In this document: one piece after another, positions 1-64,000 of the stretch
Layout of the letters: every line of letters starts with the position of its first letter
How positions within the stretch are numbered: position 1 is the stretch's first letter
DNA from: Acidobacteriota bacterium
Lineage (GTDB): Bacteria; Acidobacteriota; Thermoanaerobaculia; Multivoradales; JBCCEF01
Length of the DNA: 64,000 bases
Assembly: GCA_039028635.1 (NCBI GenBank)
Contig: JBCCHV010000005.1
Coordinates: 12,118 to 76,117, forward strand
Direction of reading: 5' to 3'
Program-made: the position numbers and the translations under genes
Notes under the pieces: model-generated
Told to the model about the DNA's origin: nothing
Databases searched by the model: none
Seen by the model: the letters and a program-made list of their open reading frames with translations, nothing else

Positions 1-428
1 GCGAGCTTTACCAAGAGGTCATCCTCGACCACAACCGACGTCCCCGGAACTTCGGTTCGCTGGAGGACGCCACCGCCCAGGCCCACGGCCACAACCCACT
101 GTGCGGTGACGAGGTGGACGTCTCTCTGCGAGTCGCCGACGGCGTCGTCGAGAAGGTCGCCTTCGAAGGCATTGGCTGCGCCATCTCGACCGCCTCCGCC
201 TCGCTGATGACGGAAGCCATCCAGGGCCGAGCCCTCGCCGAGGTGCAGGCCCTGTTCACGGATTTTCACCAGCTCATGATCGGCGACGCCCCGGCCGACC
301 CCGATGCCCTCGGCAAGCTCGTCGCCCTCGAGGGAGTGCGGGAGTTCCCCATGCGAGTCAAATGCGCCACCCTCGCCTGGCACACCCTGCAATCGGCCCT
401 CGCCTCGACCAAGGAACCCGTGCCATGA
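1..428 (+). CDS. sufU: SufU/IscU-like Fe-S cluster assembly scaffold, 5'-truncated at the window edge
   Basis: Translation from position 3 reads ELYQEVILDHNRRPRNFGS...NPLCGDEVD...GIGCAIS...RVKCATLAW. These are the conserved NifU/SufU Cys motifs. Confidence 0.8.
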   Translation, partial: ELYQEVILDHNRRPRNFGSLEDATAQAHGHNPLCGDEVDVSLRVADGVVEKVAFEGIGCAISTASASLMTEAIQGRALAEVQALFTDFHQLMIGDAPADPDALGKLVALEGVREFPMRVKCATLAWHTLQSALASTKEPVP

Positions 429-787
429 CCGAAGAGCAAAAGCCCCAAGCGTCCGAGACCGAGCCGGCTGCCGAAGCCGCCAGCGAAGGCCTCGAAGAAC
501 AAGTCGTCGCCGCCGTCAAGACCATCTTCGACCCCGAGATTCCGGTCAACATCTACGAGCTCGGACTGATCTACGACATCGCCATCGGCGATGGCAACAA
601 GGTCGACGTCAAGATGACCCTCACCTCTCCGGCTTGTCCCGTTGCCGGCAGCCTGCCCGGCGAGGTGCGCGACAAGATCCTCTCGATCGAGGACGTCGCC
701 GACGCCGAGGTCGAAGTGGTCTGGGATCCGGTGTGGAATCCCAGCATGATGTCCGAAGCCGCCCGCCTGCAGCTCGGCATGTTCTAG
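426..787 (+). CDS. sufT: DUF59/MIP18-family Fe-S assembly protein (SufT-like)
   Basis: About 120 aa beginning MTEEQKP. It carries the DUF59 signature ...IYELGLIYD...VDVKMTLTSPACPVAG..., lies downstream of sufU and overlaps it by a few nt. Confidence 0.7.
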
Positions 788-803
788 GCAGCTATTCGAC
801 GCC

Positions 804-1524
804 TGGCGGACTTCGAGATCGACGAGGACCTTCGACGCACCGCGACACTTCCCGGCGCTGTCTACTCGGACCCCACAGTCTCGGACCGGCTCCGCGAGCG
901 CCTCTTCACTCGGGCGTGGCATTTCCAGGCGGCAGCGATCGCCTCCGAGCTCCCGGCCAGGCCCTCCCAGTCTTCCTCGGCGAAGGCCTCCTCGACGAGC
1001 CTCTGGTGCTCACCCGAGGTTCGTCAGGATCAGCTCCACCGCCATTCGAAGGTCTCCACATCCCCTACGTCCCCCCGGACCTCTCCGGCGCCCTCGACTT
1101 CGAGGTCTCCAGAACCGAACTTTTTCCCCGGTGCAACGTACAAGTCGGCACGGCCGGCGCCGGAGAAGAGACTTCGATCTACCACCAGAATCCCCGCACG
1201 CCTGACAGCGCATCGCGCGCCTATGGCTTTTAGCTCTTCCCGAACACCATGCTCAACGGATACCCCTGGGGTACCACCGTCAAGGTCGTGCGGCCTCTGG
1301 GCCCTCTTCGTCTCCGGGTCTCGTTCCTAAGCTACGTGCGCGATCCCTCTCGCCTCGACCGCGGAGCCGGAACCGCCCTCGATCGGGTCGAACGCGAAGA
1401 CGAAGTCATCGTCGAAAGCATCCAGGCGGGCACCCTCTGCCGCCGAGGTCACACTTCTCCGCCCCGCGAGCAAGGGGTTCGCCCTTTTTCATCGCCTATT
1501 GGCGAGATACCTGACCTGAGTTGA
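804..1524 (+). pseudogene. Decayed paralogue of the Rieske oxygenase at 2592-3671, with the Rieske domain deleted and multiple frameshifts
   Basis: Three reading frames carry segments homologous to the intact gene: FEIDEDLRRTATLPGAVYSDPTV..RERLF..WHF, then SDRLRAPGQALPVFLGEGLLDEPLVLTR followed directly by FEGLHIPYVPP (about 135 codons including CxH...CxxH are missing), then LFPNTMLNGYPWG..VVRPLGPLRLRVSFLSYV..GAGTALDRVEREDEVIVESIQ. Confidence 0.7.
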
Positions 1525-1546
1525 GTTCGAACGGACGGAGAAAACC

Positions 1547-2347
1547 ATGAAAGCACTGTTTCCGCGGGTTGCCTTGGCTCTTTTCGTCTCGAGCCTCGCG
1601 GCTCCAGATGTCGTCTCGGCCATCATCATTCGCCACGATCGAGAGGACGCGCGGTATCTCGAGCTCGCCAAAACTTACTCTCAGGTCGTTCGCATGCAGG
1701 CCCCGGGAGAGATTCCAGATGGCGTGGGCACTCTCGTCGCCCCCCAATGGGTCGTCACCGCAGCCCACATCGCCACCCTCCTCGAGCCCGGGCACATCGT
1801 CAAGGTGGCAGGTCGCGATTTCGAGATCGCGGCCATCTTCATCCATCCGTCCTGGAACGACGGACCCCACGACATCGCCCTGGTTCGGCTCGAATCCGAG
1901 GTTCCCGAAAGCCACCCGGCACTTCTCTACAGAAAGCGCGACGAGATAGGTCAGCTCATCACGGTCGTGGGCGATGGCGACAAGGGCGACGGACGGACGG
2001 GACCAGTGGGCAACGACGGTCGAATGCGAGCCGCCACCAATCGCATCGACGAGGCCAGCGATTTCTGGCTCAAGTTCGTCTTCCGAGACGGCCCCAGGGC
2101 GACAGATCTCGAGGGAATCAGCGGACCTGGAGATAGCGGTGGACCAGCCTTTGTCGAGCATCGGGGTGACCTCTATGTCGTCGGAGTCGGTTCGGGTCAG
2201 AGTACTCGCGCCACCCAAGGGCGAGAAGGTCTCTACGGAGTCACCGAGTACTACACGCGGGTCTCCTCGTACCTCAAGTGGCTAGACGACACGATGAGGT
2301 CTCCAGGCGCCCAAGGGGCAGCTCCTCCAGTCCAGGAGACTCCGTAA
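1547..2347 (+). CDS. Secreted trypsin-like (S1 family) serine protease
   Basis: Signal peptide MKALFPRVALALFVSSLAAP. Catalytic triad contexts TAAHI, DIALVRL and GDSGGP. RBS ggagaaaacc precedes the ATG. Confidence 0.85.
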   Translation: MKALFPRVALALFVSSLAAPDVVSAIIIRHDREDARYLELAKTYSQVVRMQAPGEIPDGVGTLVAPQWVVTAAHIATLLEPGHIVKVAGRDFEIAAIFIHPSWNDGPHDIALVRLESEVPESHPALLYRKRDEIGQLITVVGDGDKGDGRTGPVGNDGRMRAATNRIDEASDFWLKFVFRDGPRATDLEGISGPGDSGGPAFVEHRGDLYVVGVGSGQSTRATQGREGLYGVTEYYTRVSSYLKWLDDTMRSPGAQGAAPPVQETP

Positions 2348-2591
2348 GGAACCTGTCCGTTCTCGCCCGATGTCGCGAGCCGGCCCTCAACAGGTGTCAA
2401 CCAACTGATAACCGCTGTATCTCCGGTGTCCGGACGCGATTTCCCGTCCTCGACGGACAGCCAGTCCGCCTGCGGCACCCTCTCGGCCCCACAGCCCCCT
2501 AAACCGCGCCTTGCGAACTTGGGGAGCAACCCAGGCTTGGGAGTAAGATCCACCTCCAAGGTCAGGATCCACGACCCCGGAGGTGAGGCGG

Positions 2592-3671
2592 ATGCACTTC
2601 GAGATCCATCCGGACATTCGGCAGGCCTCGACCCTGCCCGGCTCCTTCTACTCGGACCACACCGTCCACGAGCAGCTCAAGGAGCGGCTCTTCCCGCGCT
2701 GTTGGCATTTCCTCGGCGACTCGGATCGCCTGCGGGCGCCGGGACAGACCCAGCCGGTCACCCTCGCCGAAGGCCTCCTCGACGAGCCCCTGGTCCTGAC
2801 CCGCGACCGCCAGGACCAGCTTCACTGCCTGTCGAACGTCTGCACCCACCGCGCCAACCTGGTGGTGGAAAGCGAAGGCGTCGCCCGCCAACTGCGCTGC
2901 CGCTACCACGGCCGCCGCTTCCAGCTCGACGGCCGCTTCCTCTCCATGCCCGAGTTCCAGGACGCCGTCGACTTCCCCGGCGATTGCGACCACCTTCCGA
3001 AGCTGCCCCTCGAAAGCTGGGGGAAGTTCCTCTTCACCTCGCTCGATCCGGGCCATTCATTCCAAGAGCTGATCGCCCCGGTCGAAGAGCGCGTCGGCTG
3101 GCTTCCCCTCGCCGAGATGAAGTTCGACGCCGGCCGCTCGCGCGACTACCTGGTGCAGGCCAACTGGGCCCTCTACTGCGACAACTACCTCGAGGGCTTC
3201 CACATCCCCTACGTCCACCCCGGCCTCGCCGGTGTCCTCGACTACGGCAGCTACACCTCCGAGCTCTTTCCTTGGTGCAACCTCCAACTCGGCGTCGCCG
3301 CCGACGGTGAAGACGCCTTCGACCTGCCTTCGGGCTCGCCGGATGCCGGTCAGCGCATCGCCGCTTACTACTTCTGGCTCTTCCCCAACACCATGCTCAA
3401 CGTCTATCCCTGGGGGATTTCCGTCAACGTCGTCCGGCCCCTCGGGCCCCATCGCACCCGAGTCAGCTTCCTCAGCTACGTCCACGACCCCGACCGCCTC
3501 ACCCACGGAGCCGGCGCCGCCCTCGACCGCGTCGAGCGCGAAGACGAAGTCATCGTCGAAAGCGTCCAGCGCGGCACCCGCTCCCGCCTCTACCAGCGCG
3601 GCCGCTACTCACCCCAACGGGAGCAAGGCGTCCACCACTTCCATCGGCTGCTGGCGGAGGGGTTGGAGTAG
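2592..3671 (+). CDS. Rieske [2Fe-2S] non-heme iron oxygenase, alpha-subunit-like
   Basis: Rieske motif CLSNVCTHR...CRYHGRRF. C-terminal catalytic/SRPBCC-like region. RBS ggaggtga before the ATG at 2592; the ORF track starts at the GTG at 2583. Confidence 0.85.
   Translation: MHFEIHPDIRQASTLPGSFYSDHTVHEQLKERLFPRCWHFLGDSDRLRAPGQTQPVTLAEGLLDEPLVLTRDRQDQLHCLSNVCTHRANLVVESEGVARQLRCRYHGRRFQLDGRFLSMPEFQDAVDFPGDCDHLPKLPLESWGKFLFTSLDPGHSFQELIAPVEERVGWLPLAEMKFDAGRSRDYLVQANWALYCDNYLEGFHIPYVHPGLAGVLDYGSYTSELFPWCNLQLGVAADGEDAFDLPSGSPDAGQRIAAYYFWLFPNTMLNVYPWGISVNVVRPLGPHRTRVSFLSYVHDPDRLTHGAGAALDRVEREDEVIVESVQRGTRSRLYQRGRYSPQREQGVHHFHRLLAEGLE
3642..3671 (+). repeat. 30-bp repeat copy A (catcggctgctggcggaggggttggagtag), the 3' terminus of the Rieske oxygenase gene
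   Basis: Matches 7395-7424 at 28 of 30 positions and 1489-1506 partially. Confidence 0.7.
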
Positions 3672-3743
3672 GCCGAGGCGGCATCTCTGTGAGGGAAGCC
3701 CCTACAGCACTGCGGGGTACCTGAGGACCGCCGGCTCGGTGTC

Positions 3744-6034
3744 CTACGACCCCTGCTCCGAAGGACTGGTTTCTCGCTCGGGGACAACAAGCTCCACCTC
3801 TCCTCCAGCGGGGAGGGTATCGCTAACGCAGGTCGGTTGCTCCTGGCGCCAATCCCTCCGGGTCGTCGCCGCAGCAAGGTAGTCCGCCTCGGTCATGACG
3901 CATGCGGTGTAAAGCCCTGGTGCCATCCTGGGAATTTCGAGGCTCTTGCTACCAAGCTGCCACGTCACACCATGGCCCCGAGACCATTGCCATAGCCTCT
4001 GCTGAGACAGTGGGATGCCATCCTGGAGAATCACGACCTGGCCTCGCTCGCGGCTCGAGGAGGAGTCAACCTCTCCTTCGAAGCGGATGAAGAGACGTCC
4101 CCATTCTGCGGAGACCTCGAACGTCAGGTCTTCGGAAAAGGGAACGCTCCTGGCCTGAAGGCCGTGCCCGGGCGCACTGACGATCGCGTGGAGTTGTTGG
4201 GCATCGGCTCGCAGGCGAGCGTCGAAGTAGCCGGATAGATCTGTCCTGGCCGAGTCTCCAGACGCGGCGAGGAATGGTTGGACCACTTCGAGATCAACAG
4301 AGGCTCCCGGCACGGGACTACCCTTCTCGGAAACCACGCGGCCACGAATTGCCTGCTTGCTGTGCAGCACGAGCTCCGCCGGCCCCCAGGGAGTCCCCTC
4401 GACGACCGAGGCCATCACGCTGTCACTCGACCTCTCGTCATCGCCAGCGCCCTTCCGGGCGGCCACCGAAACCGCCCCCTCGCGAAACGCCCGGAGCCGG
4501 AACTCACCATCCTCCTCGGAGCGCCCTGAGGCCCTCGCGTCCGAACCCCGCAAGAACACCTGCGCTTCCGCCACAGGGCGTCCTTGTTCATCGACCACCC
4601 GACCGAAGACCTCCGTCTCCGGAAGCACAATGTCGAGATCCGCCTCGCCCTTCGAATCTGCGCGAACCTCGACCCGGTCGCGCAGCCCCTCCAACTCCAA
4701 CTCCGGAACGTCGACCTCGATATCCCACCATCCATCCTCTGGAAGTACCCCGATGAAAGCCCCGTCTCGGTCTGTCGGCGTGTGGGCGCGAGAGATCCCG
4801 GACCGACCACCAAACCAGATCGTGCCTTCCACGGGCTCTTCGCCATAGAGCAACTCCCCGCGGACTATCACGAGATCGAGAGTGACCGCGATACGAGGGT
4901 CGGCAGCGGTCACCATGACATCGGGTCGCCCAAACATCTGGTTCCCCAGGGAGTCCTGCACCTTGACGAGGAATGTTCCTGGCGCTTGGTTCTCGAGCAC
5001 CGTGCGCCCTTGAGCCAAGGCTCCACGAAACGCGGAGTCTCCGTCGGCTGAGCCAGAGAGGTCCGACATGCGAGAGACAGAAACCTGCCACGGCTTGCCG
5101 CGCCAGTCCTCCGGGGGTTCGACCAGGACCTCGATTTCGAGAGGGCGGTAGAGAGTGATGGGCGCCTTCAGACGTACTTCGGCCGAGTCCCAAACTTCCA
5201 GCGGAAACTCTCTCGCCTCCACGAATCCTGGATGAGCAACCTCCAGAACGTAGGCTCCGGAAGCGAGTCCTGCAAGCTGGAAGAATCCATCCCCCTGCAA
5301 GGGCACCTCGAGCACCGGCTTCGCCAGCCGTTGCGCCAACCCAGTATCGGCTCCACGAGGAACGAAGGGGAAGAGCCTAGCGGAACCTTCCGAGGTTAGA
5401 AGTTCGCCGTCAATCGACTCGGCTCGACCAACCAGAGATCCCCCTTCTTTCAAGTCGAAGGGGGCAAAATGCACCACCGAGGCTGGCTTGACCTCGACCC
5501 CGAACTCATACATCGGGACGTAGCCCGCAACCCGAAACTCGGCATCTAGCAATCCCGCGGGCACGTCACAGGACCACTTATCCTCCTCCACGGGGCAGCG
5601 CGCTCGAGAGGTAGGAACCGCACCCGATCGCAGGGGCTCCGGCGAGGAGAAGCGGATTTCGAGACTGCTCGGTAGTTTGCCCTTGCCGTCGAGCAGTTTC
5701 AGCGTGCCCGAGAGTCGCCCCGCCGGCCGAGTGAGAAAGTGGAGCTGCGTGTCTCCCGAGGCCTCGAAGGACTGCCTGCGACTTCGAGACAGGCCTCCCA
5801 TGAGGTTTCCGCCGGAAGCACCAAGGAGGCCAACCCCAAGTCATCGAACGCGACCTCGCGAGTCTCAGGTTCCTCGCCAAGAAGCCGAAGCTGCACCAAT
5901 CCGAGGGCCTCGGCCTCACCCTCAACACGCTCACCTGACAGAGAGACGTGAACGTCCGAGGCTTCCATGGACGGCACCGCCAGCCCCAGGAGCAGAAACG
6001 GGGCAGCCAGGCCGACAGCGAGCGATCTCGTCAT
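3744..6034 (-). CDS. Large secreted protein with repeated carboxypeptidase-regulatory-like beta-sandwich domains; the N-terminal signal-peptide segment is in another frame (frameshift or pseudogene?)
   Basis: 685-aa ORF 3744-5801 with repeated GxVVDxxGxPVxxAxV motifs (FGRVVDEQGRPVAEAQVFL, IRGRVVSEKGSPVPGASVDL). ORF 5699-6043 in a different frame encodes MTRSLAVGLAAPFLLLGLAVPSMEA, a signal peptide. The ATG at 6034 overlaps the upstream gene's stop codon (ATGA). Confidence 0.5.
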
Positions 6035-6384
6035 CCTGGGCAATACCCGTTGCAGTCTGGCTCCTCCGTCTCTTCGACCTCGACGAGGAGGCAGGCACCG
6101 CCGCTGGTTACACAGAGGACGCCATGCATGTCACGAATGTTCTCGCAGTAGATCCCGTCGCCCGTTCCGTAATTCGAAGCGGACTGGCACTTGGTGTCAC
6201 AGGGGCCGAACCAACCGGAGCAGTTTGAGTTGTCTGGAACGCAGTTGAAACAGCCAACCATCCTGGCTCCATGTGCCGCCCAAACGCCACCGAAACCTAG
6301 CAGAACAGTGAGAACCAGAATGGCTCTCCGGCACGAAAATCGGTCCGTTAGTCGAGCGTCGCCCTGGCCCGCGCCACCATACAT
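6031..6384 (-). CDS. Possible small secreted Cys-rich protein (117 aa, about 10 Cys after a signal-like segment), in frame with the orphan Rhs fragment
   Basis: MYGGAGQGDARLTDRFSCRRAILVLTVLLGFGGVWAAHGA/RMVGCFNCVPDNSNCSGWFGPCDTKCQ...DCNGYCPG. Its stop overlaps the ATG of the downstream large secreted protein (ATGA). Confidence 0.3.
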   Translation of the reverse strand: MYGGAGQGDARLTDRFSCRRAILVLTVLLGFGGVWAAHGARMVGCFNCVPDNSNCSGWFGPCDTKCQSASNYGTGDGIYCENIRDMHGVLCVTSGGACLLVEVEETEEPDCNGYCPG

Positions 6385-6906
6385 GTCCCGCTCGTGGCCG
6401 GTGAGCCTCATCCGCTCGCTCGACCCGTTGGGCACGGACTCTTCCCCAAACGGGAAGTAGGTATGAAGCCCCGCACTGCGCCCGTCGGCCTTGGTGATGA
6501 GCCTCGGGGTGCCGAGATGGTCGAGGTGGAAGAACCTCCATCCCTCGGCCGGCCTCCAGGAAGCCAGCAGCTGACCGTCCCGATGGATGTGGTCTTCCCG
6601 GTGGTTCCAGGTGCCGGCGGAGCCTCCGACGGTACCCCATGTGCGCAGCACCTAGCCGCCGAGGTCGCGCAGGGTCCAGGTCTCTTCGATCGGGCTTTCG
6701 GCCCAGTGGAGGGTGTTGATGCGCTCGTCGTCGGCGGTGTAGAGGTAGTAGTCCTCGATGGCGCCGTCGCCGCTCTCCTTGGACCTCAGCTTCGACAAGG
6801 CGTCCCAGGTGTAGGTGTAGCCGGTGGTGCCGGAGCCGAAGTGGAGCTGATTGCCAGCGGCGTCGCAGCCGGCCCCGGTCCAGCGATTGGCGGCCTCCCT
6901 GACCAC
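6031..6906 (-). pseudogene. Orphan Rhs C-terminal core fragment, disrupted by an in-frame TAG and lacking the DPxGL/toxin end
   Basis: NRWTGAGCDAAGNQL..YLYTADDERI..PIEETWTLRDLGG*VLRTWGTVGG..ASWRP..LDHLGTPRL..FPFGE..TGHERD aligns with residues of the full Rhs (TNRLTGAGYDAAGNQL...TWTVRDLDGQVLRTW...). TAG at 6652-6654 sits where the full gene has CAG. The sequence diverges after GHERD. Confidence 0.7.
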
Positions 6907-7010
6907 CGGTCCAATCCTTGACAGCCTTCAGGAACCGCCACCATAAGAGCCCCGCAAGAGCTTTTCCTTCCAATAGTCCTGGAGAAGAGCGAAACTCAAG
7001 AGCGGTTCGA

Positions 7011-7397
7011 CTAGTCGTCCCACTGGAAAACGGTCTCAGTTCCCGCCTCGAACGGAAGATCATCATCAGGATGGAGAAGCCAGCAAACTTGGTAGAGGGT
7101 TGGCCAATCTCGAAGACGTCTCCAAGTGAAATCGACCCTTTCAACCTGTCGATCGAGTGGACCGGTCCAAAGGCGAAATCCTTCGACATACATCTCTCCA
7201 ATCACCACCGCATTCTCCTCCAAAAGAGAACCCAGCAGATCGAGAACGGCTCCCCTAATATCTTCCTGAGACTCAGAATACCCCAGCTCTTGACGCACCG
7301 ATTCGACCAGATCCCAAAAGCCGAATTCGCGTTCCTCGTCGACTTCACTTGTAACTGCCACAAAAATTCGCTTCTTTTGACTCTTTGAGAGTAGCAT
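7011..7397 (-). CDS. Rhs-associated immunity-like protein 2, paralogue of the 7548-7964 gene
   Basis: 128 aa in a local AT-rich patch. Shares GFRLW.G....VERVDFTWRRLRDWP with imm1 (GFRVWPG...VERIRFAWRLLEDWP). Confidence 0.55.
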   Translation of the reverse strand: MLLSKSQKKRIFVAVTSEVDEEREFGFWDLVESVRQELGYSESQEDIRGAVLDLLGSLLEENAVVIGEMYVEGFRLWTGPLDRQVERVDFTWRRLRDWPTLYQVCWLLHPDDDLPFEAGTETVFQWDD

Positions 7398-7424
7398 CGG
7401 CTATTGGCGGAGGGGTTGGAGTAG
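7395..7424 (+). repeat. 30-bp repeat copy B (catcggctattggcggaggggttggagtag)
   Basis: Matches 3642-3671 at 28 of 30 positions. Overlaps the start codon of imm2 on the opposite strand. Confidence 0.7.
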
Positions 7425-7547
7425 CGATCCAGAGCGATCAACCCAACATAGCTACGCAAAAATAAGCCGATGCAATCACAAAGAGGACAGCCGCGAACAT
7501 TAGGTGTGGCCTATCACCTCAATATCGGCACGGCACCCATAGAGGAC

Positions 7548-7964
7548 TCATGGCGGAAGACGACCAGCGTCTCCGTCCCGAGAATAGCTAGCCGGCAGTA
7601 GGTCACTCTCGGTCTCCATCGGAATGTCGTCACCGGCGGGAAAGAAGCAGCAGACATCATCGATCGATGGCCAATCTTCAAGAAGTCTCCACGCGAACCG
7701 AATTCGTTCCACGTGAATATTGAAGTCTCCAGGCCAGACCCGAAAACCACTCTCATAGAGATTTCCGACCTGCATCTTCTTGGATGCCAAGAGCTCTCGT
7801 AAAACTCTCAGAGTCGCCTCCTGTATCGATGCTTTCGACTCGCGGCGACCCAGAAGATCCCTAATATCCTCTACCAGAACGTAGAACTGCATCTCTCTGG
7901 CCTCTTCCAGAAAAATCATCCACTCGGACTCAAGAACTTCAGACTGCTCTACTGTAAGTCGCAC
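7548..7964 (-). CDS. Rhs-associated immunity-like protein 1, the likely cognate of the Rhs C-terminal toxin
   Basis: 138-aa ORF starting 11 nt after the Rhs stop. Low-GC composition. No signal peptide. Confidence 0.6.
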   Translation of the reverse strand: MRLTVEQSEVLESEWMIFLEEAREMQFYVLVEDIRDLLGRRESKASIQEATLRVLRELLASKKMQVGNLYESGFRVWPGDFNIHVERIRFAWRLLEDWPSIDDVCCFFPAGDDIPMETESDLLPASYSRDGDAGRLPP

Positions 7965-7974
7965 CGTGCTACTC

Positions 7975-10900
7975 CTAATTTTCCAGGAACTTTATCTTTC
8001 TGACTTTCAAGCCTGGAAGGTCCAAGTTGATTGTGGAATGACCTGATGCAGACCTGGACTTAGCTCGATAGCTGACAGTTGCGCCCGGAGCCAGCTTCAC
8101 CGTAACTCGCCCTGGCCCCCGAGAGACGACAGAGCCACCTCTCGACAGTCGCCCGAACAACTTCTGTGCAGCCTTCTCACCACCCGGCAAAAATCTAATC
8201 TTCTTACTGGATCCGGCCACCCCAATGAGCCGCCCTGCCGGCCTTACGATCGCGGTAGCCCTGGAGATCGTTGCCTGCTCCGCCAAAGTAAACCCTGTAA
8301 CGAGCGCGCCAGCAGCCACCGCCGAGGGAGCCTCCACGGCAGCATCTCTAAAGAGCTGCAGCCTCTCGGACGGTAAGGCGCTGGAGTCGATGCCCTCGGC
8401 CTCGAGCTCTGCTGCCATGGAGCCGGGATCCGGTTGATCCGCTTCGTCCTCCGGATTTTCGTCGCCCTCGAGGTACTCGCCAAGGGCTGCCTGAAAGAAC
8501 AAGGCAATCTCATCGACTGCACGCTGGAAGGCATTTCGCCCCTGCTTCGAAGCCGGCAGCAGGCCATCGGGATCAACCCACTTGAGGGGGTTATTGAGAG
8601 CGTAGGTGTAGCGATTCAGGGACTGGGGGTTCTTGAGGCTCCCTCCCACGGGGTCGACACTGAGAAACCTGCCGTTGAGGGGTGAGCAGTACCTGGCGTG
8701 CATGTAGTCAAGGTCGTCATCTTGGCCAGGTGTTCCGTGATGATCGCGTTCGTGGCCGGTGAATTTGAGCCTCTCCTCGAGGTGGACGGTGCCGAGCTCT
8801 TCTCCGAAGGGAAAGAAGACCGAGAGACGCGGAATCTGTCCATTGGCATTGACCGAGAGCCGTGGCGTTCCGAGGTGGTCGAGAAGCTGGAGGCGGACTC
8901 CCTCCTGCGGCCGCCACGAGGCCAGCAGACTGCCTTCACGGTAAATGTAGTCCTCGTGGTGGGTCCAGGCCCCGCTGGAGCCGCCGACGTTGGTCCATGT
9001 GCGGAGTACCTGCCCATCGAGGTCGCGCACGGTCCAGGTTTCCTCGATCGGCTGAACGGCATTGCGGAAGGTACAGATGCGCTCGTCATCGGCGGTGTAC
9101 AGGTAGAGATCGTCCTGAGTGCCGTTGTTGCGGCGAGCGCGCTTCATCTTGGAGAGAGAGTCCCACTCGTAAGCGAAGCCCTGAGTGCCGACACCCCAGT
9201 TGAGCTGATTGCCCGCCGCGTCGTAGCCGGCCCCGGTCAAGCGATTGGTGACCTCACTGGCCACCGGGGTCCGAGTCGAGGTCGAGCCGCCCGAGGTGGT
9301 GGTGATCGATCCGAGATTGCCGAAACGGTCGTAACCGTAAGTCTGCCGATCGCCTCCCCCGAGCACCCCTTCCACCAAACGACTGACCGAGTCGTAGCGA
9401 TAGCGCTCGTCACCGAGGGCCTTGACATTGCCGGCACCGTCATACTGATAACTCAGCCCATCGGCGGAAGCTCCAGGTGCGAGCGCAAGCCCGGGATCGG
9501 CCAGACCGTTGAAACGTACGCCCACCGACCGCGGTCGCCGCATCCCCCAGGGATCGCGGGCCTGAAAATAGGTGATGCCGCCGCTATGGGCCACTTCCTG
9601 AAGCATGCCGTTGTCATGATACGAAACCGTCGCCTGCACGCCCGGGTAGCCGCCGACAGCGGTCAGGCTCCCCTGGACGTAGGTGGAGGTGGCGGCACGC
9701 ACGGAGTCGGAGCCGGCGCAGGGGAAAAAGGTGCAGCGGGGAAAGGTCACCTGACGCAAGTTGCCGAGATCGTCCCAGGTCCACCCTTGAGTGAAGGACT
9801 GCAGCGAAGACAGGGCCGTGCGCCGAGAGCTGACCCGCCCGCCGAGCCCACCATAGGCGTAGGTCTCGGTCACCGAGACGTCGATCTCGGGACCATTCGG
9901 GTTCCAGGGAGGCACGAACCAGTTGTGACGGGTGGCCGTCTTGGTCTTGCCCTTCGAACGGTCTAGCGAGTTGGTGCCGATTCCATAGGTGAATGTCTTG
10001 AGGAATCGCCGTAGTCCGGCGCTCTCTCGAATCGACAGCAGACGCTCGGCGCGGTCGAAGTCGAACTCGAGATCGAAGGCACCGGCCGCCGCCCCCACCC
10101 ACTGCCGGTGGGCATGGCCGCGCGCATCGTACTCCCGGTAGAAAAGCGTGCCGTTGCCGGAAAAGCCCAGCTCGGGATGGGTTTCCGAAAGGAGAAATCC
10201 TCGACCGTCATACTGAAAGCGGCGCACCTGGTGACCACCGGTGCGGGGCGTCCGCGCTTCGATCAGGCGATCGGCGGCATCGTAGAAGTAGCTCGTCGTG
10301 ACCTCCGCCCCAGCGTTCCCGGAGGGCTCTTCCACCGCCGTCAAACGCCCATACCGGTCGTAGGTCTCGGTGGTGGTCGAAGGCGTCTCGGCGCCATTCG
10401 TCCCGGTGGCTACCTCGACCGTACGGGCCAAGGTTCGGATGCCCTGATAGGTGAACCGAATCGGATTGCCGTCCGGCAAGGTGAGGGTCCGCGGCCTGCC
10501 GAAGGGGTCATAGCCGGAGTACACGGTTCGAGGATAGGACGATCCGTGGTCACTGGTTCGGCGGGAGGACTGGGACCGCTTCCAACCGTTCGGGTAGTAG
10601 GCCGTCTCGACCTCGCTCCAAACACCATCGGGCAGAAGCTCGCGGTCCTGCCAGACGCGTCCCCAGGGATCGAAAAAGGTATGGCGCTGGGCCAGGGTGG
10701 CACCGCTCGTCTGCCCATTGGGCCGATGGATCACCTTCACCTGGCCAGCCCGGCTCGGCAGGGATCGCAGATAGTCGATCTCGATCCAGGCTCCCTGACC
10801 CGCCGTCGGCTGAATCGCCGTCAGCCGACCGAGAGCGTCATAGGAGTAGTCGGTTCGGACGCCTGCCGGATCCTTGGAATGCCGCACCAATCCGGTGGAG

Positions 10901-13002
10901 GCATCGATTCCCTGATCCAGCGTGAAGAAGTGCTCCGCCCCTGTCAGCGCACTGCCATTGCCCTTCCGATACTCGCTGCGTGAGCGCTGCCCGTGTTGAT
11001 ATTGATGCTTGATCCAGTAGACCGCTGCGGCCGGCACGCCGAGGCCACACACCGGATTGAAGACTCCCACCGATTGCAGATCGCCGCCGTAGAAGCGCTC
11101 CGCCGTCACCTTGCCGAAACTGTCTTTGTTGCGCACCACCACCACATCGTCAGTGCCACGAGTCGTTCCTGCGAGTTGGCGAGAGCGACGCAAGAAGCCC
11201 GTGCCGGCATCGAAGCAGTATTCGGCCTTGACCTCGGAAGCACCCTGCCTCACCGAGGTGTCCGTGAAGGTACCCAAAACCCAAGGGGAAGTGGTCGGCC
11301 AAGGGCTATAGCTGTGGCCTGGTAGGGGGTTGTTGCTGAAGGCGTCGTAGCTGTAAGTGCCGCGGCTCGGGTTGTAGGCCGAGGTCACCGTACGGGCCGG
11401 CCCCAGGGAGGACGAACCACCGGTGGTCACCACCCGGTAGTGGCCGAGGCCATCGAAATCGGAGGACGCGACGTCGGTGGTGCGATTGCCATCGGCCTCG
11501 TAGACCGTGCGTTGCCTTTCGAGACGGCGGTTGGAGTCGTACCAATCGCTGGTGTAGCGCACGTTGCCGAAGGGTTTGAGCTTGTCGCGGCCGTAGTTCA
11601 CGTAAATCGAGCGCCGCAGAGTGCCGCTACCGGCCCGGCCATCCCAGATCTCTTGCGACAGGAACCGGCCACCGTGAGACCTACCTCGCCGGTAGGGCAG
11701 GCCATACTCCCAGGCAGTCGGATCATTCGGAAACATAGGCTTCTCGGTGAAGTGGTGCACCGTGTCGTCTCCGGCCGGCGAGGTCACCGTGATCTGACGC
11801 CCGAAGTCGCCGTTGAGCTGGTTGCGGCTCTGGCGATAGGTCCAGGTGCAATCCTGAGTGCCGAGGTCGAAATCGAAACACTGTCCGTTGCTGTCGAGAA
11901 CCCGCTTGGTCTCGACCGCCAAGGTTTCTTGGTCGGCCAGACTTTCCGGCACGTGTGGGGCTCTCGAGAGCAAGGTGAAGTTCTGATAGGTCCACTCGAT
12001 CAGACCACGAGTCGGGGCCCGCAACTGCCGGATCGCCCCCGGCAAAGAAGCGATGGTCGTCCCGAGCTGATTGCAGGAGCTGTAATAACTCGGCATCTCC
12101 CAGGAGGAGCCGTCCGGGAGATCGATGCGGGTCAACAGGTCGACCATCGCGTTCGGCCCCGTCGGGTCGCTGTGACCGTCGGGATAGGGAATCTGATCGT
12201 CCTCGCAATGGCGCTCGATGGCCGTCTCCTGATAATGGAAGTTGTAAATCGCCCGAGAGCCACCAAAGGCCTGCAAGTTGACCGACTTCACCCGCCATTG
12301 CTGGGTCATCGGCGAACGCTCGAAGTCGACCGTATGCTCCCGGCCCAGCCGATCTTCCAGCTCCCAGTCTGAGCCTGCCAGGTCGACCTTCACCCAGTTG
12401 CCTTGGCGATCTTCCATCCGCGTCAGCCGCCAGCGGCCGTTGGCCTCGTGCTCGAAAGTTCGGATCGTGCCATCGGGAAACTCGACCCGACGGGTCACCC
12501 CTTGGGCACTCAGCCGAAGGTAGGAGTTGTCGCGGCTGTAGAGAAAACCGGTGCCGATAGTCTCCCCGACGTGAAGCGACTGGTAGAAAGCGCTCTCCGA
12601 GCCGTCCGCTCCGACAAAGCGCCAGGGGCCCGGGGCATAGGTGTAGTTGGGCGACAGCAAGGCCCCACCGAGCGACAGGGTCCAGCCCAGACCGGCATTG
12701 CTTTGCCGATTCGGATAGACCTCTGTCAATTCAAAGTCGCCGATTCGGCGGGTCTCCAGATCCCACACCTTGGCGTTGTAGGACAGCGTCAGGCCATAGG
12801 AGAAGCCGCCCGCCACCGGCGTTTCTGAGCCGATCGGCAAGGCCAGAATCAAGTTGCCGTTGAACAACGCCACGGAGTCGATGCCGGAGTAGTCGTAGAC
12901 CTTCTCCGCCGAAAAGCCTCGAGCCTCGATCGGATCCTGCTGGGCAAAGGCCAGCAGCGGGACCCACAATACGGCGAGGAGAACCAGCCACCGAAGCTTC
13001 AT
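7975..13002 (-). CDS. Rhs/YD-repeat polymorphic toxin with N-terminal Sec signal peptide (WapA-like) and a variable C-terminal toxin module
   Basis: 1675 aa. Signal peptide MKLRWLVLLAVLWVPLLAFAQQ. Many YD repeats (YDALGRLTAI, YDRYGRLTAV, YDAADRLIEA). Rhs core end ...PxxxxDPDGL (WVDPDGLLPAS) at about 8552-8596. About 190 aa of C-terminal domain in lower-GC DNA. Confidence 0.9.
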   Translation of the reverse strand: MKLRWLVLLAVLWVPLLAFAQQDPIEARGFSAEKVYDYSGIDSVALFNGNLILALPIGSETPVAGGFSYGLTLSYNAKVWDLETRRIGDFELTEVYPNRQSNAGLGWTLSLGGALLSPNYTYAPGPWRFVGADGSESAFYQSLHVGETIGTGFLYSRDNSYLRLSAQGVTRRVEFPDGTIRTFEHEANGRWRLTRMEDRQGNWVKVDLAGSDWELEDRLGREHTVDFERSPMTQQWRVKSVNLQAFGGSRAIYNFHYQETAIERHCEDDQIPYPDGHSDPTGPNAMVDLLTRIDLPDGSSWEMPSYYSSCNQLGTTIASLPGAIRQLRAPTRGLIEWTYQNFTLLSRAPHVPESLADQETLAVETKRVLDSNGQCFDFDLGTQDCTWTYRQSRNQLNGDFGRQITVTSPAGDDTVHHFTEKPMFPNDPTAWEYGLPYRRGRSHGGRFLSQEIWDGRAGSGTLRRSIYVNYGRDKLKPFGNVRYTSDWYDSNRRLERQRTVYEADGNRTTDVASSDFDGLGHYRVVTTGGSSSLGPARTVTSAYNPSRGTYSYDAFSNNPLPGHSYSPWPTTSPWVLGTFTDTSVRQGASEVKAEYCFDAGTGFLRRSRQLAGTTRGTDDVVVVRNKDSFGKVTAERFYGGDLQSVGVFNPVCGLGVPAAAVYWIKHQYQHGQRSRSEYRKGNGSALTGAEHFFTLDQGIDASTGLVRHSKDPAGVRTDYSYDALGRLTAIQPTAGQGAWIEIDYLRSLPSRAGQVKVIHRPNGQTSGATLAQRHTFFDPWGRVWQDRELLPDGVWSEVETAYYPNGWKRSQSSRRTSDHGSSYPRTVYSGYDPFGRPRTLTLPDGNPIRFTYQGIRTLARTVEVATGTNGAETPSTTTETYDRYGRLTAVEEPSGNAGAEVTTSYFYDAADRLIEARTPRTGGHQVRRFQYDGRGFLLSETHPELGFSGNGTLFYREYDARGHAHRQWVGAAAGAFDLEFDFDRAERLLSIRESAGLRRFLKTFTYGIGTNSLDRSKGKTKTATRHNWFVPPWNPNGPEIDVSVTETYAYGGLGGRVSSRRTALSSLQSFTQGWTWDDLGNLRQVTFPRCTFFPCAGSDSVRAATSTYVQGSLTAVGGYPGVQATVSYHDNGMLQEVAHSGGITYFQARDPWGMRRPRSVGVRFNGLADPGLALAPGASADGLSYQYDGAGNVKALGDERYRYDSVSRLVEGVLGGGDRQTYGYDRFGNLGSITTTSGGSTSTRTPVASEVTNRLTGAGYDAAGNQLNWGVGTQGFAYEWDSLSKMKRARRNNGTQDDLYLYTADDERICTFRNAVQPIEETWTVRDLDGQVLRTWTNVGGSSGAWTHHEDYIYREGSLLASWRPQEGVRLQLLDHLGTPRLSVNANGQIPRLSVFFPFGEELGTVHLEERLKFTGHERDHHGTPGQDDDLDYMHARYCSPLNGRFLSVDPVGGSLKNPQSLNRYTYALNNPLKWVDPDGLLPASKQGRNAFQRAVDEIALFFQAALGEYLEGDENPEDEADQPDPGSMAAELEAEGIDSSALPSERLQLFRDAAVEAPSAVAAGALVTGFTLAEQATISRATAIVRPAGRLIGVAGSSKKIRFLPGGEKAAQKLFGRLSRGGSVVSRGPGRVTVKLAPGATVSYRAKSRSASGHSTINLDLPGLKVRKIKFLEN

Positions 13003-13646
13003 CGCTCACCTCCCGCCGCCACCGTCTGAGGCACGGTCGTCGCCGTGATCGCGAGCGACTCCGAGTCGACCACGAACACGACGTCACCGCCTGCGAATCC
13101 GAGGCCGCGCTCCTGCGCACCGAGGAGACGATGCAGGCGCGAGGGCTCGATCTGGACCCGAGCGTTGGCCTTGCCATCGCCGTCCGCCGACCCGCCGTCA
13201 CCGACCGTCCCCACCGAAACCCGCGCCTTGTCCCCGGGGCGAATCCACATCACCTCCAGCGTGCGGCGAGCGAGCACCAGCTCCGAGCCATCGCCGGCAA
13301 ACGCCGACAACGGAACCGTCAAGGGGTCCAGATCCGGCAACTCTCGAATCACCCACGCACCCGACGAGAGATCCGCCGAAGCCCAGACCGAAAGTTCCGG
13401 AAGGTCCTCCACGCTATCCAGCGAGACTTCGCCGTCCTGGTCATCGTCCCGCAGCGTCAATGACCAGCTCTCGAGTCGAGGACGGTAACCCTGCCGAGAC
13501 CGGCCCACCCCCAGCAGTGCCACCTCGCCACCAGGAGACACACCTGAAATCGAAACCGTCCGGTCGCTTACATCAACCTCCAAACCTGCTAGCGATCCGC
13601 CTACCGACAAAAATCCCAACACCGCCAACATCAACGCTCGATGCAT
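12999..13646 (-). CDS. Secreted hypothetical protein, immediately upstream of and overlapping the Rhs gene
   Basis: Signal peptide MHRALMLAVLGFLSVGGSLAG. GGGAGG RBS. Its stop overlaps the Rhs start (4-nt overlap). Confidence 0.55.
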   Translation of the reverse strand: MHRALMLAVLGFLSVGGSLAGLEVDVSDRTVSISGVSPGGEVALLGVGRSRQGYRPRLESWSLTLRDDDQDGEVSLDSVEDLPELSVWASADLSSGAWVIRELPDLDPLTVPLSAFAGDGSELVLARRTLEVMWIRPGDKARVSVGTVGDGGSADGDGKANARVQIEPSRLHRLLGAQERGLGFAGGDVVFVVDSESLAITATTVPQTVAAGGER

Positions 13647-13702
13647 CACGTCCAACCTCCCAAGAAATGCCCTCGTCCTTCCAGGACAACGTAAAACTGG
13701 AT

Positions 13703-14200
13703 TCAGTTCCTTGCCAAAGCGCTACAGCAAGCCACGTGCCATGGGGGACTTCGCCGTTTTACAGGCGTTTTCGGCGATCGGGCCCGAAAAAGATGTCCGG
13801 AAGATGTCCGGACGGACGTCTTCCGGACGTCCTTTTCTGCCTTTCCGGAGCTGAATTCGAGGTCGGCGAGGGTCTCGAGGCAGGTGGCCAAGCGGTCGAG
13901 GGAGTCGGCCGCCTGGAGGGCGTAGGTCGCCCGGGTGATGTCGCAGGCATCGGCCGGCCGGAGCTGGCGCAGCGTCGCCTCCAGACGGCGCAAGTCTCGG
14001 GCGACGGCCGCGATGGTCGAGGTCGTCGAGCGGTCGGCACCCTCGGGCACCACTCCCTTGGGCACCGGCCGCCCATCGACGACAACCTGCTGGAGTCGCT
14101 GACTGAGCCAGCGCTCGGATCGCTCCTCGTCCTTCTCCAGCGAGGTCAACGCGGCTTCGCGGAGGACCGATGCTCGCCGCGCCTCGTCGTCCCGATTCAT
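13703..14200 (-). CDS. Hypothetical protein (gene B of a two-gene operon), charged, probably coiled-coil
   Basis: MNRDDEARRASVLREAALTSLEKDEERSERW.... Its ATG overlaps the TGA of gene A (ATGA). Confidence 0.45.
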   Translation of the reverse strand: MNRDDEARRASVLREAALTSLEKDEERSERWLSQRLQQVVVDGRPVPKGVVPEGADRSTTSTIAAVARDLRRLEATLRQLRPADACDITRATYALQAADSLDRLATCLETLADLEFSSGKAEKDVRKTSVRTSSGHLFRARSPKTPVKRRSPPWHVACCSALARN

Positions 14201-14724
14201 GAAGCGTTGGCCTGCTTCGGGTGATCCGGGCACTGCTCCGAAAGGCGACGAGCGAGGACGAGGTCGACCTCGGTGATGGCACCGGAGGCCGGCGTGGTGA
14301 GGATCACCCAGGCGGTGTTGAGCACCACCGCCAGGGCCGGCAAGGCACCGGCCGCTTGAATGATCCCGCTGACGAAGGCCGCGAAGCTCAGCGCCGCGGC
14401 AGAGCTCTGGAGCACGAAGGGACGCACCAGACAGCGGTTGTCCTGGGACAGCCGCCAGCCCTCGTAGTCGCTTCGGCGGTCGTAGAGCTTCACGCTGCTG
14501 AGACGAGGCAGCGCGACGGACAGCTCCGGAGCCGCCGTGTCGCCAGTGCCGAGGAGCGCCTCCCGCCCGCGAGTCAAGGTGCTCTGAATGCGCTCGGGCT
14601 TGAGATGACCCGGCAAATCTCCCGGCACCGGGAACGCCGACAAACCGCTTTCCCACAGGAGTTGGTAGTAGGCCACTGGATCCAGCTCGTCCGGCTGCGA
14701 AACGGTGGTTGGAGAAGAGCTCAT
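14197..14724 (-). CDS. Hypothetical membrane-associated protein (gene A), with a C-terminal hydrophobic hairpin
   Basis: MSSSPTTVSQPDELDP...AALSFAAFVSGIIQAAGALPALAVVLNTAWVILTT.... GGGAGG RBS 5 nt before the ATG. Confidence 0.5.
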   Translation of the reverse strand: MSSSPTTVSQPDELDPVAYYQLLWESGLSAFPVPGDLPGHLKPERIQSTLTRGREALLGTGDTAAPELSVALPRLSSVKLYDRRSDYEGWRLSQDNRCLVRPFVLQSSAAALSFAAFVSGIIQAAGALPALAVVLNTAWVILTTPASGAITEVDLVLARRLSEQCPDHPKQANAS

Positions 14725-14861
14725 GGCAACCTCCCAGTCGAGTGAAGTTCGGGACGGGCAGAACCCCGCACAGCGCATCTGAGGAACATGCCCGCCTTCG
14801 CGATTACGGACATACTGTATATTAAAAGAAGTCTTTCGTCAAGTCTTTTGAAGTCAAAATA

Positions 14862-14873
14862 GATCTATAGATC
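14862..14873. promoter_or_regulatory. Perfect 12-bp palindrome GATCTATAGATC in the AT-rich divergent promoter region, flanked by repeated TGAAGTC / AAGTCTTT motifs
   Basis: Read directly in sequence 14821-14890, between divergent gene A (minus strand) and the XRE HTH gene (plus strand). Confidence 0.35.
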
Positions 14874-14959
14874 CGATCTGAAGTCGCTGACGATCGCTTC
14901 TTTCGACCTTCTCCACTGCTATCAACCTCTCTTGCGCACTTTCTGAGAGATCGTGTAGG

Positions 14960-15406
14960 ATGTTTCCAGATATGAGACACACGGCGGACCCCCTCGGCAT
15001 TGCCCTGCGCTCGCTGCGCGAGCAGGCGGGACTGCAGCAGGGCGAGCTCGGCCTCAAGGCCGCGGTGACACAGTCGAACGTCAGTGCGTACGAGTTGGGC
15101 AAACGGGCCCCACAATGGCCAACCCTGCTGCGCCTGCTCGACGCCATGGGCGCCGATCTGCTCGACCTGAGCGTGCGCATGGGAGAGCCGGGTCGGTTGG
15201 AGTCGACCCACGAGGCGCTGCGTCGACTCCTCGGCAACGGGGTCTTCGAGCAGCCCGCGGAGGGCGAGCCGGCAGCGACGACGGAGCATCCGCTAGACTT
15301 CTTAGTTGATGCAGTCATCGATCGACTGACGGAACGCACCGCCCTACGGCGCCTGGTCAAGGCCGAGGCCGTGAAGAGCCCGGTGGTGGAGAGGGAAGAG
15401 CGTTGA
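14960..15406 (+). CDS. XRE-family helix-turn-helix transcriptional regulator
   Basis: Cro/C1-type HTH: LGLKAAVTQSNVSAYELGKRAPQWPTLLRLLDAMG. Confidence 0.8.
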   Translation: MFPDMRHTADPLGIALRSLREQAGLQQGELGLKAAVTQSNVSAYELGKRAPQWPTLLRLLDAMGADLLDLSVRMGEPGRLESTHEALRRLLGNGVFEQPAEGEPAATTEHPLDFLVDAVIDRLTERTALRRLVKAEAVKSPVVEREER

Positions 15407-16473
15407 GCGAGCAGGTTTTCAATCGACTGGACAGCGAAGAGCTCGCCGCCCACGAGCAGGCGGCGCGCCTCGCCGGCCTCGAGGGCGAGGCGAGAGTGGA
15501 TGCCGCCCGCACGCAGGCCGGCTGCCAACGGCGTTCCTTCGTCCAGCTCGCGATGAGCTTTTGCCGCCAGGGCGACGAGCCCCTGCTGTGGGGCCGAGTC
15601 GCCATCGCCGCCGCCGAAGCCAGCCCGCCACCCTCGGGCCCGGAGCTCCTACCGCTCGCCTGGGCGACGCTCGGCAACGCGCACCGCATCGCCGGCGACC
15701 TGCGAGCCGCCGGACGCTGCTTCTTCATCGCCCGGGATTTGCTCGAGGACGTGGCGGATCCGCTGGACCTGGCGCGGATTTACTCGCTCGAGGCGTCATG
15801 GGTTCGCGAAACCCGCGACTTTGGATCCGCGATATCGCTGGTTGAGAAAGCGATGAAGGCAGTCGAAGGTGTCGCGAACGAGAAATTTCTCGCTCGGCTC
15901 GAGGTTCAGGCTGGTCTGGTCATGGTGGACCTGGGAGATCACGGCTCAGCGACTGAGTCGCTTGCCGCGGGCCTTCTCAAGCTTGATCACCAAGGAAGCC
16001 CGAGCCTTCGGTTGATCGCTGCACACAATCTTGCATTCTGCGCCTTTAAGCAAGGTCGCTTCGACGCCGCAATGCGTTTGGTTCATTCATTGCGTCGAGA
16101 CTACTGCGACTATGGAAATCCGAAGCTTCTACTGCTTCGAGACTGGCTTGTGGCGCGTATTACGGCTGGTAGAGGCCATCTAGAAGAGGCAGCGACTCTT
16201 CTGCGCTCAATCTGCAGTGAATGCCAAGAGCAAGGATTCCCGTACCTCGCAGGACTCATAGAACTCGACCGAGCCGGAGTACTAATCGACCTTAGCCAGC
16301 TTGATCGAGCTCTTGAGTCCGCCGCGACTGCGAGCTATGTCTTAGATGCAGCAGGGGCCTCGCAGAAGGCTCTCGCAGCGATCATCTTGCTTCAGAAGGG
16401 AATCATCAAGAAATCGGCACCCGAGCGACTCAAGGAGCTCGTGATCATTGCAAAGCGACATCTGGAGTCCTAG
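15403..16473 (+). CDS. TPR-like repeat protein, coupled to the upstream HTH gene; possible RNPP-like sensor half
   Basis: Alpha-helical repeat composition. TTG start overlaps the HTH stop. The 3' two-thirds (about 15750-16473) is clearly lower in GC than the 5' part. Confidence 0.55.
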   Translation: MSEQVFNRLDSEELAAHEQAARLAGLEGEARVDAARTQAGCQRRSFVQLAMSFCRQGDEPLLWGRVAIAAAEASPPPSGPELLPLAWATLGNAHRIAGDLRAAGRCFFIARDLLEDVADPLDLARIYSLEASWVRETRDFGSAISLVEKAMKAVEGVANEKFLARLEVQAGLVMVDLGDHGSATESLAAGLLKLDHQGSPSLRLIAAHNLAFCAFKQGRFDAAMRLVHSLRRDYCDYGNPKLLLLRDWLVARITAGRGHLEEAATLLRSICSECQEQGFPYLAGLIELDRAGVLIDLSQLDRALESAATASYVLDAAGASQKALAAIILLQKGIIKKSAPERLKELVIIAKRHLES

Positions 16474-16791
16474 CCGTTGGGATCAGCCCCCGGATTCGTC
16501 TCATTGTCCCCACTGCCATTCGCCGAAGCCGTGTCTCCCCCTATCCCCAAGAGCTCGAGGATCCATTCCCACATAGAACGCCTCCTTTAGCCGTGGGCAC
16601 GGCAGCGGCCTCCATGGCCCGCCGGGCCACAGTCCGTTCAATTCTCTCACCTCGCCTCTGCTCGGCGAAGGGGCCAGGGAATCTACGCACGTAATTACGC
16701 GAAGTCGGACCGAGAGGCCGGGCTCGGAATACCATTCGCCCAGGCCGCCTTGAAGGAGACGAGGCTCTCCTCCATGACTGAGCCCGGACCG

Positions 16792-17469
16792 ATGATGCGA
16801 CGCCTCTTCCTGCCCTTCCTGCTCCTCATGGCGATTCCCCTGCCCAGCAGCGCCCAACCGGCGACGGAGGAGTTTCGCTATCGCTGGCACCTGGGGAGCC
16901 TGGTGGGCCGGGTGGCGGGGCTGTTTCTGCCCAACAAGGGCGACGGCGTGATGCGCTTTTCCGAGCAGCCCGATGGCACCCTCCACAGTGAGCTGCTGGT
17001 GACCTCGGAAAAATCCGACGATGGTGAGTTCTGGCGCTATGGCTCGACCATCGACCGCGATTCGCGGCAGGCCCTGAGCGCCTGGTCGGCCTACCGCTGG
17101 CGCGGCAAAGAGAAGGAAAAGCGCGACGACATCGCCGAGCCCGGCGTGCTCGACATCGTCTCCGGCATCTGGGCACTGCGACAGGACACGCCGGAGCGTC
17201 CCCGGCAGCTCACCATCTGGTCCGACGGCAAGGTCTACCCGGTGGTGGTGATTCCGCGCGGCCGCGAGAAGCGCCGTTTCGGCGAGCGCGAAGTGAGCAC
17301 GCGCCACTGGACCATTCGCGGCATCGACGCCCCCGAAGGGCGCCGCTGGAAGGGCCGCCTGGAGCTCTGGCTGAGCGACGACGAGGCCGCCCTGCCGGTG
17401 GAAATCCGCATCTCCCGCAGCCTGGCGGACCTACGCCTCGAGCTACAGCCGCCTGCCGAATCCCAGTAA
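16792..17469 (+). CDS. DUF3108-family exported protein
   Basis: Signal peptide MMRRLFLPFLLLMAIPLPSSA. Family assignment is by resemblance only. Confidence 0.5.
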   Translation: MMRRLFLPFLLLMAIPLPSSAQPATEEFRYRWHLGSLVGRVAGLFLPNKGDGVMRFSEQPDGTLHSELLVTSEKSDDGEFWRYGSTIDRDSRQALSAWSAYRWRGKEKEKRDDIAEPGVLDIVSGIWALRQDTPERPRQLTIWSDGKVYPVVVIPRGREKRRFGEREVSTRHWTIRGIDAPEGRRWKGRLELWLSDDEAALPVEIRISRSLADLRLELQPPAESQ

Positions 17470-17677
17470 CGGCTTCCCCCTGAGAGAACCGCGGCCGGAA
17501 TCCCCTCTCGGCCCAGGCGAAAGTCGGCCCCCGCCCGCCTGGCGGCTTCCAACCCTGGTCCCCACCCCGCTTCATCCGGCCCGCCCGGGACTCCGTAGGG
17601 GCGGCGAGTGCTCGTGCCCAGCTTCGTGAGGCGCGGGCCGAACCAACCGCCGAACCTGCGGCAAGGAGTTTTGAGGA

Positions 17678-19108
17678 ATGTCATCCACTCTTCTGCGCAC
17701 CGCCCTCGTGCTCGCCCTGGTGGCCAGCACCGCGGCCTTCGCCTCGAGCCATCGGGAGGCGCCCTTCATCACCGAAAACCCGAAGGTCGACGCCACCGAC
17801 TTCTACATGTTTCGGAGCTACGAGCCGGGCCGCGATGGCTTCGTCACCCTGATCGCCAACTACATCCCCCTGCAGGACGCCTACGGCGGTCCGAACTACT
17901 TCACCCTCGACCCCAACGCCCGCTACGTGATCCACATCGACAACGACGGCGATGGCGTCGAGAACCTGTCCTTCGTGTTCCGCTCGCAGACTTTCCTGCG
18001 CGGCATCTCGCTGCCGATCGGCGATGAGACGGTGCCGATCCCGCTGATTCAGGCCGGTCCCATCGTCTCCTCGGCGGCGGTCAATCGCTTCGAGACTTTC
18101 CACCTCGACCTGGTGCGTGGACCGCTGGGCAACCCCGCCGAGACCGCACCGGCGACCAACCTGCTCACCGGCGGCCGGCGCTTCGGCAAGCCGATCGACA
18201 ACATCGGCGCCAAGAGCTTCCCCAACTACGAACGCTATGCGGCACCGTTCGTCCATGACCTCAACATTCCCGGCTGCGGCGACGGTCGCGTCTTCGTGGG
18301 CCAGCGCAAGGACTCCTTCGTGGTCAACCTCGGCGAGACCTTCGACCTGGTGAACTTCAATCCGCTGGGAGCGCCCGACAGTCAGCGCGACGATCTCGAG
18401 GATGCCAACATCACCTCCTTCATCCTGGAGCTGCCGACGGACTGCTTGACCGACACCAGCGGTCCGGTGATCGGCGGTTGGACCACCGCCTGGCTGCCGC
18501 GCACCCGCACCCTTTCGGACGATCCGACCTTCGAGCAGCCGGCGGTCGAAACCGGCGATCTGGTGCAGGTGTCGCGCCTCGGCATGCCGCTGGTCAACGA
18601 GGTGGTCATCGGCCTGCCGGACAAGAACCGCTTCAATGCCAGCCGGCCCGACGGTGACGGCTCCTTCGCCACCTACGTCACCAACCCCACCCTTCCCGCG
18701 CTGCTGCAGATCCTGTTCGGCGTCGACGCGCCGTCGAACATCCCGCGCAATGACCTGGTGGCGGCCTTCGTCACCGGCATCGAGGGCCTCAACCAGCTCG
18801 GCTTCGGCGAGATGCAGCGCCTCAACACCTCGATTCCGATCACCGCCGCCGCCGACCAGCGCCCCCTGGGTGTGATCGACGGCGACGCCGCCGGCTTCCC
18901 CAACGGCCGCCGACCGGGCGACGACGTGGTCGACATCGAGCTGCGGGCGGTAATGGGGGTGCTCTGCCACCTCGGCCTCGGCCTGTGCGAACCGGCGGAC
19001 GCCCCGGCGGGGCTGCTTCCCCTGACCGACGGAGCGCCGGTCGATGCGAGCTTCTTCGACAATGCCTTCCCCTACCTGCGGACGCCGATTGCCGGTTCCC
19101 CCAATTGA
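17678..19108 (+). CDS. DUF4331-family exported protein
   Basis: Signal peptide followed by the characteristic SSHREAPFI start of DUF4331. Confidence 0.7.
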   Translation: MSSTLLRTALVLALVASTAAFASSHREAPFITENPKVDATDFYMFRSYEPGRDGFVTLIANYIPLQDAYGGPNYFTLDPNARYVIHIDNDGDGVENLSFVFRSQTFLRGISLPIGDETVPIPLIQAGPIVSSAAVNRFETFHLDLVRGPLGNPAETAPATNLLTGGRRFGKPIDNIGAKSFPNYERYAAPFVHDLNIPGCGDGRVFVGQRKDSFVVNLGETFDLVNFNPLGAPDSQRDDLEDANITSFILELPTDCLTDTSGPVIGGWTTAWLPRTRTLSDDPTFEQPAVETGDLVQVSRLGMPLVNEVVIGLPDKNRFNASRPDGDGSFATYVTNPTLPALLQILFGVDAPSNIPRNDLVAAFVTGIEGLNQLGFGEMQRLNTSIPITAAADQRPLGVIDGDAAGFPNGRRPGDDVVDIELRAVMGVLCHLGLGLCEPADAPAGLLPLTDGAPVDASFFDNAFPYLRTPIAGSPN

Positions 19109-19124
19109 CGAGGAGCCCATCGCC

Positions 19125-19931
19125 GTGAAGAAAGAGCTTCTCGCCAGTGCCCTGCTGTTGTTTCTCGGTCCGCCACTGACGGCCCACGACTTCTGGATCC
19201 AGCCGCAGCGCTTCGAGATCGCCCCGGGGAACCCGATCGGTCTCGACCTGCGGGTGGGGGACGAGGCGCCGGGTCGCTCCCTGGCCTTCGATCCTCAGCA
19301 TGCCGAACGCTTCGCCCTCGTCGGGCCGGACGGCGAGCAGCCGGTGCTCGGTCTCGCCGGCCGGCGGCCGGCGGGCAACGGACGGATCGAGAGCCCGGGG
19401 CTCCATGCCGCCGTCTACCGCAGTCGGGAGACCCCTCTCGAGCTGGCGGCGGATCGCTTCGAGGCCTACCTCGCCGAAGAGGGGCTCGACTCGGTGGTGG
19501 CCGAACGGCAGCGTCGGGGAGAGACCGAGTCCGCGGGCCGGGAGCTCTTCTCACGCTGCGCCAAGGCCTTGATCCGGAGCGCCCGACCCGGCGAGGCGAT
19601 CACTCCGGAAGCGGTCGAGGCCGCCCTCGCGCCGCTCGGCCTCGAGCTCGAGCTGGTGGCCGAGCGCGATCCGACGCGGGCCTCGACCAGCGAGCTGCCG
19701 CTGCGCGCCCTGCTGCGCGGCGAGCCGCTGGTGGGGGTTCGCATCGAAGCGACGGCGCTCTCCGGGGACGGCCGCGTCACCGCCCAGCGCACGGACTCCG
19801 AGGGGCGGGTCCACTTGCCCATCGACGGCCGCGGCCAATGGCTGGTGACGGCGGTCCACATGGAGCCGGCGCCGGCCGATTCGGGCCACGATTGGCGCAG
19901 CCTGTGGGCCTCCCTGACCTTCGAGCGGTAG
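19125..19931 (+). CDS. DUF4198-family periplasmic protein
   Basis: GTG start. [23 protein letters not shown], with HDFW as a typical mature N-terminus. Confidence 0.55.
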
Positions 19932-19946
19932 CGCATGTCCCAGTCC

Positions 19947-19976
19947 TTCCCGCGGCCCGGCCGAAAGCCGCGGGAA
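19947..19976 (+). terminator. GC-rich hairpin TTCCCGCGGC-N10-GCCGCGGGAA after the DUF4198 gene
   Basis: Perfect 10-bp inverted repeat 16 nt after the stop. No U-tract, which is common in high-GC genomes. Confidence 0.35.
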
Positions 19977-19993
19977 GGGCACCTCTGCTAAAG

Positions 19994-20995
19994 TTGGCCG
20001 CGATTCGACCCACCAGATTCGGGGCCTTCCGGTTGTCCGACCTCCTGTCGCAAATCCATTCTCGCGCCCGTCGCCGCGGCGCCACCATCGTCCTCGCCGA
20101 AGGCGAAGATCCACGGGTCGTCGAGGCCGCCCGCCGGGCCCGAGCCGATGGTCTCTGCCAACCCCTGCTGATCAGCACGCAGACCCTCGACGACGGCCTG
20201 ATGCGGCGCGACCCGCACAGCGACGAAGGCTTCGAAGCCCTCGTCGAGCACCTCGCGGGTCGCTCCCAGAAGGCTCTCGACGAAGTGGTCGCCCGCGCCC
20301 GCGACCCGCTTTACCAGGCCGCCCTGCTGGTGGCCACCGGCCGCGCCGATGGCGCCGTGATGGGCGCCGTCGCCACCACCGCCGACACTCTCCGCGCCTG
20401 CCTGCGGACGATCGGTCCCCGACCCGGCCTGTCGGTGGTTTCGTCGTGCTTTCTGATGGCCCTCGAGGAGGGACCCGGCCTGATCTACAGCGACTGCGGC
20501 GTGGTGCCGGACCCCGGTCCGAAGCAGCTCGCCGACATTGCCGAAGCCGCCGCCGAGAGCTGCCGCACGCTACTCGCCGAAGAGCCGCGGGTCGCCCTGT
20601 TGTCCTTCTCGACCAAGGGCAGCGCCGACCACCCCAGCGTCGACAAGGTGCGGCGAGCCGGTGAACTACTGCGCGACCGCGGCGTCGACTTCGCCTTCGA
20701 CGGCGAGCTCCAGGCCGATGCCGCCTTGGTGCCCGAAGTCGCCGCGCGCAAGGCCCCGGGGAGCGCCCTCGAAGGCCGCGCCAACGTCTTGGTCTTTCCG
20801 GACCTGGGGGCCGGCAACATCGCCTACAAGCTCACCGAGCGACTCGCCGGAGCACGCGCCGTCGGCCCCTTGCTGCAGGGACTGGCGCGACCCATCAACG
20901 ATCTCTCGCGCGGTTGCCGGGCGCGCGATATCGTGGACGTGATGGCCGTGACGGCACTCGCCGCCGGCAACCCGAAGGAGGAAGGCACGCGATGA
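19994..20995 (+). CDS. pta: Phosphate acetyltransferase
   Basis: [16 protein letters not shown]...[16 protein letters not shown]...[14 protein letters not shown]. The start (TTG?) is uncertain. Confidence 0.8.
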
Positions 20996-22272
20996 AAGTA
21001 CTGGTGATCGGAGGGGGCGGCCGCGAGCACGCCCTGTGTTGGAAGCTACGACAGAGCCCTCAGCTGACGGAGCTCTTCTGCGCCCCCGGCAATCCCGGCA
21101 TCGCGGAAATCGCCGACTGCGTGCCAATCGCCCCGGACGACGTCCAGAAGCTGGCCGACTTCGCCCAGGACCTGAAGATCGACCTGACGGTGGTGGGACC
21201 GGAGCTCCCCCTCACCCTCGGCATCGCCGACGAGTTCGAGCGCCGCGGCCTAGCCCTCTTCGGACCCTCCCGGGAAGCGGCCCGCCTCGAAGGCTCGAAG
21301 GTCTTCGCCAAGAACTTCATGCAGCGCCAGGGCATCCCCACGGGCGGCTTCGCCGTCGCCCACGATGCCGCGGCGGCGCGCCAGGCGCAGCAGGAGTTCG
21401 GCTTTCCGGTAGTGCTCAAGGCGGACGGCCTGGCCGCCGGCAAGGGGGTCCTGATCGTCGAGGACGAAGCAGCCTTCGAGGACGCCCTGCGGGAGCTCTT
21501 CGAGGAACGGCGCTTCGGCGCCAGCGCCGATCGCGTGCTGGTCGAGGAGTTCCTCGTGGGGGAGGAGGTCTCGTTCATCGCGATGGCCGACGGCGAGCAC
21601 CTCCTGCCCTTCGCCACCAGCAAGGACTACAAGCGCATCGGCGAGAACGACACCGGCCCGAACACCGGCGGCATGGGCTGCCACAGCCCGTCGGAGGTGC
21701 TCGACGCCGAGACCGCCGGCAAGGTCTTGGAGCAGGTGATGCGGCCCACCGTCGCCGGCATGGCCGCCGAAGGGCGTCGCTACACCGGCTTTCTCTACGC
21801 CGGACTGATCCTGACGACGGCAGGCCCCAAGGTACTCGAGTTCAATGCCCGTCTCGGCGACCCGGAAGCCCAGGTGCTGCTGATGCGGATGGAGGACGAC
21901 CTGCTGCCGCTGCTCGCTTCCGGCGCCCAGGGCCAGTTCTCGAGCCGGCGCCTGGGCTTTCGTAAGGAGGCGGCGGCCTGCATCGTGCTGGCCAGCGCCG
22001 GCTATCCCGACAGCCCGGCCAAAGGCGACCCGATCCACGGCCTGGACAAGGCGCGCGAGATTCCCGGCGTCGAGGTGTTCCACGCCGGGACGGCGAGCGC
22101 CGAAGACGGCGTGGTGACCGCCGGCGGGCGCGTCCTCAACGTCTGCGCCAGCGCCTACGGTCTGGTCGAAGCGCTGCGTCGCGCCTATGCCGCCAGCCGC
22201 GAGATCGACTGGCCGAACAAGGTCCTGCGACGCGATATCGGGCGCCGGGTGCTGGCCTCGGAGGAGGCCTGA
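20992..22272 (+). CDS. purD: Phosphoribosylamine--glycine ligase
   Basis: [15 protein letters not shown]...ATP-grasp region. ATGA overlap with the pta stop. Confidence 0.9.
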
Positions 22273-22302
22273 TACGCCCTGCCGACGGCCTCCCAAAGCG
22301 CG

Positions 22303-22342
22303 TTGACAGTGCTGTTTCCGGCTGCCATACTGCTGTCAGTAT
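22303..22342 (+). promoter_or_regulatory. Sigma70-like promoter TTGACA-17-CATACT with an overlapping palindrome ATACTG-CTGT-CAGTAT
   Basis: Read directly: ttgacagtgctgtttccggctgccatactgctgtcagtat, about 120 nt upstream of the PSP1-like gene. Confidence 0.4.
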
Positions 22343-22463
22343 TGCTTTTTTGGCAAAACCGCAAATTCAGCAGCCGGTGTGAGATCGAGTCTCGTACCGT
22401 TGATCGCGGAGCCCCGGAGCTCTCGACCATGACGCAAAGACATCCCGAGCCGAAGAACGGATC

Positions 22464-23186
22464 ATGAGCGGCTGCCAGGGGTGTTCCTTCAAGGGTATGT
22501 CGACGGCGGTGGAGGACACCTTCGTCGGCGTCCGTTTTCGCGAAGAGACCAACCTCACCCTCTGCGCTACCGGCGGGCGACTGTTCTCCAAAGGCGACTC
22601 GGTGGTGGTCGACCTCGAAGCCGGTCCCGCCTTCGGTTGGGTTGAGAAATCTCCCATGCCGGTCTTCAAGCCGTGCCAGAAGTCGAGCGCCCGGGCGATC
22701 CTGCGCCATGCCGAAGATCGCGACACGGCGGCCCACGATCGCCAGGTCACCAACGAGACGACGGCCAAGCTCTATTGCCAGGAGCAGGCCCGCCAGCTCG
22801 GCCTCGAGATGAAAGTTTCGCGAGTCGACTTTTCGCTCAATAACAAGCGCGGCACCTTCTACTTCACCGCCAACGGTCGGGTCGATTTTCGTCAGCTCGT
22901 GCGCAACCTGTCGCGGCGCTTTTCGATCCGGGTCAAGATGGTCCAGATCGGTGCCCGTGACGAAGCGGCGCTGCTCGGCGGCGTCGGAATTTGCGGTCGT
23001 ACCCTGTGCTGCTCGACCTGGTTGAAGGACTTCCGGCCGATCTCGATTCAAATGGCCAAACGCCAAAACCTGAGCCTCAATCCGTCCAAGATTTCGGGCC
23101 AGTGCGGCCGCCTGCTGTGCTGCCTGGCCTACGAAGACCACCGCTATAAAAAGCGTTCCGGCCGCCCGGCGGCGGCCCGAGGTTGA
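22464..23186 (+). CDS. PSP1/YaaT(RicT)-like protein
   Basis: Conserved C-terminal GICGRTLCC...CGRLLCC motifs. Confidence 0.8.
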   Translation: MSGCQGCSFKGMSTAVEDTFVGVRFREETNLTLCATGGRLFSKGDSVVVDLEAGPAFGWVEKSPMPVFKPCQKSSARAILRHAEDRDTAAHDRQVTNETTAKLYCQEQARQLGLEMKVSRVDFSLNNKRGTFYFTANGRVDFRQLVRNLSRRFSIRVKMVQIGARDEAALLGGVGICGRTLCCSTWLKDFRPISIQMAKRQNLSLNPSKISGQCGRLLCCLAYEDHRYKKRSGRPAAARG

Positions 23187-23192
23187 TCGACC

Positions 23193-23537
23193 ATGGAATC
23201 GGCGAACCGAAAGCTCATTCGTCCGGACCTACAAGAGATGAAGCGCGACGTAGGATCACGCGGTGCCCGCCGCAAGCAGACACCTCCGGAGCAGACCAAC
23301 GCCGAGGAGTTCTACTACCTCAAGCAGATGGCGGCCAAGACGCCGATGGTGGTGATCTTGACCAACGATGAGGAGCTGCGGGGTTGGATCGAGTGGTACG
23401 ACAAGGGGGCCATCAAGCTCAACCGCCACGCCGATCCCAACCTGCTGGTGCCGAAGCACAACATCCGCTACATGTTCAAGGAAGACGAGCTCAAGAAGCG
23501 CAGTCGTCGCCGCGCCTCGGCCGACGACGACAAGTGA
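23193..23537 (+). CDS. hfq: Hfq-like Sm-fold RNA chaperone with extended termini
   Basis: EEFYYLKQMAAKTPMVVILTNDEELRGWIEWYDKGAIKL...LVPKHNIRYM parallels the Hfq Sm1/Sm2 pattern (...PVSIYLVNG.KL.G.I..FD...I.L......LVYKHAIS). This is an inference from that similarity. Confidence 0.5.
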   Translation: MESANRKLIRPDLQEMKRDVGSRGARRKQTPPEQTNAEEFYYLKQMAAKTPMVVILTNDEELRGWIEWYDKGAIKLNRHADPNLLVPKHNIRYMFKEDELKKRSRRRASADDDK

Positions 23538-24565
23538 GCCCGCCTCCGATCGTCGCCCTCACCCAGGGCGATCCGGCCGGCATCGGGCCAGAGATCCTGC
23601 TGCAGCTCGTCGCCGGCCACGGCGCCGGGGTCGGCTGGCAAGCGCTGCTGATCGCCGAGCGTGCAGCGCTCGAGGCCTATAGCGCCAGCCTGCCGGGGGC
23701 GGCCTCGGACCGGTTCCACTATCTGACGGGCAAGCCCTCCCGGCAGGAGCTCTCGCAGCTCCCCGCCGGCACCGTGGCGGTGCTCGACCCGATCGCCGAG
23801 GACCGCAAGATCTCCCCCGGAGAACCCAGCGTCGGCGATGCCGCCGGCGCCCTCACCGCCCTCGACCTGGGAGCAGATCTCGCCCGACTCGGCACCGTCG
23901 ACGCCCTGGTGACGGCGCCCCTCAACAAGGCGACCATCGATCGCTGGGTGCTGCCCGGGTTCGTCGGTCACACCGACTACCTGGCCCAAGGCTGCGGCCT
24001 GGAGCGCTACGGTCGGGACTACTTGATGGCGTTTTTGGCGCCAGGCCTGAAGGTGGCGCTGCTCTCGACCCACGTCTCCCTGCGGCAGGCCCTCGACTTG
24101 GTCACCGCCGAGCGCATCGTCGAGGCGCTGCTCTGCTGGCAGCGCCAGGCGCAAGGTCGCATCGCCGTCGCCGGGCTCAATCCCCACGCCGGCGAGGGCG
24201 GCTTGCTGGGGGCCGAGGACGATGAAGAGATCGTGCCGGCGGTGGCGCGGGCCCGCCAGCTCGGCGTCGACTGCTCCGGTCCGTCGAGCGCCGACTCGCT
24301 GTTCGCTCGCGCCCGCGAGGGGGCCTGCGACTGGGTCCTCGCGCTCTACCACGACCAGGGTCTGATCGCGGTCAAGACGGCGGCCTTCGGCCTCGCCACC
24401 AACTGGACCCTGGGACTGCCCTACCTGCGCACCAGCGTCGACCACGGCACCGCCTACGACATCGCCGGCCAGGGCAAAGCCGACGCCAGCTCGCTACGCG
24501 CTGTGGTCGAGACCACCCTCGAGCTGATCGCCGCGCGGAAAGCGGCGACGAAGATCAGAAGTTAG
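23534..24565 (+). CDS. pdxA: 4-hydroxythreonine-4-phosphate dehydrogenase family protein
   Basis: GDPAGIGPEI...TAPLNK...GHTDYL...LNPHAGE.... GTG start overlaps the hfq-like stop (GTGA). Confidence 0.85.
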   Translation: MSPPPIVALTQGDPAGIGPEILLQLVAGHGAGVGWQALLIAERAALEAYSASLPGAASDRFHYLTGKPSRQELSQLPAGTVAVLDPIAEDRKISPGEPSVGDAAGALTALDLGADLARLGTVDALVTAPLNKATIDRWVLPGFVGHTDYLAQGCGLERYGRDYLMAFLAPGLKVALLSTHVSLRQALDLVTAERIVEALLCWQRQAQGRIAVAGLNPHAGEGGLLGAEDDEEIVPAVARARQLGVDCSGPSSADSLFARAREGACDWVLALYHDQGLIAVKTAAFGLATNWTLGLPYLRTSVDHGTAYDIAGQGKADASSLRAVVETTLELIAARKAATKIRS

Positions 24566-26019
24566 CTCGCGCCGCGCCCGGTGAGGACCACCGGGATGGT
24601 CTTGAGCAGGATCTTGACGTCGAGCATCGGCGACCAGGTGTCGATGTACTCGAGATCGAGCTCCATCCAGCGATCGAAGTCGATGTTGTTGCGCCCGCTG
24701 ATCTGCCACAGGCAGGTCAAGCCGGGCTTCATCGACAGGCGGCGACGCTGCCAGCGCTGGTACTGGGCGACCTCTTCCGGAATCGGCGGCCGCGGTCCCA
24801 CCAGGCTCATGTCGCCGCGCAGCACGTTCCAGAGCTGCGGCAGCTCATCGAGGCTGAACTTGCGCAGGATGCGGCCGACGGCGGTGACCCGGGGATCGGA
24901 GCGCACCTTGAAGACCGGCCCGTCCATCTCGTTGAGGTGCTGCAGGTTGCGGCGCTGCTGCTCGGCCCCCTCCACCATGGTGCGGAACTTGTAGAGGGTG
25001 AAGGAGCGACCGTTGAGGCCGCAGCGCGTCTGCCGGAAGAGCACCTTGCCACCGGAGGTCACCTTGATCGCCAGGGCGATGCCGAAGATCACCGGCATCG
25101 CCAGCACCAGGACAGCCGCCGCCAGGGCGATGTCGAGAATGCGTTTGGAGAGCAGCTGGAGGAGATTGGTGGGGGTCGTCGAGTAGGTCAGCAGGGGCAG
25201 CCCGTCGAGCTCCTCGAACTGCACCTTGGCGCGCGTATTGGGGAAGATATTGAGGGCGAAACGAGTCCGAACGCCCTGTTCCTGGAGCATCAGGAAGAGC
25301 TCTTCCAGGCGGTCGAGCTCTTTTCGCGAGACCGCGAAGATGACGTCGTCGACCACCTGACGATTGAGAATCTCGGGAATGTCTTCGACGGAGCCGAGAA
25401 TCGGGAAGCGGCCGCGCGGAAACAGCGGGTGAGGCTCACCGTTGGCGATGAAGCCGAGGATCTTGAAGCCCCAGAAGCGATGGCCGAGGATAGCCGCCGC
25501 CATCTCGAGGGCGGTGGGATTGGTTCCCACGATCAGCACCGTGCGGTAATTGAGGCCGCGCATCCGCACGTAGCGTGCGGTCAGTCGCACGGCGAGCTTC
25601 TCGGCGAGCAGCAGCACGAAGGTGAGAATGGCGAAAAGCAGCAGCCAGGAGCGGCTGATCTGATCGTTGTCGAGCAGCTTCTCGCCCAGGCGCAGGGCGA
25701 AGATCATCAGCGAGAAGATGATCGTGCCGGTGGCGCAGATGCGGAAAATCGCCGCCGCTTCCTCGATCAGGGGAACGGTGCGGTGGGAATCGCGGTACTG
25801 CGCCGACGACAGCAGCAGCACCGCCCACAGGGCGAGCACCAATGGCAGCAGCGGCAGATAGGCCGACAGGGGATAGAGGTGGCCGGTGAAGGAGTCGGCC
25901 ATCACCCGCGGCAAGAAAGAATCGCGCAGCCAGTAGGCGACGAAGAATGCTGCCGCCACCAACGCCAGATCGAGGGCGAAGATGGTGACCGCCAGGATTC
26001 GAGCTCGCTCTTTCAGCAT
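24562..26019 (-). CDS. Polyprenyl-phosphate hexose-1-phosphate transferase (WbaP/bacterial sugar transferase family), the priming enzyme for polysaccharide synthesis
   Basis: N-terminal TM segments plus the C-terminal motif DGPVFKVRSDPRVTAVGRILRKFSLDELPQLWNVLRGDMSLVGPRP. Confidence 0.85.
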   Translation of the reverse strand: MLKERARILAVTIFALDLALVAAAFFVAYWLRDSFLPRVMADSFTGHLYPLSAYLPLLPLVLALWAVLLLSSAQYRDSHRTVPLIEEAAAIFRICATGTIIFSLMIFALRLGEKLLDNDQISRSWLLLFAILTFVLLLAEKLAVRLTARYVRMRGLNYRTVLIVGTNPTALEMAAAILGHRFWGFKILGFIANGEPHPLFPRGRFPILGSVEDIPEILNRQVVDDVIFAVSRKELDRLEELFLMLQEQGVRTRFALNIFPNTRAKVQFEELDGLPLLTYSTTPTNLLQLLSKRILDIALAAAVLVLAMPVIFGIALAIKVTSGGKVLFRQTRCGLNGRSFTLYKFRTMVEGAEQQRRNLQHLNEMDGPVFKVRSDPRVTAVGRILRKFSLDELPQLWNVLRGDMSLVGPRPPIPEEVAQYQRWQRRRLSMKPGLTCLWQISGRNNIDFDRWMELDLEYIDTWSPMLDVKILLKTIPVVLTGRGAS

Positions 26020-26231
26020 TCGCGTTCAGGCCCTATTCTACGGCTTCTACGGCAGAAAAATATGTCGATGACACATATTCTAACGTAACTGGGCCGGGCT
26101 CCGTCTACCCCTGACCTGTCCTGCAACCCTCGAACCGCCGTTTTCCTGCGCTCTTCTGCCGATCTCAGGGCTCCTACGGCCCCCGTTACCCGGCAGATGA
26201 GCCAGAAAGCCGAGAACCTCGACCGGGGCTC

Positions 26232-27368
26232 TCATTGCGGGTCGGTGCCGTGAGCGAGGTGCCAAAGGGCCGCTTCGTACTGATCGGTCACCGCCTGCCA
26301 AGAGTATAGGCGCTGAGCCCGCTCGGCGGCAGCCTCGCCTCGTCGGCGAGCCGCCTCCGGCGAACTTCTCACCTCCTCTAAGGCGCGGCTCAGGGTGTCT
26401 TCGTCACCGGCCTCGAAGTAGAGCGCTTGATCCCCGGCGACCTCGACGTTCTCCGGAGTTCGGTTGACCACCAGGCAGTTGCCGTAGCCCATCGCTTCGA
26501 CCAAGGCCGGGTGGGTGCCGCCGACTTCGGTGGCGTGGATGTAGGCGAGGGCGTGGGAGAGCAGCTCGCGGTAGCCCTCGCCGTAGATCGGGCCGGGAAA
26601 GAGAATGCGCCGATCGGCGTCCGCCGTGAAACCGGCGATGAAGCCCGCCGCATAAGGCGCCCCGCCGACCATCACCAGGGGCAGGTCGCCGCCGACCCGG
26701 CGATAGGCCGCCGCCACCCGGTCGGGGTTGTTCTCGGGCTCGAAACGACTGACGTAGAGGAAGTAGCGCCGCGCCTCGAGACTGAGGCGGTCGAGGGTGG
26801 CGCGGCCCTCCGGCACCACCGGATCGACACCGTAGGTGATCGGCACGGAGGCCGCCCCGTAGCGCTCCTCATAGTGCTTGCGGATGACCTCGGCATCGGT
26901 GATCAGCAGGTTGGGCACGAAGGTGGCGAGACGCTCCGAAAGGGCGTAGACGGCCCGGCCGACGGGCCCCCACTTGCGGCGCCGCTTTTCGATGCCGTCG
27001 ACGTGCAGCGCCGCCGGGATACGGGTCAGCCGCAGCCAGGGCACGAAGACGGCGTTGGCGGAGTTCACCACCAAAGCAGCATCGAAGCGCCGAAAGCCGG
27101 CATCGATCACCGACAGCAGCGTATGGACCGGGGTGTCGAAGTACTTGCCCCGCAGGGTCGGCAGCACCACCAGGTCGACGCCCTTCCACTGCCGCAGGGT
27201 CTTCGGAGTGGAGTGGGACCGGCAGTAGACGGTGACGCGGTGGCCGCGCTCGACCAGCCGGCGAGCCAACTCCTCCATCAAGGTCTCGTAGCCGCCGTAG
27301 CGGTTGGGGATGCCGCGACTGCCGAGCAGGGCGATGCGCAGGGCGCCGGCCGACGCGGACTTGGTCAT
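26232..27368 (-). CDS. Glycosyltransferase family 4 (GT-B fold)
   Basis: RIALLGSRGIPNRYGGYET...EGFG.... The ATG at 27368 overlaps the upstream GT2 stop. Confidence 0.8.
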   Translation of the reverse strand: MTKSASAGALRIALLGSRGIPNRYGGYETLMEELARRLVERGHRVTVYCRSHSTPKTLRQWKGVDLVVLPTLRGKYFDTPVHTLLSVIDAGFRRFDAALVVNSANAVFVPWLRLTRIPAALHVDGIEKRRRKWGPVGRAVYALSERLATFVPNLLITDAEVIRKHYEERYGAASVPITYGVDPVVPEGRATLDRLSLEARRYFLYVSRFEPENNPDRVAAAYRRVGGDLPLVMVGGAPYAAGFIAGFTADADRRILFPGPIYGEGYRELLSHALAYIHATEVGGTHPALVEAMGYGNCLVVNRTPENVEVAGDQALYFEAGDEDTLSRALEEVRSSPEAARRRGEAAAERAQRLYSWQAVTDQYEAALWHLAHGTDPQ

Positions 27369-28375
27369 AGCGGCGCCCCCGAACGTCCGAACCAGAAGTC
27401 GATCTCGGCGGCGGCGACAGTGCGGCGCCCCTGGATGAGGCGACGGCGCTGGCGGATCTCTCGGCGATGGCGCCACAGCCAGAGAAACGCCGGCAGCGAC
27501 GAGCGCTCGCGCAGCAGCACATAGCCAACCGCCAGCAGGTCGCGCAGCAGCGCCGCCGGCAGGGTGCGCCAGAAGTTGCGGCGGGTCTGGTGGTAGGCGC
27601 GCAGCAGATAGCGATTCTTGAGCGAGTGGAGATTGACCTCGGCCGGCATCTGGCGGCGCCGTTCGGGCAGATTCCAGCGCCGATGCTCGGCCCGCGCGGT
27701 GGGCTCGTAGAGAATCTCCCAACCACGCTCGCGGAGGCGAAAGCAGAGCTCCGCATCCTCGCGGAAGGAGTGGAAGCGGGGATCGAAAATCTCACCGTCG
27801 AGGGCGACGTCGTCGAGGGCGGCGCGGCGGAAGAGGCTGGCCGCTCCGGTGGCGCCGAACACGCGATCGGCAACGTTCCACTGGTCGCGATCGACCGCCC
27901 CGGAGCCACGATCGAGGTGACGCCAGGTGGCGGTCAGGCGCATGCCGCAGGCATCGAGATGGCGCACGCCGTCGACTTCCGGACGCAGCAGACGACCGGT
28001 GACGGCGCCGACCTGCAAGTCCTCGTGCGCGGCGGCCCGGCGCAGCAGCCGGCGCAAGAAGTCGGCCTGCGGCCGAGCATCCGCATTGAGGGTCAGAAAC
28101 CAAGGATCCTGGGAACGCGCCAGGGCGCGATTCATGCCGCCGGCGAAGCCGCGGTTGTCGGCCAGGGCCTCGACCTCGAAGGCGATGCCGGCGGCGAGCA
28201 GGCGGGCCGACTCGCGGCGCGCCGCCTCCACCGAACCGTCGCTGCTGGCACAGTCCACCACCACCACCCGCAGGGGCCGGTGCCCGAGGCGGGCGATGGC
28301 AGCGAAGCATTCGCCGAGATCGTCGCTACTGTTGAAGGTGACGATGGCGACGGTGACCGCTTCGGCGGCGCTCAT
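27365..28375 (-). CDS. Glycosyltransferase family 2
   Basis: VTVAIVTFNSSDDL...VVVVDCASSDGS.... ATGA overlap with the next GT2. Confidence 0.8.
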   Translation of the reverse strand: MSAAEAVTVAIVTFNSSDDLGECFAAIARLGHRPLRVVVVDCASSDGSVEAARRESARLLAAGIAFEVEALADNRGFAGGMNRALARSQDPWFLTLNADARPQADFLRRLLRRAAAHEDLQVGAVTGRLLRPEVDGVRHLDACGMRLTATWRHLDRGSGAVDRDQWNVADRVFGATGAASLFRRAALDDVALDGEIFDPRFHSFREDAELCFRLRERGWEILYEPTARAEHRRWNLPERRRQMPAEVNLHSLKNRYLLRAYHQTRRNFWRTLPAALLRDLLAVGYVLLRERSSLPAFLWLWRHRREIRQRRRLIQGRRTVAAAEIDFWFGRSGAPL

Positions 28376-29322
28376 GGCGTCTCCCCGAGGCGCCGCCAGG
28401 CACTCGGCCAGCGCCAGCCGCTGAGGGCGCCGAGGGCGAGCGCCCCATAGGCGGTCATCGCCTGGCCACGGGAGCGGGCGCGCCGCGGCCGGCGCAACGG
28501 CAGCAGCAGGATACGCAGCAGCGCCGCCAGCGGCAGCAGCAGGCGCGCCAGCGGCGCCAGCCAGGCGCCGTGATGCTTGCGGCCGTAGCGCAGCAGGTTG
28601 CGGTAGTAGATCCAGAGAAAGGGACCGAGGCCCAAGCCTTCGACGGTGGCGCCGAGATGGTGGCGAAACTCCGCCGCCGGGTGGTAGCGCAAGCGCTCGC
28701 CGGCGGTCGCCAGACGGCGCGCGAAGTCGACATCCTCGAACCAGGCCGGGTAGAAAGCCTCGTCGAAGCCCCCCAGGCGATCGAAGACCGCCCGCCGCAC
28801 CGCCTGGGCGGCCGCCGCCGGCTGCTCGACGACGCTCCCCCCAGCCGGTTCCTCGTCCGGCCCCCCCCCCACCGGCACCAGGCAGGCCTGGAGCAGCAGA
28901 TCCGCAGAGCGAGGCAAGGGGCGAAGCTGCCAGGCGGTCTGGCGAGCGCCGTCGGGACCGATCAACCGCGGCGCCAGGCCGGCGACGGCGGGATCGGCGA
29001 CGAAGCCCTCGAGCAACCGCTCGAGAGCTCCCGGTCGGGGCACGATGTCGGGGTTGAGGATCAATAACAGGGGAGCCCGCGCCACCCGCGCGCCGGCGTT
29101 GACGCCGCCGGAGAAGCCGAGGTTTCGCCCCGGCGATACCCAGCCCGCCCCAAGCTCCGCCGCGAGGTCCGCGAGGGAGCCGTCGGAGCCGTTGTCGACC
29201 ACCACCAGCTCGAACCGGGGATCGTCCGGCCAGGCGGCCCACAGGGCCCGCAGATGGTCCTCTCCCCGCCAGTGGACGACGATGGCGGAGAGTTGGGGAT
29301 CGGGCGGCAGGGAGGAGCCCAT
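28372..29322 (-). CDS. Glycosyltransferase family 2
   Basis: LSAIVVHWRGEDHL...LVVVDNGSDGS. Confidence 0.75.
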   Translation of the reverse strand: MGSSLPPDPQLSAIVVHWRGEDHLRALWAAWPDDPRFELVVVDNGSDGSLADLAAELGAGWVSPGRNLGFSGGVNAGARVARAPLLLILNPDIVPRPGALERLLEGFVADPAVAGLAPRLIGPDGARQTAWQLRPLPRSADLLLQACLVPVGGGPDEEPAGGSVVEQPAAAAQAVRRAVFDRLGGFDEAFYPAWFEDVDFARRLATAGERLRYHPAAEFRHHLGATVEGLGLGPFLWIYYRNLLRYGRKHHGAWLAPLARLLLPLAALLRILLLPLRRPRRARSRGQAMTAYGALALGALSGWRWPSAWRRLGETP

Positions 29323-29363
29323 CGCCCTACCCTACAACGATTTCCGAGCCCGACCCCCGGCCC

Positions 29364-29654
29364 TCAGCTCTCCCGCGGCGCCAGAATCAGATAGAGCAAC
29401 GGGCCGGCGACTCCGACCACCGCCGTCAAGATCAGGTATGGCCAGACGGTGCGCTGCTGACGACGGGCATCGCGGAACATCCAGATCCCCATCAACACCA
29501 AGCAGATGGTGAGATCCCACATCACAAGCTGAGTCGCCGAGTTGGCGTTGACCAGCTCGAACCAGCCCAGATAACCGTGCTCCCGCAGAACCATCGCCGT
29601 CATGGCGAGGAACAGCACCAGGACCAGGGTGAGGACGATCTTCTTCCAGCTCAT
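29364..29654 (-). CDS. Small integral membrane protein (96 aa, about 3 TM)
   Basis: MSWKKIVLTLVLVLFLAMTAMVL.... Confidence 0.45.
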   Translation of the reverse strand: MSWKKIVLTLVLVLFLAMTAMVLREHGYLGWFELVNANSATQLVMWDLTICLVLMGIWMFRDARRQQRTVWPYLILTAVVGVAGPLLYLILAPRES

Positions 29655-29891
29655 CGCATCATCTCCTTTGTTTCGTCGTGATTCCCTCGGTCGCCTGCAG
29701 TGCGGGATCCGCGCCAGCCTCCGCCAGGCCGTGGATTCCGGCCCGATGGCACTCCGACAGCGCCAGCGGCGTTGCAGCGCTGCAACGGACGAAGCCGTTT
29801 CGCAACGGCGCGGGGTCCCGTATCCTCGGTGACGAGCCCGTACCCCGCGGCCAGACCCTTGGCCCGTCCTTTGCTGACCTCCGTCACCCTG

Positions 29892-30847
29892 ATGAAGCCA
29901 CTCATCCGCCTCCCCCGACGCCACGAGCGCTGGTGGTTTGCCGCCGCCGGATTCGCCCTCGGCCTGGCGGAGTCGGCCCTGGCGCTGGGATTCGGGCTCA
30001 GCTTCCGCCTCGGTGAGCGCGACGTCACCTGGTGGGTGGTGACCTTCTGGGAGCTCAGCCTCGCCCTCGGCGGCTACCTTGTCGGCCTCGCCCTCGAGAG
30101 CCGCCGGCGCGAGCGCCAGGCGAAGCAGGACTTGGCCGAGCAAGGCCGCGCCTCGGCCCGGTTGCAGAGCCGCCTGGCGCAGTCCGAGAAGCTCGCCTCC
30201 CTGGGCCAAGTCACCAGCTTCGTGGCGCACGAGGTGCGCAATCCGCTGGCGATCATCCGCACCCTGGTGCAGAACCTCGCGGAGACCCTGCCAGCCGCCG
30301 ACGCCGGCGGACGCGACAGCTGCCGCCAGGTGATGGACGAGGTCGACCGCCTATCGCGGGTCACCCAAACCCTGGTGGACTTCGCCCGACCGGTGACGGT
30401 GAATCCGGAGCGGATCGCGCTGGCGGAGTTGGTCGGTCGCACCTCCGACCTTGCCCGGCCACTCCTCGAGAGCCGTGGAGTCTCCCTGCAGACCGAGCTC
30501 GCGGCACCCCCGGACGTCGCCCTGCGGGCCGACCCCGATCTGCTCTGCCAGGTCCTCCTCGGGCTGATCGCCAACGCCGCCGAAGCATCGCCGGCGGGCG
30601 GCCGCATCGACCTCACCGCCGCCCGCCAGGGGGACCAGGTAGAGCTCACCATTCGCGATCAGGGGCCGGGAGTGCCGGAGGATCTGCGGGATCGCATCTT
30701 CGAGCCCTTCTTCACCACCCGCCGCGACGGCGCCGGCCTCGGCCCGGCGGTTGCGCGGCAGATCGTGCGCGCCCATGGCGGGCGCATCGCCGCCGGCGAC
30801 GACGACCTCGGGGGTGGCCGCTTCGCCATCGAGCTGGCGGTGGCGCC

Positions 30848-30851
<4 letters not shown>
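29892..30851 (+). CDS. Sensor histidine kinase (2 TM, HisKA and HATPase domains)
   Basis: H-box SFVAHEVRNPL. G boxes IRDQGPGVPED and GAGLGPAV. Confidence 0.85.
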
Positions 30852-32206
<1,355 letters not shown>

Positions 32207-32480
32207 AGTCTTGGTCTCGATCTTTCTCACTAACCTGCTCGTAGGCTGCGGGGCTGCCCAGGCTCGCTTCGAGGGTTGGCCGTCCGGTGCATTCGTACCG
32301 GGCGGCGAGGTGAGCTGAATACCGACAGAAGAGAGCGAGCCGTCTGCTAGGCAGCAGACGGCCTTCGAGCGCGATCAGCGCGAGGCGGCGGCAGAGCCGC
32401 CGTGGACGGGGGTGAGGCCGCACGACATGTGCGTGCGGCCGAGGGGGGCGCCTTGAGCCCCCCTGAGACAAAACGACCCG

Positions 32481-34334
32481 CTAGGAAGCCGCGCGGCGCT
32501 CGAAGCTTTCGAGGTCGAGGCCGGCCTCGACGGCGGCTCGGAAGTCCTCGGCGCTCATCGCCCCCACCGGGTGACCGGTCTCCTCTTCGAGGTCGAGGAT
32601 GAAGTCCCACCAAACCTTTTCGCGGCGCGAGATATCGTCGGCATCGCGCACCTGCCCGAAGTCCTGGACATAGCGGTTGTGGCGGCAGAGCATGCGGAAG
32701 ACGTGGCGGGTGTTGGGACGCTCCTCGGTGAGGCCGAGGACGCGCACGTCGTTGCCGACCTCATGAATCGGCTGGCCCCACTCGCTGTATCCACCGAAGA
32801 TGGTGCCGAGCTTGTCGAGGGCATTCGCCAGCTTGGGCTGCTTGAGGCGCTTGAGCACCCGGGTCAGCACCGGCAGCGTGACGTTGCGGTGCAGGGTCGG
32901 GTCGGCGAGCTTGATCTCCACCCCGAGCTCCTGGTGGACGATCTTCTGGATCTGCTCCGAGGTCAGCCGGTTGTCCGTCGCCAGGTGCACACGCTCGCCG
33001 ACGGCGAGGGGCTTCTTGAGGGCCGCCAGGATGCCCTCGACGACGCGATCCACCGGAATCAGGTTGATCTCCGCCGTCGGGTCGCCCGGGAAGATGCAGG
33101 CCATACGCGCAATCACCGAGGCCTTCGAACGGTCGAACCAGCGCCCCTCGCCCTTGGGCACATCGAGGGCCTGTTTGGCGCGGCCGAAGGCATTGACCGG
33201 GGCGTTGACCACCTTGGTGTCGCCGCGATTGTTGCCGGCCCGCGATTCGCCGATCACGATCGCCGGATTGAGCTGCACCACCCGCAACCCCTTCTCCAAG
33301 ATGAAGCGCTCGGTCTCGATCGACGCCATCGCCTTGGTGAGCTCATAGTAGTTGTTGTAGAAGTTGCGCGGAAAAACCACCTCGTCCTCGCGCGCCACCG
33401 CCGCCGTCTGACGGCCGTGGATGTAGGAGGTCTCGATGCCGAGGTGAGCCACGAATGGGCTGCCTTCGGCCGACTGCAGGGCATGGGAAAAGCGCAGTGC
33501 GTTGAGGGTGCCGGTGACGTTGTCGCGGAAGGACTTCTCGTAGGGATCGTCGAAGGCGACGCTGGCGGCGCAATGGATGACGTGGGTGAGCCGCTCCTGG
33601 AGGGCCGCGAGCTCATCCGCGGCGATCCCCATATTGGGCTGCTCGACGTCGCCGGCCACGAAGGAGAACTTGGCCCGCTGCTCCGGCTCCGTCAGCCAGA
33701 GGCGATCGAGGAGCAGCTCACCGCGGTCCGCCGGCGAGAGCGTCTTGATGACCTCCTTGGTCTTGCGATCACGGATGGTCTTGGGACGGATCAGCACCAC
33801 CATCTCGGTGACCTCGTCGTCCTGTGCCGCCTGCCAAAGTATTTCCTGACCGACGAAGCCCGTGCCGCCGGTGAGCAACACCCGGATGCCGCCACCGCCG
33901 TCGGCCGTCGCCGCCGCCAGCTGGTCCACCGACTCCTGGCGCAAGCGGGCCAGGATGGCGTCGATCTCTTCCCGGCTGTGGGGGTGCTTCCTGTAGCGGA
34001 AGTAGTACTCGCGATCCTTGAGGCCGAACAGCGCCTTCGACACCCGCGTCGGGTCCTGACGGGTGACCTTGCCGAGCATCTGGGCCGTCTTGTGCCCCAA
34101 ACGCCGCACTTCCTTCATGCGACGGCGGGCCCGATCTTCGTCGCCCGTCGTCGCCACCATCCGGCTCATGAATCGCCGCGCCTGGACGTCGACGACGTGG
34201 TAGTCGCGGTGGTGGCTAACCAGCAGATGGCGCGGCAGAATTTCGTCGTCGAGCATCTCGCCGGTCATCAAGCTGACCTTCTCGATATAGCGGGATGGTG
34301 AGATCTCCTCGGCTACCTTGGCGTCTTCGGACAT
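32481..34334 (-). CDS. NAD-binding acyl/thioester-reductase-like protein (male-sterility NAD_binding_4 type) with an N-terminal extension of about 190 aa
   Basis: LLTGGTGFVGQEIL...FVAGDVEQPNMGI...HCAASVAFD. GGAAGGGG RBS before the ATG at 34334. Confidence 0.65.
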   Translation of the reverse strand: MSEDAKVAEEISPSRYIEKVSLMTGEMLDDEILPRHLLVSHHRDYHVVDVQARRFMSRMVATTGDEDRARRRMKEVRRLGHKTAQMLGKVTRQDPTRVSKALFGLKDREYYFRYRKHPHSREEIDAILARLRQESVDQLAAATADGGGGIRVLLTGGTGFVGQEILWQAAQDDEVTEMVVLIRPKTIRDRKTKEVIKTLSPADRGELLLDRLWLTEPEQRAKFSFVAGDVEQPNMGIAADELAALQERLTHVIHCAASVAFDDPYEKSFRDNVTGTLNALRFSHALQSAEGSPFVAHLGIETSYIHGRQTAAVAREDEVVFPRNFYNNYYELTKAMASIETERFILEKGLRVVQLNPAIVIGESRAGNNRGDTKVVNAPVNAFGRAKQALDVPKGEGRWFDRSKASVIARMACIFPGDPTAEINLIPVDRVVEGILAALKKPLAVGERVHLATDNRLTSEQIQKIVHQELGVEIKLADPTLHRNVTLPVLTRVLKRLKQPKLANALDKLGTIFGGYSEWGQPIHEVGNDVRVLGLTEERPNTRHVFRMLCRHNRYVQDFGQVRDADDISRREKVWWDFILDLEEETGHPVGAMSAEDFRAAVEAGLDLESFERRAAS

Positions 34335-34625
34335 CGGCAAATCCCCTTCCGCGGAGAATGTTGGAAAGTCGGCCCAAAGGTATCTTGGCCGTCGGCGGGA
34401 CGCAAGGACGACGGCGGGAGGAACCACCCCCTCGGCCAGCGGACTGTCTCGGCCGACGGTCCTCGGCAAGGATTCACCTATAAGAATTCAAAGGCATATA
34501 TTCAGTGCCATGACACTCAGCAAAGGGAAACCAAGTACTTTGTTTTTCGTCACTTGCGTGCTATGGTCGCACTTCCTTTGAAGGCTTGATTTCCTCTGCA
34601 ATCTGGGCGTTGATCGGACGGACCC

Positions 34626-37034
34626 TTGGCGGACTTGGATACTCAGCACACCCCTTCCAGCGAGCCCTCGCGGGCAGCGCGCGGCAGTGACTGGATGCAC
34701 CGGGCACCGGTCCCCCTGATGCGCTGCCGCGGCGACCGTCCGATCGCCGTCAATGCAGCCTGGGAGCGACTCACCGGCTGGTCCGCCGACGAGCTGACCG
34801 GCGAATCCCTCGGCCAGCGCGTCCGCCCCGACCATCAACCGGCCCTGCGCGAGCTCCTCGCCCTCGAGAGAGACCACCTGGAAGTGCCATTCCTGGAGGC
34901 CGATGGTGGCCACCGGTGGCTCGAGCTGACGGTGCAGGCGGACGGCGACGAGGTGGTGATCGCAGCCTTCGACATCGCCCGCTACAAGCAACTCGAGGAC
35001 GTCGGCCGCCAGCAGGCGACCCATCTCAAGCTGGCCCAGCGGGCCGGCCGCAGCGTCACCTGGGAATGGGACGTGGTGCGCGACGAGATCAGCGTTCCCG
35101 GCAACACCCGCCGGCTGCAAGAGCTCTCCGGATTCCGCGGCCGCCCAACGCGTCAGGCAATCCTGCCCTTCGTCCATCCTTCCGACCAGGGGCGCCTGCA
35201 ACAGGCCCTGCAGCAATGTCTACAGTCCGGCCAACCGCTGTCGCTGGAAGTTCGGATGCGCGGCGCGAACGGCGTCTTCGGCCCCATCCTGCTGCGCGGC
35301 AAGGCAGTAGAGGAAGGGCGCCGGGTGGTGGGCGTGGCTACCGACATCGCCGAGCAGCGACGCACCGAGCGCGAGCTGCGGCAAGAGCGGGAGCGCGCCG
35401 AAGTCACCCTCAACTCGATTGGCGACGGCGTCATTCGAACCGACGCCGATGGCCGCATCGACTACCTCAACGCCGCCGGCGAGCTGCTCCTGGCACGCGA
35501 TCACGAGCGCCTCGAAGGGCGTCCCTTCGACGAGGTGGTACGCCTGCTGGCGGACGACTCCAGCCAACCCCTGCGCTCGCCCCTCGACCACTGCCTGCGA
35601 GCGGAAGGCGCCTGGCGCGCTACCCTGCTGTCGCCGCGCCTCGGGGAGCGTGACGTCAGTCTCTCGGCGGCCGCCCTTCATCACGGCGGAGAGCGGCGCG
35701 GCGGCGTAGTTGTCGCCCGCGATCTCACCGAGGCCGAGACCGCCGCCCGCCACGCATCCTTTCTCGCCACCCACGACGAACTCACCAGCCTCACCCATCG
35801 CGGCGAATTCGAGAGCCGGCTCCTTCGCGCCATCGACGAGGCGGCGGCGAGCTCGCCGGAAGAGCCGCTTGCCCTCTGTCACCTCGACCTCGACGACCTC
35901 GGCCTGATCAACGAGGTCCACGGGCACGCCGCCGGCGATGCGGTGCTGGCGCAGTTCGCCTCGTTCCTCAAGTGCCGTTTCGGCGGCCCCCGGGTCCTCG
36001 GCCGGCTGGGGGGCGACGAGTTCGGCCTGTTGCTCCGCGACACCTCGCCGCCGGCGGCTCGCCAGGCCATCGAGTCGCTGGTCGACGAGCTGCGCGGCCT
36101 GCGCTTCACCGCCGATTCGAAGGCGGTGTCGGTGCGCGCCAGCATCGGTCTGGTGGCGGTGAGCCTGCGCGGCGGCGCCCAGCAGGCCCTCGAAACGGCG
36201 CGCGCCGCCTGTGATCTGGCCCGCCGACAGGGCGGTGACCGGGTCAAGGAGTACCGCCCCGACGACGGCGAGATCTCGGCCCGCTGGGACAACGTCGATC
36301 GCGTCCGGGCCCTGCACGCCGCCCTTTCCGGCGACGGCTTCCGACTCTTCGCGCAGCCGCTGCGCACCTGCGCCGGCAGCGACACCGCCGATCGCCTCGA
36401 GCTGTTGCTGCGCATGGACGGCGAGAACGGCGAGCTGATCCTGCCGGAAGAGTTCATGCCCCTCGCCGAACGCCACCGCTTCGCCCGCGAGATCGACCGC
36501 TGGGTGCTGGCCCGCGCCCTCGAGCAACTCGCCGAGTCGCCGTCCCTGCGTTTGGCCATCAACCTGTCGCGGCAGTCGATTGCCGACGAGGCTTTCGTCC
36601 GCGAGCTGATGACCGCCCTCGAAAGCCAGCGGGTCGACCCCAACCGCCTCTGGCTCGAAATCACCGAGGCCGCCGACTCGGAGGAGACCCGGCGCCGCAT
36701 GCACGCCCTGCGCAGTCGCGGCTGTCGCTTTGTCCTCGACGACTTCGGCAGCGGCAGAAGCTCCTTTGCCACGCTGCGAGACTTGCCGGTAGACTTCCTC
36801 AAGATCGACGGACATCTCGTCCGGGGAATCTGTCACGACCCCACCCAGCTAGCGTTGGTCGAGGCGATCAACCAGGTCGGCCATGTGATGCAGCTCAAGA
36901 CCATTGCCGAAGGGGTCGAAGACGAGGCGACCTTCACGGCGCTGCGGCGCATGCGGGTGGATTTCGCCCAGGGATTCTGGGTTGCGCCCCCGCACCCCCT
37001 CGAGCTGCGAGGAAATCGGGTCACCACCCCCTGA
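34626..37034 (+). CDS. PAS-GGDEF-EAL signalling protein (c-di-GMP turnover)
   Basis: GGDEF motif LGGDEFGLLL. EAL-domain signatures FAQPL...ELLLR, DDFGSG and KIDG. Confidence 0.85.
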   Translation: MADLDTQHTPSSEPSRAARGSDWMHRAPVPLMRCRGDRPIAVNAAWERLTGWSADELTGESLGQRVRPDHQPALRELLALERDHLEVPFLEADGGHRWLELTVQADGDEVVIAAFDIARYKQLEDVGRQQATHLKLAQRAGRSVTWEWDVVRDEISVPGNTRRLQELSGFRGRPTRQAILPFVHPSDQGRLQQALQQCLQSGQPLSLEVRMRGANGVFGPILLRGKAVEEGRRVVGVATDIAEQRRTERELRQERERAEVTLNSIGDGVIRTDADGRIDYLNAAGELLLARDHERLEGRPFDEVVRLLADDSSQPLRSPLDHCLRAEGAWRATLLSPRLGERDVSLSAAALHHGGERRGGVVVARDLTEAETAARHASFLATHDELTSLTHRGEFESRLLRAIDEAAASSPEEPLALCHLDLDDLGLINEVHGHAAGDAVLAQFASFLKCRFGGPRVLGRLGGDEFGLLLRDTSPPAARQAIESLVDELRGLRFTADSKAVSVRASIGLVAVSLRGGAQQALETARAACDLARRQGGDRVKEYRPDDGEISARWDNVDRVRALHAALSGDGFRLFAQPLRTCAGSDTADRLELLLRMDGENGELILPEEFMPLAERHRFAREIDRWVLARALEQLAESPSLRLAINLSRQSIADEAFVRELMTALESQRVDPNRLWLEITEAADSEETRRRMHALRSRGCRFVLDDFGSGRSSFATLRDLPVDFLKIDGHLVRGICHDPTQLALVEAINQVGHVMQLKTIAEGVEDEATFTALRRMRVDFAQGFWVAPPHPLELRGNRVTTP

Positions 37035-37090
37035 GGGCGATCGCAACGGATGGCGGGCGAGCCCCCGGCTGCCCCTGGGAGAAACAGGTC

Positions 37091-38812
37091 ATGAAAGGCT
37101 TCATCGCGGCATTGGCCGTACTCGCCCTCGCCCTCCCGATGGCGGCAACGGCGCAATCCGCCCACAGCCTCATCCTCAGCCACGCCCGCCAGACCGGCGA
37201 CCTGCCGCCGCGGCTCCAGGTCTACCTCGACGTGGTCGACGACGAGGGCCGAGCGGTGACCGCCATCGCTCCGCCCCAGCTCACCGGCACCCTCGGCCAG
37301 GAGCGCCTCGACCTCGACCGCCTGCGTCCCTTCGACGCCACCGGCGAAGGCGTCGGCTATCTGTTCCTGGTCGACATCTCGAAGTCCCTCAGCGAGGCCC
37401 AGTTCCGTCAGATTCGCTCTGCCCTCGGCACCTGGCTGGGCGATTTGCGACCGGCGGATCGCGCCGCCATCCTGGCCTTCGGTGACAGCAGCCGGCTGGT
37501 GGTCGATTTCACCAGCGATGTTGCGACGCTGCGGGCCGGTCTCGATGATCTGGGCCCCACGGACCAGCGAACCCTTCTCCACCGCGCCCTGGTGGACGCC
37601 CTCGAGCTCGGTCGACAACGGGATCAGCAGATTCCCGGACGACGGGTGCTGGTGGTGCTCACCGATGGCAAGGACGAAGGCAGCGGGCTGCTGCCGGAAG
37701 ACGTGCTGACCAAGCTGCGCCAAGACCCGATGCCGATCTACGCCATCGGCGTCAGCAAGCTGCCAACAGCGGAGCAGCAGAGGTACCTCGAGGTGCTGCA
37801 CCGCTTCGCTTCCAACTCCGGCGGCGCCTTCTACACCGGCAGTGAATCCTTCGAGGACCAATACGGCGAGATTCGGGATGCCATCCGGCGAGTCTGGGTC
37901 GCGGAGATGAGCTGCGCCGGCTGCCGCGTCGATGGCGAGAGCTACCGCCTTCAGCTCCAGCTCGAGCACAGCGGCAGGCGTCTGTCCCAGGGCACCGACC
38001 TGCGCCTCCTCCCCACCGTCTCCTCGACCGCCGCCAGCGGCAGCGGAACGGCGGCGTCCTCCAGCGTCGAGGGCTCGGCAGGCGATCCCCAGGGGCGGGA
38101 TCCGATGACCGCAGAACCTCCGCCGCCGGCCGGCGGAGAAGTCGGGCCCGACACCGCGACCTCGCCCCAAACCACCACCGAGACGCCGCGCACCGATCCC
38201 GGCCGAAGCGACCCGACCGCGGCCACGGACCCCGCGGACCGAGCGACCACGGGCGCTGCGCGACCCTGGTGGAAGAACCCCACCCTCTGGCTGATCCTGC
38301 TCGCCCTCGGACTGCTCGGCTGGCTGCTCTCCCTGCGCCGCCGCAAGCAGCCCCGGGAGGAGCCAGCCCCCAGCGAAGACCTCGAGGCGACAGCCGCCCT
38401 CGGCGACCTGCCGACCGAAGATGGTGAAGCCACCATGCCGGGGGCCGCCGCCATCGCCGCCGCTGGCGGCATCGATCCGCCGGGCGCCGAGATCACCGGT
38501 GTCTTCAATCCCCGCAGCGTACGCTTCGTCGTCCTGCGGGGAAGCCGCAAGGGCAAGGAGTACCGCCTCCTGCTGCGCAACAAGGCGACCATCGGCTCGC
38601 GCTCGACCTGCGACCTGGTCCTCGCCGACGAGGAGGACATCGCCGCCGAGCAGTTCGAGCTGGTGCAGCTCGACCGCCAGGTCTTCATCCGCAATCTGGC
38701 GGAGCGTGCCCCGACGCTGGTCAACGGTCTGACCCTGAGCGAAGGCCAGACCCTCAAGACCAACGACCTGGTCGGCACCCGCGGCACCATTTTTCGCACC
38801 GTGATCTTCTAG
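37091..38812 (+). CDS. Signal peptide + VWA domain + TM + C-terminal FHA domain protein
   Basis: VWA motifs YLFLVDISKS and VLVVLTDGKDEG. TM segment WLILLALGLLGWLL. FHA-like C-terminus (ATIGSRSTCDLVLAD...FELVQLDRQVFIRNL). Confidence 0.7.
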   Translation: MKGFIAALAVLALALPMAATAQSAHSLILSHARQTGDLPPRLQVYLDVVDDEGRAVTAIAPPQLTGTLGQERLDLDRLRPFDATGEGVGYLFLVDISKSLSEAQFRQIRSALGTWLGDLRPADRAAILAFGDSSRLVVDFTSDVATLRAGLDDLGPTDQRTLLHRALVDALELGRQRDQQIPGRRVLVVLTDGKDEGSGLLPEDVLTKLRQDPMPIYAIGVSKLPTAEQQRYLEVLHRFASNSGGAFYTGSESFEDQYGEIRDAIRRVWVAEMSCAGCRVDGESYRLQLQLEHSGRRLSQGTDLRLLPTVSSTAASGSGTAASSSVEGSAGDPQGRDPMTAEPPPPAGGEVGPDTATSPQTTTETPRTDPGRSDPTAATDPADRATTGAARPWWKNPTLWLILLALGLLGWLLSLRRRKQPREEPAPSEDLEATAALGDLPTEDGEATMPGAAAIAAAGGIDPPGAEITGVFNPRSVRFVVLRGSRKGKEYRLLLRNKATIGSRSTCDLVLADEEDIAAEQFELVQLDRQVFIRNLAERAPTLVNGLTLSEGQTLKTNDLVGTRGTIFRTVIF

Positions 38813-38980
38813 CCTCAGCTCCCTCGAGCTGGCGGTAGAAACCACGGTCTTACCGACACTTCCAGCAAACACTCCCTTCTCCCCGGGCCGGTGCTCCGTG
38901 TACACTGGCGCGCAACCACGTTCGACCAACCCGTCGACCTGACGTTCTCGACATCGCCGTTGAGGGAGCCGGAGGGAAGC

Positions 38981-40369
38981 ATGCAGAAGCCCCGTGATCT
39001 ATGGAGCTCGAGATTGGGATTCGTCCTGGCCGCCGCCGGTAGCGCCATCGGCCTGGGAAATCTCTGGAAGTTCCCCTACATCACCTGGCACAACAACGGT
39101 GGAGCCTTCGTCCTCGTCTACCTGCTGTGCATCGCCGGCGTCGGCCTGCCGATCATGATCGCCGAGATCCTGGTCGGTCGCCGCACCCAGCGCAGCGCCG
39201 TCGGAGCCCTCAAGGAATCGGTGGGCTCCGCCTGGGGCTTCGTCGGTGGCTGGGGAGTGGTCACCGGGTTCGTCATCCTGAGCTTCTACACGGTGGTCGC
39301 CGGCTGGACCCTGCTCTACTTCATCAAGTGCCTCGGCTGGAGCTTCAACGGCTACCCGATCGACTACAGCGGTGGTGATGCCTTCGGGGTGATGACCGGC
39401 AATGGGCCTCTCCAGATTTTGCTGGCGGGGTTGTTCATGGCCTGCACCATGACCGTGATCTATCGCGGCGTCGGTCAGGGGATCGAACGCATTTCGCGCA
39501 TCCTGATGCCGACCCTGATGGTCATCTTGGCGCTGCTGCTGGTCAGCGCCCTGACCATGGAGGGGGCCGGCGAAGCGCTCGCCTTCATCTTCGCCCCGAC
39601 CTTTTCGGAGCTGCCCTGGAACGGTGTTCTCGAGGCTCTCGGACATTCCTTCTTCACCCTCTCCCTGGGGATGGGCGCGATGATCACCTATGGCTCCTAC
39701 CTGAGCCGCAAGAACTCGGTAGTGCGCTCTTCGATGATGGTGGTAGTCCTCGACACGGTGATCGCCATCGTCGCCACCGTCATCATGTTCTCGGTGATCT
39801 TCAGCAAGCCCGGCATGGCCGAGCAGATCAGTCGCTCGACCGCCGGCATGCTGTTCATCACCTTGCCCGACCTGTTCTACACGGTCGTTCCCCTCGGCAA
39901 GGTCCTGGGGCCGCTGTTCTATCTCCTGGTGGGCTTCGCGGCCCTCACCTCGACCATTTCCTTGCTCGAGGTGGTGGTCGCCTACTTCATCGACGAGCGC
40001 GCCATGAGCCGCGCCAAGGCCACCACCCTCTGCGGCCTCGGCACCTTCTTCATCACCCTCCTGTGCGGCCTGTCCCTGGGCGCCTTCGGCCCGTTGTCGA
40101 GCTTCGAGATCTTCGCCGGCAAACGCGGCCTGTTCGACACCATGGACCACTTGGCGGCCAACTGGCTGCTGCCCATCGGCGGCTTCCTGATCACTCTCGC
40201 GGTGGGCTGGTTCATGACCCGCAAGACGAAGGAAGAGGAGCTGATGGACGGCACCCAACCGGGTTGGTTCCGGTACGGCGTGTGGAGCTTCTTCATCCGC
40301 TTCGTGTCGCCGGCGGCGGTGGCTCTGATCATCCTGGCGGTGATCTTCCTCGGAGCCGACTTCACTTAA
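38981..40369 (+). CDS. Sodium-dependent transporter of the neurotransmitter:sodium symporter (SNF/NSS) family
   Basis: N-terminal signature GFVLAAAGSAIGLGNLWKFPY. Multiple TM helices. Confidence 0.85.
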   Translation: MQKPRDLWSSRLGFVLAAAGSAIGLGNLWKFPYITWHNNGGAFVLVYLLCIAGVGLPIMIAEILVGRRTQRSAVGALKESVGSAWGFVGGWGVVTGFVILSFYTVVAGWTLLYFIKCLGWSFNGYPIDYSGGDAFGVMTGNGPLQILLAGLFMACTMTVIYRGVGQGIERISRILMPTLMVILALLLVSALTMEGAGEALAFIFAPTFSELPWNGVLEALGHSFFTLSLGMGAMITYGSYLSRKNSVVRSSMMVVVLDTVIAIVATVIMFSVIFSKPGMAEQISRSTAGMLFITLPDLFYTVVPLGKVLGPLFYLLVGFAALTSTISLLEVVVAYFIDERAMSRAKATTLCGLGTFFITLLCGLSLGAFGPLSSFEIFAGKRGLFDTMDHLAANWLLPIGGFLITLAVGWFMTRKTKEEELMDGTQPGWFRYGVWSFFIRFVSPAAVALIILAVIFLGADFT

Positions 40370-40385
40370 AGCGGCTCCGACCGCC

Positions 40386-41441
40386 ATGCACGATCCGATT
40401 GCCAGGCTGGCGGCCGAGCTGGGCGAGAGCTGGCCCCACCTGAAGGCGGGCCAAGAACGCGCCCAGGCCAAGCGCCGAGAGCTCGACTCAGCGCTCACCG
40501 ACTGCACCTCGTCGGAGGCCTCGATCGTGGTCTTCGGTTCGCTGGCGCGGGACGAGTTCTCCGCTGGCTCGGACATCGACTGGACCCTGCTGGTGGATGG
40601 CCCCGCAGATCCCAGGCACCTCGAGCGAGCGCAGTCCGTCGACCGCCACGTGCGCCGCATCGAGCAGCGCAAGCCGGGTCGCGAGGGCACCTTCGGCAGC
40701 ATGGCCTTCAGCCATGATCTGGTGCATCAGATCGGTGGCGAGGACGACACCAACAGCAACACCACCCGACGGATCCTGCTGCTCCTCGAAAGCGCGGCGA
40801 TCGGCCGGCCGCAAGCCTGGGAGCGGGTCGTCCATCACGTCCTGCGACGCTACCTGGCGGAGGACCGCGGCCTGTGGTTCGGAAGCCGTCGCACCCGCAT
40901 GCCGCGTTTCCTGCTCAACGACATCGTGCGCTACTGGCGCACCATGACGGTCGACTTCGCCTACAAGCAGCGCAGCCGGGCCGGCGAAGGCTGGGCGCTG
41001 CGCAACATCAAGCTGCGCACCTCCCGCAAGCTGATCTTCGTCGCCGGCCTGCTCACCGCCTTCTGCTGTGAAACCGGGCTGGCCCCGGATGAGAAGGAGG
41101 AGATCTTCGGCCAGCACGATGTCGACCGCCTGACCGAGCACTTTCGACGCACCGTTGGCCAGACCCCGCTCGAGATGCTCGCCACCGCCTTCCAGCCTCA
41201 CGGCGACCTCGCCGATGCGGCGCGCCAGGTCTTTGGCGCCTATGATCGCTTTCTCGGCTTGCTGGCGGACGACGACGCCCGTCGGCGCCTGAGCGACCTG
41301 ACCTTCGATGACCTCGGCGAAGACGAGCTCTTCCACCACGCCAGCCGCACCTGCTACGAGCTGCAAGAAGGCCTCGACCAGCTCTTTCTGACGCCGGGAG
41401 CACCGTTGTTCGACCTGACGGTCAAGTTCGGCGTCTTCTAG
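40386..41441 (+). CDS. Nucleotidyltransferase-fold protein (GlnD/GlnE/DUF294-like stand-alone NTase)
   Basis: GSLARDEFSAGSDIDWTLLV (G[SG]...D.D NTase motif). The C-terminal helical region WALRNIKL resembles the GlnE/DUF294_C substrate-binding domain. Confidence 0.5.
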   Translation: MHDPIARLAAELGESWPHLKAGQERAQAKRRELDSALTDCTSSEASIVVFGSLARDEFSAGSDIDWTLLVDGPADPRHLERAQSVDRHVRRIEQRKPGREGTFGSMAFSHDLVHQIGGEDDTNSNTTRRILLLLESAAIGRPQAWERVVHHVLRRYLAEDRGLWFGSRRTRMPRFLLNDIVRYWRTMTVDFAYKQRSRAGEGWALRNIKLRTSRKLIFVAGLLTAFCCETGLAPDEKEEIFGQHDVDRLTEHFRRTVGQTPLEMLATAFQPHGDLADAARQVFGAYDRFLGLLADDDARRRLSDLTFDDLGEDELFHHASRTCYELQEGLDQLFLTPGAPLFDLTVKFGVF

Positions 41442-41454
41442 CTCGGCAAGGGAG

Positions 41455-42153
41455 ATGATCCTCGGCTTCTCCAGCGGCGCCATTGCGCCGGGCGACCCGG
41501 CGACAGCGATCGCCGCGACCGCCCATCACGGCGCGACGGCGATCGAGCTCTCGGCCCTGCGCTGGGACGAGCTCGAGCCCCTCCTCGAGGGGATCCCGGA
41601 TCTCCCCTTGGCCGGCTTTCAGCACGTCTCGGTGCACGCTCCCAGCCGCCTCCCGGAAGATCGCGAGGCCCTGCTGGTGGAGAGTTTGGCCGCATCGGTT
41701 CCTGTTCCCTGGCCGCTGGTCGTCCACCCCGACATGGTGCGTGACCCGAGCCTCTGGACCCCGCTCGGTCACCGCCTTTGTCTCGAAAACATGGACCGGC
41801 GCAAGGCCGTCGGTCGCACCGTCGGCGAGCTCGAGCCCCTGTTCGAGGCGCTGCCCGAAGCGACCTTTTGCTTCGACCTGGCCCACGCCGTTCATGTCGA
41901 CCCGACCCTCGCCGCGGGACGCGAGCTGCTCGCAGCCTTCGGCGACCGGCTGGCCCAGCTCCACCTCAGCGACCTCACCCCGGAGGCCCGCCACCGTCCC
42001 CTGTCGACCGCCGCCGGCGAACGGCTGCTGCCGCTGATCGAGGAGATTCCACCCACCGTTCCGGTGATCCTCGAAAGCCCTGTCACGCCATCGGCCGTCG
42101 CCGCCGAGCTGGCCGGCGCACGACGCCTGTGGCGCGCTGCCCAAGGCGTGTAA
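41455..42153 (+). CDS. Hypothetical TIM-barrel-like protein (xylose-isomerase-like/AP-endonuclease-2 fold?)
   Basis: Weak resemblance only (HPDMVRD...LCLENMD). Confidence 0.35.
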   Translation: MILGFSSGAIAPGDPATAIAATAHHGATAIELSALRWDELEPLLEGIPDLPLAGFQHVSVHAPSRLPEDREALLVESLAASVPVPWPLVVHPDMVRDPSLWTPLGHRLCLENMDRRKAVGRTVGELEPLFEALPEATFCFDLAHAVHVDPTLAAGRELLAAFGDRLAQLHLSDLTPEARHRPLSTAAGERLLPLIEEIPPTVPVILESPVTPSAVAAELAGARRLWRAAQGV

Positions 42154-42331
42154 CGGAATCGCCGCCCTCCTCCCTATAAGATGGTGGGCGTTCCTTTGCT
42201 GTTCGTCCTCCGAGGAGGAGCGTTCGCGTTCGGTCCTTGGAGGGAGGAGAGGCCGCCATCGGTTTGTCCTCGCTGCTCGACTTGCTTGGCCATTGCGGCA
42301 TAGTGAAATCTCAATCCGAAGGAGAAGACTC

Positions 42332-43534
42332 ATGAAGCGAAGGCTCGTCACGGGACTCCTGGCGCTCGCCCTGGTGACCCTTTCCGGCAGTCTGGCCGCC
42401 CAACCTTGCCGCGTCGGCCAGGGACTCGGCGCCACCATGCTGATCCCCTACTTCGAGGTCGACACCGCCAATCCGTCCGGTATCACCACCCTGTTCTCGG
42501 TCAACAACGAGTTCAACGGCGTGACCGCAGCGCGCGTCGTGCTGTGGACGGACATGGGCATCCCGACTCTCGGCTTCGACCTCTTCCTCGAGCCGCGAGA
42601 CCTGCAGTCGATCAACGTTCGCGACCTGTTCAACGGCGTCGTGCCGTCGACCGGCGGCAGCTCGGACCTCACCCAGATTCCCTTCTGCAGCTCGCCGACC
42701 TTCACCCCGGTGCACGTCAACCCGGTGCTCACCGCCACTGAGATCGGCAAGCTGCGGGCGGCCCACCGCGGCTTTCAGGATCCGGTGACGAACCTCTGCT
42801 CGGGCGCTCCCTACAAGGACTCCATCGCCCGCGGCTACATCACCATCGACGTGGTCGATGAATGCAGCGGCATCGAGTACGGCAAGCGCTTCACGCCGGC
42901 GGACACGGACTTTCCGTACTTCATCGACGGCGATGGCGGCATCGGCGAGGCCAGTAATCGCCTGTGGGGCGACTTCTTCATCGTCAACCCCGGCGAGAAC
43001 TTCGCTCAGGGCTCGGAGGCAGTCTCGATCTGGTCCGACCCGACGCTCTTCGCGGGGCCCAACGAGTTCACCTTCTACGGCCGCTTCGACGGCTTCACGG
43101 CTCAGGACGACCGCGCCCCGCTGCCGGATCTGTGGAGCAGCCGCTTCCTCACCGGCGGCGCCTTCTCCGGCGGTACCGACTTCATCGTCTGGCGCGACCC
43201 CGGCACCCCGGAGGCGGATCAGTTCGCCTGCTTCGGTGGCCAGCCGTCCTGGTTCCCTCTCAACACCTCGTTCGTCACCGCCCGTAACGAGGCCGGCGCG
43301 GACCCGGACTTCATTACCAATTTCCCTCTCATGGCCCTCGCCACGCAGCGCTTCTCGGCGGACGAGTTCGACTTCAACTACAACAACGGTCGGGTTCAGT
43401 TCGGCTTCGCCGACGGCCCGAACCTGCAGAATCACCGCCAGGCCTGGCTGCAGACTGTGTTCTCGGCCGAGAACCGCTACAGCCTCGGGCTGAACGGAAT
43501 TCCCGTCAACAGCCTCTGCAACGTCGCCCCGTAG
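42332..43534 (+). CDS. Secreted hypothetical protein (about 400 aa)
   Basis: Signal peptide MKRRLVTGLLALALVTLSGSLAA. Strong AAGGAGAAG RBS. No recognisable domain. Confidence 0.55.
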   Translation: MKRRLVTGLLALALVTLSGSLAAQPCRVGQGLGATMLIPYFEVDTANPSGITTLFSVNNEFNGVTAARVVLWTDMGIPTLGFDLFLEPRDLQSINVRDLFNGVVPSTGGSSDLTQIPFCSSPTFTPVHVNPVLTATEIGKLRAAHRGFQDPVTNLCSGAPYKDSIARGYITIDVVDECSGIEYGKRFTPADTDFPYFIDGDGGIGEASNRLWGDFFIVNPGENFAQGSEAVSIWSDPTLFAGPNEFTFYGRFDGFTAQDDRAPLPDLWSSRFLTGGAFSGGTDFIVWRDPGTPEADQFACFGGQPSWFPLNTSFVTARNEAGADPDFITNFPLMALATQRFSADEFDFNYNNGRVQFGFADGPNLQNHRQAWLQTVFSAENRYSLGLNGIPVNSLCNVAP

Positions 43535-43543
43535 GACGCTCGA

Positions 43544-43574
43544 CGCCGGTTGGCCGGCACTCGGCCAACCGGCG
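43544..43574 (+). terminator. Perfect 13-bp stem hairpin CGCCGGTTGGCCG-gcact-CGGCCAACCGGCG, 10 nt after the stop
   Basis: Read directly in sequence. No U-tract. Confidence 0.45.
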
Positions 43575-43657
43575 CACATCCCCTCCAGTCCGAACCTCCT
43601 CAGGCGCCCCTCGCGGCACCCTTGCGCTCCTCGGCGGCGTGGGGCAAACTGCCCGCC

Positions 43658-45868
43658 ATGACCGCCGCCGTGGACCTCGAGCGCGAGCTCAACCTGCAAC
43701 AGATCGAAGCCGTCACCCACGGCAACGGCCCCCAGCTCGTCATTGCCGGCGCCGGCTCCGGCAAGACCCGGGTGATCACCTATCGCATCGCCTGGCTGAT
43801 CGGCGAGCTCGGGGTCTCGCCCGGCGCCATCACCGCCGTCACCTTCACCAACAAGGCCGCCGCAGAGATGCGCGAGCGGGTGGAGGGGCTGGTCGACCAG
43901 TGGCCTCTCGAGACCTTCGTCGGCACCTTCCACCGCTGGGCCCTGATCCAGCTCCGGCGCTACGGCGAACGGGTCGGCTTGGCGCGCAACTTCGCCATCC
44001 TCGACACCTCGGACCAGCTCAATCTGATCAAGCAGGCGCTGCAGATCGAGGGCCTATCGGAGAAGTCCTTTCCGCCCCGCGGCGTGCTCGCCACCATCAG
44101 CAGCGCCAAGAACCGGCTGATCGACCCGGACGCCTTCGAGGACGCCGCCGACTCGTTCTTCGCCCGCCGCGTCGCCCCCTGCTACCGCCGCTACCAGGGG
44201 CTCCTCGCCAAGGCATCCGGCGTCGACTTCGACGACATGCTGTTCCTGGCGGTGCGCCTGATGGAGCAGGAGCCGGATGTCCTCGACCGGTTGCGTTACC
44301 GCGCCCAGTACCTGCTGGTGGACGAGTACCAGGACACCAACCAGGCCCAGCAACGGCTGATCGAGGTTCTCGCCGGCGAGCCGGCCAACCTGACGGCGGT
44401 GGGCGACGAGGATCAGGGCATTTACCGTTGGCGCGGCGCCGACATCGCCAACATCCTCGATTTCGAACGCCACTTCCCCGGCACCGAGGTGCGCAAGCTG
44501 GAGCAGAACTACCGCTCCACCCAGACCATCCTCGACGCCTCCGGCGCCCTGGTGGCGAACAACCAGGGCCGCCGCGGCAAGCGGCTGTGGACCGACTCCG
44601 GCGAAGGCGAGAACATCGTCGTCTTCAAAGCCACCGACGAGCAGGAAGAAGCGCGCTGGCTGGTTCAGGGCCTGAGCGACCTGCGCTCCAAAGTGCCGCT
44701 TTCGGAGATGGCCATTCTGGTGCGCACCAACGCCCAGACGCGTTCGATCGAAGATGAGCTGCTGCGGCGCGAGATCCCCTACATCCTGGTCGGCGGCACG
44801 CGCTTCTACGAGCGCGCCGAGATCAAGGATCTGGTGGCCTACCTGCGGCTGCTGCGCAACCCGCAGGATTCCTACTCCTTGGAGCGCATCCTCAACCGGC
44901 CGGCGCGCGGCATCGGCAAGGCCACCCAGGAAATGCTGCGGCAGGAGGCGGACTCCCTCGGGCAGCCCCTGTGGGACGTCATCTTCCAGCGCCAGACCCA
45001 GAATCTGCCGACCCGCGCCGCCACCGCCGTCGGCAAGTTTCGCGACCTGATCGCCGGCCTGATGGCGGCGGCCGAAGAGCTGCCCTTGCCGGCCCTCCTC
45101 GACCGCCTGCTGGAAGACACCCGTTTCCTCGACATGTACCGCCCAGACCATCCCGAGGACGCCGGCCGCATCGAGAACATTCGCGAGTTCCTGTCGGCGG
45201 CACAGGAGTTCACCGAGTCGCGAGCCTTCAACTCCGACGACGAGGACCTGCTGACTCCCTTCCTCGACCACGTCGCGCTGGTCGCCGACCTCGACGACTG
45301 GGAGGTCGAGCGCGGCATCTCGGTGATGACGCTGCACAGCGCCAAGGGCCTCGAATTCACCGCCGTGGTGGTCGCCGGCCTGGAAGACGGCCTGCTGCCG
45401 CACTTCAACTCCCAGGGCACCCGTGACGACCTCGAAGAAGAGCGCCGGCTGCTCTACGTCGGCATGACCCGGGCCCGCCGCCACCTCTCCCTCACCAACT
45501 GCCGCCGGCGGCGCATCGCCGGTCGCTACCAGGACCAGCGCGAGTCCCCCTTCCTCGCCGAGATCCCGGAGGAGCTGCTCGACATCCAGCAGAGCCCCAG
45601 CCTGTTCACGCCCGGCGGCTCGGCGGACAGCGTTTCTTCCTTCTTCGGTCGCGCTCCCCGCACCACTGAAGAGCCTTCCCTGGACGAGTCCTTCTCCCAG
45701 GAAAGCCGCCAAATCCGCCGCGGCAGCCGGGTGCGCCACCCCACCCTCGGCGAAGGCACCGTGCTCTCCCTCGAAGGCCAGGGTGACCACACCAAGCTGA
45801 CCGTCTACTTTCCCAAGGCCGGCAAGCGCAAGCTGGTCGCCCGCTACGCCAACCTCGAGCTGTTGTAG
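43658..45868 (+). CDS. uvrD: ATP-dependent DNA helicase UvrD/PcrA
   Basis: Walker A GAGSGKT. Motifs through the C-terminal Tudor-like tail GTVLSLEGQGDHTKLTVYFPKAGKRKL. Confidence 0.9.
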   Translation: MTAAVDLERELNLQQIEAVTHGNGPQLVIAGAGSGKTRVITYRIAWLIGELGVSPGAITAVTFTNKAAAEMRERVEGLVDQWPLETFVGTFHRWALIQLRRYGERVGLARNFAILDTSDQLNLIKQALQIEGLSEKSFPPRGVLATISSAKNRLIDPDAFEDAADSFFARRVAPCYRRYQGLLAKASGVDFDDMLFLAVRLMEQEPDVLDRLRYRAQYLLVDEYQDTNQAQQRLIEVLAGEPANLTAVGDEDQGIYRWRGADIANILDFERHFPGTEVRKLEQNYRSTQTILDASGALVANNQGRRGKRLWTDSGEGENIVVFKATDEQEEARWLVQGLSDLRSKVPLSEMAILVRTNAQTRSIEDELLRREIPYILVGGTRFYERAEIKDLVAYLRLLRNPQDSYSLERILNRPARGIGKATQEMLRQEADSLGQPLWDVIFQRQTQNLPTRAATAVGKFRDLIAGLMAAAEELPLPALLDRLLEDTRFLDMYRPDHPEDAGRIENIREFLSAAQEFTESRAFNSDDEDLLTPFLDHVALVADLDDWEVERGISVMTLHSAKGLEFTAVVVAGLEDGLLPHFNSQGTRDDLEEERRLLYVGMTRARRHLSLTNCRRRRIAGRYQDQRESPFLAEIPEELLDIQQSPSLFTPGGSADSVSSFFGRAPRTTEEPSLDESFSQESRQIRRGSRVRHPTLGEGTVLSLEGQGDHTKLTVYFPKAGKRKLVARYANLELL

Positions 45869-46065
45869 GGATCCGGGCTCGCCGAGCCCGCGAGCCCACG
45901 GTCGAGTTTCGCGGCGGTCGCGACGGCCGACGCCGTGATCGCACGGCGGCCGCAGCAGACCACCAGTTCGAGGTGCGGGCGCTTCACTTTGCGTCCTTTC
46001 CGGAAAAGACCCGACTCCCTGGGGTGAACGGCATCAAACGATGCCTCACCGCAAGGAGACAGACC

Positions 46066-46275
46066 ATGGGACATAACAGCGAGAGCAAAGGCCGCACCTT
46101 CATCCTGGAGAACGCCCGCATCTACCTGCCGGGCTCCCTCCCCGACGAGGCACCCAAGACCGCCACCCAGGCTCCCGCCAGCGGCTGCTGTGGGTCCGGG
46201 CCGGAACCGACGACCGGAGCCAAAGCCACCGGTTGTGATACCCAGTCCACCGCTGCGCAAGCGACCTGTTGCTAA
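46066..46275 (+). CDS. Small Cys-rich peptide (70 aa) ending ...ATCC; candidate precursor or thiol/metal-binding peptide
   Basis: Strong AAGGAGA RBS 7 nt before the ATG. MGHNSESKGRTFILENARIYLPGSLPDE (leader-like) followed by APKTATQAPASGCCGSGPEPTTGAKATGCDTQSTAAQATCC. Confidence 0.45.
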   Translation: MGHNSESKGRTFILENARIYLPGSLPDEAPKTATQAPASGCCGSGPEPTTGAKATGCDTQSTAAQATCC

Positions 46276-46343
46276 CCCCCAACCGGCGCCGGTCGCCAAT
46301 GCGAACCGGCGCCCTGGCGACTCCGAAAGAAGGAGAGTCTTCG

Positions 46344-47642
46344 ATGACCGACGTCAAGAAACTTCCCATCGCCATCGTCGGGGCCGGGCCGGTCGGCCTG
46401 GCCGCGGCGGCCAATCTGGTCGAACGCGGGCTGCAGCCGCTGATTCTGGAAGCCGGCTCCTCCATCGCCGCCAGTATTCGCGCCTGGGGGCACGTCCAGC
46501 TCTTCACGCCCTGGGCCTATCTCATCGATCCGCCGAGCCGCCGTCTGCTCGAAGCGCACAGCGACTGGATCGCTCCGGACAATGACCGCCTACCCTACGG
46601 CCACGAGCTGGTGGAGCAGTTCTTCGAGCCCCTCGCCGGCCTTCCCGTCATCGCCGAGGCGATCCACCTGAACCACGAGGTGACCTCGATCGCGAAGGAC
46701 GGCCACGACCGGATGAAGAACGGCGAACGCGCCGCGGCGCCGTTCTTGATCGTCGCCCAAACGCCGCATGGCCCGCGTCGCTATTGGGCACAGGCCGTGA
46801 TCGATGCCTCGGGCACCTGGACGACCCCGAATCCCCTCGGCGCCGGCGGTGTCGAAGCCGACGGCGAAGGCGAGTTTCAGCAGCACATCCGATACGGCAT
46901 GCCCGACATCCTGGGCGCCGAGCGCCAGCGCTACGCCGGCCGGCGGACGCTCGTGGTGGGCTCCGGCCACTCGGCGATCGGCTCGGTCCTCGGCCTCGCC
47001 GAGCTCGCCGCAGAAGACGGCGAGACTCAGGTCGCCTGGGCCGTTCGCAAGCAGGACCCGCGCAAGCTCTGGGGTGGCGGCGAATCGGACGAGATCGCGG
47101 AGCGCGGCCGGCTCGGCTCGCGGGTCGCCGCAGCGGTCCAGTCCGGCGCGGTGAGCTTACTCACCGGTATCTCCATCGCAGCCCTGCGAGAGCACCCGGA
47201 CGGCATCGAGGTGGTCGATGTCGAGGGCAGCGGTCAGGTGGTGGTCGACGAGCTGATCGTCGCCGCCGGCTCCCGACCGGACCTGAAGATGCTGCGGGAG
47301 CTTCGCCTGGAGCTCGATGTCGCCACCGAAGCCGCCAAGCCGCTCGGCCCGATGATCGACCCGAACTACCATAGCTGTGGAACCGTCAAGCCGCACGGTT
47401 TCGAAGAGCTCCAGCATCCGGAAGAAGGCTTCTTCATCGCCGGCATGAAGAGCTACGGACGAGCTCCGACGTTCCTCCTGCGCACCGGCTACGAACAGGT
47501 TCGCTCGATCGTCGCTCACCTCGCCGGCGACGACGAGTCGGCCCGCCAAATCGAGCTCATTCTTCCGGAGACCGGGGTCTGCTCGACCAACCTGGCCTTC
47601 GACGACTCGAGCGCGGCGATCCCGGCGGGCGAATGCTGCTGA
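46344..47642 (+). CDS. FAD/NAD(P)-binding oxidoreductase (FMO/YpdA-like, two-dinucleotide-motif type) with a C-terminal Cys-Cys
   Basis: IAIVGAGPVGLAAAAN and TLVVGSGHSAIG motifs. No CxxxxC disulfide centre. The protein ends ...IPAGECC. GAAGGAGAG RBS. Confidence 0.75.
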   Translation: MTDVKKLPIAIVGAGPVGLAAAANLVERGLQPLILEAGSSIAASIRAWGHVQLFTPWAYLIDPPSRRLLEAHSDWIAPDNDRLPYGHELVEQFFEPLAGLPVIAEAIHLNHEVTSIAKDGHDRMKNGERAAAPFLIVAQTPHGPRRYWAQAVIDASGTWTTPNPLGAGGVEADGEGEFQQHIRYGMPDILGAERQRYAGRRTLVVGSGHSAIGSVLGLAELAAEDGETQVAWAVRKQDPRKLWGGGESDEIAERGRLGSRVAAAVQSGAVSLLTGISIAALREHPDGIEVVDVEGSGQVVVDELIVAAGSRPDLKMLRELRLELDVATEAAKPLGPMIDPNYHSCGTVKPHGFEELQHPEEGFFIAGMKSYGRAPTFLLRTGYEQVRSIVAHLAGDDESARQIELILPETGVCSTNLAFDDSSAAIPAGECC

Positions 47643-48847
47643 TCTCGGGGGGCCGAGAGCTTCGCCGCCTGACGGCGAGGCTCTGCCTGATCGAGCTCGT
47701 AGCCTGGGGAGTTCTCTACTACAGCTTTGCGGTCTACCTGGCCGCGATGCAGGACGAGCTCGGCTGGTCCTCCGCCACCTTCGCCGGCGGCTTCTCCCTG
47801 GCGCTGTTGGTCGCCGGTCTCGCGGCGCCAATCGTCGGTCGCTGGATCGATCGTCACGGCGGCCGCCGCCTGATGGTCGCCGGCGCCTTGGCAGGAGGTG
47901 TCGGCGTCGCCGTCTGGAGCATCGCCCACTCACCGCCGGTGTACTTCGCGGGCTGGATTCTGATCGGCGCCGGCATGGCGGGAACCCTCTACACTCCCGC
48001 CTTCGCCACCATCGTCCGCTCCCACCCCGGAGAGAGTCGCCACGCCATCCTGGTCGTCACCCTGATCGGCGCGCTGGCCTCGACCCTCTTCATGCCCCTC
48101 GCCAGCGGCCTCGGAGAGAGCCTGGGCTGGCGGGGAGGGCTGCTCGTCCTCGCCGCGGTGATGGTCGCGGTGATCACCCCTCTGGCCCTCGGCCTGCCCG
48201 CACCCGCTGCCGACAAAGCGGTCAACACCGCGGCACCGGGCCCCAGCGGTGAGGTACCGGGCCGCTTCCGGCTGCTGGCCTCGTCTCTGATGATCGCCGA
48301 CGCCGCCGGCGTCGCCGTCCAGGCCTACCTGGTGCTCTTCCTGGTCGAGCGTGGGCTGCCCCTTGCCGCCGCAGCCGGCATCGCCGGTCTCGCCGGAGCA
48401 GCCAAGATCGCAGGCCGCCTGGCCACCGCGGCGGGCCACAGAATCTCTGCGCTGGCGGTGATGCGCCTGTCGCTCTTGCTGACTGCGGCCGTGCTGCTCC
48501 TCCCTCTCCTGCAAGCCGGCACAGCCGCGGCCATCGCCATGGTCCTCGGCATCGGCGCGACGACCGGTGCCCGCACCATTCTTCGTCCTTTGGTGGTGCT
48601 GGAGCTCTTCGGTCGCCGCGACTTCGGCAGGAGCAGCGGCCTGCTACAGCTCTGCACCGCCCTCACCAAGGCGGCCGGTCCGATCGCCTTCGGCCTCCTG
48701 CTCACCGCCCTGGGCTGGAGTTGGGCCTGGTCGCTGCTCGCCCTCCTGCTGGTCGCCAGCGCCGCCGCCATGCACGGTCTTCGGCCAACGCCAGAGCCCA
48801 TGCTCGAACCCCGCGGCGCCCTCGCCCCAGGAGACCTCTCGCCATGA
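47633..48847 (+). CDS. MFS transporter (12 TM)
   Basis: Typical hydrophobic periodicity and the MFS motif GRWIDRHGGRR. Overlaps both neighbouring genes. Confidence 0.8.
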   Translation: MLLISGGRELRRLTARLCLIELVAWGVLYYSFAVYLAAMQDELGWSSATFAGGFSLALLVAGLAAPIVGRWIDRHGGRRLMVAGALAGGVGVAVWSIAHSPPVYFAGWILIGAGMAGTLYTPAFATIVRSHPGESRHAILVVTLIGALASTLFMPLASGLGESLGWRGGLLVLAAVMVAVITPLALGLPAPAADKAVNTAAPGPSGEVPGRFRLLASSLMIADAAGVAVQAYLVLFLVERGLPLAAAAGIAGLAGAAKIAGRLATAAGHRISALAVMRLSLLLTAAVLLLPLLQAGTAAAIAMVLGIGATTGARTILRPLVVLELFGRRDFGRSSGLLQLCTALTKAAGPIAFGLLLTALGWSWAWSLLALLLVASAAAMHGLRPTPEPMLEPRGALAPGDLSP

Positions 48848-49932
48848 ACCGGTGGCTCCGCAACGCCCTCTACCTGATCGCGGCCGATTATCAGCGCTCT
48901 TCCGATACCCACCTGGTGCGGGTCGAGCCGCCTCCAGCCAACGAGGTGAGCCTCTATCTGAAGGATGAGTCGACTCATCCCACCGGCAGCCTCAAGCATC
49001 GTCTGGCCCGGTCACTGTTCCTCTATGGACTCTGCAACGGCCACATCCGCGAGGGTACGACCATCGTCGAGTCGTCATCGGGCAACACCGCTGTCTCCGA
49101 GGCCTACTTCGCGCAGCTTCTCGGTCTACCGTTCGTCGCGGTCGTCCCACAGGGCACTTCGCAGAAGAAAATCGACCAGATCGCCTTCTATGGCGGCAAA
49201 TGCCACTTCGTGCCGGGACACCAGATCTATGCCGAGGCGGCGCGGCTCGCCGCCGAGCTCGACGGCCACTACCTGGACCAGTTCACCTACGCCGAGCGGG
49301 CGACCGACTGGCGCGGCAACAACAACATTGCCGAGTCGATCTTCGAGCAGATGAAGTGCGAGCCCTCCCCGACCCCCAGCTGGATCGTGGTCAGCGCCGG
49401 AACCGGCGGTACGGCCGCCACCATTGGGCGCTACATCCGCTACAAGTCCTTCTCGACCAGGCTCTGCGTCGCGGACCCCTCGAACTCCGTTTTCTTCGAC
49501 TACTTCAGGACCGGCGACCAGAAGCTGGTGTCCGACCAGACCTCCAACGTCGAGGGCATCGGTCGGCCGCGCGTCGAACCATCCTTCAACTGCGCTGTCA
49601 TCGACAAGATGATCAAGGTGCCCGATGCTGCCGCCTACGCAACCCTGCGGTTCCTCGAAGGCATCCTCGGCCGACGCTGTGGCGGCTCGACCGGGACCAA
49701 CGCCTACGCGGCCCTACAGCTCATCGCGAGCTTCGAGGGAGGAGAGCTACCGGCCAGCGTCGTGTCGATGATCTGTGACGGCGGGGATCGTTACTCGGAC
49801 ACCTACTACGACGATGCCTGGCTAGAGCGGCACGGATTCGACCTCGCCCCCTACACTGAGCAGCTCGAGACTTTCTGGGAGACCGGCGTTTGGAACACCC
49901 TGGCGGGCGAAGAGCACCGCTGCATCGGCTGA
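48844..49932 (+). CDS. PLP-dependent cysteine synthase family enzyme (CysK/CBS fold)
   Basis: PLP-lysine context HPTGSLKHR. Gly-rich loop SAGTGGT. ATGA overlap with the MFS gene. Confidence 0.8.
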   Translation: MNRWLRNALYLIAADYQRSSDTHLVRVEPPPANEVSLYLKDESTHPTGSLKHRLARSLFLYGLCNGHIREGTTIVESSSGNTAVSEAYFAQLLGLPFVAVVPQGTSQKKIDQIAFYGGKCHFVPGHQIYAEAARLAAELDGHYLDQFTYAERATDWRGNNNIAESIFEQMKCEPSPTPSWIVVSAGTGGTAATIGRYIRYKSFSTRLCVADPSNSVFFDYFRTGDQKLVSDQTSNVEGIGRPRVEPSFNCAVIDKMIKVPDAAAYATLRFLEGILGRRCGGSTGTNAYAALQLIASFEGGELPASVVSMICDGGDRYSDTYYDDAWLERHGFDLAPYTEQLETFWETGVWNTLAGEEHRCIG

Positions 49933-50076
49933 TCGGGCAGCCGCCGCGACGGGAGAGGAGGCCCAAGAACCGCGCTTCTTGGGCCGGAGCGGGACGCGCA
50001 GTCAGGGGCGCTCGGCCCGGGACCCGCAGTCAGGCGCGCGCAGCCCCTCTCGGAAAAAACCGCTAGCTGCGCTGGA

Positions 50077-50100
50077 AAAGCCGCAAGGCGGACTTTTTCA
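50077..50100. terminator. Bidirectional intrinsic terminator aaaaGCCGCaagGCGGActttttc between convergent genes
   Basis: Hairpin with an A-tract on one side and a T-tract on the other. An additional perfect 10-bp hairpin lies at 49960-49985 (GGCCCAAGAA-ccgcgc-TTCTTGGGCC). Confidence 0.45.
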
Positions 50101-50108
50101 GCAGTCTG

Positions 50109-50648
50109 CTAGCGGTCGCTGCGCAGCAGCGAGTAGAGATGATTGTCGACCCGGCCTTCGGGCAGGCGGAAGTAGCTGCGCAGCCGCCCCTCGTGCCGGA
50201 AGCCGAGCTTTTCGAGGACCCGCCGGGAGGCTTCGTTCTCGACCGCACAGCGTGCTTCGATGCGCTCGAGGACGGTGCCGGCGAAGAGATCTTCGAGCAG
50301 CAAACGGAGCGCGACGGTCATCACGCCGCGGCCCTGGAACGACGTCGACAAGGCGTAGCCGACCTCCGCCAAGCCGTGCTCCCAGTTGCTAACCACCAGG
50401 GTGATCCAGCCAGCCGGCTCGTCGTCCGACTGCACGATCCACTGAAATTTCTCACCCCGGGAGCGGTAGAGGTCGCTCATGCGATGGCTCGCCACGTCGG
50501 TGCGCAGTTGACCGACGGTGAGGTCGTTGAGGGGCTGGTAGCGACGCACCGAGTCCTCGGCCCGCCAGCGGCGCAGGAACTCGGCATCGCGCGGAACGGC
50601 CGGCCGCAGGCTGACGCGAGGGTTCGGGGGACTGACCGGCAGGGACAT
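50109..50648 (-). CDS. GNAT-family N-acetyltransferase (RimJ/RimL-like)
   Basis: Acetyl-CoA-binding context QGRGVMTVALRLL. Confidence 0.8.
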   Translation of the reverse strand: MSLPVSPPNPRVSLRPAVPRDAEFLRRWRAEDSVRRYQPLNDLTVGQLRTDVASHRMSDLYRSRGEKFQWIVQSDDEPAGWITLVVSNWEHGLAEVGYALSTSFQGRGVMTVALRLLLEDLFAGTVLERIEARCAVENEASRRVLEKLGFRHEGRLRSYFRLPEGRVDNHLYSLLRSDR

Positions 50649-50727
50649 TCGAAGTTCGGGCTCTCCCCGACCTCCTCGAACCAGAGAACGGGGTGATGAG
50701 GATTGAGGTTTAGGTTACTACAGAGGG

Positions 50728-52251
50728 CTACTCACGGACCGTCAGGCCGAGCATCTGAGCCTCCTGCGTCGACGGTGGGGGCGAGCCACCTCCGCGAGAG
50801 AAACCCTCGAGCAGCGAAAGCAGAACGATGTAGGAGTAGCCCTGCAGGAAGAGGAAGAGAAACGGCAGGGAAGCCCACATTCCGTCCCACGCCGCAAAGG
50901 CGAAACAGGCGATGAAATAAAGGGCGAAGACGACCTCGAGAAGCAGGGTCATGCTGCGACCGGCACGGTAGCGCTTCGGTTTCCAGCCGTCGGCACGCTC
51001 GACGATCGAGAATTTGGGAGTGCGCACGAACTCGCCGCCCCGCTGGCGAAAACCGGACAGCACCGCCGCCGAATTGCTCAGCGAAAGGCCGATACCCAGA
51101 CCCATCAAGGCCGGCAGCCAGCGCAGCGAGCGGCGCCAGTTTCGCCCGCCGGCGATCTGGCTGGCCGAGTAAAAGACCAGCACCGAGACGGTGGCGGCGA
51201 GGAACAGCGGCAGATCGATCAGCAGCAGAAGCTCGATCGAGGAGCCGCGGCGCAGGACCATGGCGGGAAAGACCAGCAGCGCCAGCACCACCATCAACAG
51301 ATAGCTGACGTTGTTGGTCAGGTGGACGGCGGCCTCGGCCTTGACTCGCCAAGGCAGATCGGCAGCGAAGATGCGGCGCAGCAGCTTGCGGCCGGTCTGG
51401 ATCGAGCCCTTGGCCCAGCGGTACTGCTGGCTCTTGAAGCCGTTGATCTCGACCGGTAGCTCCGCCGGCACCAGCAGGTCCGGCAGATACAGGAACCGCC
51501 AGCCGGCCATTTGCGAGCGATAGGAGAGGTCGAGGTCTTCGGTCAGGGTGTCGTGCTGCCAGCCTCCGGCCTGCTCGATGGCCTGGCGCCGCCAGATGCC
51601 GGCGGTGCCGTTGAAGTTGAAGAAGCAGCCGCTGCGATTGCGCGCGGTGTGCTCGATCACGAAGTGGCCATCGAGAAAGATCGCCTGGATCCGGGTGAGC
51701 AAAGAGAACTCCCGATTGAGGTGATCCCAGCGCGCCTGAACCATGCCGATCCCGGGGTCCGAGAAGTAGGGCACGGTGCGGCGCAGAAAGTCCTTGGAAG
51801 GCAGGAAGTCGGCATCGAAGACGGCGACCAGAGAGGCCTTCGTCTGCTTCAGGCCGGCCTCGAGTGCGCCGGCCTTGAAGCCGGTGCGATCCTCGCGGTG
51901 GAGGTGGCGGATCGGCACCCCGAGGTCGGCCTGCCGGGCCACCGCATCGGCCACGATCTGGCGCGTCTCGTCGGTGGAGTCATCGAGTACCTGAATCTCC
52001 AGCCGCTCCCGCGGATAGTCGATCTCGCAGACCGCATCGATCAGGCGACGGGCGACATACATCTCGTTGTAGAGTGGCAACTGGACCGTCACCAAGGGCC
52101 ATTCCTCGGGCGGCGCCGGCTCGACGGCGACCCGTTTCCGGGAGCGCCAGTAGAGGACCACCAGCACCATTCGGTGGATGCCGAAGATGGCGAGGATCCC
52201 CAAGATCCCGTAATACATCCCAAGCAGTGTCGATGCCATCCCTGAGCTCAT
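50728..52251 (-). CDS. Processive family-2 glycosyltransferase (cellulose-synthase/NodC-like) with C-terminal TM domain
   Basis: DDSTDET, DAD, and the Q..RW motif (QQYRWAKG). Confidence 0.8.
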
Positions 52252-53615
52252 CCTCTATCGCCTCCACGACTGCCAAACCCCCGGCGACCGCTGCCGTCTG
52301 GTGGGCCGGCGCACCCCTGGTGGCCCTCTGCGCGACGCTGGCGGTCCTGCGGAACCTCGAGCAACACCTCTCCTGGACCGTCTTCCTGCTCACGGCAGGG
52401 ACCTGCGGTCTGTTGTGGATCGGGCGTCGCCTCGAAGCGGTGCACGCGCCGACCGTGGCCCTGCTCGGCATCGCCTTGCTGATGCGACTGCCGCTGCTGA
52501 CCTTGCCGCCGACGCTCTCCGACGACATCCTGCGCTACCTCTGGGACGGTCGCGTCGCCGCCGCCGGCCAGAACCCTTACGCCCTGGCACCGGAGGCTGC
52601 CGAGCTCGCGCCCCTGCGGGACGACCTCTGGCAAGCCCTTCCCCATCGCCAGGTTCCGACCGTCTACCCGCCCCTCGCCGTCGGCCTGTTCAGTATAGCT
52701 GCACGCCTGCCGGCCTCTCAGCAAGTCTTGAAAGGCGCCCTCGCCGGTGCCGATCTGCTCGCCGCCTGGGGGCTGATCGCCATCGCCCGACGACGGCACT
52801 GGCCGGTGGCTCGCGTCGTGCTGTTCGCCTGGAACCCCTTGCTGGCCCTGGAATCCGCCGGCATGGGACATATCGACGCCCTCGGGGTCGCCGCCACGGT
52901 GGCGGTCGTCGCCGCCCTCGTCGGCCCGCGCCGCGACGGCCGGGCGGCGCCCCTGGCGGCCGCCGCCGGCATCCTGGCCAAGCTCGCGCCGGTGGCAGCG
53001 GTGCCCATGTGGGGTCGCCAGAGTGGCCGCCCGTGGCGCTTCGTGCTGCTCGCCGGCGGCACGTCCCTGGTGGCCTTCGCACCGGTGCTCCTGGCCACCG
53101 GCGGACCACCCCCGGGTTGGCTCACCTACGGCGTGTCGTGGGAGTTCAACGGTCCCCTCTTCGAACCTCTGTGGCGCCTCGTCGACCGGCTCGGCGTAGC
53201 GGCCGGGTTGCACCACCTGCTCGACCTGGTCAAGGCAGGAACGGGTCATCACGAAGGTTGGAATCGGCTCTACCCGTGGATTTATCCCAAGCTCATCGCC
53301 AAAACCCTGCTGGCGCTGCTGATGGGACTCGCGGTGTGGCGCTCCTGGCGACGCCCGGACCCGGTGCGCGGGACGGCGGAGCTGTTTGCAGCGCTGCTGC
53401 TCTGTTCGGCCACGTTCTATCCCTGGTACATCACCTGGATGATGCCGTGGGCAGCCCTCCTCCGCCGGCACTCCTGGCTGCTGTTGAGCGCTCTGCTACC
53501 GCTGAGCTATCTGCCCCAATTCTCGAACCTTCCCCTGATGCCATGGCTGTTCGCCGCCATCTGGGGCCCCTTCTTCCTGCTCGAGATCCATCGCCGATGG
53601 TCGTCTACCGGCTGA
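52233..53615 (+). CDS. GT-C type membrane glycosyltransferase (DUF2029/GT87-like mannosyltransferase family)
   Basis: Polytopic membrane protein with an LSDDILRYLWDGR motif near the N-terminus. The start is uncertain; it overlaps the divergent GT2 start. Confidence 0.55.
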   Translation: MPSLSSSSIASTTAKPPATAAVWWAGAPLVALCATLAVLRNLEQHLSWTVFLLTAGTCGLLWIGRRLEAVHAPTVALLGIALLMRLPLLTLPPTLSDDILRYLWDGRVAAAGQNPYALAPEAAELAPLRDDLWQALPHRQVPTVYPPLAVGLFSIAARLPASQQVLKGALAGADLLAAWGLIAIARRRHWPVARVVLFAWNPLLALESAGMGHIDALGVAATVAVVAALVGPRRDGRAAPLAAAAGILAKLAPVAAVPMWGRQSGRPWRFVLLAGGTSLVAFAPVLLATGGPPPGWLTYGVSWEFNGPLFEPLWRLVDRLGVAAGLHHLLDLVKAGTGHHEGWNRLYPWIYPKLIAKTLLALLMGLAVWRSWRRPDPVRGTAELFAALLLCSATFYPWYITWMMPWAALLRRHSWLLLSALLPLSYLPQFSNLPLMPWLFAAIWGPFFLLEIHRRWSSTG

Positions 53616-54373
53616 CCCTCTCCTATCGCGGCGGCGCCTACCACGGCTGGCAACGGCAGGCCAACGGCCGCACCGTTCAGGAGATGGTCGAGACCGCCCT
53701 CGGCGAGCTCCTCGAGCGACCGATCACGGTTCACGGCGCCAGCCGCACGGACGCCGGGGTGCACGCCCGCGGCCAGGCGGCGCATCTGCAGCTCGAAGAG
53801 CCCTTCGCCACCGGCGGCCTGATTCACGGCACCAACCGCCACCTACCGGCAGATATACGTGTCCTGGCGGCGGACCGGATGCCGGACGGATTCCACGCCC
53901 AGCGCCACGCCGCCGGCAAGGAGTACCGATATCGCCTGATCCGCGGCCGGATCTTGTCGCCCCTCGATGCTCCCTTCGCGGTTCCGGTACGGCCGGAAAT
54001 CGACCTCACGCGCTTGCGTCGCGCCGCCGCCGCCCTCGTCGGGCGCCACGATTTCACCGCCTTCGCCCTTGCTGGCGGCTCCCACCAGCAACCGTTTCGC
54101 CACATTTGGCAGGCAGACTGGCTGGAGAACGGGAGGGAGCTGGTTTTCCGAGTTTGCGGCGACGGCTTCCTTCGGGGTATGGTCCGCAGCCTCGTCGGTA
54201 CGCAGCTCGACGTCGGCCTCGGACGGCGCTCTCCGGACTCCTTTGCGGCGCTCCTCGAGGGCCGACCGAGGAGCGCTGGAGGACCTACGGCCCCGGCCCA
54301 CGGCTTGTGCCTGATGGGGGTTTTCTACGAACCACCATGGAGCCCGATGAAACCTGACGATATGGTAACTTAG
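53597..54373 (+). CDS. truA: tRNA pseudouridine(38-40) synthase
   Basis: YRLTLSYRGGAYHGWQRQ...GASRTDAGVHA. Confidence 0.9.
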   Translation: MVVYRLTLSYRGGAYHGWQRQANGRTVQEMVETALGELLERPITVHGASRTDAGVHARGQAAHLQLEEPFATGGLIHGTNRHLPADIRVLAADRMPDGFHAQRHAAGKEYRYRLIRGRILSPLDAPFAVPVRPEIDLTRLRRAAAALVGRHDFTAFALAGGSHQQPFRHIWQADWLENGRELVFRVCGDGFLRGMVRSLVGTQLDVGLGRRSPDSFAALLEGRPRSAGGPTAPAHGLCLMGVFYEPPWSPMKPDDMVT

Positions 54374-54411
54374 CGTCCCTACGGTGGTAATTTTTTAGTG
54401 TCCCAACGGCG

Positions 54412-55215
54412 ATGATCGATCTCTCTACACTCGCCGAGCCCGGATCGCCGGAAGAGCTCCTCGTCCGGCGGCTCGATCTCGAACGGCTTCCGCGCCATGT
54501 CGGTATCATCATGGACGGCAATGGTCGCTGGGCTCGGGGTCGCAATATGCCACGGGTCGAGGGTCACCGCGCCGGCATCGCGTCGGTCCGCGACACCGTC
54601 GAGGCGGCCGCCCGCCTCGACTTCGAGGTCCTCACCCTCTACGCCTTTTCGGTCGAGAACTGGAAGCGGCCGCGCTTCGAGGTCTGGACGCTGATGAACC
54701 TGCTGAAGGAGTACGTTCGGCGGGAGCTCGACACGCTGGTCAAGAACCGCATTCGACTGCAGGTGCTGGGCCGCTGGCGGGAGCTCGACCCCTCGGTGAT
54801 CAACGTCCTCGAAGGTGCCCTCGAGGCCACCCAGGACGGCGATCGCATGTGCCTCAACATCGCCCTCAACTACTCCGGCCGCTGCGAGATCGTCGATGCC
54901 TGCCGCCGCATCGTCACCGACTGGGCCGCCGGCAAGCCGGCCGATATCGACGAGGAAACCCTCGGCCGCTATCTCTACACGTCGGGTCAACCGGACCCGG
55001 ACCTGTTGATCCGCACCTCCGGCGAGATGCGGGTCAGCAACTTCCTGCTCTGGCAGATTGCGTACTCCGAGATCTGGGTCACCGAAACCCTATGGCCCGA
55101 TTTCCGGCGCCGCCATCTCTTCGAAGCCATCCTCGACTTTCAGAGCCGGGATCGCCGATTCGGCGCCGTCAAGGATTCCGAGTCCCCCGAAAGCCAGGCT
55201 TCCGGTCGCCGCTAG
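54412..55215 (+). CDS. uppS: Isoprenyl transferase / undecaprenyl-diphosphate synthase
   Basis: HVGIIMDGNGRWA...AFSVENWKRP...RTSGEMRVSNFLLWQ. Confidence 0.9.
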   Translation: MIDLSTLAEPGSPEELLVRRLDLERLPRHVGIIMDGNGRWARGRNMPRVEGHRAGIASVRDTVEAAARLDFEVLTLYAFSVENWKRPRFEVWTLMNLLKEYVRRELDTLVKNRIRLQVLGRWRELDPSVINVLEGALEATQDGDRMCLNIALNYSGRCEIVDACRRIVTDWAAGKPADIDEETLGRYLYTSGQPDPDLLIRTSGEMRVSNFLLWQIAYSEIWVTETLWPDFRRRHLFEAILDFQSRDRRFGAVKDSESPESQASGRR

Positions 55216-55230
55216 GTCCGCGCCCCACCC

Positions 55231-56037
55231 ATGCAGCGCCTCCTGACCGCCGCGGTGCTCGCACCGCCATTCGTGGCCTCTATGTTCTGGGGGCCCTGGC
55301 AGGTCTTCATGGCGATCATCGTTCTCGGCATCAGCCTCGCCGCCTGGGAGTTCGGCCGCATCGCTCGCCCTGCCGGCGGCCGAGGCGTTCTCGCCCTGCT
55401 GCCGATTCTGATTCCCTTGGCCGCCGCCGCTCTGGCGGTCGGTCCACAGCACCCACGGGTGGTTTTTTCCTTGGCCGTCGGCCTGGTGTTGGTGCCCGCC
55501 TGCTTGGTGCTGTTCGAGCGCTCGGACCTCTCCAAGGCCCTCGCCGGCGTCGGCGCCCTGACCTTCGGAACGCTCTATTTCGCTGTCCCAATGCTGGTCT
55601 GTTTTCGCCTGCGGCAGTTCGACTCCTGGGTGGTCTTTCTGGGCTTCGCCATCGTGTTCCTCGGGGACACCGGGGCCTACTACTTCGGACGCGCCTTCGG
55701 GCGCCGAAAGCTGGCCCCGCGGGTGAGCCCGAACAAGAGCTGGGAGGGCGCCTTCGGCGGCCTCGCCGTCGCCCTCCTGGTGACCGCCCTGTGGAGCCTC
55801 GGTCGCTTCGAGGAGATCCGCTGGCCGCTGATCGGCCTCGCCGCCGTCACCTCCATCGCCGCCCAGCTCGGAGACCTGGTGGAGTCGATGTTCAAGCGCG
55901 GCTCCGGCATCAAGGACTCCGGCACCCTGTTACCGGGCCATGGCGGCGCCTACGACCGCATCGACGGGCTGCTCTTCGGCCTGCCGGTGCTATGGCTCGG
56001 CGCCCAATGGCTCGGTATCGAGGCACTGCTGCCGTAG
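55231..56037 (+). CDS. cdsA: Phosphatidate cytidylyltransferase
   Basis: C-terminal signature KRGSGIKDSGTLLPGHGGAYDRID. Confidence 0.85.
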   Translation: MQRLLTAAVLAPPFVASMFWGPWQVFMAIIVLGISLAAWEFGRIARPAGGRGVLALLPILIPLAAAALAVGPQHPRVVFSLAVGLVLVPACLVLFERSDLSKALAGVGALTFGTLYFAVPMLVCFRLRQFDSWVVFLGFAIVFLGDTGAYYFGRAFGRRKLAPRVSPNKSWEGAFGGLAVALLVTALWSLGRFEEIRWPLIGLAAVTSIAAQLGDLVESMFKRGSGIKDSGTLLPGHGGAYDRIDGLLFGLPVLWLGAQWLGIEALLP

Positions 56038-56200
56038 AAGACGCTAAAATCGCCCCGGCGGTGGGAGGAATGTCGGCAGCTCCCGGCTTGTTGCGGCACT
56101 GAAAGCTCCGCACGGTGGATCTCGACACGCCGCTGAGCGTAAGAAGACATCAGAGGGCCAGCGGGCCCTGACCAATACCCCTCGCACTCGAGGCTCGGCC

Positions 56201-57517
56201 ATGTTCAACGACTTCCTCTACATGCTGTTCGCTTTCCCCTTCGCCCTCGGCGTGATCATCTTCGTTCACGAAGCGGGACATCTGCTGGTGGCCAAGGCTT
56301 TCAACGTCCGAGTGCACACCTTCTCCCTCGGCTTCGGCAAGCGTCTGTGGGGGTTCCGTCGTGGCGAGACCGATTACCGGGTCTCCCTGATCCCCCTCGG
56401 CGGCTACGTCAAGCTCGGCGGCGAGATGCCGGACGAAGCCACCGGCGATCCACGGGAGTTTCTCGCCAAGCCGCGCTGGCAGCGCATTCTGGTCTACCTG
56501 GCGGGTCCGGCGATGAACGTGGTGCTGGCCATCGCCCTGATCGCCGGCGTTTTCATGGTCGGTACGACGACCTCCGACCTGCCCGACATCGAGGCCGTGA
56601 TCGGAGGAGTGATCGAGGGTTCCTCGGCCGAAGAAGCAGGCTTGCAGCGAGGCGACCGGGTGCTCGCCGTCGACGGCGAGCCGGTCGAGCGCTGGGCCCA
56701 GGTCTCCCTCGCCCTGCTGACCTCGCCGGATCGTGCCGTCGAGCTCACTCTCGAGCGTCAAGGCCGAACGCTGCAGGCCGCGGTCACCCCCAATCGCCTC
56801 GACAAGTACGAGATCGGCGACCTCGCCGGCCTCTACCCGTCGGTACGCCCGAGCATCACCCGGGTCGAAAAAGACAGCCCCGCCGCCCGCGGCGGCCTCG
56901 AGGTCGGCGATCAGCTCACCAGCGTCGACGGCCGACCGGTCAACGACGGCAAATCCTTCGCCGACCACATCGCGGCCCACGCCGAAACCGAGGTCGTGCT
57001 GGGCGTGCTGCGCAAGCAACGCCCGGTGGAGCTGCGCGTCACGCCGAAAACGGACGATCAAGGGCGTGGTCTCATCGGCGTCGGCCTGGGCTTCTATCAG
57101 CGCTACGGGCTGGTCGACGCGGTGGTCCAGAGCTGCCGCTACAACCTCCAGATCGTGCAGCAGACCTTCGTCGTCCTCGACCGCATCTTCAAGCGTCGGC
57201 TGTCCGCCAAGGGCGCCCTGGCGGGGCCCATCGAGATCGCCGTGCAGAGCGGTCAAGCGGCCCAGACCGGCTTCAAGAACCTGCTCCACCTGATGGGCTT
57301 GCTGAGTATCAGCATCGCCCTGGTCAACCTGCTGCCGATCCCGATCCTCGACGGCGGCCAGATCACTATCCTGTTGGTCGAGAGCGTGCTGCGCCGTGAC
57401 CTCTCGCTGCGCTTCAAGGAAATCGTCGCCCAGGTCGGATTCGTGCTGATCATGCTCTTGACGGTGACGGTGATCTACTTCGACCTGGCCAAGAACCTGC
57501 CCTTCGGGGGCTCCTGA
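56201..57517 (+). CDS. rseP: RIP zinc metalloprotease RseP (site-2 protease)
   Basis: HEAGH within the first TM segment. PDZ region. LDGG motif. Confidence 0.9.
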   Translation: MFNDFLYMLFAFPFALGVIIFVHEAGHLLVAKAFNVRVHTFSLGFGKRLWGFRRGETDYRVSLIPLGGYVKLGGEMPDEATGDPREFLAKPRWQRILVYLAGPAMNVVLAIALIAGVFMVGTTTSDLPDIEAVIGGVIEGSSAEEAGLQRGDRVLAVDGEPVERWAQVSLALLTSPDRAVELTLERQGRTLQAAVTPNRLDKYEIGDLAGLYPSVRPSITRVEKDSPAARGGLEVGDQLTSVDGRPVNDGKSFADHIAAHAETEVVLGVLRKQRPVELRVTPKTDDQGRGLIGVGLGFYQRYGLVDAVVQSCRYNLQIVQQTFVVLDRIFKRRLSAKGALAGPIEIAVQSGQAAQTGFKNLLHLMGLLSISIALVNLLPIPILDGGQITILLVESVLRRDLSLRFKEIVAQVGFVLIMLLTVTVIYFDLAKNLPFGGS

Positions 57518-57595
57518 CGGAGCTCTCGGAGCCGCTCGAGACCGCCACCCGATGGCCGCGAGCGGCAGCGCGGCGTTTCTCGGCACCCTGCTAAG

Positions 57596-58372
57596 ATGAA
57601 AGCGATGTCGCCGGTGCTCGCAAAGGCCCTCCGGATCCTCGGCAGGCTCGCCTACGTGGGCGCCCTGGCGGGGGTTTTCCTGCTCGCCGCCTACCTGTCC
57701 TTCAACGCCTTCGTGCGCAGTGGCGCCACCGCCGCTCCAGATCTCGCGGGCCTGCCGCGCCAGACCGCCATCGACCTGCTCGCCGATCACGGGTTGAGCG
57801 CCCGAGTGCTCGAGGAGTCGGCGCGCTTCGATGGCGCCATCGCCGCTGGACACGTCGTCGAACAGCAGCCCCGGGCCCGCACCCTGGTGAAGCGCGGCAG
57901 CACGGTGCAGCTCGTCCTTTCCCTCGGCCCCCAGAAGACGCAAGTGCCCAGCCTGCGCGGTCAGTCCCTGCAATCGGCTCAGGTCGCCCTCGCCAATTCG
58001 GGCCTCGCCCTCGGTCGGACGCTGCGGGTGTACGAGCCCACCCTCGAGCCCGGCACGGTGGTCGAGCAGGCTCCGGCCACCGGCGAGGTAGTGCCGCCGG
58101 GAGCGACCGTCGACGCCCTGCTGTCTCTCGGCGGCTCGGCGGAGCGCTACATCATGCCGGATCTGGTCTACCGTGACTACGAGACCGTGCGCCGCTTCTT
58201 CGAAAACCGCAAGTTTCGTCTCGGCAGCGTCAAGTTCGAGACCTACGAAGGCGCTCGGGATGGAGCCATCCTGCGTCAGTTCCCCCTCGCCGGACACCCC
58301 TTGACCCGGCGCGAGGCCATTTCCCTGGTGGTCGCGACGCCGCCCGCAGCCGCCACCGAAGAGGACCTATGA
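57596..58372 (+). CDS. PASTA-domain protein (N-terminal TM anchor, 2-3 PASTA repeats)
   Basis: Repeated PDLAGLPRQTAIDLLADHGL.../VPSLRGQSLQSAQVALANSGL... modules. Confidence 0.65.
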   Translation: MKAMSPVLAKALRILGRLAYVGALAGVFLLAAYLSFNAFVRSGATAAPDLAGLPRQTAIDLLADHGLSARVLEESARFDGAIAAGHVVEQQPRARTLVKRGSTVQLVLSLGPQKTQVPSLRGQSLQSAQVALANSGLALGRTLRVYEPTLEPGTVVEQAPATGEVVPPGATVDALLSLGGSAERYIMPDLVYRDYETVRRFFENRKFRLGSVKFETYEGARDGAILRQFPLAGHPLTRREAISLVVATPPAAATEEDL

Positions 58373-59034
58373 AGATCGCTCCCTCCCTGCTCGCCGCCGA
58401 TCTCGCGGATCTGGCCGGCGCCCTCGCCATTTGCGAAAAGGGCGCCGCCGACCTGATTCACGTCGACGTGATGGACGGCCACTTCGTGCCCAACTTGACC
58501 TTCGGCATTCCGGTCATCGAAGCACTGCGACGCCGCACCGAGATCCCCCTCGACGTCCACCTGATGGTGGAGCAGCCGGGCCGCCTGCTCGACGAGTACC
58601 TGGCGGCCGGCTCGACCGCCGTCGCCGTGCACTGGGAGGCCTGCCGCCATCTCCACCGGGTGATCGATCGCATCCAGGGTCAAGGCGCCGCCGCCGGGGT
58701 GGCTCTCAACCCGGCAACGCCGATCGAGCTCCTCGATGACATCCTCGGAGATCTCGACTTCGTCCTGCTGATGTCCGTCAACCCGGGATTCGGCGGCCAA
58801 GCATTCATCCCCGGTGTCCTCGACAAGAGCCGGCGACTGCGTCGTCGGCTGGCGGAACGGGAGCTCGATGTGGTGATCTCGATCGATGGCGGCATCGACC
58901 GCGATACCATCGGACCGGCGAAGGCCGCCGGAATCGAGATCGCCGTCGCCGGCTCGGCCATCTTCGGCACCCCGGACCCGGTGGCAGCCATCCACGAGCT
59001 GCGCGAGCGATCCCAGAATTCTCCCTCGGAGTAA
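58369..59034 (+). CDS. rpe: Ribulose-phosphate 3-epimerase
   Basis: HVDVMDGHFVPN...MSVNPGFGGQ.... ATGA overlap with the upstream gene. Confidence 0.9.
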   Translation: MKIAPSLLAADLADLAGALAICEKGAADLIHVDVMDGHFVPNLTFGIPVIEALRRRTEIPLDVHLMVEQPGRLLDEYLAAGSTAVAVHWEACRHLHRVIDRIQGQGAAAGVALNPATPIELLDDILGDLDFVLLMSVNPGFGGQAFIPGVLDKSRRLRRRLAERELDVVISIDGGIDRDTIGPAKAAGIEIAVAGSAIFGTPDPVAAIHELRERSQNSPSE

Positions 59035-59040
59035 GTCCCC

Positions 59041-59811
59041 ATGAACCGTCTGACCCTCATGCTCGCCGTCGTCCTGCTGTGTCTGCCGGCCACGGCCTGT
59101 CGCAGCGGCGTCAAGGAAGATCCCATCCTGCGCCTCGCCGCCCAGGAATCTCTCGACGAGGGCAAGCGCCTGATGGCCGAGGAGAAGTTCTCTCGCGCCC
59201 GGCGCTACCTCTCCCACGCCTTCGAGGTCGAGCCCAACTCCCTGAGCGGTCGCGAAGCGCTGCTCTTGCTCGCCGACAGCTTCTATCTCGACGGCGGTGT
59301 GCTCAATTACATCCAGTCCGAATCGAAGTACCGAGACTTCCTGAATCGCTTTCCGACCAGCAACCTGGCGGCCTACGCGCAGTACCAGATCGCCAACAGC
59401 CTGGCCGAGCGGATGGAGAAGCCGGATCGCGATCAATCCGCCACCGAGAAGGCTCTGCAGGCCTACCGCGAGCTGATTCGCCTCTACCCGACGAGCGACT
59501 ACACGGCCGAGGCCCGCACCCAGATCGTCCGGGTCCTCGACAACCTCGCCGAGCACGAGTTCGTGGTCGGCAACTACTATCTGCGCCGCCCCATCCCGTT
59601 GGCCGCCATCGAGCGCTTCAAAGGGCTGTTGGCGAGCTACCCGGAGTACAGCCAGCGCGACAAGGTGCTGTTCCACCTTGCGAAGGCCTATGGCCTGAGC
59701 TTCCGCGAAGAGCACGCCGGCAAAGCCGAGGAGACCTTCGAGCTGCTGCGACAACAGTTCCCGGAAAGCGAGTGGATCGCCGAGATCCCGAAGCAGAAGG
59801 ACAACTCATGA
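59041..59811 (+). CDS. bamD: Outer-membrane protein assembly factor BamD-like lipoprotein (TPR)
   Basis: Lipobox LLCLPATAC. TPR repeats with the BamD-like pattern. Confidence 0.75.
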   Translation: MNRLTLMLAVVLLCLPATACRSGVKEDPILRLAAQESLDEGKRLMAEEKFSRARRYLSHAFEVEPNSLSGREALLLLADSFYLDGGVLNYIQSESKYRDFLNRFPTSNLAAYAQYQIANSLAERMEKPDRDQSATEKALQAYRELIRLYPTSDYTAEARTQIVRVLDNLAEHEFVVGNYYLRRPIPLAAIERFKGLLASYPEYSQRDKVLFHLAKAYGLSFREEHAGKAEETFELLRQQFPESEWIAEIPKQKDNS

Positions 59812-60668
59812 GAGCGCTGGCCGCGATCGTCGCCGTCGGGCTGCTGACCGGGGCTTGTACCTCGGCCAAGGGGCCATCGGCTCGCCCCGTCGACGACGTT
59901 GCCGAGCTCAAGGCCCGGGTGCTCGAGCTGCAGCGCAAAGCGGCGGTCAGCGAAATCGAGCTGGAGCGACTGCGCCAGCAGGTCGCACGGCTCGAGAGCC
60001 GCCTCGACAACAGTACCGCCGGCGAGCGCCCGCGCGCCGCCGAGAGCTCGCGGGAAGTCGCGCCGCCGAGGTCACGACCGGAGCCACCACCAACGCGGCC
60101 GGCGGTCGCTTCCCCGGCACCGCCGGTGGCGGCGGGAAACATCGAAGAGGAGACCCTCGAAGGCGAGGATCTCCCGGAGATCGAGATCGAGCGACCGGCG
60201 CCGGCGCCGCCAGCGCGGCCGGTAGTCGAGGCCAGCCCGCCGCCGCGCACCGCCGCCCCCCCGCCGGCAACCGCGGTCGAGCAGCCGGTCCAGGCCGAGG
60301 CCCAGGAGCTCTACGACGAGGGCTACGCCCGGTACCACCAGAGCCGCTATCGCGACGCCGAGGCCAGCTTCCAACGGTTCCTGGCGGCGAGCCCAGGATC
60401 GAGCTTGGCGGACAACGCTCAGTACTGGATCGGTGAAGCGCGCTTTGCTCGCGGCGACCTGCGTGGGGCTCTGGCGGCCTTCCGCGAGACCGTCAGTCGC
60501 TTTCCGGAAGGCAACAAAGTGCCGGATGCGCTGCTCAAGGCGGGACAGTGCCTCGAGCGCCTGGGCGACGTCAACGGCGCTCGCACCACCTATCGAGAGG
60601 TGGTGCGGCAGTTCCCCACCAGTGCCGCATCGGTGGTCGCCGAAGAACGGATCGAGCGTCTTCCTTAG
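59808..60668 (+). CDS. cpoB: Tol-Pal associated coiled-coil/TPR protein CpoB (YbgF)-like
   Basis: Signal/lipo N-terminus. Coiled coil (ELKARVLELQRKAAVSEIELERLRQQVARLESRL). Pro-rich linker. C-terminal TPR. ATGA overlap with bamD. Confidence 0.7.
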   Translation: MRALAAIVAVGLLTGACTSAKGPSARPVDDVAELKARVLELQRKAAVSEIELERLRQQVARLESRLDNSTAGERPRAAESSREVAPPRSRPEPPPTRPAVASPAPPVAAGNIEEETLEGEDLPEIEIERPAPAPPARPVVEASPPPRTAAPPPATAVEQPVQAEAQELYDEGYARYHQSRYRDAEASFQRFLAASPGSSLADNAQYWIGEARFARGDLRGALAAFRETVSRFPEGNKVPDALLKAGQCLERLGDVNGARTTYREVVRQFPTSAASVVAEERIERLP

Positions 60669-60847
60669 GGGCGCGGTCTCTCCCGAGCGCGGCCCGTCAG
60701 CTCGCGAAATCGACTCTGATAGGTTAAAGTAGCACTTGAGGTTTTGCGGCCTAAATTCTTGACACTGCACTCCGAAGCGATGTACGGTGCCATAGTGATC
60801 TCGCTATAGCCTTACACACGCTTTGCGGTGTCGGGGGGAGTTTTGCC

Positions 60848-62047
60848 ATGTACAAGCGTCCGTTCGTGTTGCTCTCGGGTCTCGCCCTGGCGATGGGATG
60901 TACCCTGACGTTGGCGAGTGTCTGCCTGGCCGATGGGCCGCCCCCCCGCAACCTCCAGAAGGTCGGCGATCACTGGACCGCTTGGAACCCTCCGGTGCCG
61001 CCGGAAGGCGCCGAGGTCTACATCATCGAGCGCGGCGACACGCTGTGGGACCTGGCCACTCGCTTCTACGGCGATCCCTACCTGTGGCCACAGATCTGGG
61101 AACAGAATCAGTACATTCTCGATGCTCACTGGATCTATCCCGGCGATCCCCTGGTGGTGACCGTCGAAGTGACCACCGCCGACACCCTGAGCGAGGGCCT
61201 CGGTGAGGGAGCCGGTGGCGCCGATGACAGCTTCGGCGAAGACGTCGGCGACTTCCTTTCCGCCGACTCGGCGGCCTCCGCGCCGGGCCCCCTGGGCGGC
61301 GAGTCGGACATCGACTGCACCGGCTTCGTGGGCGAGCTCAACGAGCAGTTCCCCTACCGCATCATCGGCTCCGAGTTCCAGGCTCTCTCCCCCAGCCTCG
61401 AGAACCTCGGCGGCACTGCGGCGGCGAGCTACAAGGGCCTCTACGGCACCGACACGGTCAAGGTCGGCATGATGAACGGCGACATCATCTATCTCGATGG
61501 CGGTCGCGCCGGCGGCATGTCTCCGGGACAGGTCTACACCGCGATCGGCGAGGGCCCCAAGATTCGCCACCCGATCGACAACAAGATGTTCGGCCGACAG
61601 TACAACTACCTTGGGCGGGTGCGAGTGCTGTCGGTTCAGGAAGACACGGCCATCGCCGAGGTCTCCCACACCTGCGCTCCGGTGGTGGTCGGAGCCCAGC
61701 TCAAGCTGCACGAAGTCGAGCCGGTTCCCCTCGGCCGGCGCACCCGCATGCGCCCCGTCAACCTGCCTCCACGGCCCGAGGAGCTCGCCGACGCGCCGGT
61801 GATTCTGGCTGGCGATCACAACCTGATCACTCTCGGCGAAGACAGCGTGGTCTTCATCGACCGCGGCGAGAACGCCGACCTGGTGCCCGGCGACATCTAC
61901 ACCATCTATCGCCTCAACCGCGACAACCTACCGCCGGTGGTGCTCGGCGAAGTGGCGATCTTGAGCGTCCACAGCCGCTCCTCCGTGGGCAAGATCCTGA
62001 CCTCCCGCTACACCGTCTACCCGGGTGACCGGCTGGAGCTGAAATAG
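60848..62047 (+). CDS. LysM domain-containing exported protein
   Basis: Signal peptide. LysM motif YIIERGDTLWDLATRFYGDPYLWPQIW. Confidence 0.7.
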   Translation: MYKRPFVLLSGLALAMGCTLTLASVCLADGPPPRNLQKVGDHWTAWNPPVPPEGAEVYIIERGDTLWDLATRFYGDPYLWPQIWEQNQYILDAHWIYPGDPLVVTVEVTTADTLSEGLGEGAGGADDSFGEDVGDFLSADSAASAPGPLGGESDIDCTGFVGELNEQFPYRIIGSEFQALSPSLENLGGTAAASYKGLYGTDTVKVGMMNGDIIYLDGGRAGGMSPGQVYTAIGEGPKIRHPIDNKMFGRQYNYLGRVRVLSVQEDTAIAEVSHTCAPVVVGAQLKLHEVEPVPLGRRTRMRPVNLPPRPEELADAPVILAGDHNLITLGEDSVVFIDRGENADLVPGDIYTIYRLNRDNLPPVVLGEVAILSVHSRSSVGKILTSRYTVYPGDRLELK

Positions 62048-62053
62048 GTGCCA

Positions 62054-62080
62054 TCCTGACGCCCGAGGGCGTCAGGATTA
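62054..62080 (+). terminator. Perfect 12-bp stem hairpin ATCCTGACGCCC-gag-GGGCGTCAGGAT, 7 nt after the LysM gene stop
   Basis: Read directly. A second ATCCTGACG copy and a GACGAG-cc-CTCGTC hairpin follow at 62110-62130. Confidence 0.45.
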
Positions 62081-62144
62081 CCCTCACCTGGGCCCTTCCC
62101 GTTGTGCTATCCTGACGAGCCCTCGTCGCGAGAAAAATTCGAAC

Positions 62145-62408
62145 GTGAAGCAGCCAAGCCTCAACCGCCGCCTGAACCAAATCGTCGATGAATTGGTTGA
62201 CCGGGGCATGACCCTGGCCCAAGCTCGACGCGAGTTCGAGCGCCAGTTCATCGTCGCCTCGCTGCGCTCAAACGGCGGTAATATCTGCCGTTCTGCGCGC
62301 AGCCTCGGGGTGCATCGCAACACCCTGCGCAACAAAGTCTCGAATCTCGGGATCGGCGTGAACAACGCGCGCTCGGCGGCGCCCCAGCAGGCCTCCGACA
62401 AGAGCTGA
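62145..62408 (+). CDS. Small Fis-family HTH DNA-binding protein
   Basis: RREFERQFIVASLRSNGGNICRSARSLGVHRNTLRNKV, a Fis/NtrC-type HTH. Confidence 0.6.
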   Translation: MKQPSLNRRLNQIVDELVDRGMTLAQARREFERQFIVASLRSNGGNICRSARSLGVHRNTLRNKVSNLGIGVNNARSAAPQQASDKS

Positions 62409-62432
62409 AGGGCCCTTTCCAGGTCCCCTGCG

Positions 62433-62448
62433 GGGTGACCTGGCACCA
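62433..62448 (+). promoter_or_regulatory. Candidate sigma54 (-24/-12) promoter TGGCAC-caaat-CTGCT
   Basis: GG and GC are spaced exactly as in the consensus TGGCACG-N4-TTGCW. The site partly overlaps a GC-rich hairpin (62411-62435) and lies about 155 nt upstream of the SLT gene. Confidence 0.35.
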
Positions 62449-62604
62449 AATCTGCTAATTCCAATCTCCTGAAGGAATCGCACCCGCCCGAGGCCAAGGC
62501 GCTCGGAGCGGGATTGGTCTATCGAGGAAACATTCGACCCCACCTGCACGCCTACTCTCCGAGAAGGTCGCACGCCTCGATGGGATTTTCAAAGGAAGCA
62601 AGTC

Positions 62605-63324
62605 ATGAACCGGTTCTCACTCAGAACGGCGCTGGCCACCCTGGCGACGTTCTTCTTTCTTCTGACCTCGGTCAGCTCCGAGCCCCCTCTGCAGGACGGC
62701 CTCGAAGCGCTGCCCAACCCGGAAGAGGTGGCGATCCTCGATGAGCTGTCCCTCTGGCTCGACGACTCGGACCAGGGCAGCCTGCAGGCGATGAGCCCGA
62801 ACGACGTCCGCACCGCGGTGGTGGCTCAGCCTCAGACCTTCGAGGTCTTCCGCAGCTACAACGCCAAAGAAGACAACCACCGCTACCTCGAGCAGATGCC
62901 CTTCGGCAGCGAGATCGTCGAAGCGGCCGAGCGCTACGAGCTCGACAGCCTGTTGGTCGCCGCCATGGTGCAGGTCGAATCGGGATTCCGGCCCGGCGCC
63001 GTATCGCCGGTCGGTGCCGTCGGCCTGATGCAGGTGATGCCCGCCACGGGCACGCTCTATCAGTCGACGGAGCTCGAAGACCCGCGCATCAACCTGGACG
63101 TCGGTAGCCGCTACATGCGCAGCCTGCTCAACTCCTATGACGGCGATCTGGAGCTCGCCCTGGCGGCCTACAACGCCGGTCCCGGCAACGTTCGCCGATA
63201 CGGCGGCATTCCGCCCTTCCGCGAGACCCAGAACTATGTCGCCAAGGTGATCTCGACCTACGTCGACATCCACCGCGGCGTGTGGGACGACACCGGCGCC
63301 TCCGACCTGCTGGTACTGCGCTGA
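62605..63324 (+). CDS. Lytic transglycosylase (SLT domain) with signal peptide
   Basis: Catalytic ES motif context VQVESGFRPGAVSPVGAVGLMQVMPAT...AYNAGPG. Confidence 0.85.
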   Translation: MNRFSLRTALATLATFFFLLTSVSSEPPLQDGLEALPNPEEVAILDELSLWLDDSDQGSLQAMSPNDVRTAVVAQPQTFEVFRSYNAKEDNHRYLEQMPFGSEIVEAAERYELDSLLVAAMVQVESGFRPGAVSPVGAVGLMQVMPATGTLYQSTELEDPRINLDVGSRYMRSLLNSYDGDLELALAAYNAGPGNVRRYGGIPPFRETQNYVAKVISTYVDIHRGVWDDTGASDLLVLR

Positions 63325-63573
63325 TTTCAGAATGAGCTGGCAGCGAGGGGCAGCGCTCTGCGGCGGGCGTCCCCGCCTCTCGATGATCCTGCCATCCAGA
63401 GGCGGCAAACGAGGGCTGGCATAAGAGCCCGCGAGTCGCTATCTGCAGCTGAAACAACCGGAATGCAGGCGACCGCTCGCGGCTCACCTCTCACGGGCGC
63501 CGAATGGCGCCCTGGGGAAGAGCGCCCTGAGGTTCTTGGCAAGGCGCTCGCCGCGCCTTGCGGCGGGGCGCCT

Positions 63574-63759
63574 TCAGCGCGACTTGGCAGCCTCGTCGCC
63601 GTCTTCGATCTTGTCCGGCTCGGGCTCCCGAACTCCCCGCTTGAAGTTGCGAATCCCTTCGCCGAGCCCACGACCGATCTGGGGCAGCTTGGTGGCCCCG
63701 AAGAGCAGCACCAAGATGAACAGCACGATCAATAGCTCTTGAAAACCTAACGGTCCCAT
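63574..63759 (-). CDS. tatA: Twin-arginine translocase subunit TatA/E
   Basis: [42 protein letters not shown]. Confidence 0.8.
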
Positions 63760-64000
63760 GGCTTTGGCTTCCTGGTTTCGAGTCTCGACTCGTTGGTCAC
63801 GACCTCCGCTGGAGGCCAGTCTCTGGAGGGCGAACGAGCCCGCCCAGAACTCCAGTTTAGCAGAAGGCCGCCGCGGCCACGGCCCACGGAGCACGCACGC
63901 GAGCGGCGAACCCAGCGGTCTCGGGCCATGCTGCGAGGTGGTCGCAGGCCCGCTCCAAGGTGCGAGGAATCAGTCCCAAGTGGCGATCGTTGCCGCGGCG

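Follow-up and report, generated by a model that had tools for sequence, protein, structure and literature searches.

The final codons of a Rieske oxygenase gene recur, with their stop codon, a few kilobases downstream in an Rhs gene cluster. How did a piece of this gene come to lie between two immunity-type genes, and do the two copies delimit an inserted element? An earlier note on this DNA took them for attL/attR-type scars of site-specific or short-homology recombination, by which Rhs-associated cassettes had arrived or been shuffled. Here, we examine the two copies, the DNA that they bracket and their surroundings in the whole 64-kb stretch analysed (hereafter, the window), together with related loci, and weigh the events that could have produced this arrangement. 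The features are listed in Table 1.

Results

The repeated unit, CATCGGCTGCTGGCGGAGGGGTTGGAGTAG, is the end of the Rieske/ring-hydroxylating oxygenase gene, and copy 2 lies 3.7 kb downstream of copy 1 in the same orientation, with 2 mismatches, within the Rhs gene cluster. At up to 3 mismatches, the 30-mer has just these two matches in the window, 100 shuffles gave none, and the analytic expectation for a chance match is approximately 6e-8. Even at up to 10 mismatches, the window holds no third copy save a chance 20/30 match at 51590, and an oxygenase tail sought at the right end of the island described below was not present. Seven metagenome matches to a 21-mer proved to be unrelated sequences lacking a Rieske gene. 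The Logan assembly of run SRR22824298 (contig L089, 1912 bp) is 100% identical to window positions 8719-6808; since this contig covers copy 2 and both of its junctions, copy 2 is not an artefact of the MAG assembly. The 3' end of the oxygenase gene has genuinely been duplicated, as the earlier note had stated from the 28/30 match, and within the window the 30-mer is not the generic repeat that would have undone its reading.

Gapped local alignment confined the homology between the copies to exactly 30 nt, bounded on the right by the stop codon and on the left by CAT. Both differences are synonymous in the Rieske frame (CTG CTG to CTA TTG), and the state in copy 2, CTATTG, is also that of the upstream Rieske pseudogene. 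The 6-nt sequence GAGTAG stands immediately left of copy 2 and again at its end. Neither dyad symmetry nor an inverted repeat was found in the 30-mer, and both copies folded no better than shuffled sequences.

The protein of the intact Rieske gene is 100% identical to that of an NCBI Acidobacteriota MAG (P0001), the next homologue being 72% identical, and the GC3 of the gene (0.88) resembles that of core genes. Its final 4 codons (EGLE*) differ from the tails of all 80 relatives; this lineage-specific ending indicates that copy 2 came from this lineage or a very close relative. The pseudogene matches the intact gene in direct-repeat families D1, D4, D5 and D7 at 73-79% identity, with differences of 0.17/0.20/0.34 by codon position and a GC3 of 0.77 vs 0.88. 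Its own tail at 1490-1519 (CAT CGC CTA TTG GCG, then AGA TAC CTG ACC TGA) reads HRLLARYLT*, provided that a +1 shift before CAT is ignored, and has the same length to the stop as the intact tail. The shorter repeat variant formerly placed at 1489-1506 actually occupies 1490-1507 and is the positionally homologous tail and not an independent repeat. Between pseudogene and intact gene sits the trypsin-like gene, which has no counterpart at that position in L001, the sole syntenic relative and a distant one (72% amino acid identity). The sufT-like gene is the final conserved gene upstream of the Rieske copies, being 74% identical to the L001 gene and in the same order.

Table 1. Features of the oxygenase-Rhs region (positions in the window)
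Feature	Position	Strand	Basis or remark
sufT-like Fe-S assembly gene (DUF59/FeS_assembly_P)	425..787	+	Pfam PF01883
Rieske oxygenase pseudogene	806..1519	+	internal deletion of ~370 nt, frameshifts; tblastn pieces
Secreted trypsin-like serine protease gene	1547..2347	+	Pfam PF00089; GC3 0.69
Intact Rieske / ring-hydroxylating oxygenase alpha-subunit gene, 359 aa	2592..3671	+	Pfam PF00355 + PF00848
Repeat copy 1	3642..3671	+	last 9 codons of the Rieske gene plus stop, HRLLAEGLE*
DNA absent from syntenic relative L001	3672..16749		tblastn of L001 proteins vs window
Large secreted CarboxypepD_reg-domain protein gene	3744..6043	-	Pfam PF13620
Small Cys-rich secreted-protein gene, 5' end lost	6031..6357	-	fused in frame to Rhs fragment
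Orphan Rhs core fragment	6358..6909	-	matches main Rhs aa 1246-1429, gap-free
imm2, orphan immunity-type gene, AT-rich	7011..7397	-	imm1 paralogue; GC3 0.50
Repeat copy 2	7395..7424	+	28/30 match to copy 1; its left 3 nt (CAT) also form the imm2 start codon
AT-rich spacer, copy 2 to imm1 end	7425..7547		composition
imm1, immunity-type gene	7548..7964	-	directly downstream of full-length Rhs gene
Full-length Rhs protein gene, 1675 aa, signal peptide	7975..13002	-	Pfam RHS_repeat

The bracketed 3.7 kb is a patchwork and not one cassette: it combines a defective two-gene module with a truncated Rhs core, which contains a nonsense codon, and with an orphan immunity gene. The small Cys-rich gene and the large CarboxypepD_reg gene are partners in a conserved non-Rhs module, in which the large-gene homologues in L090/L091 and L092/L093 are immediately preceded by homologous small genes (124-127 aa); the aligned small proteins have in common a signal peptide and the motifs GCxxC...GxGDGIxC...C. 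Two ORFs of the large gene (5699-6043 and 3744-5801) overlap in different frames, and its homologues measure 750-780 aa vs the 615 aa called here by NCBI. These reading frames suggest that the large gene is probably frameshifted near 5800, the N-terminal similarity not being significant. The Rhs core fragment matches the main Rhs gene in repeat families D2 and D3 at 73-76% nucleotide identity, carries an in-frame TAG in place of Gln at 6652-6654, and ends without the DPxGL motif or a toxin tip. Upstream of imm2, neither a toxin gene nor a Shine-Dalgarno sequence is present. Its product is 40% identical to that of imm1 (E 8e-27), whereas the two genes have no nucleotide similarity, and a database search with imm2 matched only itself. 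NCBI calls a 116-aa product for imm2, which would start at about 7361; we favour the ATG at 7397 because the alignment with imm1 is gap-free from residue 1. The overlap of copy 2 with the imm2 start, described earlier, holds with this ATG and is lost with the NCBI start. Composition is uneven across the segment (GC3 0.50 to 0.84), and its two ends, GCCGAGG... and ...GAGAGTAG, are unrelated to each other.

Copy 2 had been described as marking the exact edge of the AT-rich patch. With its GC of 0.49-0.55, the patch spans about 6900 to 8100, which places copy 2 in its middle, between the paralogues imm2 and imm1. The spacer that follows copy 2 resembles neither the DNA after copy 1 nor that after imm2. 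imm1 begins 10 nt after the Rhs stop, has AGGAG 8 nt ahead of its GTG start, and has ~135 distant relatives and no Pfam family. The core of the full-length Rhs protein terminates in ...VDPDGL, followed by a C-terminal tip of ~170 aa without a Pfam match.

In L001, the Rieske gene directly precedes a DUF3108 gene, and synteny with the window resumes at 16843. At this empty site, all 13 kb between 3672 and ~16800 are missing, not the 3.7 kb that the comparison with related genomes proposed in the earlier note had anticipated, which indicates that the repeats do not delimit the insert; both copies are at or inside the left part of the ~13-kb island, copy 2 being internal and not at an edge. Other ORFs of the island encode an XRE regulator, a TPR protein, a Pterin_4a-like protein and unknowns. 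Integrase, recombinase and transposase Pfam domains, the first two of which the note had suggested seeking in the wider contig, were absent from the bracketed 3.7 kb, the island (3672-16800) and the other scanned ORFs of the window, and no tRNA was found. In none of the 80 related Rieske loci was there another Rieske segment or a second copy of the locus's own 30-nt tail (up to 6 mismatches, within 10 kb on either side), and the collections searched contained no strain variant or closer relative.

Discussion

Copy 2 almost certainly marks a recombination junction within the accessory region. To the kind of event, we can give one explanation about an even chance: copy 2 may be what remains of another, closely related allele or copy of the Rieske gene, kept with its own neighbours (spacer, imm1 and Rhs) and connected to imm2 through an illegitimate crossover at a 3-nt microhomology. 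Two versions of the oxygenase-to-Rhs region would then be stacked here. Version A would have consisted of the oxygenase gene, the two-gene secreted module, the Rhs core fragment, imm2 and a toxin tip since lost, and version B of the oxygenase gene, spacer, imm1, toxin tip and Rhs. The two would have been joined by one homologous crossover, located in either the oxygenase gene or the Rhs core, the other end being sealed by an illegitimate join at CAT, a triplet that serves the oxygenase as codon His-351 and, in reverse complement, is the start codon of imm2. Such homology-facilitated illegitimate recombination, after which a longer redundant copy may have been deleted, would have deprived imm2 of its toxin and ribosome-binding site; the 27-30 nt of oxygenase tail would be a scar without function. 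The two versions, the direction of transfer and the number of steps are our inference from the product.

Several observations are consistent with such an allelic origin. Because the CTATTG differences are synonymous and pseudogene-like, the tail appears to have diverged within a functional allele and not as a fresh copy mutating at random; the random-case estimate for both changes is p ~0.02-0.06, in a low-power test on two substitutions only. Both flanks of copy 2 belong to the same kind of Rhs toxin-immunity system, which argues for two alleles of one locus and against an element-host boundary. Other illegitimate joins or decay have affected the locus: the Rhs fragment fused to the clipped Cys-rich gene, the nonsense codon, the probable frameshift, and the second Rieske copy with its trypsin-like neighbour. 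CAT falls within the 3-10 nt expected of a microhomology, and a 3-nt overlap also easily arises by chance. Also in keeping with an allelic origin are the sharp limits of the 30-nt homology, the left one being exactly the imm2 ATG, the lineage-specific end of the tail, the absence of a recombinase from the scanned ORFs of the window, of a tRNA and of dyad symmetry in the 30-mer, and the Rhs architecture discussed below.

Other features weigh against the allelic explanation. In copy 1 as in copy 2, the stop codon is precisely where homology ceases, so versions A and B would each need unrelated DNA from the first base after TAG, a coincidence that this explanation leaves unexplained and an att-type insertion accounts for. 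The alleles are hypothetical, the nearest Rieske homologue being only 72% identical, and the argument for them rests on two substitutions. The GAGTAG at the left side and end of copy 2 has no role in it.

The insertion of a small element, with the two copies as attL/attR, is unlikely, yet it accounts for the stop-codon boundary. A 3.75-kb circle carrying an oxygenase tail would have recombined with the chromosomal tail, by a site-specific recombinase acting in trans or by RecA on the 30-nt homology, regenerating an intact gene and leaving the old tail at 7395-7424. It is typical of elements inserting at gene 3' ends that an identity block reaches the gene end and the gene stays intact. Here too, direct repeats of ~30 bp flank extra DNA, copy 1 completes an intact target gene, and the identity block extends from an internal point to the exact stop codon. 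Circular intermediates have also been proposed for Rhs tip exchange by Jackson et al. (PMC2935791). Against such an element stand the absence of any integrase, recombinase or transposase from segment, island and other scanned window ORFs, the 30-mer without dyad symmetry, the lack of a second tail in all 80 related loci, and a segment made of defective pieces of differing composition. At its right end, the "element" would split an immunity pair, one paralogue falling inside it and the other just outside; L001 lacks 13 kb and not 3.7 kb, and the right end of the island has no third tail. The site-specific part of the earlier proposal is thus not supported, no tRNA having been found either, while the recombination junction stands, and its short-homology wording comes nearer to the evidence.

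Slightly less probable still is a templated patch. In this case, a break between imm1 and imm2 would have been under repair, or replication restarting there, when the nascent strand moved briefly through CAT to the resident oxygenase tail 3.7 kb away, copied 27 nt and returned. This would take a single intragenomic event and dispense with a second allele; in its favour are a short patch, a nearby template, microhomology at the left junction, and short direct GAGTAG repeats at both patch ends. A fresh copy, however, starts out identical, and both later changes would have to be synonymous and pseudogene-like by chance; the alternative, both changes falling in the functional gene while a neutral copy stayed unchanged over 30 nt, is unlikely. 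That the right end falls exactly at the stop codon would be a chance of ~1 in 30.

A doubtful variant of the circle has integrase-free cassettes using the oxygenase tail as a short-homology handle, a ~3.75-kb circle with 30 nt of gene end entering by a single crossover and able to leave again. More improbable still is the eroded remnant of a large tandem duplication whose unit ran from the oxygenase tail into the Rhs locus. Two further duplicated blocks lie nearby (Rieske pseudogene/intact gene and Rhs fragment/main Rhs), but the gene order is wrong, as the Rhs fragment would be expected beside copy 2, where imm2 lies instead; the spacer after copy 2 is unlike the DNA after copy 1, and the tails are 93% identical, yet imm1 and imm2 have 40% protein identity and no nucleotide similarity. 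Gene order and this mismatch in divergence largely refute it. Chance, a generic dispersed repeat, a transposon target-site duplication and an assembly artefact, which have nothing in their favour beyond the existence of a short repeat, are refuted by the counts, by the identical independent assembly, and by the absence of a transposase and terminal inverted repeats, 30 bp being far above the usual target duplications (2-15 bp).

Homology-facilitated illegitimate recombination, the process in the preferred allelic explanation, has been described for natural transformation of Acinetobacter, Streptococcus and Bacillus. It is said, from work by de Vries and Wackernagel in 2002, to combine one homologous anchor with one microhomology join. 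The term and its context are given in PMC6382021. The present locus resembles it in its junction at a 3-nt microhomology and in the foreign or allelic DNA added beside a conserved anchor gene, and a short piece of the anchor may be duplicated if the join falls within the paired region. It differs in that the process is read here from the product alone, with an anchor crossover that cannot be located and without donor and recipient alleles, and in the exact stop-codon boundary, which is not a usual feature.

Integrative elements may insert into the 3' end of a gene while carrying a replacement 3' end, classically at tRNA/tmRNA genes and at some protein-coding genes. The locus is like these in its ~30 bp direct repeats, the upstream copy completing the gene and identity stopping at the gene end; it is unlike them in having no recombinase gene, no dyad-symmetric core and no coherent element, in a site unused in 80/80 homologous loci, and in repeats that do not mark the insert edges set by L001.

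The surroundings fit the Rhs type shaped by tip displacement: a DPxGL core, a variable tip and a putative immunity gene, with a low-GC region downstream of Rhs that holds a core fragment and the orphan imm2. Recombinational tip displacement has been invoked for full Rhs genes followed by an immunity gene and a low-GC region with core fragments and orphan immunity genes (Jackson et al. 2009, PMC2935791; Steele et al. 2017, PMC5727410), and we compared the locus with those descriptions. It shares with them the full-length Rhs gene and then an immunity gene, and the low-GC downstream region with a core fragment (aa 1246-1429, here with a nonsense codon) and an immunity gene without its toxin. Unlike the enterobacterial loci, in which core fragments are nearly identical to the main core, the fragment here is 73-76% identical. 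A piece of a neighbouring housekeeping-type gene between two immunity genes is unreported in those descriptions, and the array here ran into and clipped an unrelated two-gene module.

If circular cassettes did use the oxygenase tail as a handle, a flanking housekeeping-type gene would be a reusable docking site for Rhs-associated DNA. On the preferred explanation of two joined alleles, the second tail would be an ordinary recombination scar and not the landing site of a mobile element.

The 30-nt repeat and its surroundings

The final 30 nt of the Rieske oxygenase gene (CATCGGCTGCTGGCGGAGGGGTTGGAGTAG) recur once further downstream on the same strand (28/30 match), which bears out the duplication described in the earlier note. 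At up to three mismatches, these two copies are the only matches in the window and none appeared in 100 shuffles (analytic chance expectation, ~6e-8); the 30-mer is thus not a generic repeat of the window. Allowing up to ten mismatches added one match, at chance level, and no third copy of the tail, whether at the island's right end or elsewhere in the window. On the right, the identity extends precisely to the stop codon (TAG followed by GCCGAG in copy 1 and by CGATCC in copy 2), and on the left to CAT; gapped local alignments of both copy contexts, the pseudogene context and the syntenic contig L001 found no similarity outside the 30 nt. The 1912-bp Logan contig L089 (run SRR22824298) matches window 8719-6808 with 100% identity, so copy 2 and both of its junctions are not artefacts of MAG assembly; exact-protein look-ups with imm1 and imm2 gave a single Logan contig, identical to the window.

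No RNA family was found at the repeat (Rfam, window 1-17500). The hexamer GAGTAG at 7389-7394, which adjoins copy 2 on the left and corresponds to imm2 codons 2-3 on the opposite strand, is also the final 6 nt of copy 2 (7419-7424). A 6-nt direct repeat therefore flanks the inserted tail; it has no role in any model considered here, which is a weakness of the reading proposed below.

Copy 2 does not sit at the boundary of the AT-rich patch, where it had been placed, but in the middle of it (~6900-8100), between two AT-rich genes. Its reported overlap with the imm2 start holds with ATG 7397 and is lost with the NCBI start, 12 codons further in; because the alignment of imm2 with imm1 is gap-free from residue 1, we favour ATG 7397. 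From there, imm2 starts exactly at the junction, with neither a toxin gene nor a Shine-Dalgarno sequence upstream; imm1 has AGGAG 8 nt ahead of its start. The flanks and spacers of the two genes share no homology. Among 1.84 billion cluster representatives, the family to which they belong has approximately 135 distant members, mostly of 100-130 aa and including some two-domain fusions; none of the ten members tested contained a Pfam domain, and we regard it as a candidate uncharacterised immunity family.

Features of the repeat region and of related contigs (window coordinates unless a contig is named)
Feature	Location	Strand	Remarks
Added block 1	788-2590		Rieske pseudogene and trypsin-like protease gene
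Rieske/ring-hydroxylating oxygenase alpha-subunit gene	2592-3671	+	Pfam PF00355 and PF00848
Repeat copy 1	3642-3671	+	Final 30 nt of the Rieske gene
Added block 2 (island)	3672 to ~16750		13 kb; entire Rhs locus
Two-gene module	3744-6357	-	~125-aa Cys/Gly-rich protein and ~750-780-aa CarboxypepD_reg protein
Two-gene module, contig L090	7597-10337		Same gene pair
Two-gene module, contig L092	4456-7125		Same gene pair
Large CarboxypepD_reg protein gene		-	Looks frameshifted near 5800
Cys-rich ORF		-	Joined in frame to Rhs fragment
Rhs core fragment	6909-6358	-	Gap-free match to main Rhs residues 1246-1429
Spacer between imm2 and Rhs fragment			104 nt
imm2	7397-7011	-	40% identical to imm1 (E 8e-27)
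Repeat copy 2	7395-7424	+	Two mismatches to copy 1
imm1	7964-7548	-	Directly after full-length Rhs gene
Full-length Rhs gene	13002-7975	-	
Contig L001	GCA_039030395.1		Contig of the 72% Rieske homologue; syntenic with the window

The 3.7 kb between the two copies is not a single cassette. In the Rhs core fragment, an in-frame TAG stands where the main Rhs protein has Gln, and both the DPxGL end and any tip are missing. In two unrelated sets of contigs, a 124-127-aa signal-peptide Cys/Gly-rich gene, whose product aligns with the Cys-rich ORF of the window, lies 20-30 nt upstream of homologues of the large CarboxypepD_reg protein gene. Since the same pair occurs in unrelated contigs, the two genes form a conserved module unrelated to Rhs, and the Cys-rich ORF was rejected as an Rhs toxin tip. 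In the window, joining to the Rhs fragment has removed the first codons of the small gene. The large protein is 615 aa long in the NCBI annotation, compared with 750-780 aa in its homologues, and its gene seems to carry a frameshift, the alternatives being a sequencing error or a real truncation; N-terminal similarity in support of the frameshift was not significant. A 114-aa signal-peptide ORF overlaps the 685-aa ORF in another frame (5699-5801). Overall, the bracketed region contains several illegitimate joins and decaying genes.

Comparison with a syntenic relative

Among 5.8 billion proteins, the nearest homologue of the Rieske protein, besides an identical NCBI Acidobacteriota MAG protein, shows 72% identity, so the collections hold no close relative. 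The contig of this homologue, L001, is the only empty site available. Its gene order (suf operon, sufU, sufT, Rieske, then directly DUF3108, DUF4331, DUF4198, PTA, purD, PSP1, Hfq-like gene and PdxA) is picked up again in the window at 16843, and relative to it the window has two added blocks. Checking for an empty site in relatives, as had been proposed, spoke against the earlier delimitation: L001 lacks the whole of the second block and copy 2 lies inside that block, so the 30-bp repeats do not bound the insert. GC3 is 0.84-0.91 in core genes, 0.88 in the intact Rieske gene, 0.63-0.77 in island genes and 0.50-0.54 in the two immunity-type genes.

Upstream of the Rhs gene, the island (12999-16473) encodes a secreted protein of 218 aa, the stop codon of which overlaps the start of the Rhs gene, along with two further uncharacterised ORFs; one of these (14197-14724) has a Pterin_4a-like domain. 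An XRE-family regulator and a TPR protein form a divergent pair at 14960-16473. A very AT-rich stretch of 150 nt lies at ~14760-14900.

The Rieske pseudogene begins 18 nt past sufT, in the slot of the functional gene of L001 (region 806-2347). It has a ~370-nt internal deletion and is ~23% divergent from the intact gene overall (34% at third positions) with lower GC3; among all sequences compared, its nearest match is nevertheless the intact copy. Next comes a trypsin-like protease gene of low GC3 that is missing from L001, and the intact, core-like Rieske copy stands behind both. The pseudogene and its neighbour resemble a foreign Rieske allele that was imported earlier, by addition, along with the adjoining gene; the process that added this block cannot have been site-specific for the 3' end of the gene. 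What had been taken for a shorter variant of the repeat at 1489-1506 is located at 1490-1507 and is the pseudogene's own, positionally homologous tail (CAT CGC CTA TTG GCG AGA TAC CTG ACC TGA), of the same length to the stop as the intact tail.

Origin of the second copy

The earlier interpretation of the repeats is partly supported: the second copy is a recombination scar, but the attL/attR reading of it is not supported. An att-like or circular-cassette origin would fit an identity block that stops exactly at the stop codon and an oxygenase gene that is left intact. Against it, the search for an integrase or recombinase that the earlier note had called for turned up no domain of integrase, serine recombinase or transposase type in the bracketed segment, the ORFs of the 13-kb island or ~38 further ORFs across the window. 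The window contains no tRNA, dyad symmetry is lacking in the 30-mer, and the folding of either copy is no better than that of shuffled sequences. In a comparison of 80 related Rieske loci, each taken with as much as 10 kb of flanking DNA, no locus had a further Rieske-like segment, a repeat of its own final 30 nt (six mismatches allowed) or an Rhs gene near the Rieske gene; L001 alone is syntenic. A metagenome scan for the 21-nt block that is identical in the two copies gave seven unrelated sequences with no Rieske gene, which is about the chance expectation. With copy 2 also internal to the insert relative to L001, we consider such an origin unlikely. One GC-rich metagenome contig, L088 (Ga0209253_10003843), has at 6301-6332 a 31-nt match over the Rieske tail and the first following bases (TTGGCGGAGGGGTTGGAGTAGGCC...); it has no Rieske homologue, and the match was treated as chance.

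Among the C-terminal tails of the 80 relatives, HRLLA is common and the last four residues vary. The EGLE* of the window is unique and is encoded perfectly by copy 2, so copy 2 came from this lineage or from one very closely related to it. The copies differ as CTG CTG (copy 1) versus CTA TTG (copy 2); both changes are synonymous and both correspond to the state of the pseudogene tail. By rough estimate, random mutation of a fresh intragenomic copy would yield two synonymous changes in ~6% and two pseudogene-matching changes in ~2% of cases. The opposite course, with both changes in the functional gene and a neutral copy left intact at all 30 positions, is also unlikely. A patch templated in one step on the resident oxygenase gene is kept as a rival, with a probability slightly below that of the att-like or circular-cassette origin. 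This low-power comparison of two substitutions favours a tail that would have diverged while part of a functional allele. Simple tandem duplication was rejected because of gene order and discordant divergence. A split-gene model, with the pseudogene and copy 2 as one interrupted gene and a 15-nt duplication, was rejected on the pseudogene's own complete tail and stop, and on the 2/30 differences between copy 2 and the intact gene versus ~23% divergence of the pseudogene.

A proposed mechanism

In the most likely reading, copy 2 is the remnant of a second oxygenase allele or copy. We propose two separate arrangements of the region between the oxygenase gene and the Rhs gene. In version A, the intact gene would lead into the two-gene module, followed by the Rhs fragment and imm2. 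In version B, the remnant would still adjoin its own downstream DNA, which comprises the AT-rich spacer (7425-7547) and then imm1, the toxin tip and Rhs. The two versions may have been fused by a single illegitimate crossover at CAT, the second crossover having fallen in shared homology. This triplet encodes the His that lies 30 nt ahead of the oxygenase stop and, on the opposite strand, reads as the start codon of imm2. Version-B DNA could have entered a version-A genome with the Rhs core as anchor, version-A DNA could have entered a version-B genome with the oxygenase gene as anchor, or a longer redundant oxygenase copy could have been made first and trimmed by a later deletion. Any of these three routes would account for the start of imm2 at the junction without toxin gene or Shine-Dalgarno sequence, for the paralogous immunity genes on both sides of the scar and for the lineage specificity of the scar. 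A mirror-image scar, a fragment of the sufT tail upstream of the intact Rieske gene, was not found. A weakness of the proposal is that the DNA of versions A and B must already be unrelated at the base immediately past the stop codon, through coincidence or selection against deletions that enter the gene.

We take the mechanism to be homology-facilitated illegitimate recombination, here operating within an Rhs locus of the tip-displacement type. The term occurs in PMC6382021. A low-GC graveyard of fragments has been described downstream of rhs genes (PMC2935791) and orphaned immunity genes in bee-gut Snodgrassella (PMC5727410), and the joins, fragments and stranded immunity gene of the window match both descriptions. 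The scar is a further instance of a known scar type within a known locus type, revealing neither a new mechanism nor a new mobile element, and a duplicated gene end beside accessory DNA is insufficient to call an att site. If our reading is true, the 30-nt scar would be the physical trace of a toxin-immunity block that entered, or was stacked in, the Rhs locus of an uncultured Acidobacteriota, donated by a close relative whose own Rhs locus occupied the corresponding chromosomal position, by way of one homologous join and one imprecise one. It would then account for imm2 being stranded without a toxin and illustrate, as a worked case, how tips and immunity genes turn over outside enterobacteria.

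Follow-up and report, generated by a model that had tools for sequence, protein, structure and literature searches.

On the minus strand of the 64,000-nucleotide stretch of DNA analysed here (the window), an Rhs-like reading frame continues into the sequence of a small cysteine-rich protein. We put at roughly 78% the probability that a decayed orphan Rhs fragment and the operon beyond it were brought together by a deletion and came to lie in frame by chance. What is left is a genomic relic of an ordinary kind and does not represent a new toxin module. The features discussed below are listed in Table 1.

Table 1. Features of the rhs locus and the adjoining two-gene operon
Feature	Positions	Strand	Basis or remark
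Partner gene, signal peptide followed by several CarboxypepD_reg domains	3744..6034	-	PF13620, E = 2.3e-25
Mature 10-cysteine domain and TGA stop	6031..6264	-	HMMER matches and family alignments; TGA at 6031-6033
Signal-peptide-like segment RRAILVLTVLLGFGGVWAAHGA	6265..6330	-	Matches, in alignment, the hydrophobic N-terminal segment of every complete family member
Junction zone, codons ARLTD	6343..6357	-	Separates the Rhs homology from the Cys-rich family homology
Rhs core remnant	6358..6909	-	Corresponds to full-length Rhs residues 1246-1429 by amino-acid similarity
ATG, sole canonical in-frame start retaining the signal peptide	6382..6384	-	Within Rhs-derived sequence
In-frame TAG nonsense codon	6652..6654	-	CAG (Gln) at the same site in full-length rhs
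imm2, imm1 paralogue, 128 aa, ending in TAG	7011..7397	-	Similarity to imm1
imm1, putative immunity gene, 138 aa	7548..7964	-	Directly 3' of rhs
Full-length Rhs/YD-repeat gene, 1675 aa	7975..13002	-	Translation; intact ORF of 5028 nt

A decayed Rhs core remnant lies downstream of a full-length rhs gene

Read along the minus strand, the order is rhs, imm1, imm2 and the remnant, which places the remnant downstream of rhs on the same strand. The full-length Rhs protein contains an Rhs_assc_core domain (TIGR03696) at residues 1398-1481, scoring 60.8 bits against a cut-off of 32.5; the domain ends in PLKWVDPDGL and is followed by a C-terminal region of ~195 aa. Pfam produced no match on the last 341 aa of this protein, and Pfam and NCBIfam produced none on the C-terminal region, imm1 or imm2. 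The imm1 gene has an AGGAG Shine-Dalgarno sequence and a GC content of ~0.50, and we treat it as a putative immunity gene, a role assigned from its position alone; imm2 is 40% identical to it over 103 aa (E = 8e-27). A promoter and terminator scan of 5600-8100 returned no sites, and Rfam and tRNA scans of the window returned no match. With no terminator-like site separating the Cys-rich gene from the rhs-imm operon, read-through is possible, an observation that weighs against the main reading.

BLASTP aligned the remnant with the neighbouring full-length Rhs gap-free, with 108 identities over 184 residues (59%, E = 1e-69), bearing out the claim of the sequence-only reading that the fragment follows, residue by residue, the part of Rhs upstream of its DPxGL motif; the minus-strand translation of 6031-6945 also matched the earlier description. 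At the DNA level, remnant and rhs form a direct repeat with an offset of 2358 nt, constant from 6386 to 6909, and their identity is 72% by gapped BLASTN and 66% ungapped over 552 nt. The dN/dS ratio between them is 0.42, indicating that most of the divergence of the remnant from rhs accumulated under purifying selection. The neighbouring rhs is the closest relative of the remnant, the other Rhs relatives found being at most 43% identical: an alignment-based metagenome scan retrieved Rhs-like loci (L007-L019) at 28-43% identity, and another metagenome scan with the repaired remnant as query gave no match. An in-frame similarity of 6910-7023 to Rhs residues 1206-1245 is too weak to call.

Rhs similarity had been said to break off after GHERD; it does end in this region, but eight residues later, at GQGD (codon 6358-6360), and perhaps ~9 nt further on if a 2-nt indel is allowed. 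This end lies ~52 residues short of the DPDGL position. No DPxGL occurs after 6358 in any frame, and the other two frames past 6358 contain no frameshifted continuation of the Rhs core (YxxARYxxPxxGRF...DPxGL) except for a possible ~9-nt 'LD-stop' match. With its stop repaired, the remnant had no NCBIfam match at E <= 1, hence none to TIGR03696, and it scored 21.4 bits with Pfam RHS, below the cut-off of 27.9. It lacks most of Rhs_assc_core, any toxin domain and an immunity gene of its own: it is followed 3' by the Cys-rich gene and the CarboxypepD_reg partner of that gene, and both imm paralogues lie 5' of it.

The TAG codon within the remnant aligns by BLASTP with the Q of '...RDLDGQVLRTW' in full-length Rhs, and the proposed replacement of a CAG glutamine codon by TAG was confirmed in the assembled sequence. 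Reassignment of TAG was ruled out: 15 of the 31 long ORFs of the window, rhs included, terminate in this codon.

The cysteine-rich sequence belongs to a family of stand-alone proteins

The homology search that the sequence-only reading had proposed for the 117-aa Cys-rich part reveals, by exhaustive HMMER, a family of stand-alone secreted proteins. The scan covered 1.84 billion representatives and returned 11 small proteins matching the tail (54-124 aa, E = 3e-10 to 7e-4); a profile search added five further members, bringing the family to 16 (P0002-P0017). All 16 are stand-alone proteins of 54-124 aa, and each complete one has its own signal peptide. The top match, P0001, was rejected as a low-complexity artefact, a protein of 4634 aa matching in 16 stretches whose repeats contain no cysteine. 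Only the exhaustive scan saw the family: a word-indexed search of the tail against 5.8 billion proteins found nothing, Pfam and NCBIfam gave no match on the 117-aa tail, and the family has neither a Pfam or NCBIfam model nor a PDB fold match.

The hydrophobic segment and the cysteine-rich stretch described in the window are both present, the latter measuring 77 residues rather than 78 and containing exactly 10 cysteines. The domain retains all invariant columns of the family (GCxxC ... GDGIxC ... GGxC ... EPDCxxYCP), and the family profile matched the window ORF at E = 5e-33, a value to be read in the knowledge that the profile includes the window sequence among its rows. AF2 modelled the 10-Cys domain with pLDDT of ~90 throughout and the RRAILVLTVLLGFGGVWAAHGA segment as a helix; Foldseek of the model against the PDB returned nothing below E = 3.

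In the family alignments, the members' start codons lie no more than three columns from window codon 14; the Met residues of P0006 (internal), P0010 and P0013 line up with GAC 6343-6345. The window gene has neither a start codon of its own, the family Met column being occupied by this GAC, nor its own Shine-Dalgarno sequence. No ATG, GTG or TTG occurs between 6381 and the h-region, and no clear Shine-Dalgarno sequence lies 5' of ATG 6382-6384 or before any usable start in the window; homologues have GGAGA, AGGAGG or AAGGAG ahead of their starts. The Cys-rich ORF is nevertheless fully intact and ATG 6382-6384 is usable, so that expression may persist, a second observation against the main reading.

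The cysteine-rich gene is paired with a CarboxypepD_reg gene in other lineages

The Cys-rich gene and its partner share an ATGA at 6031-6034, in which the ATG of the partner (6032-6034) overlaps the TGA stop of the Cys-rich gene. Metagenomic loci with the Cys-rich/CarboxypepD_reg pair were L001-L006 and L020-L024. Six further metagenomic lineages also have the family gene directly next to a homologous CarboxypepD_reg gene of ~760 residues, the two overlapping by up to 4 nt or standing up to 2 nt apart; the flanking genes differ, and none of the six has an Rhs gene near the pair. The module is present in at least seven lineages. Genome contig scans with the Cys-rich tail and the 685-aa partner as queries returned no relatives, and the comparison suggested earlier, with orthologous loci that might hold an intact orphan rhs-CT/immunity pair, came to nothing as the scans yielded no orthologous locus.

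Homologous partners are single ORFs of 752-778 aa. In the window the partner occupies two frames, and the frameshift falls near 5765-5790; once frame-repaired it aligns with its homologues across the frame change, at 33-37% identity to the partners of L001-L006, L020 and L022-L024 (E down to 1e-115). The pair is a conserved, unnamed two-gene module that encodes a predicted secreted protein of ~100 aa with 8-10 cysteines and a predicted secreted multi-CarboxypepD_reg protein of ~760 aa.

Proposed origin of the junction

The Rhs and Cys-rich homologies meet within ~15 nt. In the scenario that we favour, a vestigial 3' piece of Rhs core would have been left downstream of the active rhs-imm1-imm2 genes when recombination displaced C-terminal ends. 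While it still coded, the piece would have grown apart from the rhs next to it; it is now dead, with its TAG and without a DPxGL cleavage motif, toxin domain or immunity gene. A deletion would have taken the distal core of the orphan, its toxin and immunity genes and the intergenic region, and from the Cys-rich gene its start codon and ribosome-binding site. The Cys-rich gene opens a conserved two-gene operon that is unrelated to Rhs. The common frame across the junction would be a one-in-three accident and gives no sign of a fusion protein. Somewhat less firmly, the operon appears to be left without expression signals of its own and may itself be decaying, because the frameshift in the partner gene suggests decay. 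We infer the ancestral arrangement and the deletion rather than reading them from a relative, since the searches of genomes and metagenome contigs turned up none that is closely related.

The sequence-only reading had seen here an orphan toxin cassette that decayed and was recombined onto a Cys-rich gene. The decayed Rhs piece and the secreted-protein family both stand; there is no toxin domain, DPxGL or immunity gene, so only bare core is left, and 'orphan toxin cassette' is not the right name for it.

Alternative explanations

The strongest competitor, which we regard as unlikely, is a live chimera in which the Cys-rich protein starts at ATG 6382-6384, the Rhs relic has been co-opted to supply 13 N-terminal codons, and expression comes from rhs-imm1-imm2 read-through. 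In its favour, the Cys-rich ORF is intact with all invariant residues, MYGGAGQGDARLTDRFSCRR has a net positive charge and would serve acceptably as the n-region of a signal peptide, the ATGA link with the partner gene is preserved, and 5600-8100 is free of terminator-like sites. If it were true, a co-opted relic would link a secreted two-protein module to a toxin locus. Yet the ATG at 6384 lacks the Shine-Dalgarno-like sequence that is present for rhs, for imm1 and for all of the homologues; the partner frameshift speaks for a module that selection no longer maintains, and chance alone may keep 104 codons intact for long.

Sequencing or assembly error is a still less probable source of the arrangement: wrong base calls would account for the TAG and the partner frameshift, or a chimeric assembly join for the junction at 6343-6357. 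Two lesions do lie less than 900 nt apart, the window has no match in public collections and so may come from a metagenome-assembled genome, and the partner gene call of L001 is shortened relative to the near-identical L002 and L003. But the 5028-nt rhs ORF and many window ORFs of 1.5-2.5 kb are intact, which points to a low error rate; a C-to-T substitution is atypical as a consensus error, and restoring CAG leaves the remnant without its 5' part, DPxGL and toxin domain. At only 66-72% identity, remnant and rhs share no long exact repeat that could promote a mis-join. Least credible of all is the alternative raised earlier that the hydrophobic segment and Cys-rich domain form a novel Rhs C-terminal module, a new cargo once delivered by an Rhs shell. 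All that speaks for it is that the reading frame runs unbroken from Rhs-like into Cys-rich sequence. The preceding sequence, however, has no DPxGL or Rhs_assc_core end, and homology to the family begins at or beside the start codons of its members, which are stand-alone without exception and are paired consistently with a CarboxypepD_reg gene, never with Rhs. Among the 1.84 billion representatives no member was fused to the C-terminus of Rhs, CdiA or a similar delivery protein, and the family profile found no match in 13 Rhs-related loci; the proposal was therefore dropped in favour of a deletion between unrelated genes.

Relation to known Rhs systems and implications

The C-terminal displacement model of Rhs reportedly goes back to Jackson et al. 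in 2009 (BMC Genomics 10:584, cited in the reference list of PMC3150448). The main Rhs of the window has a Sec-type signal peptide at its N-terminus and does not stand in a PAAR or VgrG context. The remnant resembles orphan rhs-CT/rhsI modules in that a 3' core piece sits downstream of a full-length rhs and immunity genes, and in having diverged beyond a recent duplicate. Orphan rhs modules whose core sequence is broken by an in-frame stop are known (Poole et al. 2011, PMC3150448), and the core of the window remnant has such a stop, like the orphan of Yersinia pseudotuberculosis IP32953 (PMC3150448). Classical orphans, in contrast, still have DPxGL, a CT toxin domain and the matching immunity gene, none of which is present in the window remnant. 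With the Cys-rich/CarboxypepD_reg family, the window copy shares the signal peptide, the GCxxC...GDGIxC...GGxC pattern, the length and a stop/start-overlapping partner of ~760 aa; it differs in lacking its own start and Shine-Dalgarno sequence, in the Rhs remnant lying in frame upstream and in the frameshift of its partner.

The locus is also an annotation trap: a gene caller would output a 206-aa ORF labelled "RHS repeat protein", although it combines a relic with a separate gene, and the lesson is that frame continuity over a rearrangement junction should not be taken as domain fusion. As a modest by-product, the translationally coupled two-gene module could merit a family definition. For Rhs biology, C-terminal displacement is expected to leave decayed core remnants of this kind downstream of active rhs genes.

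The Rhs remnant and the neighbouring full-length gene

Translation of the minus strand over 6031-6945 bore out the sequence-only reading, which had described a Rhs C-terminal fragment interrupted by a CAG-to-TAG nonsense codon and joined to a signal-peptide-like, Cys-rich sequence. With its stop masked, the remnant matched residues 1246-1429 of the neighbouring full-length Rhs protein in BLASTP (108 of 184 identities, 59%, no gaps, E = 1e-69). The TAG replaces CAG of the full-length gene, aligning with the Gln of RDLDGQVLRTW, and is a normal stop here, terminating 15 of the 31 long ORFs in the window, rhs among them. The offset between the two DNA copies stayed at 2358 nt across 6386-6909, with 72% identity by gapped BLASTN and 66% over 552 nt ungapped. 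The end of Rhs similarity, previously placed at GHERD, had to be moved to GQGD (6358-6360), and about 9 nt more may be Rhs-like if a 2-nt indel is allowed.

Table. Features of the Rhs locus and the adjoining operon
Feature	Position	Strand	Remark
ORF, next upstream	13703-14656		no Pfam match
218-aa ORF upstream of rhs	12999-13655	minus	4-nt overlap with rhs ATG; no Pfam match
rhs, full length	7975-13002	minus	1675 aa
imm1	7548-7964	minus	between rhs and remnant; putative immunity gene
imm2	7011-7397	minus	between rhs and remnant; putative immunity gene
Rhs remnant	6358-6909	minus
Nonsense codon TAG	6652-6654	minus	within remnant
Junction	6343-6357
Cys-rich gene, stop codon TGA	6031-6033	minus
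CarboxypepD_reg partner	3744-6034	minus	split over two ORFs that overlap and differ in frame (5699-6043; 3744-5801)

Identity between remnant and rhs was lowest at third codon positions (57%; first 69%, second 73%), and dN/dS was 0.42, which together indicate that most of the divergence accrued while the remnant was still coding. The remnant is an old or foreign allele rather than a fresh duplicate of the neighbouring rhs, which is nevertheless its closest relative; other Rhs relatives in the metagenome scan reached at most 43% identity.

The full-length protein scored 60.8 bits against Rhs_assc_core (TIGR03696) over residues 1398-1481, ending in PLKWVDPDGL. The remnant gave no score with this model, and inspection of all frames revealed no DPxGL-like continuation after it; it is therefore a bare piece of Rhs core, ending about 52 residues short of the cleavage motif. 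It carries neither a toxin domain nor a downstream immunity gene.

Several features of the locus were recorded alongside. In the full-length Rhs, a Sec-type signal peptide (MKLRWLVLLAVLWVPLLAFAQQ) takes the place of a PAAR domain, and the approximately 195-aa region beyond DPDGL had no family match. Judged by position, imm1 and imm2 are putative tandem immunity genes; they are 40% identical, have no family match in Pfam or NCBIfam, and lie in a stretch with a GC content of about 0.50 versus about 0.63 elsewhere. The segment 6910-7023 (minus strand) has an in-frame likeness to Rhs residues 1206-1245 (VGRLVE...GGGS-stop, TGA at 6928-6930) that is too faint for a call. Were it genuine, the remnant would start directly at the imm2 stop codon. 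A GTG directly follows the TAG (6649-6654, minus strand), so mechanical ORF listing gives a 206-aa ORF (6031-6651), open to misannotation by gene callers as an RHS-repeat protein.

The Cys-rich tail and its conserved partner

The hydrophobic segment was present as described and, like it, the Cys-rich tail continues the frame of the remnant; the tail has 77 residues and 10 cysteines. The tail had no match in Pfam, NCBIfam or a word-indexed protein search, and exhaustive HMMER over 1.84 billion representatives recovered 11 small proteins (54-124 aa, E = 3e-10 to 7e-4), to which a profile search added five members. One long HMMER match, a low-complexity protein lacking cysteines, was discarded. 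All complete members begin with a Met and signal peptide of their own and then show a common pattern, GCxxC ... C ... GDGIxC ... C ... GGxC ... E-V, frequently ending in EPDCxxYCP; the window sequence keeps all invariant columns. An AF2 model built from a 17-sequence alignment was confident (mean pLDDT 82.8, rising to about 90 in most of the mature domain) and showed that domain as mainly beta-strand; Foldseek found no PDB match below E = 3.

In six other lineages (metagenomic loci L001-3; L004-5; L006; L020-21; L022; L023-24), the family gene directly adjoins a gene for a 750-780-aa signal-peptide protein with several CarboxypepD_reg domains, the two genes overlapping by up to 4 nt or being separated by up to 2 nt. 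These partners match the window ORF downstream of the Cys-rich gene (33-37% identity, E = 1e-21 to 1e-115), and the window retains an ATGA stop/start overlap at 6031-6034. Flanking genes vary by lineage (PNT transhydrogenase, SecA, sigma-70/HTH, phosphodiesterase, MFS transporter).

The module (L001-L006, L020-L024 and window 3744-6345) comprises a secreted protein of about 100-118 aa with 8-10 cysteines, translationally coupled to a second secreted protein, which has multiple CarboxypepD_reg domains and about 760 aa. In L004-5 and L023-24 the two genes stand in the opposite order. No Pfam or NCBIfam model describes the module. As a working guess, the small disulfide-rich protein may bind its multi-beta-sandwich partner. 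In L001 (6003-7559) the partner was called as 518 aa versus 765 aa in two near-identical contigs (in L002 at 5296-7593), suggesting a frameshift or assembly difference in that contig.

The junction and its origin

In the family alignment, the initiator Met falls on window codon 14 (GAC, 6343-6345) or no more than three columns from it, just five codons beyond the end of Rhs homology, which confines the junction to the interval in the table. Here the inactivated piece of Rhs core and an operon unrelated to it meet within about 15 nt. The sequence-only reading had also considered a novel C-terminal module. The conserved partner, the lack of any Rhs near the loci of the six other lineages and the lack of any family-profile match in the 13 Rhs-related loci (L007-L019) lead to rejection of this reading and identify the tail as a separate gene of its own operon; the main interpretation, a decayed Rhs piece joined to a small secreted Cys-rich gene, is supported, with refinements. 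The shared reading frame is a one-in-three accident.

C-terminal displacement would have left the remnant downstream of the active rhs; orphan rhs modules and retained core sequence carrying an in-frame stop are documented (PMC3150448). A later deletion probably then cut away the distal part of the remnant's core and the toxin and immunity genes that went with it, along with the intergenic region and the next operon's 5' signals. No close relative of the source organism was found in any collection searched, so this deletion is reconstructed rather than observed. None of the window ORFs queried had an exact counterpart on record, nor did the species-representative genome collection contain a close relative, indicating a poorly sampled lineage; across the whole 64-kb window, tRNA genes were absent and no Rfam family reached its gathering score.

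Homologues have a clear Shine-Dalgarno sequence before their starts (GGAGA, AGGAGG, AAGGAG), as do window rhs and imm1. At the position where family members start, the window Cys-rich gene lacks any of ATG, GTG and TTG, and neither a sigma-70-like promoter nor an intrinsic terminator was predicted in 5600-8100. The only canonical start that keeps the signal peptide is the ATG at 6382-6384, within Rhs-derived sequence and with no upstream Shine-Dalgarno; the Cys-rich protein may possibly still be made from this ATG (6384) on a read-through transcript. More probably, at about 60:40, the operon, having lost its expression signals, is itself decaying, as suggested by the partner frameshift. The partner's signal peptide and first domain lie at 5699-6034 and the remainder at 3744-5801; the repaired protein aligns with its homologues, which are single ORFs of 752-778 aa, right across the point near 5765-5790 where the frame shifts. 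The split reflects either a true pseudogene or an assembly error of 1 nt.

The unnamed Cys-rich/CarboxypepD_reg module is a by-product of modest interest, and the window feature itself is a commonplace leftover of turnover at an Rhs locus.

Follow-up and report, generated by a model that had tools for sequence, protein, structure and literature searches.

A candidate Sec-exported Rhs polymorphic toxin locus in an Acidobacteriota bacterium and its conserved secreted partner, UP

The 64,000-nucleotide stretch of DNA analysed here (the window), from the MAG of an uncultured Acidobacteriota bacterium, carries a locus which, taken as a whole, is best explained, with a probability of about 0.7, as an UP-rhs-imm operon encoding an Rhs polymorphic toxin that is exported by Sec and does not depend on a T6SS. 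The Rhs gene is translationally coupled to a gene located immediately upstream, whose product is referred to as UP, and both proteins carry Sec-type signal peptides. Rhs toxins with signal peptides, and one Rhs bacteriocin that depends on a T2SS, have already been described; the UP family has not, and homology and gene order indicate that UP is a widely conserved, hitherto undescribed partner of a clade of Sec-signal Rhs proteins.

Architecture of the locus and of the Rhs protein

Along the minus strand, UP is followed by Rhs, by two paralogous acidic immunity candidates, by a decayed Rhs core fragment and by a frameshifted CarboxypepD_reg gene. The features of the locus are listed below, P0068 being one of the Rhs relatives described later.

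12999-13646, minus strand: UP, 215 aa, predicted secreted tandem beta-sandwich protein (Ig/FN3-like), conserved partner of the Rhs clade
7975-13002, minus strand: Rhs polymorphic toxin gene, 1675 aa (PF05593, TIGR01643, TIGR03696)
12943-13002, minus strand: Rhs Sec-type signal peptide, aa 1-20, MKLRWLVLLAVLWVPLLAFA, read from the sequence
8560-8811, minus strand: Rhs-associated core (autoproteolysis region; TIGR03696), ending with DPDGL at 8560-8574
8407-8559, minus strand: acidic linker or pre-toxin stretch, aa 1482-1532, with host-like GC, absent from P0068
7978-8406, minus strand: putative C-terminal toxin domain, aa 1533-1675, common, among 120 family members, to P0068 only
7548-7964, minus strand: imm1, candidate cognate immunity gene, 138 aa, starting 10 nt past the Rhs stop, with an AGGAG Shine-Dalgarno (SD) sequence
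7011-7397, minus strand: imm2, imm1 paralogue by BLASTP, 128 aa
6930-8230, no strand assigned: low-GC island (GC trough) comprising the toxin domain, imm1 and imm2
6400-6927, minus strand: fragment of an Rhs core, displaced or decayed (pseudogene), interrupted by an in-frame TAG (6652-6654)

UP and Rhs overlap by 4 nt, the TGA of the former and the ATG of the latter forming an ATGA, and good SD sequences are found ahead of UP (GGGAGG), Rhs and imm1. The preliminary description of this DNA, made from the sequence alone, had proposed a co-translated, secreted 215-aa upstream gene, and both the overlap and a signal-like N-terminus of UP were indeed seen. It had also proposed that the locus encodes an Rhs polymorphic toxin with a Sec signal and that the host is a diderm; the ORF, the core and the signal-like N-terminus of Rhs were all found, and a Pfam scan of the 64-kb window located BamD/YfiO at about 59035-59808.

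RHS repeats were detected in the 1675-aa ORF by PF05593 (E 3.8e-20) and, in four stretches, by TIGR01643, while TIGR03696 identified the Rhs-associated core at aa 1398-1481 (E 3.8e-16). The end of the core reads NPLKWVDPDGL, where DPDGL corresponds to aa 1477-1481, in agreement with the PxxxxDPxGL pattern of Rhs cores. Pfam returned zero matches for aa 1-700 and no wall-binding domain in Rhs, and a PDB sequence search with the protein gave nothing meaningful. The window Rhs is identical to P0001, annotated as 'RHS repeat-associated core domain-containing protein [Acidobacteriota bacterium]', for which a precomputed PF25023 match is on record.

Signal peptides were called only by inspection and by a hydrophobicity heuristic. 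Judged by eye, the Rhs N-terminus, MKLRWLVLLAVLWVPLLAFA/QQ, has the layout of a Sec signal peptide, with n- and h-regions and an AxA-type c-region (AFA/QQ). The 120 Rhs relatives, of about 1650 aa each, cover about 88% of the window Rhs, and in 89 of 93 family members a hydrophobic h-region lies just ahead of the conserved (Q)HPN..RGF..VNLFNGNL motif. These proteins define a large clade, mostly from Acidobacteriota, in which signal peptides are conserved and C-termini are highly polymorphic, 69 sequences falling into 50 clusters.

Practically every plausible ORF of the 64 kb was scanned with Pfam, and Hcp, VgrG, PAAR, Tss and Gsp domains were all absent; no T6SS or T2SS Pfam domains were found within 7-10 kb on either side of seven related loci (L003, L006, L127, L239, L240, L241 and L001). 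PAAR, prePAAR, VgrG, Hcp and DUF1795 were absent from Rhs, from the window and from the seven loci, and no vgrG, hcp, eagR or tss linkage was detected in the window or at these loci. The lack of PAAR/VgrG/Hcp neighbours, already remarked upon, was confirmed over the full window and extended to related loci. Most characterised Gram-negative Rhs toxins are T6SS cargo, and the analysis covered 64 kb of a 152.8-kb contig; vgrG, PAAR and tss might lie elsewhere in the genome, the hydrophobic N-terminus acting as a membrane-targeting helix. This is very unlikely, given the classical n-h-c N-terminus, the conserved position of its hydrophobic stretch, the domain searches above and a partner, UP, which is itself secreted; the interpretation of Rhs as a T6SS effector was rejected.

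The C-terminal cassette and its surroundings

Starting from the DPDG motif, the C-terminus is wholly unlike that of the closest relative, P0002 (58% identity), with which homology stops exactly at DPDG, aa 1480. Among the 120 family members, the toxin domain is common only to P0068 (phmmer E 7.6e-18; 41% identity), and the stretch of aa 1482-1532 is not in common with it. Fold and HMM annotation of the C-terminal domain, suggested in the preliminary description, assigned it to no family: no Pfam, NCBIfam or PDB match was obtained, plasmids gave no match by tblastn, a word-indexed homologue search found none, and a two-sequence toxin alignment searched against metagenomes found no related loci. 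An AF2 model, also built on two sequences, was discarded (pLDDT 44.8). The linker (aa 1482-1559) has a pI of 4.05, and the last 116 aa of the toxin domain are very basic (pI 11.9), in contrast to the immunity candidates, at about 4.4-4.5.

The candidate cognate immunity gene directly downstream of Rhs, imm1 (GC 52%), would encode an acidic protein of pI 4.5 without a signal peptide. The product of imm2 (GC 50.4%), which has no obvious SD, is also acidic (pI 4.35) and is 40% identical to that of imm1 over 103 aa (BLASTP, E 8e-27). Neither matched a known Imm family in Pfam, and no remnant of a toxin was found when the sequence upstream of imm2 was examined. A profile of the two matches the 117-aa gene which follows P0068 (hhalign probability 84%, E 7e-6), and a homologous candidate toxin/immunity pair recurs at that locus. 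On the basis of these comparisons, the pair appears to represent an unclassified family.

The toxin/immunity cassette is compositionally foreign, as supported by several measures. The segment 6901-8200 has a GC content of 52.2%, which compares with 66.3% on average over the window (z = -4.3). No other 1.3-kb stretch of the 64 kb is as low in GC, and none apart from it falls below 58%. GC3 is 50-56% in the island versus 76-88% in the flanking Rhs sequence. A strong trough had been noticed earlier, but its boundary was placed at DPDGL, while the drop starts near 8230, about 330 nt past the motif and inside the C-terminal domain, the intervening sequence (8230-8558) still having 63.5% GC. The values initially given, from about 68% to about 56%, are replaced by the measured 63% of the Rhs body and 50-54% of the trough.

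The core fragment located past imm2 is similar to aa 1246-1429 of the main Rhs (59% protein identity, 71.6% DNA identity) and has a GC of 66.7% and a GC3 of 87.5%. Its homology ends at GHERD, ahead of the DPxGL motif. What had been called an 'orphan module' (6031-6927) is only decayed Rhs core, interrupted by the TAG codon, with no DPxGL and no recognisable toxin. A displaced core piece in this position fits C-terminal displacement, although it shares no more than 59% identity with the main gene and may derive from another rhs copy, not from the displaced end of this gene. The preliminary claim of C-terminal module displacement is in agreement with the foreign GC of the cassette, the downstream core piece and the end of P0002 homology at DPDG.

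The CarboxypepD_reg gene starts with an ATG at 6034, in ATGA overlap with the preceding stop, and a frameshift near 5770-5800 interrupts it. The overlap agrees with the proposed translational coupling of a downstream beta-sandwich gene, but the gene itself is frameshifted. No counterpart of its product was found at about 240 related loci, many of them with short flanks only, and a Cys-rich ORF was also sought at related loci and not found; both were dropped as accessories, neither being present there. Since the CarboxypepD_reg protein is frameshifted and has no counterpart at these loci, nothing marks it as an accessory, and the suggestion that this downstream secreted protein has such a role was abandoned.

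It is very unlikely that Rhs is not an interbacterial toxin, being rather a periplasmic or wall-associated structural or signalling YD-repeat protein, or an anti-eukaryotic Tc-like toxin. A non-toxin role has been proposed for the Bdellovibrio protein Bd0109 (PMC3818213), and the YD shell resembles teneurin and TcBC, as the PF25023 record of P0001 reflects. The intact end of the Rhs core, the hypervariable C-termini of the clade, the adjacent small acidic ORFs and the homologous pair found elsewhere argue otherwise, and the low-GC cassette and the core remnant complete the standard signature of a polymorphic toxin locus. In addition, Pfam detected no SpvB, TcdB_mid, propeller or TcA domains in Rhs or in the window, and the Tc toxin interpretation was rejected.

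The UP family

No Pfam or NCBIfam model matched UP or 61 of its relatives, and neither a PDB sequence search, which gave nothing meaningful, nor a tblastn comparison with plasmids, which gave no match, placed it. A word-indexed homologue search found none; this was a false negative, overturned by an exhaustive HMMER search, which yielded 876 representatives at E<=1e-3. The AF2 model of UP (pLDDT 91.9) is all-beta with two domains, and its best PDB matches are tandem FN3 domains; a tandem Ig/FN3-like fold is predicted with confidence. The family is defined here by a secreted protein of about 190 aa in its mature form, with two beta-sandwich domains, whose gene directly precedes a clade Rhs. The alignment reveals the motifs GxTPGG, DxDxDG, SVWxAVDL, VRPGxGAW and DGGxxDxDG; the window UP lacks the GAW of the fourth (IRPGDKARV) and otherwise corresponds to the family definition.

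The preliminary description had proposed a survey of the co-occurrence of the upstream gene with signal-peptide Rhs genes. In metagenome loci, gathered by using hand-made degenerate DNA patterns, UP is immediately followed by a clade Rhs gene in 71 of 79 informative cases (90% consistent gene order), and the same arrangement was found in all seven informative single look-ups. Looking from the Rhs side, the gene is preceded by UP at 28 of 54 loci. One genome contains a fusion in which a signal peptide, UP and Rhs are joined in this order (L071), and at L189 an UP-like module sits between Big_3_5/TIG and Calx-beta domains. Co-conservation is strong; as about half of the clade Rhs genes have no UP, UP is not essential to the clade. 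An upstream gene not co-conserved with Rhs would have contradicted the preliminary description; the result goes in its favour for UP, a conserved partner, and the downstream CarboxypepD_reg protein has no such backing.

Comparison with known systems and proposed mechanism

Rhs toxins with signal peptides were catalogued as T2SS/Sec-dependent in 2012 (PMC3482391), and in Xanthomonas an Rhs bacteriocin which has accessory genes and depends on the T2SS has been studied experimentally (PMC7259588); the export route is less obscure than was first supposed. The window locus shares with the catalogued class the signal peptide, the RHS repeats, the variable C-terminal toxin and the downstream immunity gene, the latter two being putative in the window, and Acidobacteria are among the listed hosts of several toxin families (PMC3482391). 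Table 1 of the same work gives no signature neighbour ('-') for the signal-peptide class, whereas here UP is tied to one large clade, and the toxin and immunity domains of the window match no Pfam models derived from it (Zhang et al. 2012; PMC3482391). The Xanthomonas perforans bacteriocin, Bcn-A, is active in supernatants, and activity is lost in an xpsD (T2SS) mutant; co-encoded accessory ORFs are needed and a dedicated immunity ORF is present (PMC7259588). Both Bcn-A and the window Rhs are large Rhs proteins of Gram-negative bacteria and independent of a T6SS, by prediction in the case of the window Rhs, which also has the signal peptide that T2SS-dependent release would require. They differ in host phylum and toxin domain, and the Bcn-A accessories (ORF2-4) are downstream, whereas the conserved partner described here is upstream and has a tandem Ig-like fold.

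WapA of Bacillus subtilis and Streptococcus suis is an Rhs/YD protein with a Sec signal, whose C-terminal toxin is polymorphic and paired with a cognate immunity gene; it needs no T6SS. Its hosts are monoderms, with no outer membrane to cross, whereas the host of the window locus is a diderm; no wall-binding N-terminal region of the WapA type was detected in the window Rhs, and we know of no UP-like partner for WapA. Membership in the WapA family was rejected in view of the diderm Acidobacteriota host and the missing wall-binding domain, and the term 'WapA-like', used at first, is retained as an analogy of architecture (signal peptide, YD repeats, C-terminal toxin) and nothing beyond. T6SS Rhs effectors (RhsA, Tse-type PAAR-Rhs with EagR) have in common with the window locus the YD shell, the Rhs core with DPxGL autoproteolysis, the C-terminal toxin/immunity pair, putative in the window, and orphan or displaced modules; they have PAAR/prePAAR/VgrG-binding N-termini, no Sec signal and vgrG/eagR neighbours, features which set them apart from the window Rhs.

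In Bdellovibrio, the small Sec-exported protein Bd0108 is encoded just upstream of Bd0109; the two are co-expressed, and Bd0108 binds Bd0109 in the periplasm (PMC3818213). By analogy, UP could be a periplasmic chaperone or inhibitor which keeps Rhs soluble, plugged or inactive and stays behind on export. Gene order and coupling are the same in Bdellovibrio, where a small Sec-exported protein also precedes a Sec-exported YD-repeat protein (PMC3818213), and the absence of UP from about half of the clade is expected of a helper. This role is nevertheless unlikely: Bd0108 is small and disordered, whereas UP is a well-folded tandem Ig-like module, UP-like modules occur inside large extracellular Calx-beta/TIG proteins, and a permanent N-terminal fusion suits a stable part of a complex better than a releasable chaperone. 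Bd0109 itself, at about 550 aa a short protein associated with pilus regulation, has no reported toxin/immunity module, unlike the window Rhs.

Under the preferred interpretation, a Sec-exported polymorphic toxin operon, UP and Rhs would both be exported to the periplasm, where the YD shell would fold round the C-terminal toxin, which would be cut at DPDGL by the aspartyl protease of the core, as in TcC and RhsA. Gene order and the single fusion suggest that UP binds Rhs, probably near the N-terminus, the position it has in the fusion. Extracellular adhesin-type proteins use tandem Ig/FN3-like modules of this kind, and UP may be an adaptor, either for display at the surface or for binding to the target. 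The complex might cross the outer membrane by a T2SS-like route, by analogy with Bcn-A. The toxin would act in the target cytoplasm, most likely on nucleic acid, a guess from its charge alone, and cytoplasmic imm1, perhaps with imm2, would neutralise it in sibling cells. The cassette itself would have come by recombination, displacing the former 3' end of rhs.

A more specific and clearly tentative proposal is a delivery system of two components, UP and Rhs, which would be independent of a T6SS and characteristic of Acidobacteriota. UP would attach to the Rhs shell at its N-terminal end and supply a function that is otherwise missing when a Sec-dependent Rhs is produced by a diderm; this could be recruitment to outer-membrane export, anchoring at the producer surface or binding to a target receptor. 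Clade members without UP would substitute other small secreted beta-sandwich proteins or N-terminal fusions, possible examples being the cadherin-like ORFs that precede the Rhs gene in L075 and L094 and, as fusions, the repeat domains of L047.

To our knowledge, how Sec-signal Rhs toxins leave a two-membrane cell and reach their targets is essentially unstudied, the Xanthomonas bacteriocin being the sole experimental case found. If UP were only a chaperone, this would be an ordinary polymorphic toxin locus. The Sec-signal Rhs proteins of Acidobacteriota, a phylum dominant in soils, group into a large and coherent clade, about half of whose members are associated with a single, uncharacterised family of secreted partners. 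UP is a concrete candidate for the missing accessory function of Sec-dependent Rhs, and the succession of UP and Rhs may serve as a simple genomic marker for T6SS-independent Rhs systems.

Gene order and composition of the locus

The locus, described in the preliminary description as an Rhs toxin locus, proved genuine and had largely been read correctly. Its logic is that of an ordinary polymorphic toxin locus, in which the small upstream protein, UP, is the one feature worth pursuit. The genes and fragments are reported below.

Genes and gene fragments of the locus, in window coordinates
12999-13646, minus strand: UP, secreted protein of 215 aa
7975-13002, minus strand: rhs, YD-repeat polymorphic toxin of 1675 aa
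7548-7964, minus strand: imm1, candidate immunity gene, 138 aa
7011-7397, minus strand: imm2, candidate immunity gene, 128 aa
6400-6927, minus strand: Rhs core fragment, continuous with a small Cys-rich ORF that stops at 6031
3744-6034, minus strand: gene for a secreted CarboxypepD_reg/Big_1 repeat protein

UP ends and rhs begins within an ATGA overlap, and good Shine-Dalgarno sequences are found in front of UP, rhs and imm1. The Rhs protein, identical to NCBI protein P0001 from an Acidobacteriota MAG, contains RHS/YD repeats and the Rhs-associated core (TIGR03696, aa 1398-1481), which ends with the motif DPDGL (aa 1477-1481, nt 8560-8574). By inspection, the N-terminal sequence MKLRWLVLLAVLWVPLLAFA/QQ is laid out like a Sec signal peptide, and the N-terminus of UP, MHRALMLAVLGFLSVGGSLAG, was similarly read as signal-type.

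The GC content of the window is 66.3%. Its lowest-GC 1.3 kb, at 6901-8200, has 52.2% against the mean of 66.3% (SD 3.3%, z = -4.3) and is the only 1.3-kb stretch below 58%; the trough is real, and chance does not account for it. At third codon positions, GC is 76-88% in Rhs sequences but 50-56% in the island formed by the low-GC toxin domain, imm1 and imm2, a cassette of foreign composition. The drop had been noticed previously, but with other figures and with its boundary placed at DPDGL: the Rhs body has 63% GC, the value is still 63.5% over the 330 nt past the motif, and the low-GC stretch runs from near 8230, within the sequence for the C-terminal domain, to near 6930. In contrast, the breakpoint at the protein level falls exactly at DPDGL, as the closest relative (P0002, 58% identity) can be aligned through aa 1480 and not beyond.

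Across the 64 kb, essentially all ORFs whose codon composition resembles that of coding sequence were translated and scanned against Pfam. Domains of the Hcp, VgrG, PAAR, Tss and Gsp types were absent, in agreement with the earlier statement that no T6SS components flank Rhs, while BamD/YfiO, TatA, RseP and other housekeeping genes were found, which fits a diderm host.

The Rhs clade and its upstream partner

With E<=1e-10 as the cut-off, a search with the whole Rhs protein detected 170 proteins, of which the best 120 are mostly about 1600-1700 aa long, with 31-58% identity, and cover about 88% of the query, i.e. all except the C-terminus. A hydrophobic, signal-type stretch lies ahead of the conserved D.VNLFNGN motif in 89 of the 93 members starting with this motif, and is seen in the clade genome loci too. 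The C-termini, of median length 189 aa, are highly polymorphic, 69 sequences falling into 50 clusters, and those of several relatives carry different Pfam toxin domains. By using a degenerate DNA pattern of the N-terminal motif, 59 clade genes were recovered from species-representative genomes; the hosts are nearly all Acidobacteriota (Thermoanaerobaculia, Holophagales, Pyrinomonadaceae, Blastocatellia and 'Multivoradales'), with a few genes from MAGs labelled Deltaproteobacteria or Gemmatimonadetes.

Some members depart from this plan. At L047 (887-7666, minus strand) three copies of an unannotated domain of about 120 aa, with the motif C-R-[LV]-[LVA]-D-T-R, lie between signal peptide and Rhs; apparently the same domain (CRVLDTR, by eye) is inserted near the C-terminal end of Rhs P0031, and it has no Pfam match. 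At L239, 3' of Rhs P0055, a 509-aa orphan Rhs C-terminal fragment with Peptidase_M23 (15942-17471, plus strand) is followed by a string of small ORFs without Pfam match, a textbook case, within this clade, of an orphan toxin/immunity array.

UP lies directly upstream of Rhs, on the same strand, in 28 of the 54 clade genome loci with at least 750 nt of upstream sequence. In the opposite direction, metagenome contigs were scanned with a UP-motif pattern, yielding 90 UP loci, and a clade Rhs N-terminus was found immediately 3' of UP in 71 of the 79 informative ones (90%); the rest of the 90 comprise 11 loci ending too soon to tell, 5 with a UP-like module in a much larger ORF and 3 without Rhs match. 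Single look-ups (P0122, P0123, P0127, P0165, and the loci of Rhs P0040, P0055, P0060 and P0019 on chromosome-scale contigs) gave UP followed by Rhs, usually with a 4-nt overlap, in all 7 cases with enough flank. Chromosome-scale sequences with UP-Rhs include OY970380.1, OY970284.1 and the contigs of L239-L241, and adjacent UP-Rhs pairs number about 100 in all. Finally, one ORF of a Candidatus Multivoradales MAG (L071, 163-5976, minus strand) consists of a signal peptide, a UP domain (aa 44-264), a linker and Rhs and lacks a further signal peptide; it is a natural UP-Rhs fusion.

The co-occurrence analysis proposed in the preliminary description thus found UP and clade Rhs conserved together in both directions, and the possibility that the upstream gene is not co-conserved is contradicted by the co-occurrence, the look-ups and the fusion. 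UP is a genuine partner of this Rhs clade, though about half of the clade is without it.

Some clade Rhs loci without UP fall into pairs whose members resemble each other in another upstream ORF: L075 and L094 (a small, secreted protein of cadherin-like type, VLANDxDxDGDxLTV), L068 and L114 (a protein of about 500 aa with a conserved C-terminal YQDVAEWVPA...GTVVVL motif), and L049 and L107. They could encode accessories used in place of UP, or be spurious reading frames in GC-rich DNA.

Upstream of UP, the window contains a Pterin_4a-like ORF (14197-14778, minus strand) and a divergent XRE-type HTH gene overlapped by a TPR gene (14960-16473, plus strand). In the closest relative (L001) the HTH gene is likewise conserved ahead of UP, TPR homologues occur near UP-Rhs in L213 and L155, and Pterin_4a and TPR_12 genes lie upstream at the P0019 locus (L241); 14197-16473 may be a regulatory neighbourhood.

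A word-indexed protein search with UP gave no match, despite the existence of 876 representative proteins detected by an exhaustive HMMER search at E<=1e-3 (168 at E<=1e-10); negatives of word-indexed searches for short, divergent or low-complexity queries do not mean absence. The relatives are almost all 190-260 aa long and match over their full length. Neither the window UP nor any of 60 relatives matches Pfam, and UP has no NCBIfam match. A confident AlphaFold2 model, built on a 61-sequence alignment, is all-beta with two sandwich domains (pLDDT 91.9, pTM 0.86); in the PDB it is most similar to tandem fibronectin type III domains, with low TM-scores, as expected when two domains are differently oriented.

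UP-like modules are also embedded in ORFs of 1160-1430 aa at L188, L189 and L227 (also at L179 and L230, the L179 ORF measuring 628 aa and running off the contig end). At L189 the module lies between Big_3_5/TIG and Calx-beta domains, the latter at least four in number, and this domain content identifies an extracellular adhesin-type protein.

Toxin, candidate immunity genes and downstream remnants

The 194-aa Rhs C-terminus has two parts, an acidic linker (aa 1482-1559, pI 4.05) and an extremely basic end (last 116 aa, pI 11.9). Among the best 120 of the 170 relatives the toxin domain is common to P0068 only (phmmer E 7.6e-18; 41% identity), the similarity starting at residue 52 of the window C-terminus. 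The domain has no match in Pfam, NCBIfam, PDB or plasmids; the word-indexed search with it returned not even its parent P0001 or P0068. An AlphaFold model from the two sequences was unusable, and for these reasons the toxin is left unclassified.

The two candidate immunity genes, imm1 and imm2, encode paralogues (40% identity, E 8e-27), both acidic (pI 4.5 and 4.35) and without signal peptides. At the P0068 locus, the 117-aa gene overlapping the Rhs stop matches a profile of the two (hhalign probability 84%, E 7e-6, 79 columns), so the toxin/immunity pairing recurs in an unrelated locus. The combination of an acidic cytoplasmic immunity protein with a very basic toxin suggests a cytoplasmic target, probably nucleic acid. 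The two genes are 150 nt apart, with no toxin remnant found between them, and no recognisable Shine-Dalgarno sequence precedes imm2, which may have low expression or be an orphan immunity gene.

Further downstream, the fragment at 6400-6927 corresponds to Rhs aa 1246-1429 (59% protein and 71.6% DNA identity), with host-like or higher GC (66.7%, GC3 87.5%). It contains an in-frame TAG at the site of a Lys or Gln in relatives, and its homology is lost at GHERD, about 45 residues short of the DPxGL end. By its sequence it looks like the displaced, decayed 3' end of an rhs gene; given its divergence (59% identity), a different rhs copy may be its source instead. An ATG in the frame of this remnant opens a 117-aa ORF (6031-6384, minus strand; MYGGAGQGD...). 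Its product combines a stretch resembling a signal peptide or TM segment, RRAILVLTVLLGFGGVWAAHG, with a Cys-rich tail of about 70 aa that includes 12 Cys, and nothing in Pfam matches it. A deletion might have fused a once separate gene for a small secreted peptide to the remnant.

The CarboxypepD_reg gene, starting by ATGA overlap at 6034 and encoding a signal peptide, occupies two frames, with a break near 5770-5800 where no homopolymer is present; the frameshift is either a real pseudogene lesion or an assembly error. No homologue of its product or of the Cys-rich ORF was found at about 240 related loci, many with short flanks, and both were therefore left out of the system, including the repeat protein formerly proposed as a secreted beta-sandwich accessory.

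Proposed route and precedents

Established knowledge of Rhs/TcC proteins, together with the single experimental precedent found, suggests the following route. Rhs and UP would be exported, Rhs would form a shell and undergo autoproteolysis, and UP may bind to it; passage through the outer membrane would lead to action of the toxin on its target in the recipient.

Systems of this kind are already known. Signal-peptide RHS toxins form the 'T2SS/Sec-dependent' class, present in all bacteria and with no signature neighbour gene (Zhang et al. 2012, PMC3482391, Table 1). Bcn-A of Xanthomonas perforans, a 1398-aa RHS-family bacteriocin found in the supernatant, loses activity in an xpsD mutant, requires accessory ORFs and is accompanied by one for immunity (PMC7259588). 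In Bdellovibrio, the small Sec-exported protein Bd0108 binds the Sec-exported YD-repeat protein Bd0109, encoded by the adjoining gene (PMC3818213). Three things are new here: an Acidobacteriota clade of this size and coherence, the family of UP partners and the unclassified toxin/immunity pair.

Follow-up and report, generated by a model that had tools for sequence, protein, structure and literature searches.

A split HTH-TPR regulator with a convergent 34-codon peptide gene in an Acidobacteriota genome looks like Gram-positive peptide signalling

In the window, by which we mean the whole 64-kb stretch of DNA analysed here, an HTH gene and a TPR gene follow each other on the plus strand and are flanked by a divergent operon and by a small convergent gene:

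7975 to 14724, minus strand: divergent candidate target operon, consisting of the next four genes
14724 to 14197, minus strand: PCD-like protein, first gene of the operon
14200 to 13703, minus strand: 165-aa ORF
13655 to 12999, minus strand: 218-aa protein
13002 to 7975, minus strand: 1675-aa Rhs/YD-repeat toxin
14960 to 15406, plus strand: XRE-type HTH protein, the predicted DNA-binding subunit, 148 aa, ATG start (ORF list, HTH_31/HTH_3 matches, paralog alignment)
15403 to 16473, plus strand: stand-alone TPR protein, the putative sensor subunit, 356 aa, TTG start (ORF, AF2 model, family profile over the whole length)
16470 to 16574, minus strand: convergent 34-codon gene MWEWILELLGIGGDTASANGSGDNETNPGADPNG (ORF; kept in the paralogous locus L001; called on Logan contig L089)

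A preceding sequence-only reading had described a 148-aa HTH gene coupled by TTGA to a 356-aa TPR gene, and both ORFs were confirmed at these positions with the four nucleotides of TTGA as their overlap. The HTH protein probably starts at the internal ATG at 14972 (M5), which would shorten it to 144 aa. This is the start of the NCBI call, and it agrees with the start of the HTH paralog described below. The protein belongs to the XRE or Cro/C1 type, exceeding the curated Pfam cut-offs of both HTH_31 (E-value 2.8e-12, 47.2 bits, cutoff 27) and HTH_3 (4.8e-9, 36.6 bits, cutoff 23). The matched domain comprises residues 12-69 (about 12-70) and is followed by a variable acidic/Pro linker and a conserved C-terminal helix at residues 109-128, EHPLDFLVDAVIDRLTERT. 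In the paralog alignment the HTH domain is 83% identical and the tail helix is also kept, and besides this paralog no full-length homologues of the HTH protein were found. One could also think of a module for toxin-antitoxin function or anti-phage defence in which the HTH protein is the antitoxin, given the matches of this protein to PADLOC HTH models and to the NCBIfam model TIGR03070 (Y4mF/HipB), the latter sub-threshold with 42.4 bits vs a cutoff of 71.65. However, these similarities are generic for HTH domains, and the TPR protein has neither a PADLOC match nor a toxin-like domain in Pfam or NCBIfam. With a HipB/Y4mF match below the cut-off and a neighbour lacking a toxin domain, the locus does not classify as a type II toxin-antitoxin system, and we regard this explanation as scarcely credible.

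The TPR protein is 100% identical to the NCBI protein AAF604_03395. AlphaFold (AF2) models it with a pLDDT of 92 as an all-helical solenoid, in which an N-terminal helical region (residues 1-75) precedes about seven TPR pairs (residues 78-355). The Pfam matches are all sub-threshold (TPR_12 with 26 bits vs a cutoff of 30.1, TPR_2, and TPR_MalT), and the assignment to the TPR superfamily comes from the modelled solenoid and from Foldseek, which aligned the model to the TPRs of LGN, Rap, KLC, and OGT at E-values of 3e-6 to 3e-4.

The source genome encodes a second, paralogous cassette (AAF604_19425; locus L001, read on a 2-kb Logan contig). The TTGA junction is identical there, in neither paralog do HTH and TPR share an ORF or a reading frame, and in both the overlap is preceded by an SD-like GGAG. 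Programmed -1 frameshifting at the junction was rejected because a slippery heptamer is absent from both copies. Fused HTH-TPR queries retrieved loci with 78 TPR ORFs that are in frame with an HTH and thus form one polypeptide, and among these loci the only two true split pairs are those of the source genome, so that the split architecture is indeed as unusual as had been proposed. Placed one after the other, the HTH and the TPR sequence can be aligned over their entire length with the fused proteins of about 490 aa, and this collinearity together with the TTGA kept in the paralog bears out the view that they are a functional pair. The pair represents a rare, lineage-specific fission of a single-chain HTH-TPR regulator. 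Because dS since the duplication exceeds 1 while dN has stayed at 0.12 in the HTH domain and at 0.17 in TPR residues 1-130, both halves are functional. Since fused forms are the rule, and since the island around the locus, next to the Rhs toxin locus, is atypical in composition, the split could also be a sign of decay, the pair being a frameshifted, dying copy of a fused gene with an incidental small ORF and incidental repeats. This is already disfavoured, and very improbable, given that two anciently diverged paralogs retain the overlap and its SD-like motif and that both proteins, and the peptide as well, are under strong purifying selection.

Within the TPR gene the sequence-only reading had noticed a drop to about 55% GC in the last two-thirds, and the measured values are 56.2% over 15750-16473 vs 72.1% over 15403-15750. 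GC3 is 0.85-0.90 at codons 1-100 and 0.45-0.60 at codons 160-300; core genes in the window have 0.84-0.91. The maximum likelihood change point lies at codon 131 (nt 15796), where GC3 changes from 0.863 to 0.562 (log-likelihood ratio 18.5), and at this point a slowly evolving part also gives way to a rapidly evolving one:

15403 to 15795, plus strand: conserved, host-like part, codons 1-130, GC3 0.86, dN 0.17 vs the paralog, proposed to contact the HTH subunit
15796 to 16470, plus strand: fast-evolving, low-GC3 part, codons 131-356, GC3 0.56, dN 0.63, about 39% amino acid identity to the paralog, proposed ligand-binding solenoid

The break had been taken to suggest a chimeric or horizontally acquired sensor domain. 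A chimera of unrelated parts is contradicted by the family homology, which spans the break; a foreign origin is possible, and a donor was not found. Recent gene conversion between the paralogs does not account for the conserved 5' part, as dS there is 1.2-1.6.

New at this locus is the convergent 34-codon gene, which had been overlooked and whose stop codon overlaps that of the TPR gene (CTAG). A search for small peptide genes nearby, as had been recommended, led to exactly this gene, which encodes a peptide without signal peptide. Three further features lie upstream of it:

16581 to 16587, minus strand: Shine-Dalgarno sequence AAGGAGG of the peptide gene, spaced 6 nt from its ATG and unchanged in the paralog
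16598 to 16627, minus strand: 30-nt block GCCCGGCGGGCCATGGAGGCCGCTGCCGTG with 100% identity to the paralogous locus, adjacent coding DNA about 75% identical
16689 to 16707, unstranded: perfect palindrome CGTAATTACG and then GAAGTCG, some 115 nt ahead of the peptide gene (sequence reading and k-mer comparison; a weak, single site)

Both paralogous receptors are accompanied by a peptide gene of their own. The differences between the two genes are distributed as 6/2/17 over the three codon positions, and synonymous changes (Sd 14.8 at 23 sites) far outweigh nonsynonymous ones (Nd 10.2 at 79 sites; Fisher P = 2e-6). The gene is real and under purifying selection, because its Shine-Dalgarno sequence and ATG are conserved, the changes are mostly in third positions, and an independent gene caller predicted it on a Logan contig. 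The 30-nt block may serve the peptide gene as promoter, operator, or 5'-UTR element; Rfam gave no match for the 5' region and its RNA fold is not significant (z = -1.3). The peptide, MWEWILELL...NPGADPNG-COOH, combines a Trp-rich N-terminal helix with a C-terminal DPNG, and its paralog ends in ...NPGIDPDG-COOH.

The TPR protein aligns over its full length with a family profile (489.5 bits, E-value 7e-142, profile positions 72-434). A word-indexed protein search yielded only six to seven matches for this family, and its size became visible in an exhaustive profile search, which gave 3627 cluster representatives at E <= 1e-30. In most cases the TPR domain shares a chain with a zf-HC2 anti-sigma module, ECF sigma genes are located directly upstream of these zf-HC2-TPR genes, and an N-terminal H..CxxC motif is present in 116 of the best 149 matches. 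A convergent DPxG ORF was found within 600 nt at 33 of the 64 fused loci with downstream sequence vs 35 of 2768 background ORFs; when a signal peptide was also required, a DPxG small gene was present at 39 of 78 fused loci vs 2 of 1625 in the background. The ORF is absent at about half of the relatives, many of whose contigs end early. A small secreted DPxG protein also adjoins all five zf-HC2 (anti-sigma type) loci examined. The TPR domain and the DPxG small proteins are therefore genetically linked family-wide, and as HTH and zf-HC2 loci both have the DPxG gene, the link goes with the TPR domain and not with the output domain. The relatives' small proteins carry a Trp-rich helix and G-C-x-h-D-P-x-G-x-C units and are Sec-secreted, Cys-rich, and repetitive; Pfam and NCBIfam assigned no family to the four that were searched. 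The window peptide is a divergent variant of this type, with a Trp-rich helix and a C-terminal h-D-P-x-G unit. It and the L001 peptide have N-P-G-h-D-P-x-G, without Cys, instead of the family consensus N-G-C-x-h-D-P-x-G-x-C, a G is missing at position -3 of the window peptide, and both peptides lack the Sec signal peptide found in the small proteins of all relatives. Judged from these sequences, the locus is a split form of a large uncharacterised HTH-TPR / zf-HC2-TPR family with a linked DPxG small protein. Pattern scans of the GTDB representative genomes revealed no further split or leaderless examples: the paralog-alignment pattern gave 296 matches without a relative and the degenerate DNA pattern for the peptide N-terminus gave nothing, both scans also missing the source genome's own two cassettes. 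The alignments of distant relatives were too diverged for use as scan patterns. In the plasmid collection the fused protein has no relative.

A small protein that is just a regulated product would account for the linkage equally well. The DPxG protein could be the output, such as a secreted effector, adhesin, or antimicrobial peptide, and the TPR protein could sense a small molecule, as MalT does, or another protein. Regulators often adjoin their targets, the Sec-secreted, Cys-rich, and repetitive proteins of the relatives are effector-like, the perfectly conserved 30-nt block would suit a tightly regulated target, and there is the weak TPR_MalT match. However, the association extends across two unrelated outputs, HTH and zf-HC2 anti-sigma, which is more typical of a sensor-ligand pair, a leaderless 34-aa peptide is an unlikely secreted effector, and the nearest structural matches of the TPR fold are peptide binders. 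We regard a regulated output as an unlikely explanation, although one to be taken seriously.

A further explanation, by analogy, is export-coupled regulation. In class II type III secretion chaperone systems (IpgC-MxiE, SicA-InvF) control of a transcription factor lies with a separate TPR protein that also binds a small protein destined for export. Similarly, the TPR protein might hold the small protein before export, and export would then free the TPR protein for its HTH or anti-sigma partner. The separate TPR and DNA-binding subunits of the window would be compatible with this, as would the signal peptides of the relatives' small proteins combined with cytoplasmic receptors. The window peptide has no export signal, however, no secretion-system genes were found beside the cassette, and we know of no Sec substrates that are sensed by an export-coupled chaperone mechanism. 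In addition, the type III secretion context is absent here, the partner in those systems is AraC-type and not XRE, and their TPR proteins are much shorter (three repeats). Altogether, this explanation is improbable.

One close resemblance is to the RRNPPA systems (Rap, Rgg, NprR, PlcR, PrgX, AimR), whose receptors are treated in the literature as a feature of Bacillota (PMC10075063, PMC9765709); we found no paper pairing RRNPP with Acidobacteria. As in these systems, an XRE HTH is combined with a TPR-type sensor of the cytoplasm (on one chain in the relatives), a small gene that may encode a propeptide is adjacent, paralogous receptor-peptide pairs occur in one genome, and Rap is among the best fold matches. 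Tandem propeptides, as described for RRNPPA (PMC11343458), have a counterpart in the tandem repeated units and signal peptides of the relatives' small proteins. The cassette has the look of Gram-positive peptide signalling, but in a phylum that is Gram-negative. It differs in belonging to Acidobacteriota, which are diderms, in lacking a family-specific sequence signal, in the receptor of the window being split into two proteins, and in its conserved 34-codon gene being leaderless, in contrast to the Sec-type signal peptides of the relatives' small proteins. Moreover, the Trp helix plus G-C-x-h-D-P-x-G-x-C is unlike known pheromones, and the homologous sensor is in this family mostly fused to an anti-sigma module.

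The label RNPP-like given to the pair by the sequence-only reading could not be upheld at the sequence level, as Pfam and NCBIfam contain no RNPP-specific match. A PDB profile search ranked kinesin light chain best (4e-8) ahead of Rap105 (1.3e-3) and RapH (0.03), with Rap matches spanning E-values of 1e-3 to 0.5 only. In Foldseek, the TM-scores of Rap structures (0.54-0.64) are in the same range as those of eukaryotic LGN/Pins (0.55-0.66); the Rap matches include 3ulq, 4gyo, and 8rsu at 10-14% sequence identity. PlcR, NprR, PrgX, Rgg, and AimR are not among the best 50 Foldseek matches, also when the fused relative is used. The TPR protein shows no sequence or profile homology specific to RRNPPA and is not demonstrably an RNPP member. 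Its modelled fold resembles peptide-binding TPRs, namely those of LGN with ligands and Rap with Phr pheromones. For the split version Rap-Phr (e.g. RapF-ComA) is the closest analogy: there a free-standing TPR protein whose N-terminal domain is helical regulates a separate DNA-binding protein by contact and is itself controlled by a short peptide encoded beside it. However, the partner in the window is an upstream, translationally coupled XRE HTH protein and not a response regulator, and the peptide gene is convergent and not co-directional. The uncharacterised zf-HC2-TPR anti-sigma factors with their ECF sigma factors share a TPR homologous over the whole length and an adjacent small DPxG protein, but these are single chains with an anti-sigma output module instead of an HTH protein.

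The possible operators are located in the region between the HTH gene and the divergent operon:

14725 to 14971, unstranded: divergent control region, from the PCD-like gene to the HTH gene, with the AT-richest stretch of the window
14814 to 14842, minus strand: sigma-70-like promoter TTGACG, 17 nt, TACAGT, facing the PCD-like/Rhs operon (consensus match only)
14827 to 14886, unstranded: four AAGTC motifs (14829, 14841, 14851, 14881), two as AAGTCTTT 12 nt apart, candidate operator half-sites
14862 to 14873, unstranded: perfect 12-bp palindrome GATCTATAGATC, unique in the window

This spacer had been named as the most AT-rich stretch, and it does contain the lowest-GC 70-bp window of the 64 kb (28.6% GC at 14803-14872; mean 66.3%), while the exact span given, 14821-14890, has 34.3%. 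The palindrome was likewise found, once, at 14862, together with TGAAGTC repeats 30 bp apart (14849, 14879). Of these proposed operators the palindrome was rejected as a conserved one, being missing from the paralogous promoter, while the AAGTC within TGAAGTC is conserved there. AAGTC occurs four times in the window promoter vs 0.14 expected from local composition (P = 1e-5), and seven AAGTC/GACTT, inverted pairs among them, were counted in the paralogous promoter (P = 7e-7, likewise vs local composition). AAGTC is a more fitting description of the repeat than TGAAGTC. One AAGTC copy overlaps the -35 box of the sigma-70-like promoter, itself a weak consensus match with one found vs 0.6 expected. 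The sole AAGTC-type site beyond this main promoter is the GAAGTCG next to CGTAATTACG. The PCD-like gene is kept at both cassettes, and the PCD-like/Rhs operon may be regarded as a candidate regulated target on the basis of two paralogous loci in one genome.

We propose, with about an even chance of being right, a three-part cassette of TPR receptor, HTH DNA-binding subunit, and cognate DPxG peptide, whose control region is shared with the PCD-like/Rhs operon. The XRE-type HTH protein would bind DNA, and the separate, translationally coupled TPR protein would be its sensor subunit, the N-terminal third holding the C-terminal helix of the HTH protein. The 34-codon gene would encode the cognate DPxG peptide of the family, which the fast-evolving solenoid might bind via the Trp-rich helix and/or the C-terminal ...DPxG. 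Peptide occupancy could then switch HTH binding to the AAGTC repeats overlapping the -35 box of the divergent promoter, by which both the cassette itself and the PCD-like/Rhs operon would be controlled. Inferred in this scheme are the binding of the peptide by the TPR protein, the contact between TPR and HTH protein, the identity of the operator, and the target under control. Extracellular signalling by the window copy is doubtful, because its peptide and that of L001 have no Sec signal peptide.

The reading of genetically encoded peptide signals by cytoplasmic TPR receptors is regarded as a hallmark of Gram-positive Bacillota and the phages of these bacteria (PMC10075063, PMC9765709). Rather unlikely is the wider interpretation that Acidobacteriota and other soil diderms have a widespread undescribed peptide-signalling system, in which a TPR receptor with an XRE HTH or zf-HC2/ECF output would sense a linked peptide cut from a secreted precursor with tandem, probably disulfide-closed C-x-h-D-P-x-G-x-C units. 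It would be an RRNPP analogue that arose outside Bacillota, and the window its unique split, leaderless variant in front of an Rhs toxin operon. The structurally comparable receptor family comprises thousands of clusters in soil metagenomes, is DPxG-linked, and has two transcription outputs, HTH and anti-sigma. Even if the small proteins are only targets, this would still be a new conserved regulator-target module. If they are ligands, a way into peptide signalling would exist for Acidobacteriota, a soil phylum that is dominant yet poorly understood, and a candidate signal would be at hand for a large class of soluble anti-sigma factors. In that case the window would provide a naturally split receptor for dissecting how TPR occupancy is passed on to a DNA-binding module, possibly one that controls an Rhs toxin.

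The HTH gene and the TPR gene lie on the same strand and have a TTGA tetranucleotide in common. Such an overlap between an XRE HTH gene and a TPR-like gene had been proposed, and it was confirmed by the ORFs, the Pfam HTH matches, and a helical TPR model. The cassette and the region divergent from it contain the following features:

14960-15406, plus strand: HTH gene, ORF of 148 aa, ATG start
15403-16473, plus strand: TPR gene, ORF of 356 aa, TTG start
16470-16574, minus strand: peptide gene, ORF encoding MWEWILELLGIGGDTASANGSGDNETNPGADPNG
16598-16627: 30-nt conserved block just upstream of the peptide gene, 100% identical in the paralogous locus
14862: palindrome GATCTATAGATC, unique in the window
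14849 and 14879: TGAAGTC, in the AT-rich spacer
14197-14724, minus strand: divergent PCD-like (pterin-4a-carbinolamine-dehydratase-like) gene; DCoH-like, N-terminal extension of ~75 aa
7975-13002, minus strand: Rhs/YD protein, 1675 aa
7548-7964 and 7011-7397, minus strand: two paralogous, low-GC immunity-like genes (GC3 0.50-0.54)
6031-6906, minus strand: orphan Rhs C-terminal cassette, apparently in two frames

The HTH protein is of the XRE type and matches HTH_31 (47 bits) and HTH_3 (37 bits) over the Pfam cut-offs. In the NCBI annotation of the same genome it starts at M5 (14972, 144 aa), which agrees with the start of its paralog. Concerning the TPR protein, all TPR matches in Pfam are sub-threshold. 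Its AlphaFold model, for which the alignment input comprised 149 sequences, is confident (pLDDT 92, pTM 0.88) and made up entirely of helices: five at the N-terminus and then, from residue 78 onward, about seven TPR-like pairs.

An Acidobacteriota MAG encodes a hypothetical protein, AAF604_03395, with exactly the sequence of the TPR protein, and in addition a paralog, AAF604_19425, with 52% identity. The 2-kb contig with the paralogous locus (L001) repeats the whole cassette arrangement: HTH and TPR genes are joined by the same TTGA junction, the N-terminus of the divergent upstream gene is homologous to that of its counterpart in the window, and the convergent small ORF is also there. The cassette duplication must be old because dS between the two is near saturation throughout (1.2-1.6). 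Against this background dN is very uneven (0.12 in the HTH domain, 0.17 in TPR residues 1-130, and 0.63 in TPR residues 131-356), and therefore both proteins are under selection. In the TPR protein the N-terminal third is conserved and the rest evolves fast, and the border between the two falls at the same place as the break in GC3.

This break, already suspected inside the TPR gene, has its change point at codon 131 (nt 15796), where GC3 falls from 0.86 to 0.56 (log-likelihood ratio 18.5); the core genes of the window have a GC3 of 0.84-0.91. The low-GC3 tract has the same extent as the fast-evolving, putative ligand-binding part of the protein, and its GC3 resembles that of the neighbouring Rhs-locus immunity genes. 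Of the proposed origins, a chimera of unrelated domains is not supported, as family homology spans the break; the most probable, though still putative, cause is recombination with a lower-GC allele that has not been sampled. The dS values gave no sign of a recent conversion from the known paralog. In a wider context, GC3 is 0.70-0.80 over ~3744-16650, a stretch that takes in a 685-aa ORF, the Rhs locus, and the regulator cassette, compared with 0.84-0.91 in the flanking genes, which suggests a genomic island of ~13 kb with its right edge at the peptide gene.

Word-indexed protein searches with the TPR protein found almost no relatives. A profile run exhaustively against 1.84 billion cluster representatives matched 24189 proteins at E <= 1e-3, of which 3627 reached E <= 1e-30. 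Of the best 149 representatives, 116 have an H..CxxC module (zf-HC2, anti-sigma-like) at the N-terminus, 7 an XRE HTH, and 26 neither, proportions that are biased because the search profile was derived mainly from zf-HC2-type members. ECF sigma genes directly precede the zf-HC2-type members. Joined end to end, the HTH and TPR proteins of the window correspond collinearly to fused HTH-TPR proteins of ~490 aa. The split architecture is indeed unusual: among the loci retrieved by querying with fused HTH-TPR proteins, the HTH is in frame with the TPR in 78 TPR ORFs, versus only two genuine split pairs, both from this genome. As these relatives are fused in frame and split only here, the pair is a rare, lineage-specific fission. 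A complete lack of HTH genes beside TPR homologues in other genomes had been named as a refuting outcome; in those genomes the two exist as fusions, not as separate adjacent genes. By Rosetta-stone logic, the fusions are evidence of joint function of the two proteins. A search for full-length homologues of the HTH protein returned none besides the paralog.

The stop codon of the peptide gene overlaps that of the TPR gene. The same ORF is found at the same place in the paralogous locus (79% identity), in both cases with an identical AAGGAGG Shine-Dalgarno sequence 6 nt before the ATG, and the gene was also predicted by an independent gene caller. The 25 nucleotide differences are distributed 6/2/17 over codon positions 1/2/3, with Sd of 14.8/23 synonymous versus Nd of 10.2/79 non-synonymous sites (Fisher P = 2e-6), a pattern that argues for a protein-coding gene maintained by purifying selection. 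The suggested search for a small-peptide ORF nearby thus led to a conserved convergent gene, without a signal peptide. The 30-nt block occurs only once in the window; within it are the near-palindrome GGCCCGGCGGGCC and CCATGG. The adjoining coding DNA is ~75% identical between the two loci; the region has no Rfam match and no notable fold. Further on, the spacer between the peptide and DUF3108 genes contains the perfect palindrome CGTAATTACG (16689-16707), directly followed by GAAGTCG. The downstream DUF3108, DUF4331 (450 bits), and DUF4198 genes (16750-19931) all have host-like GC3 and are outside the cassette.

Small genes also accompany the relatives. Downstream of P0006, a fused HTH-TPR relative on a Thermoanaerobaculia contig (L002/L009), a convergent gene encodes a 110-aa protein with a signal peptide, an LWSGWLTRLW segment, and three G-C-I-x-D-P-x-G-x-C units. 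Among metagenomic loci with >=150 nt of downstream sequence, 33/64 have a convergent DPxG ORF within 600 nt, versus 35/2768 background ORFs, and a DPxG ORF with signal peptide within <=1.5 kb is found in 39/78 loci versus 2/1625 background ORFs. These ORFs are mostly convergent and 20-480 nt downstream, with a few upstream. The consensus of the unit is (D/K)-(N/A/E)-G-C-x-(I/L/V)-D-P-x-G-x-C, and the final unit is usually <=7 residues from the C-terminus. Cys-less variants terminate exactly at DPxG-COOH, as does the peptide of the window. The window and paralogous peptides represent the divergent extreme, having neither signal peptide nor Cys and a single unit only, N-P-G-h-D-P-x-G. Neither Pfam nor NCBIfam has a family for these small proteins. 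Since an adjoining small secreted protein with DPxG motif is present at 5/5 examined anti-sigma-type loci as well, the linkage goes with the TPR domain and does not depend on the output module. P0006 itself sits within a cluster of family members (3947-8833), where a 142-aa HTH gene adjoins a 426-aa TPR-like gene on the opposite strand and the end of a second, shorter HTH-TPR ORF (7967-8833) overlaps another DPxG ORF (..WSGWLTRLWAEEGCIIDPNGGC..). Two loci, L006 (4472-9515) and L090 (1774-6682), have arrays of ECF sigma / zf-HC2-TPR / ECF sigma / small DPxG protein / ECF sigma / zf-HC2-TPR, which suggests multi-copy sigma/anti-sigma/peptide modules.

On the other side of the HTH gene, the divergent promoter region includes the most AT-rich stretch of the window, as first read, with the palindrome and the TGAAGTC repeats in its spacer: the lowest-GC 70-bp stretch is 14803-14872 (28.6% GC versus a window mean of 66.3%). 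The second most AT-rich one (34478-34547, 35.7% GC) is located between the long ORFs 32481-34469 (minus) and 34626-37034 (plus). Within 14827-14886 there are four copies of AAGTC where 0.14 would be expected (P = 1e-5), and the paralogous spacer has seven of AAGTC/GACTT against an expectation of 0.48 (P = 7e-7), in part as inverted pairs. The palindrome had been read, with the TGAAGTC repeats, as a plausible operator site; it is not conserved in the paralogous promoter. On the minus strand, a weak consensus match to a sigma-70-like promoter has its -35 box inside the AAGTC repeats. The N-terminus of the PCD-like protein (..AYYQLLWESGL..) recurs in conserved form at the paralogous cassette (L001 1-84), and the gene therefore belongs to the duplicated module. 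Two ORFs without assignment and the Rhs gene come next, closely spaced, and beyond the Rhs gene are the two immunity-like genes and the orphan Rhs C-terminus; 6031-13002 on the minus strand reads as a classic Rhs polymorphic-toxin locus. Given the divergent arrangement and the conservation of the first gene at both cassettes, the PCD-like/Rhs operon may be the regulated target.

In the sequence-only reading the pair was regarded as RNPP-like. By sequence the TPR protein has no specific relationship to RNPP proteins: in a PDB profile search the top match is kinesin light chain, and the E-values for Rap are 1e-3 to 0.5. In fold searches with the window TPR and with the fused relative, LGN/Pins and Rap score equally well (TM about 0.55-0.65), and PlcR, NprR, PrgX, Rgg, and AimR are absent from the best 50 matches of both. 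In the literature consulted (PMC10075063, PMC9765709), RRNPPA systems are described only from Bacillota and their mobile elements, and our literature search found no report linking RRNPP with Acidobacteria. The cassette therefore cannot be classed as an RNPP member and is similar in logic only, most closely to Rap-Phr systems in which the DNA-binding partner is a protein of its own.

Every element of the original observation (gene pair, AT-rich spacer, palindrome, repeats, and GC break) is real. The best-supported reading, to which we would give roughly an even chance, is that peptide occupancy of the TPR subunit controls the HTH subunit; the main alternative is that the DPxG small protein is a regulated product and not the ligand. 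The finding itself is real and of more interest than its first description: the cassette is a split receptor/DNA-binding pair with a cognate small gene, previously unannotated. The TPR-sensor family of which it is a member is large, uncharacterised, and linked genetically to DPxG small proteins.
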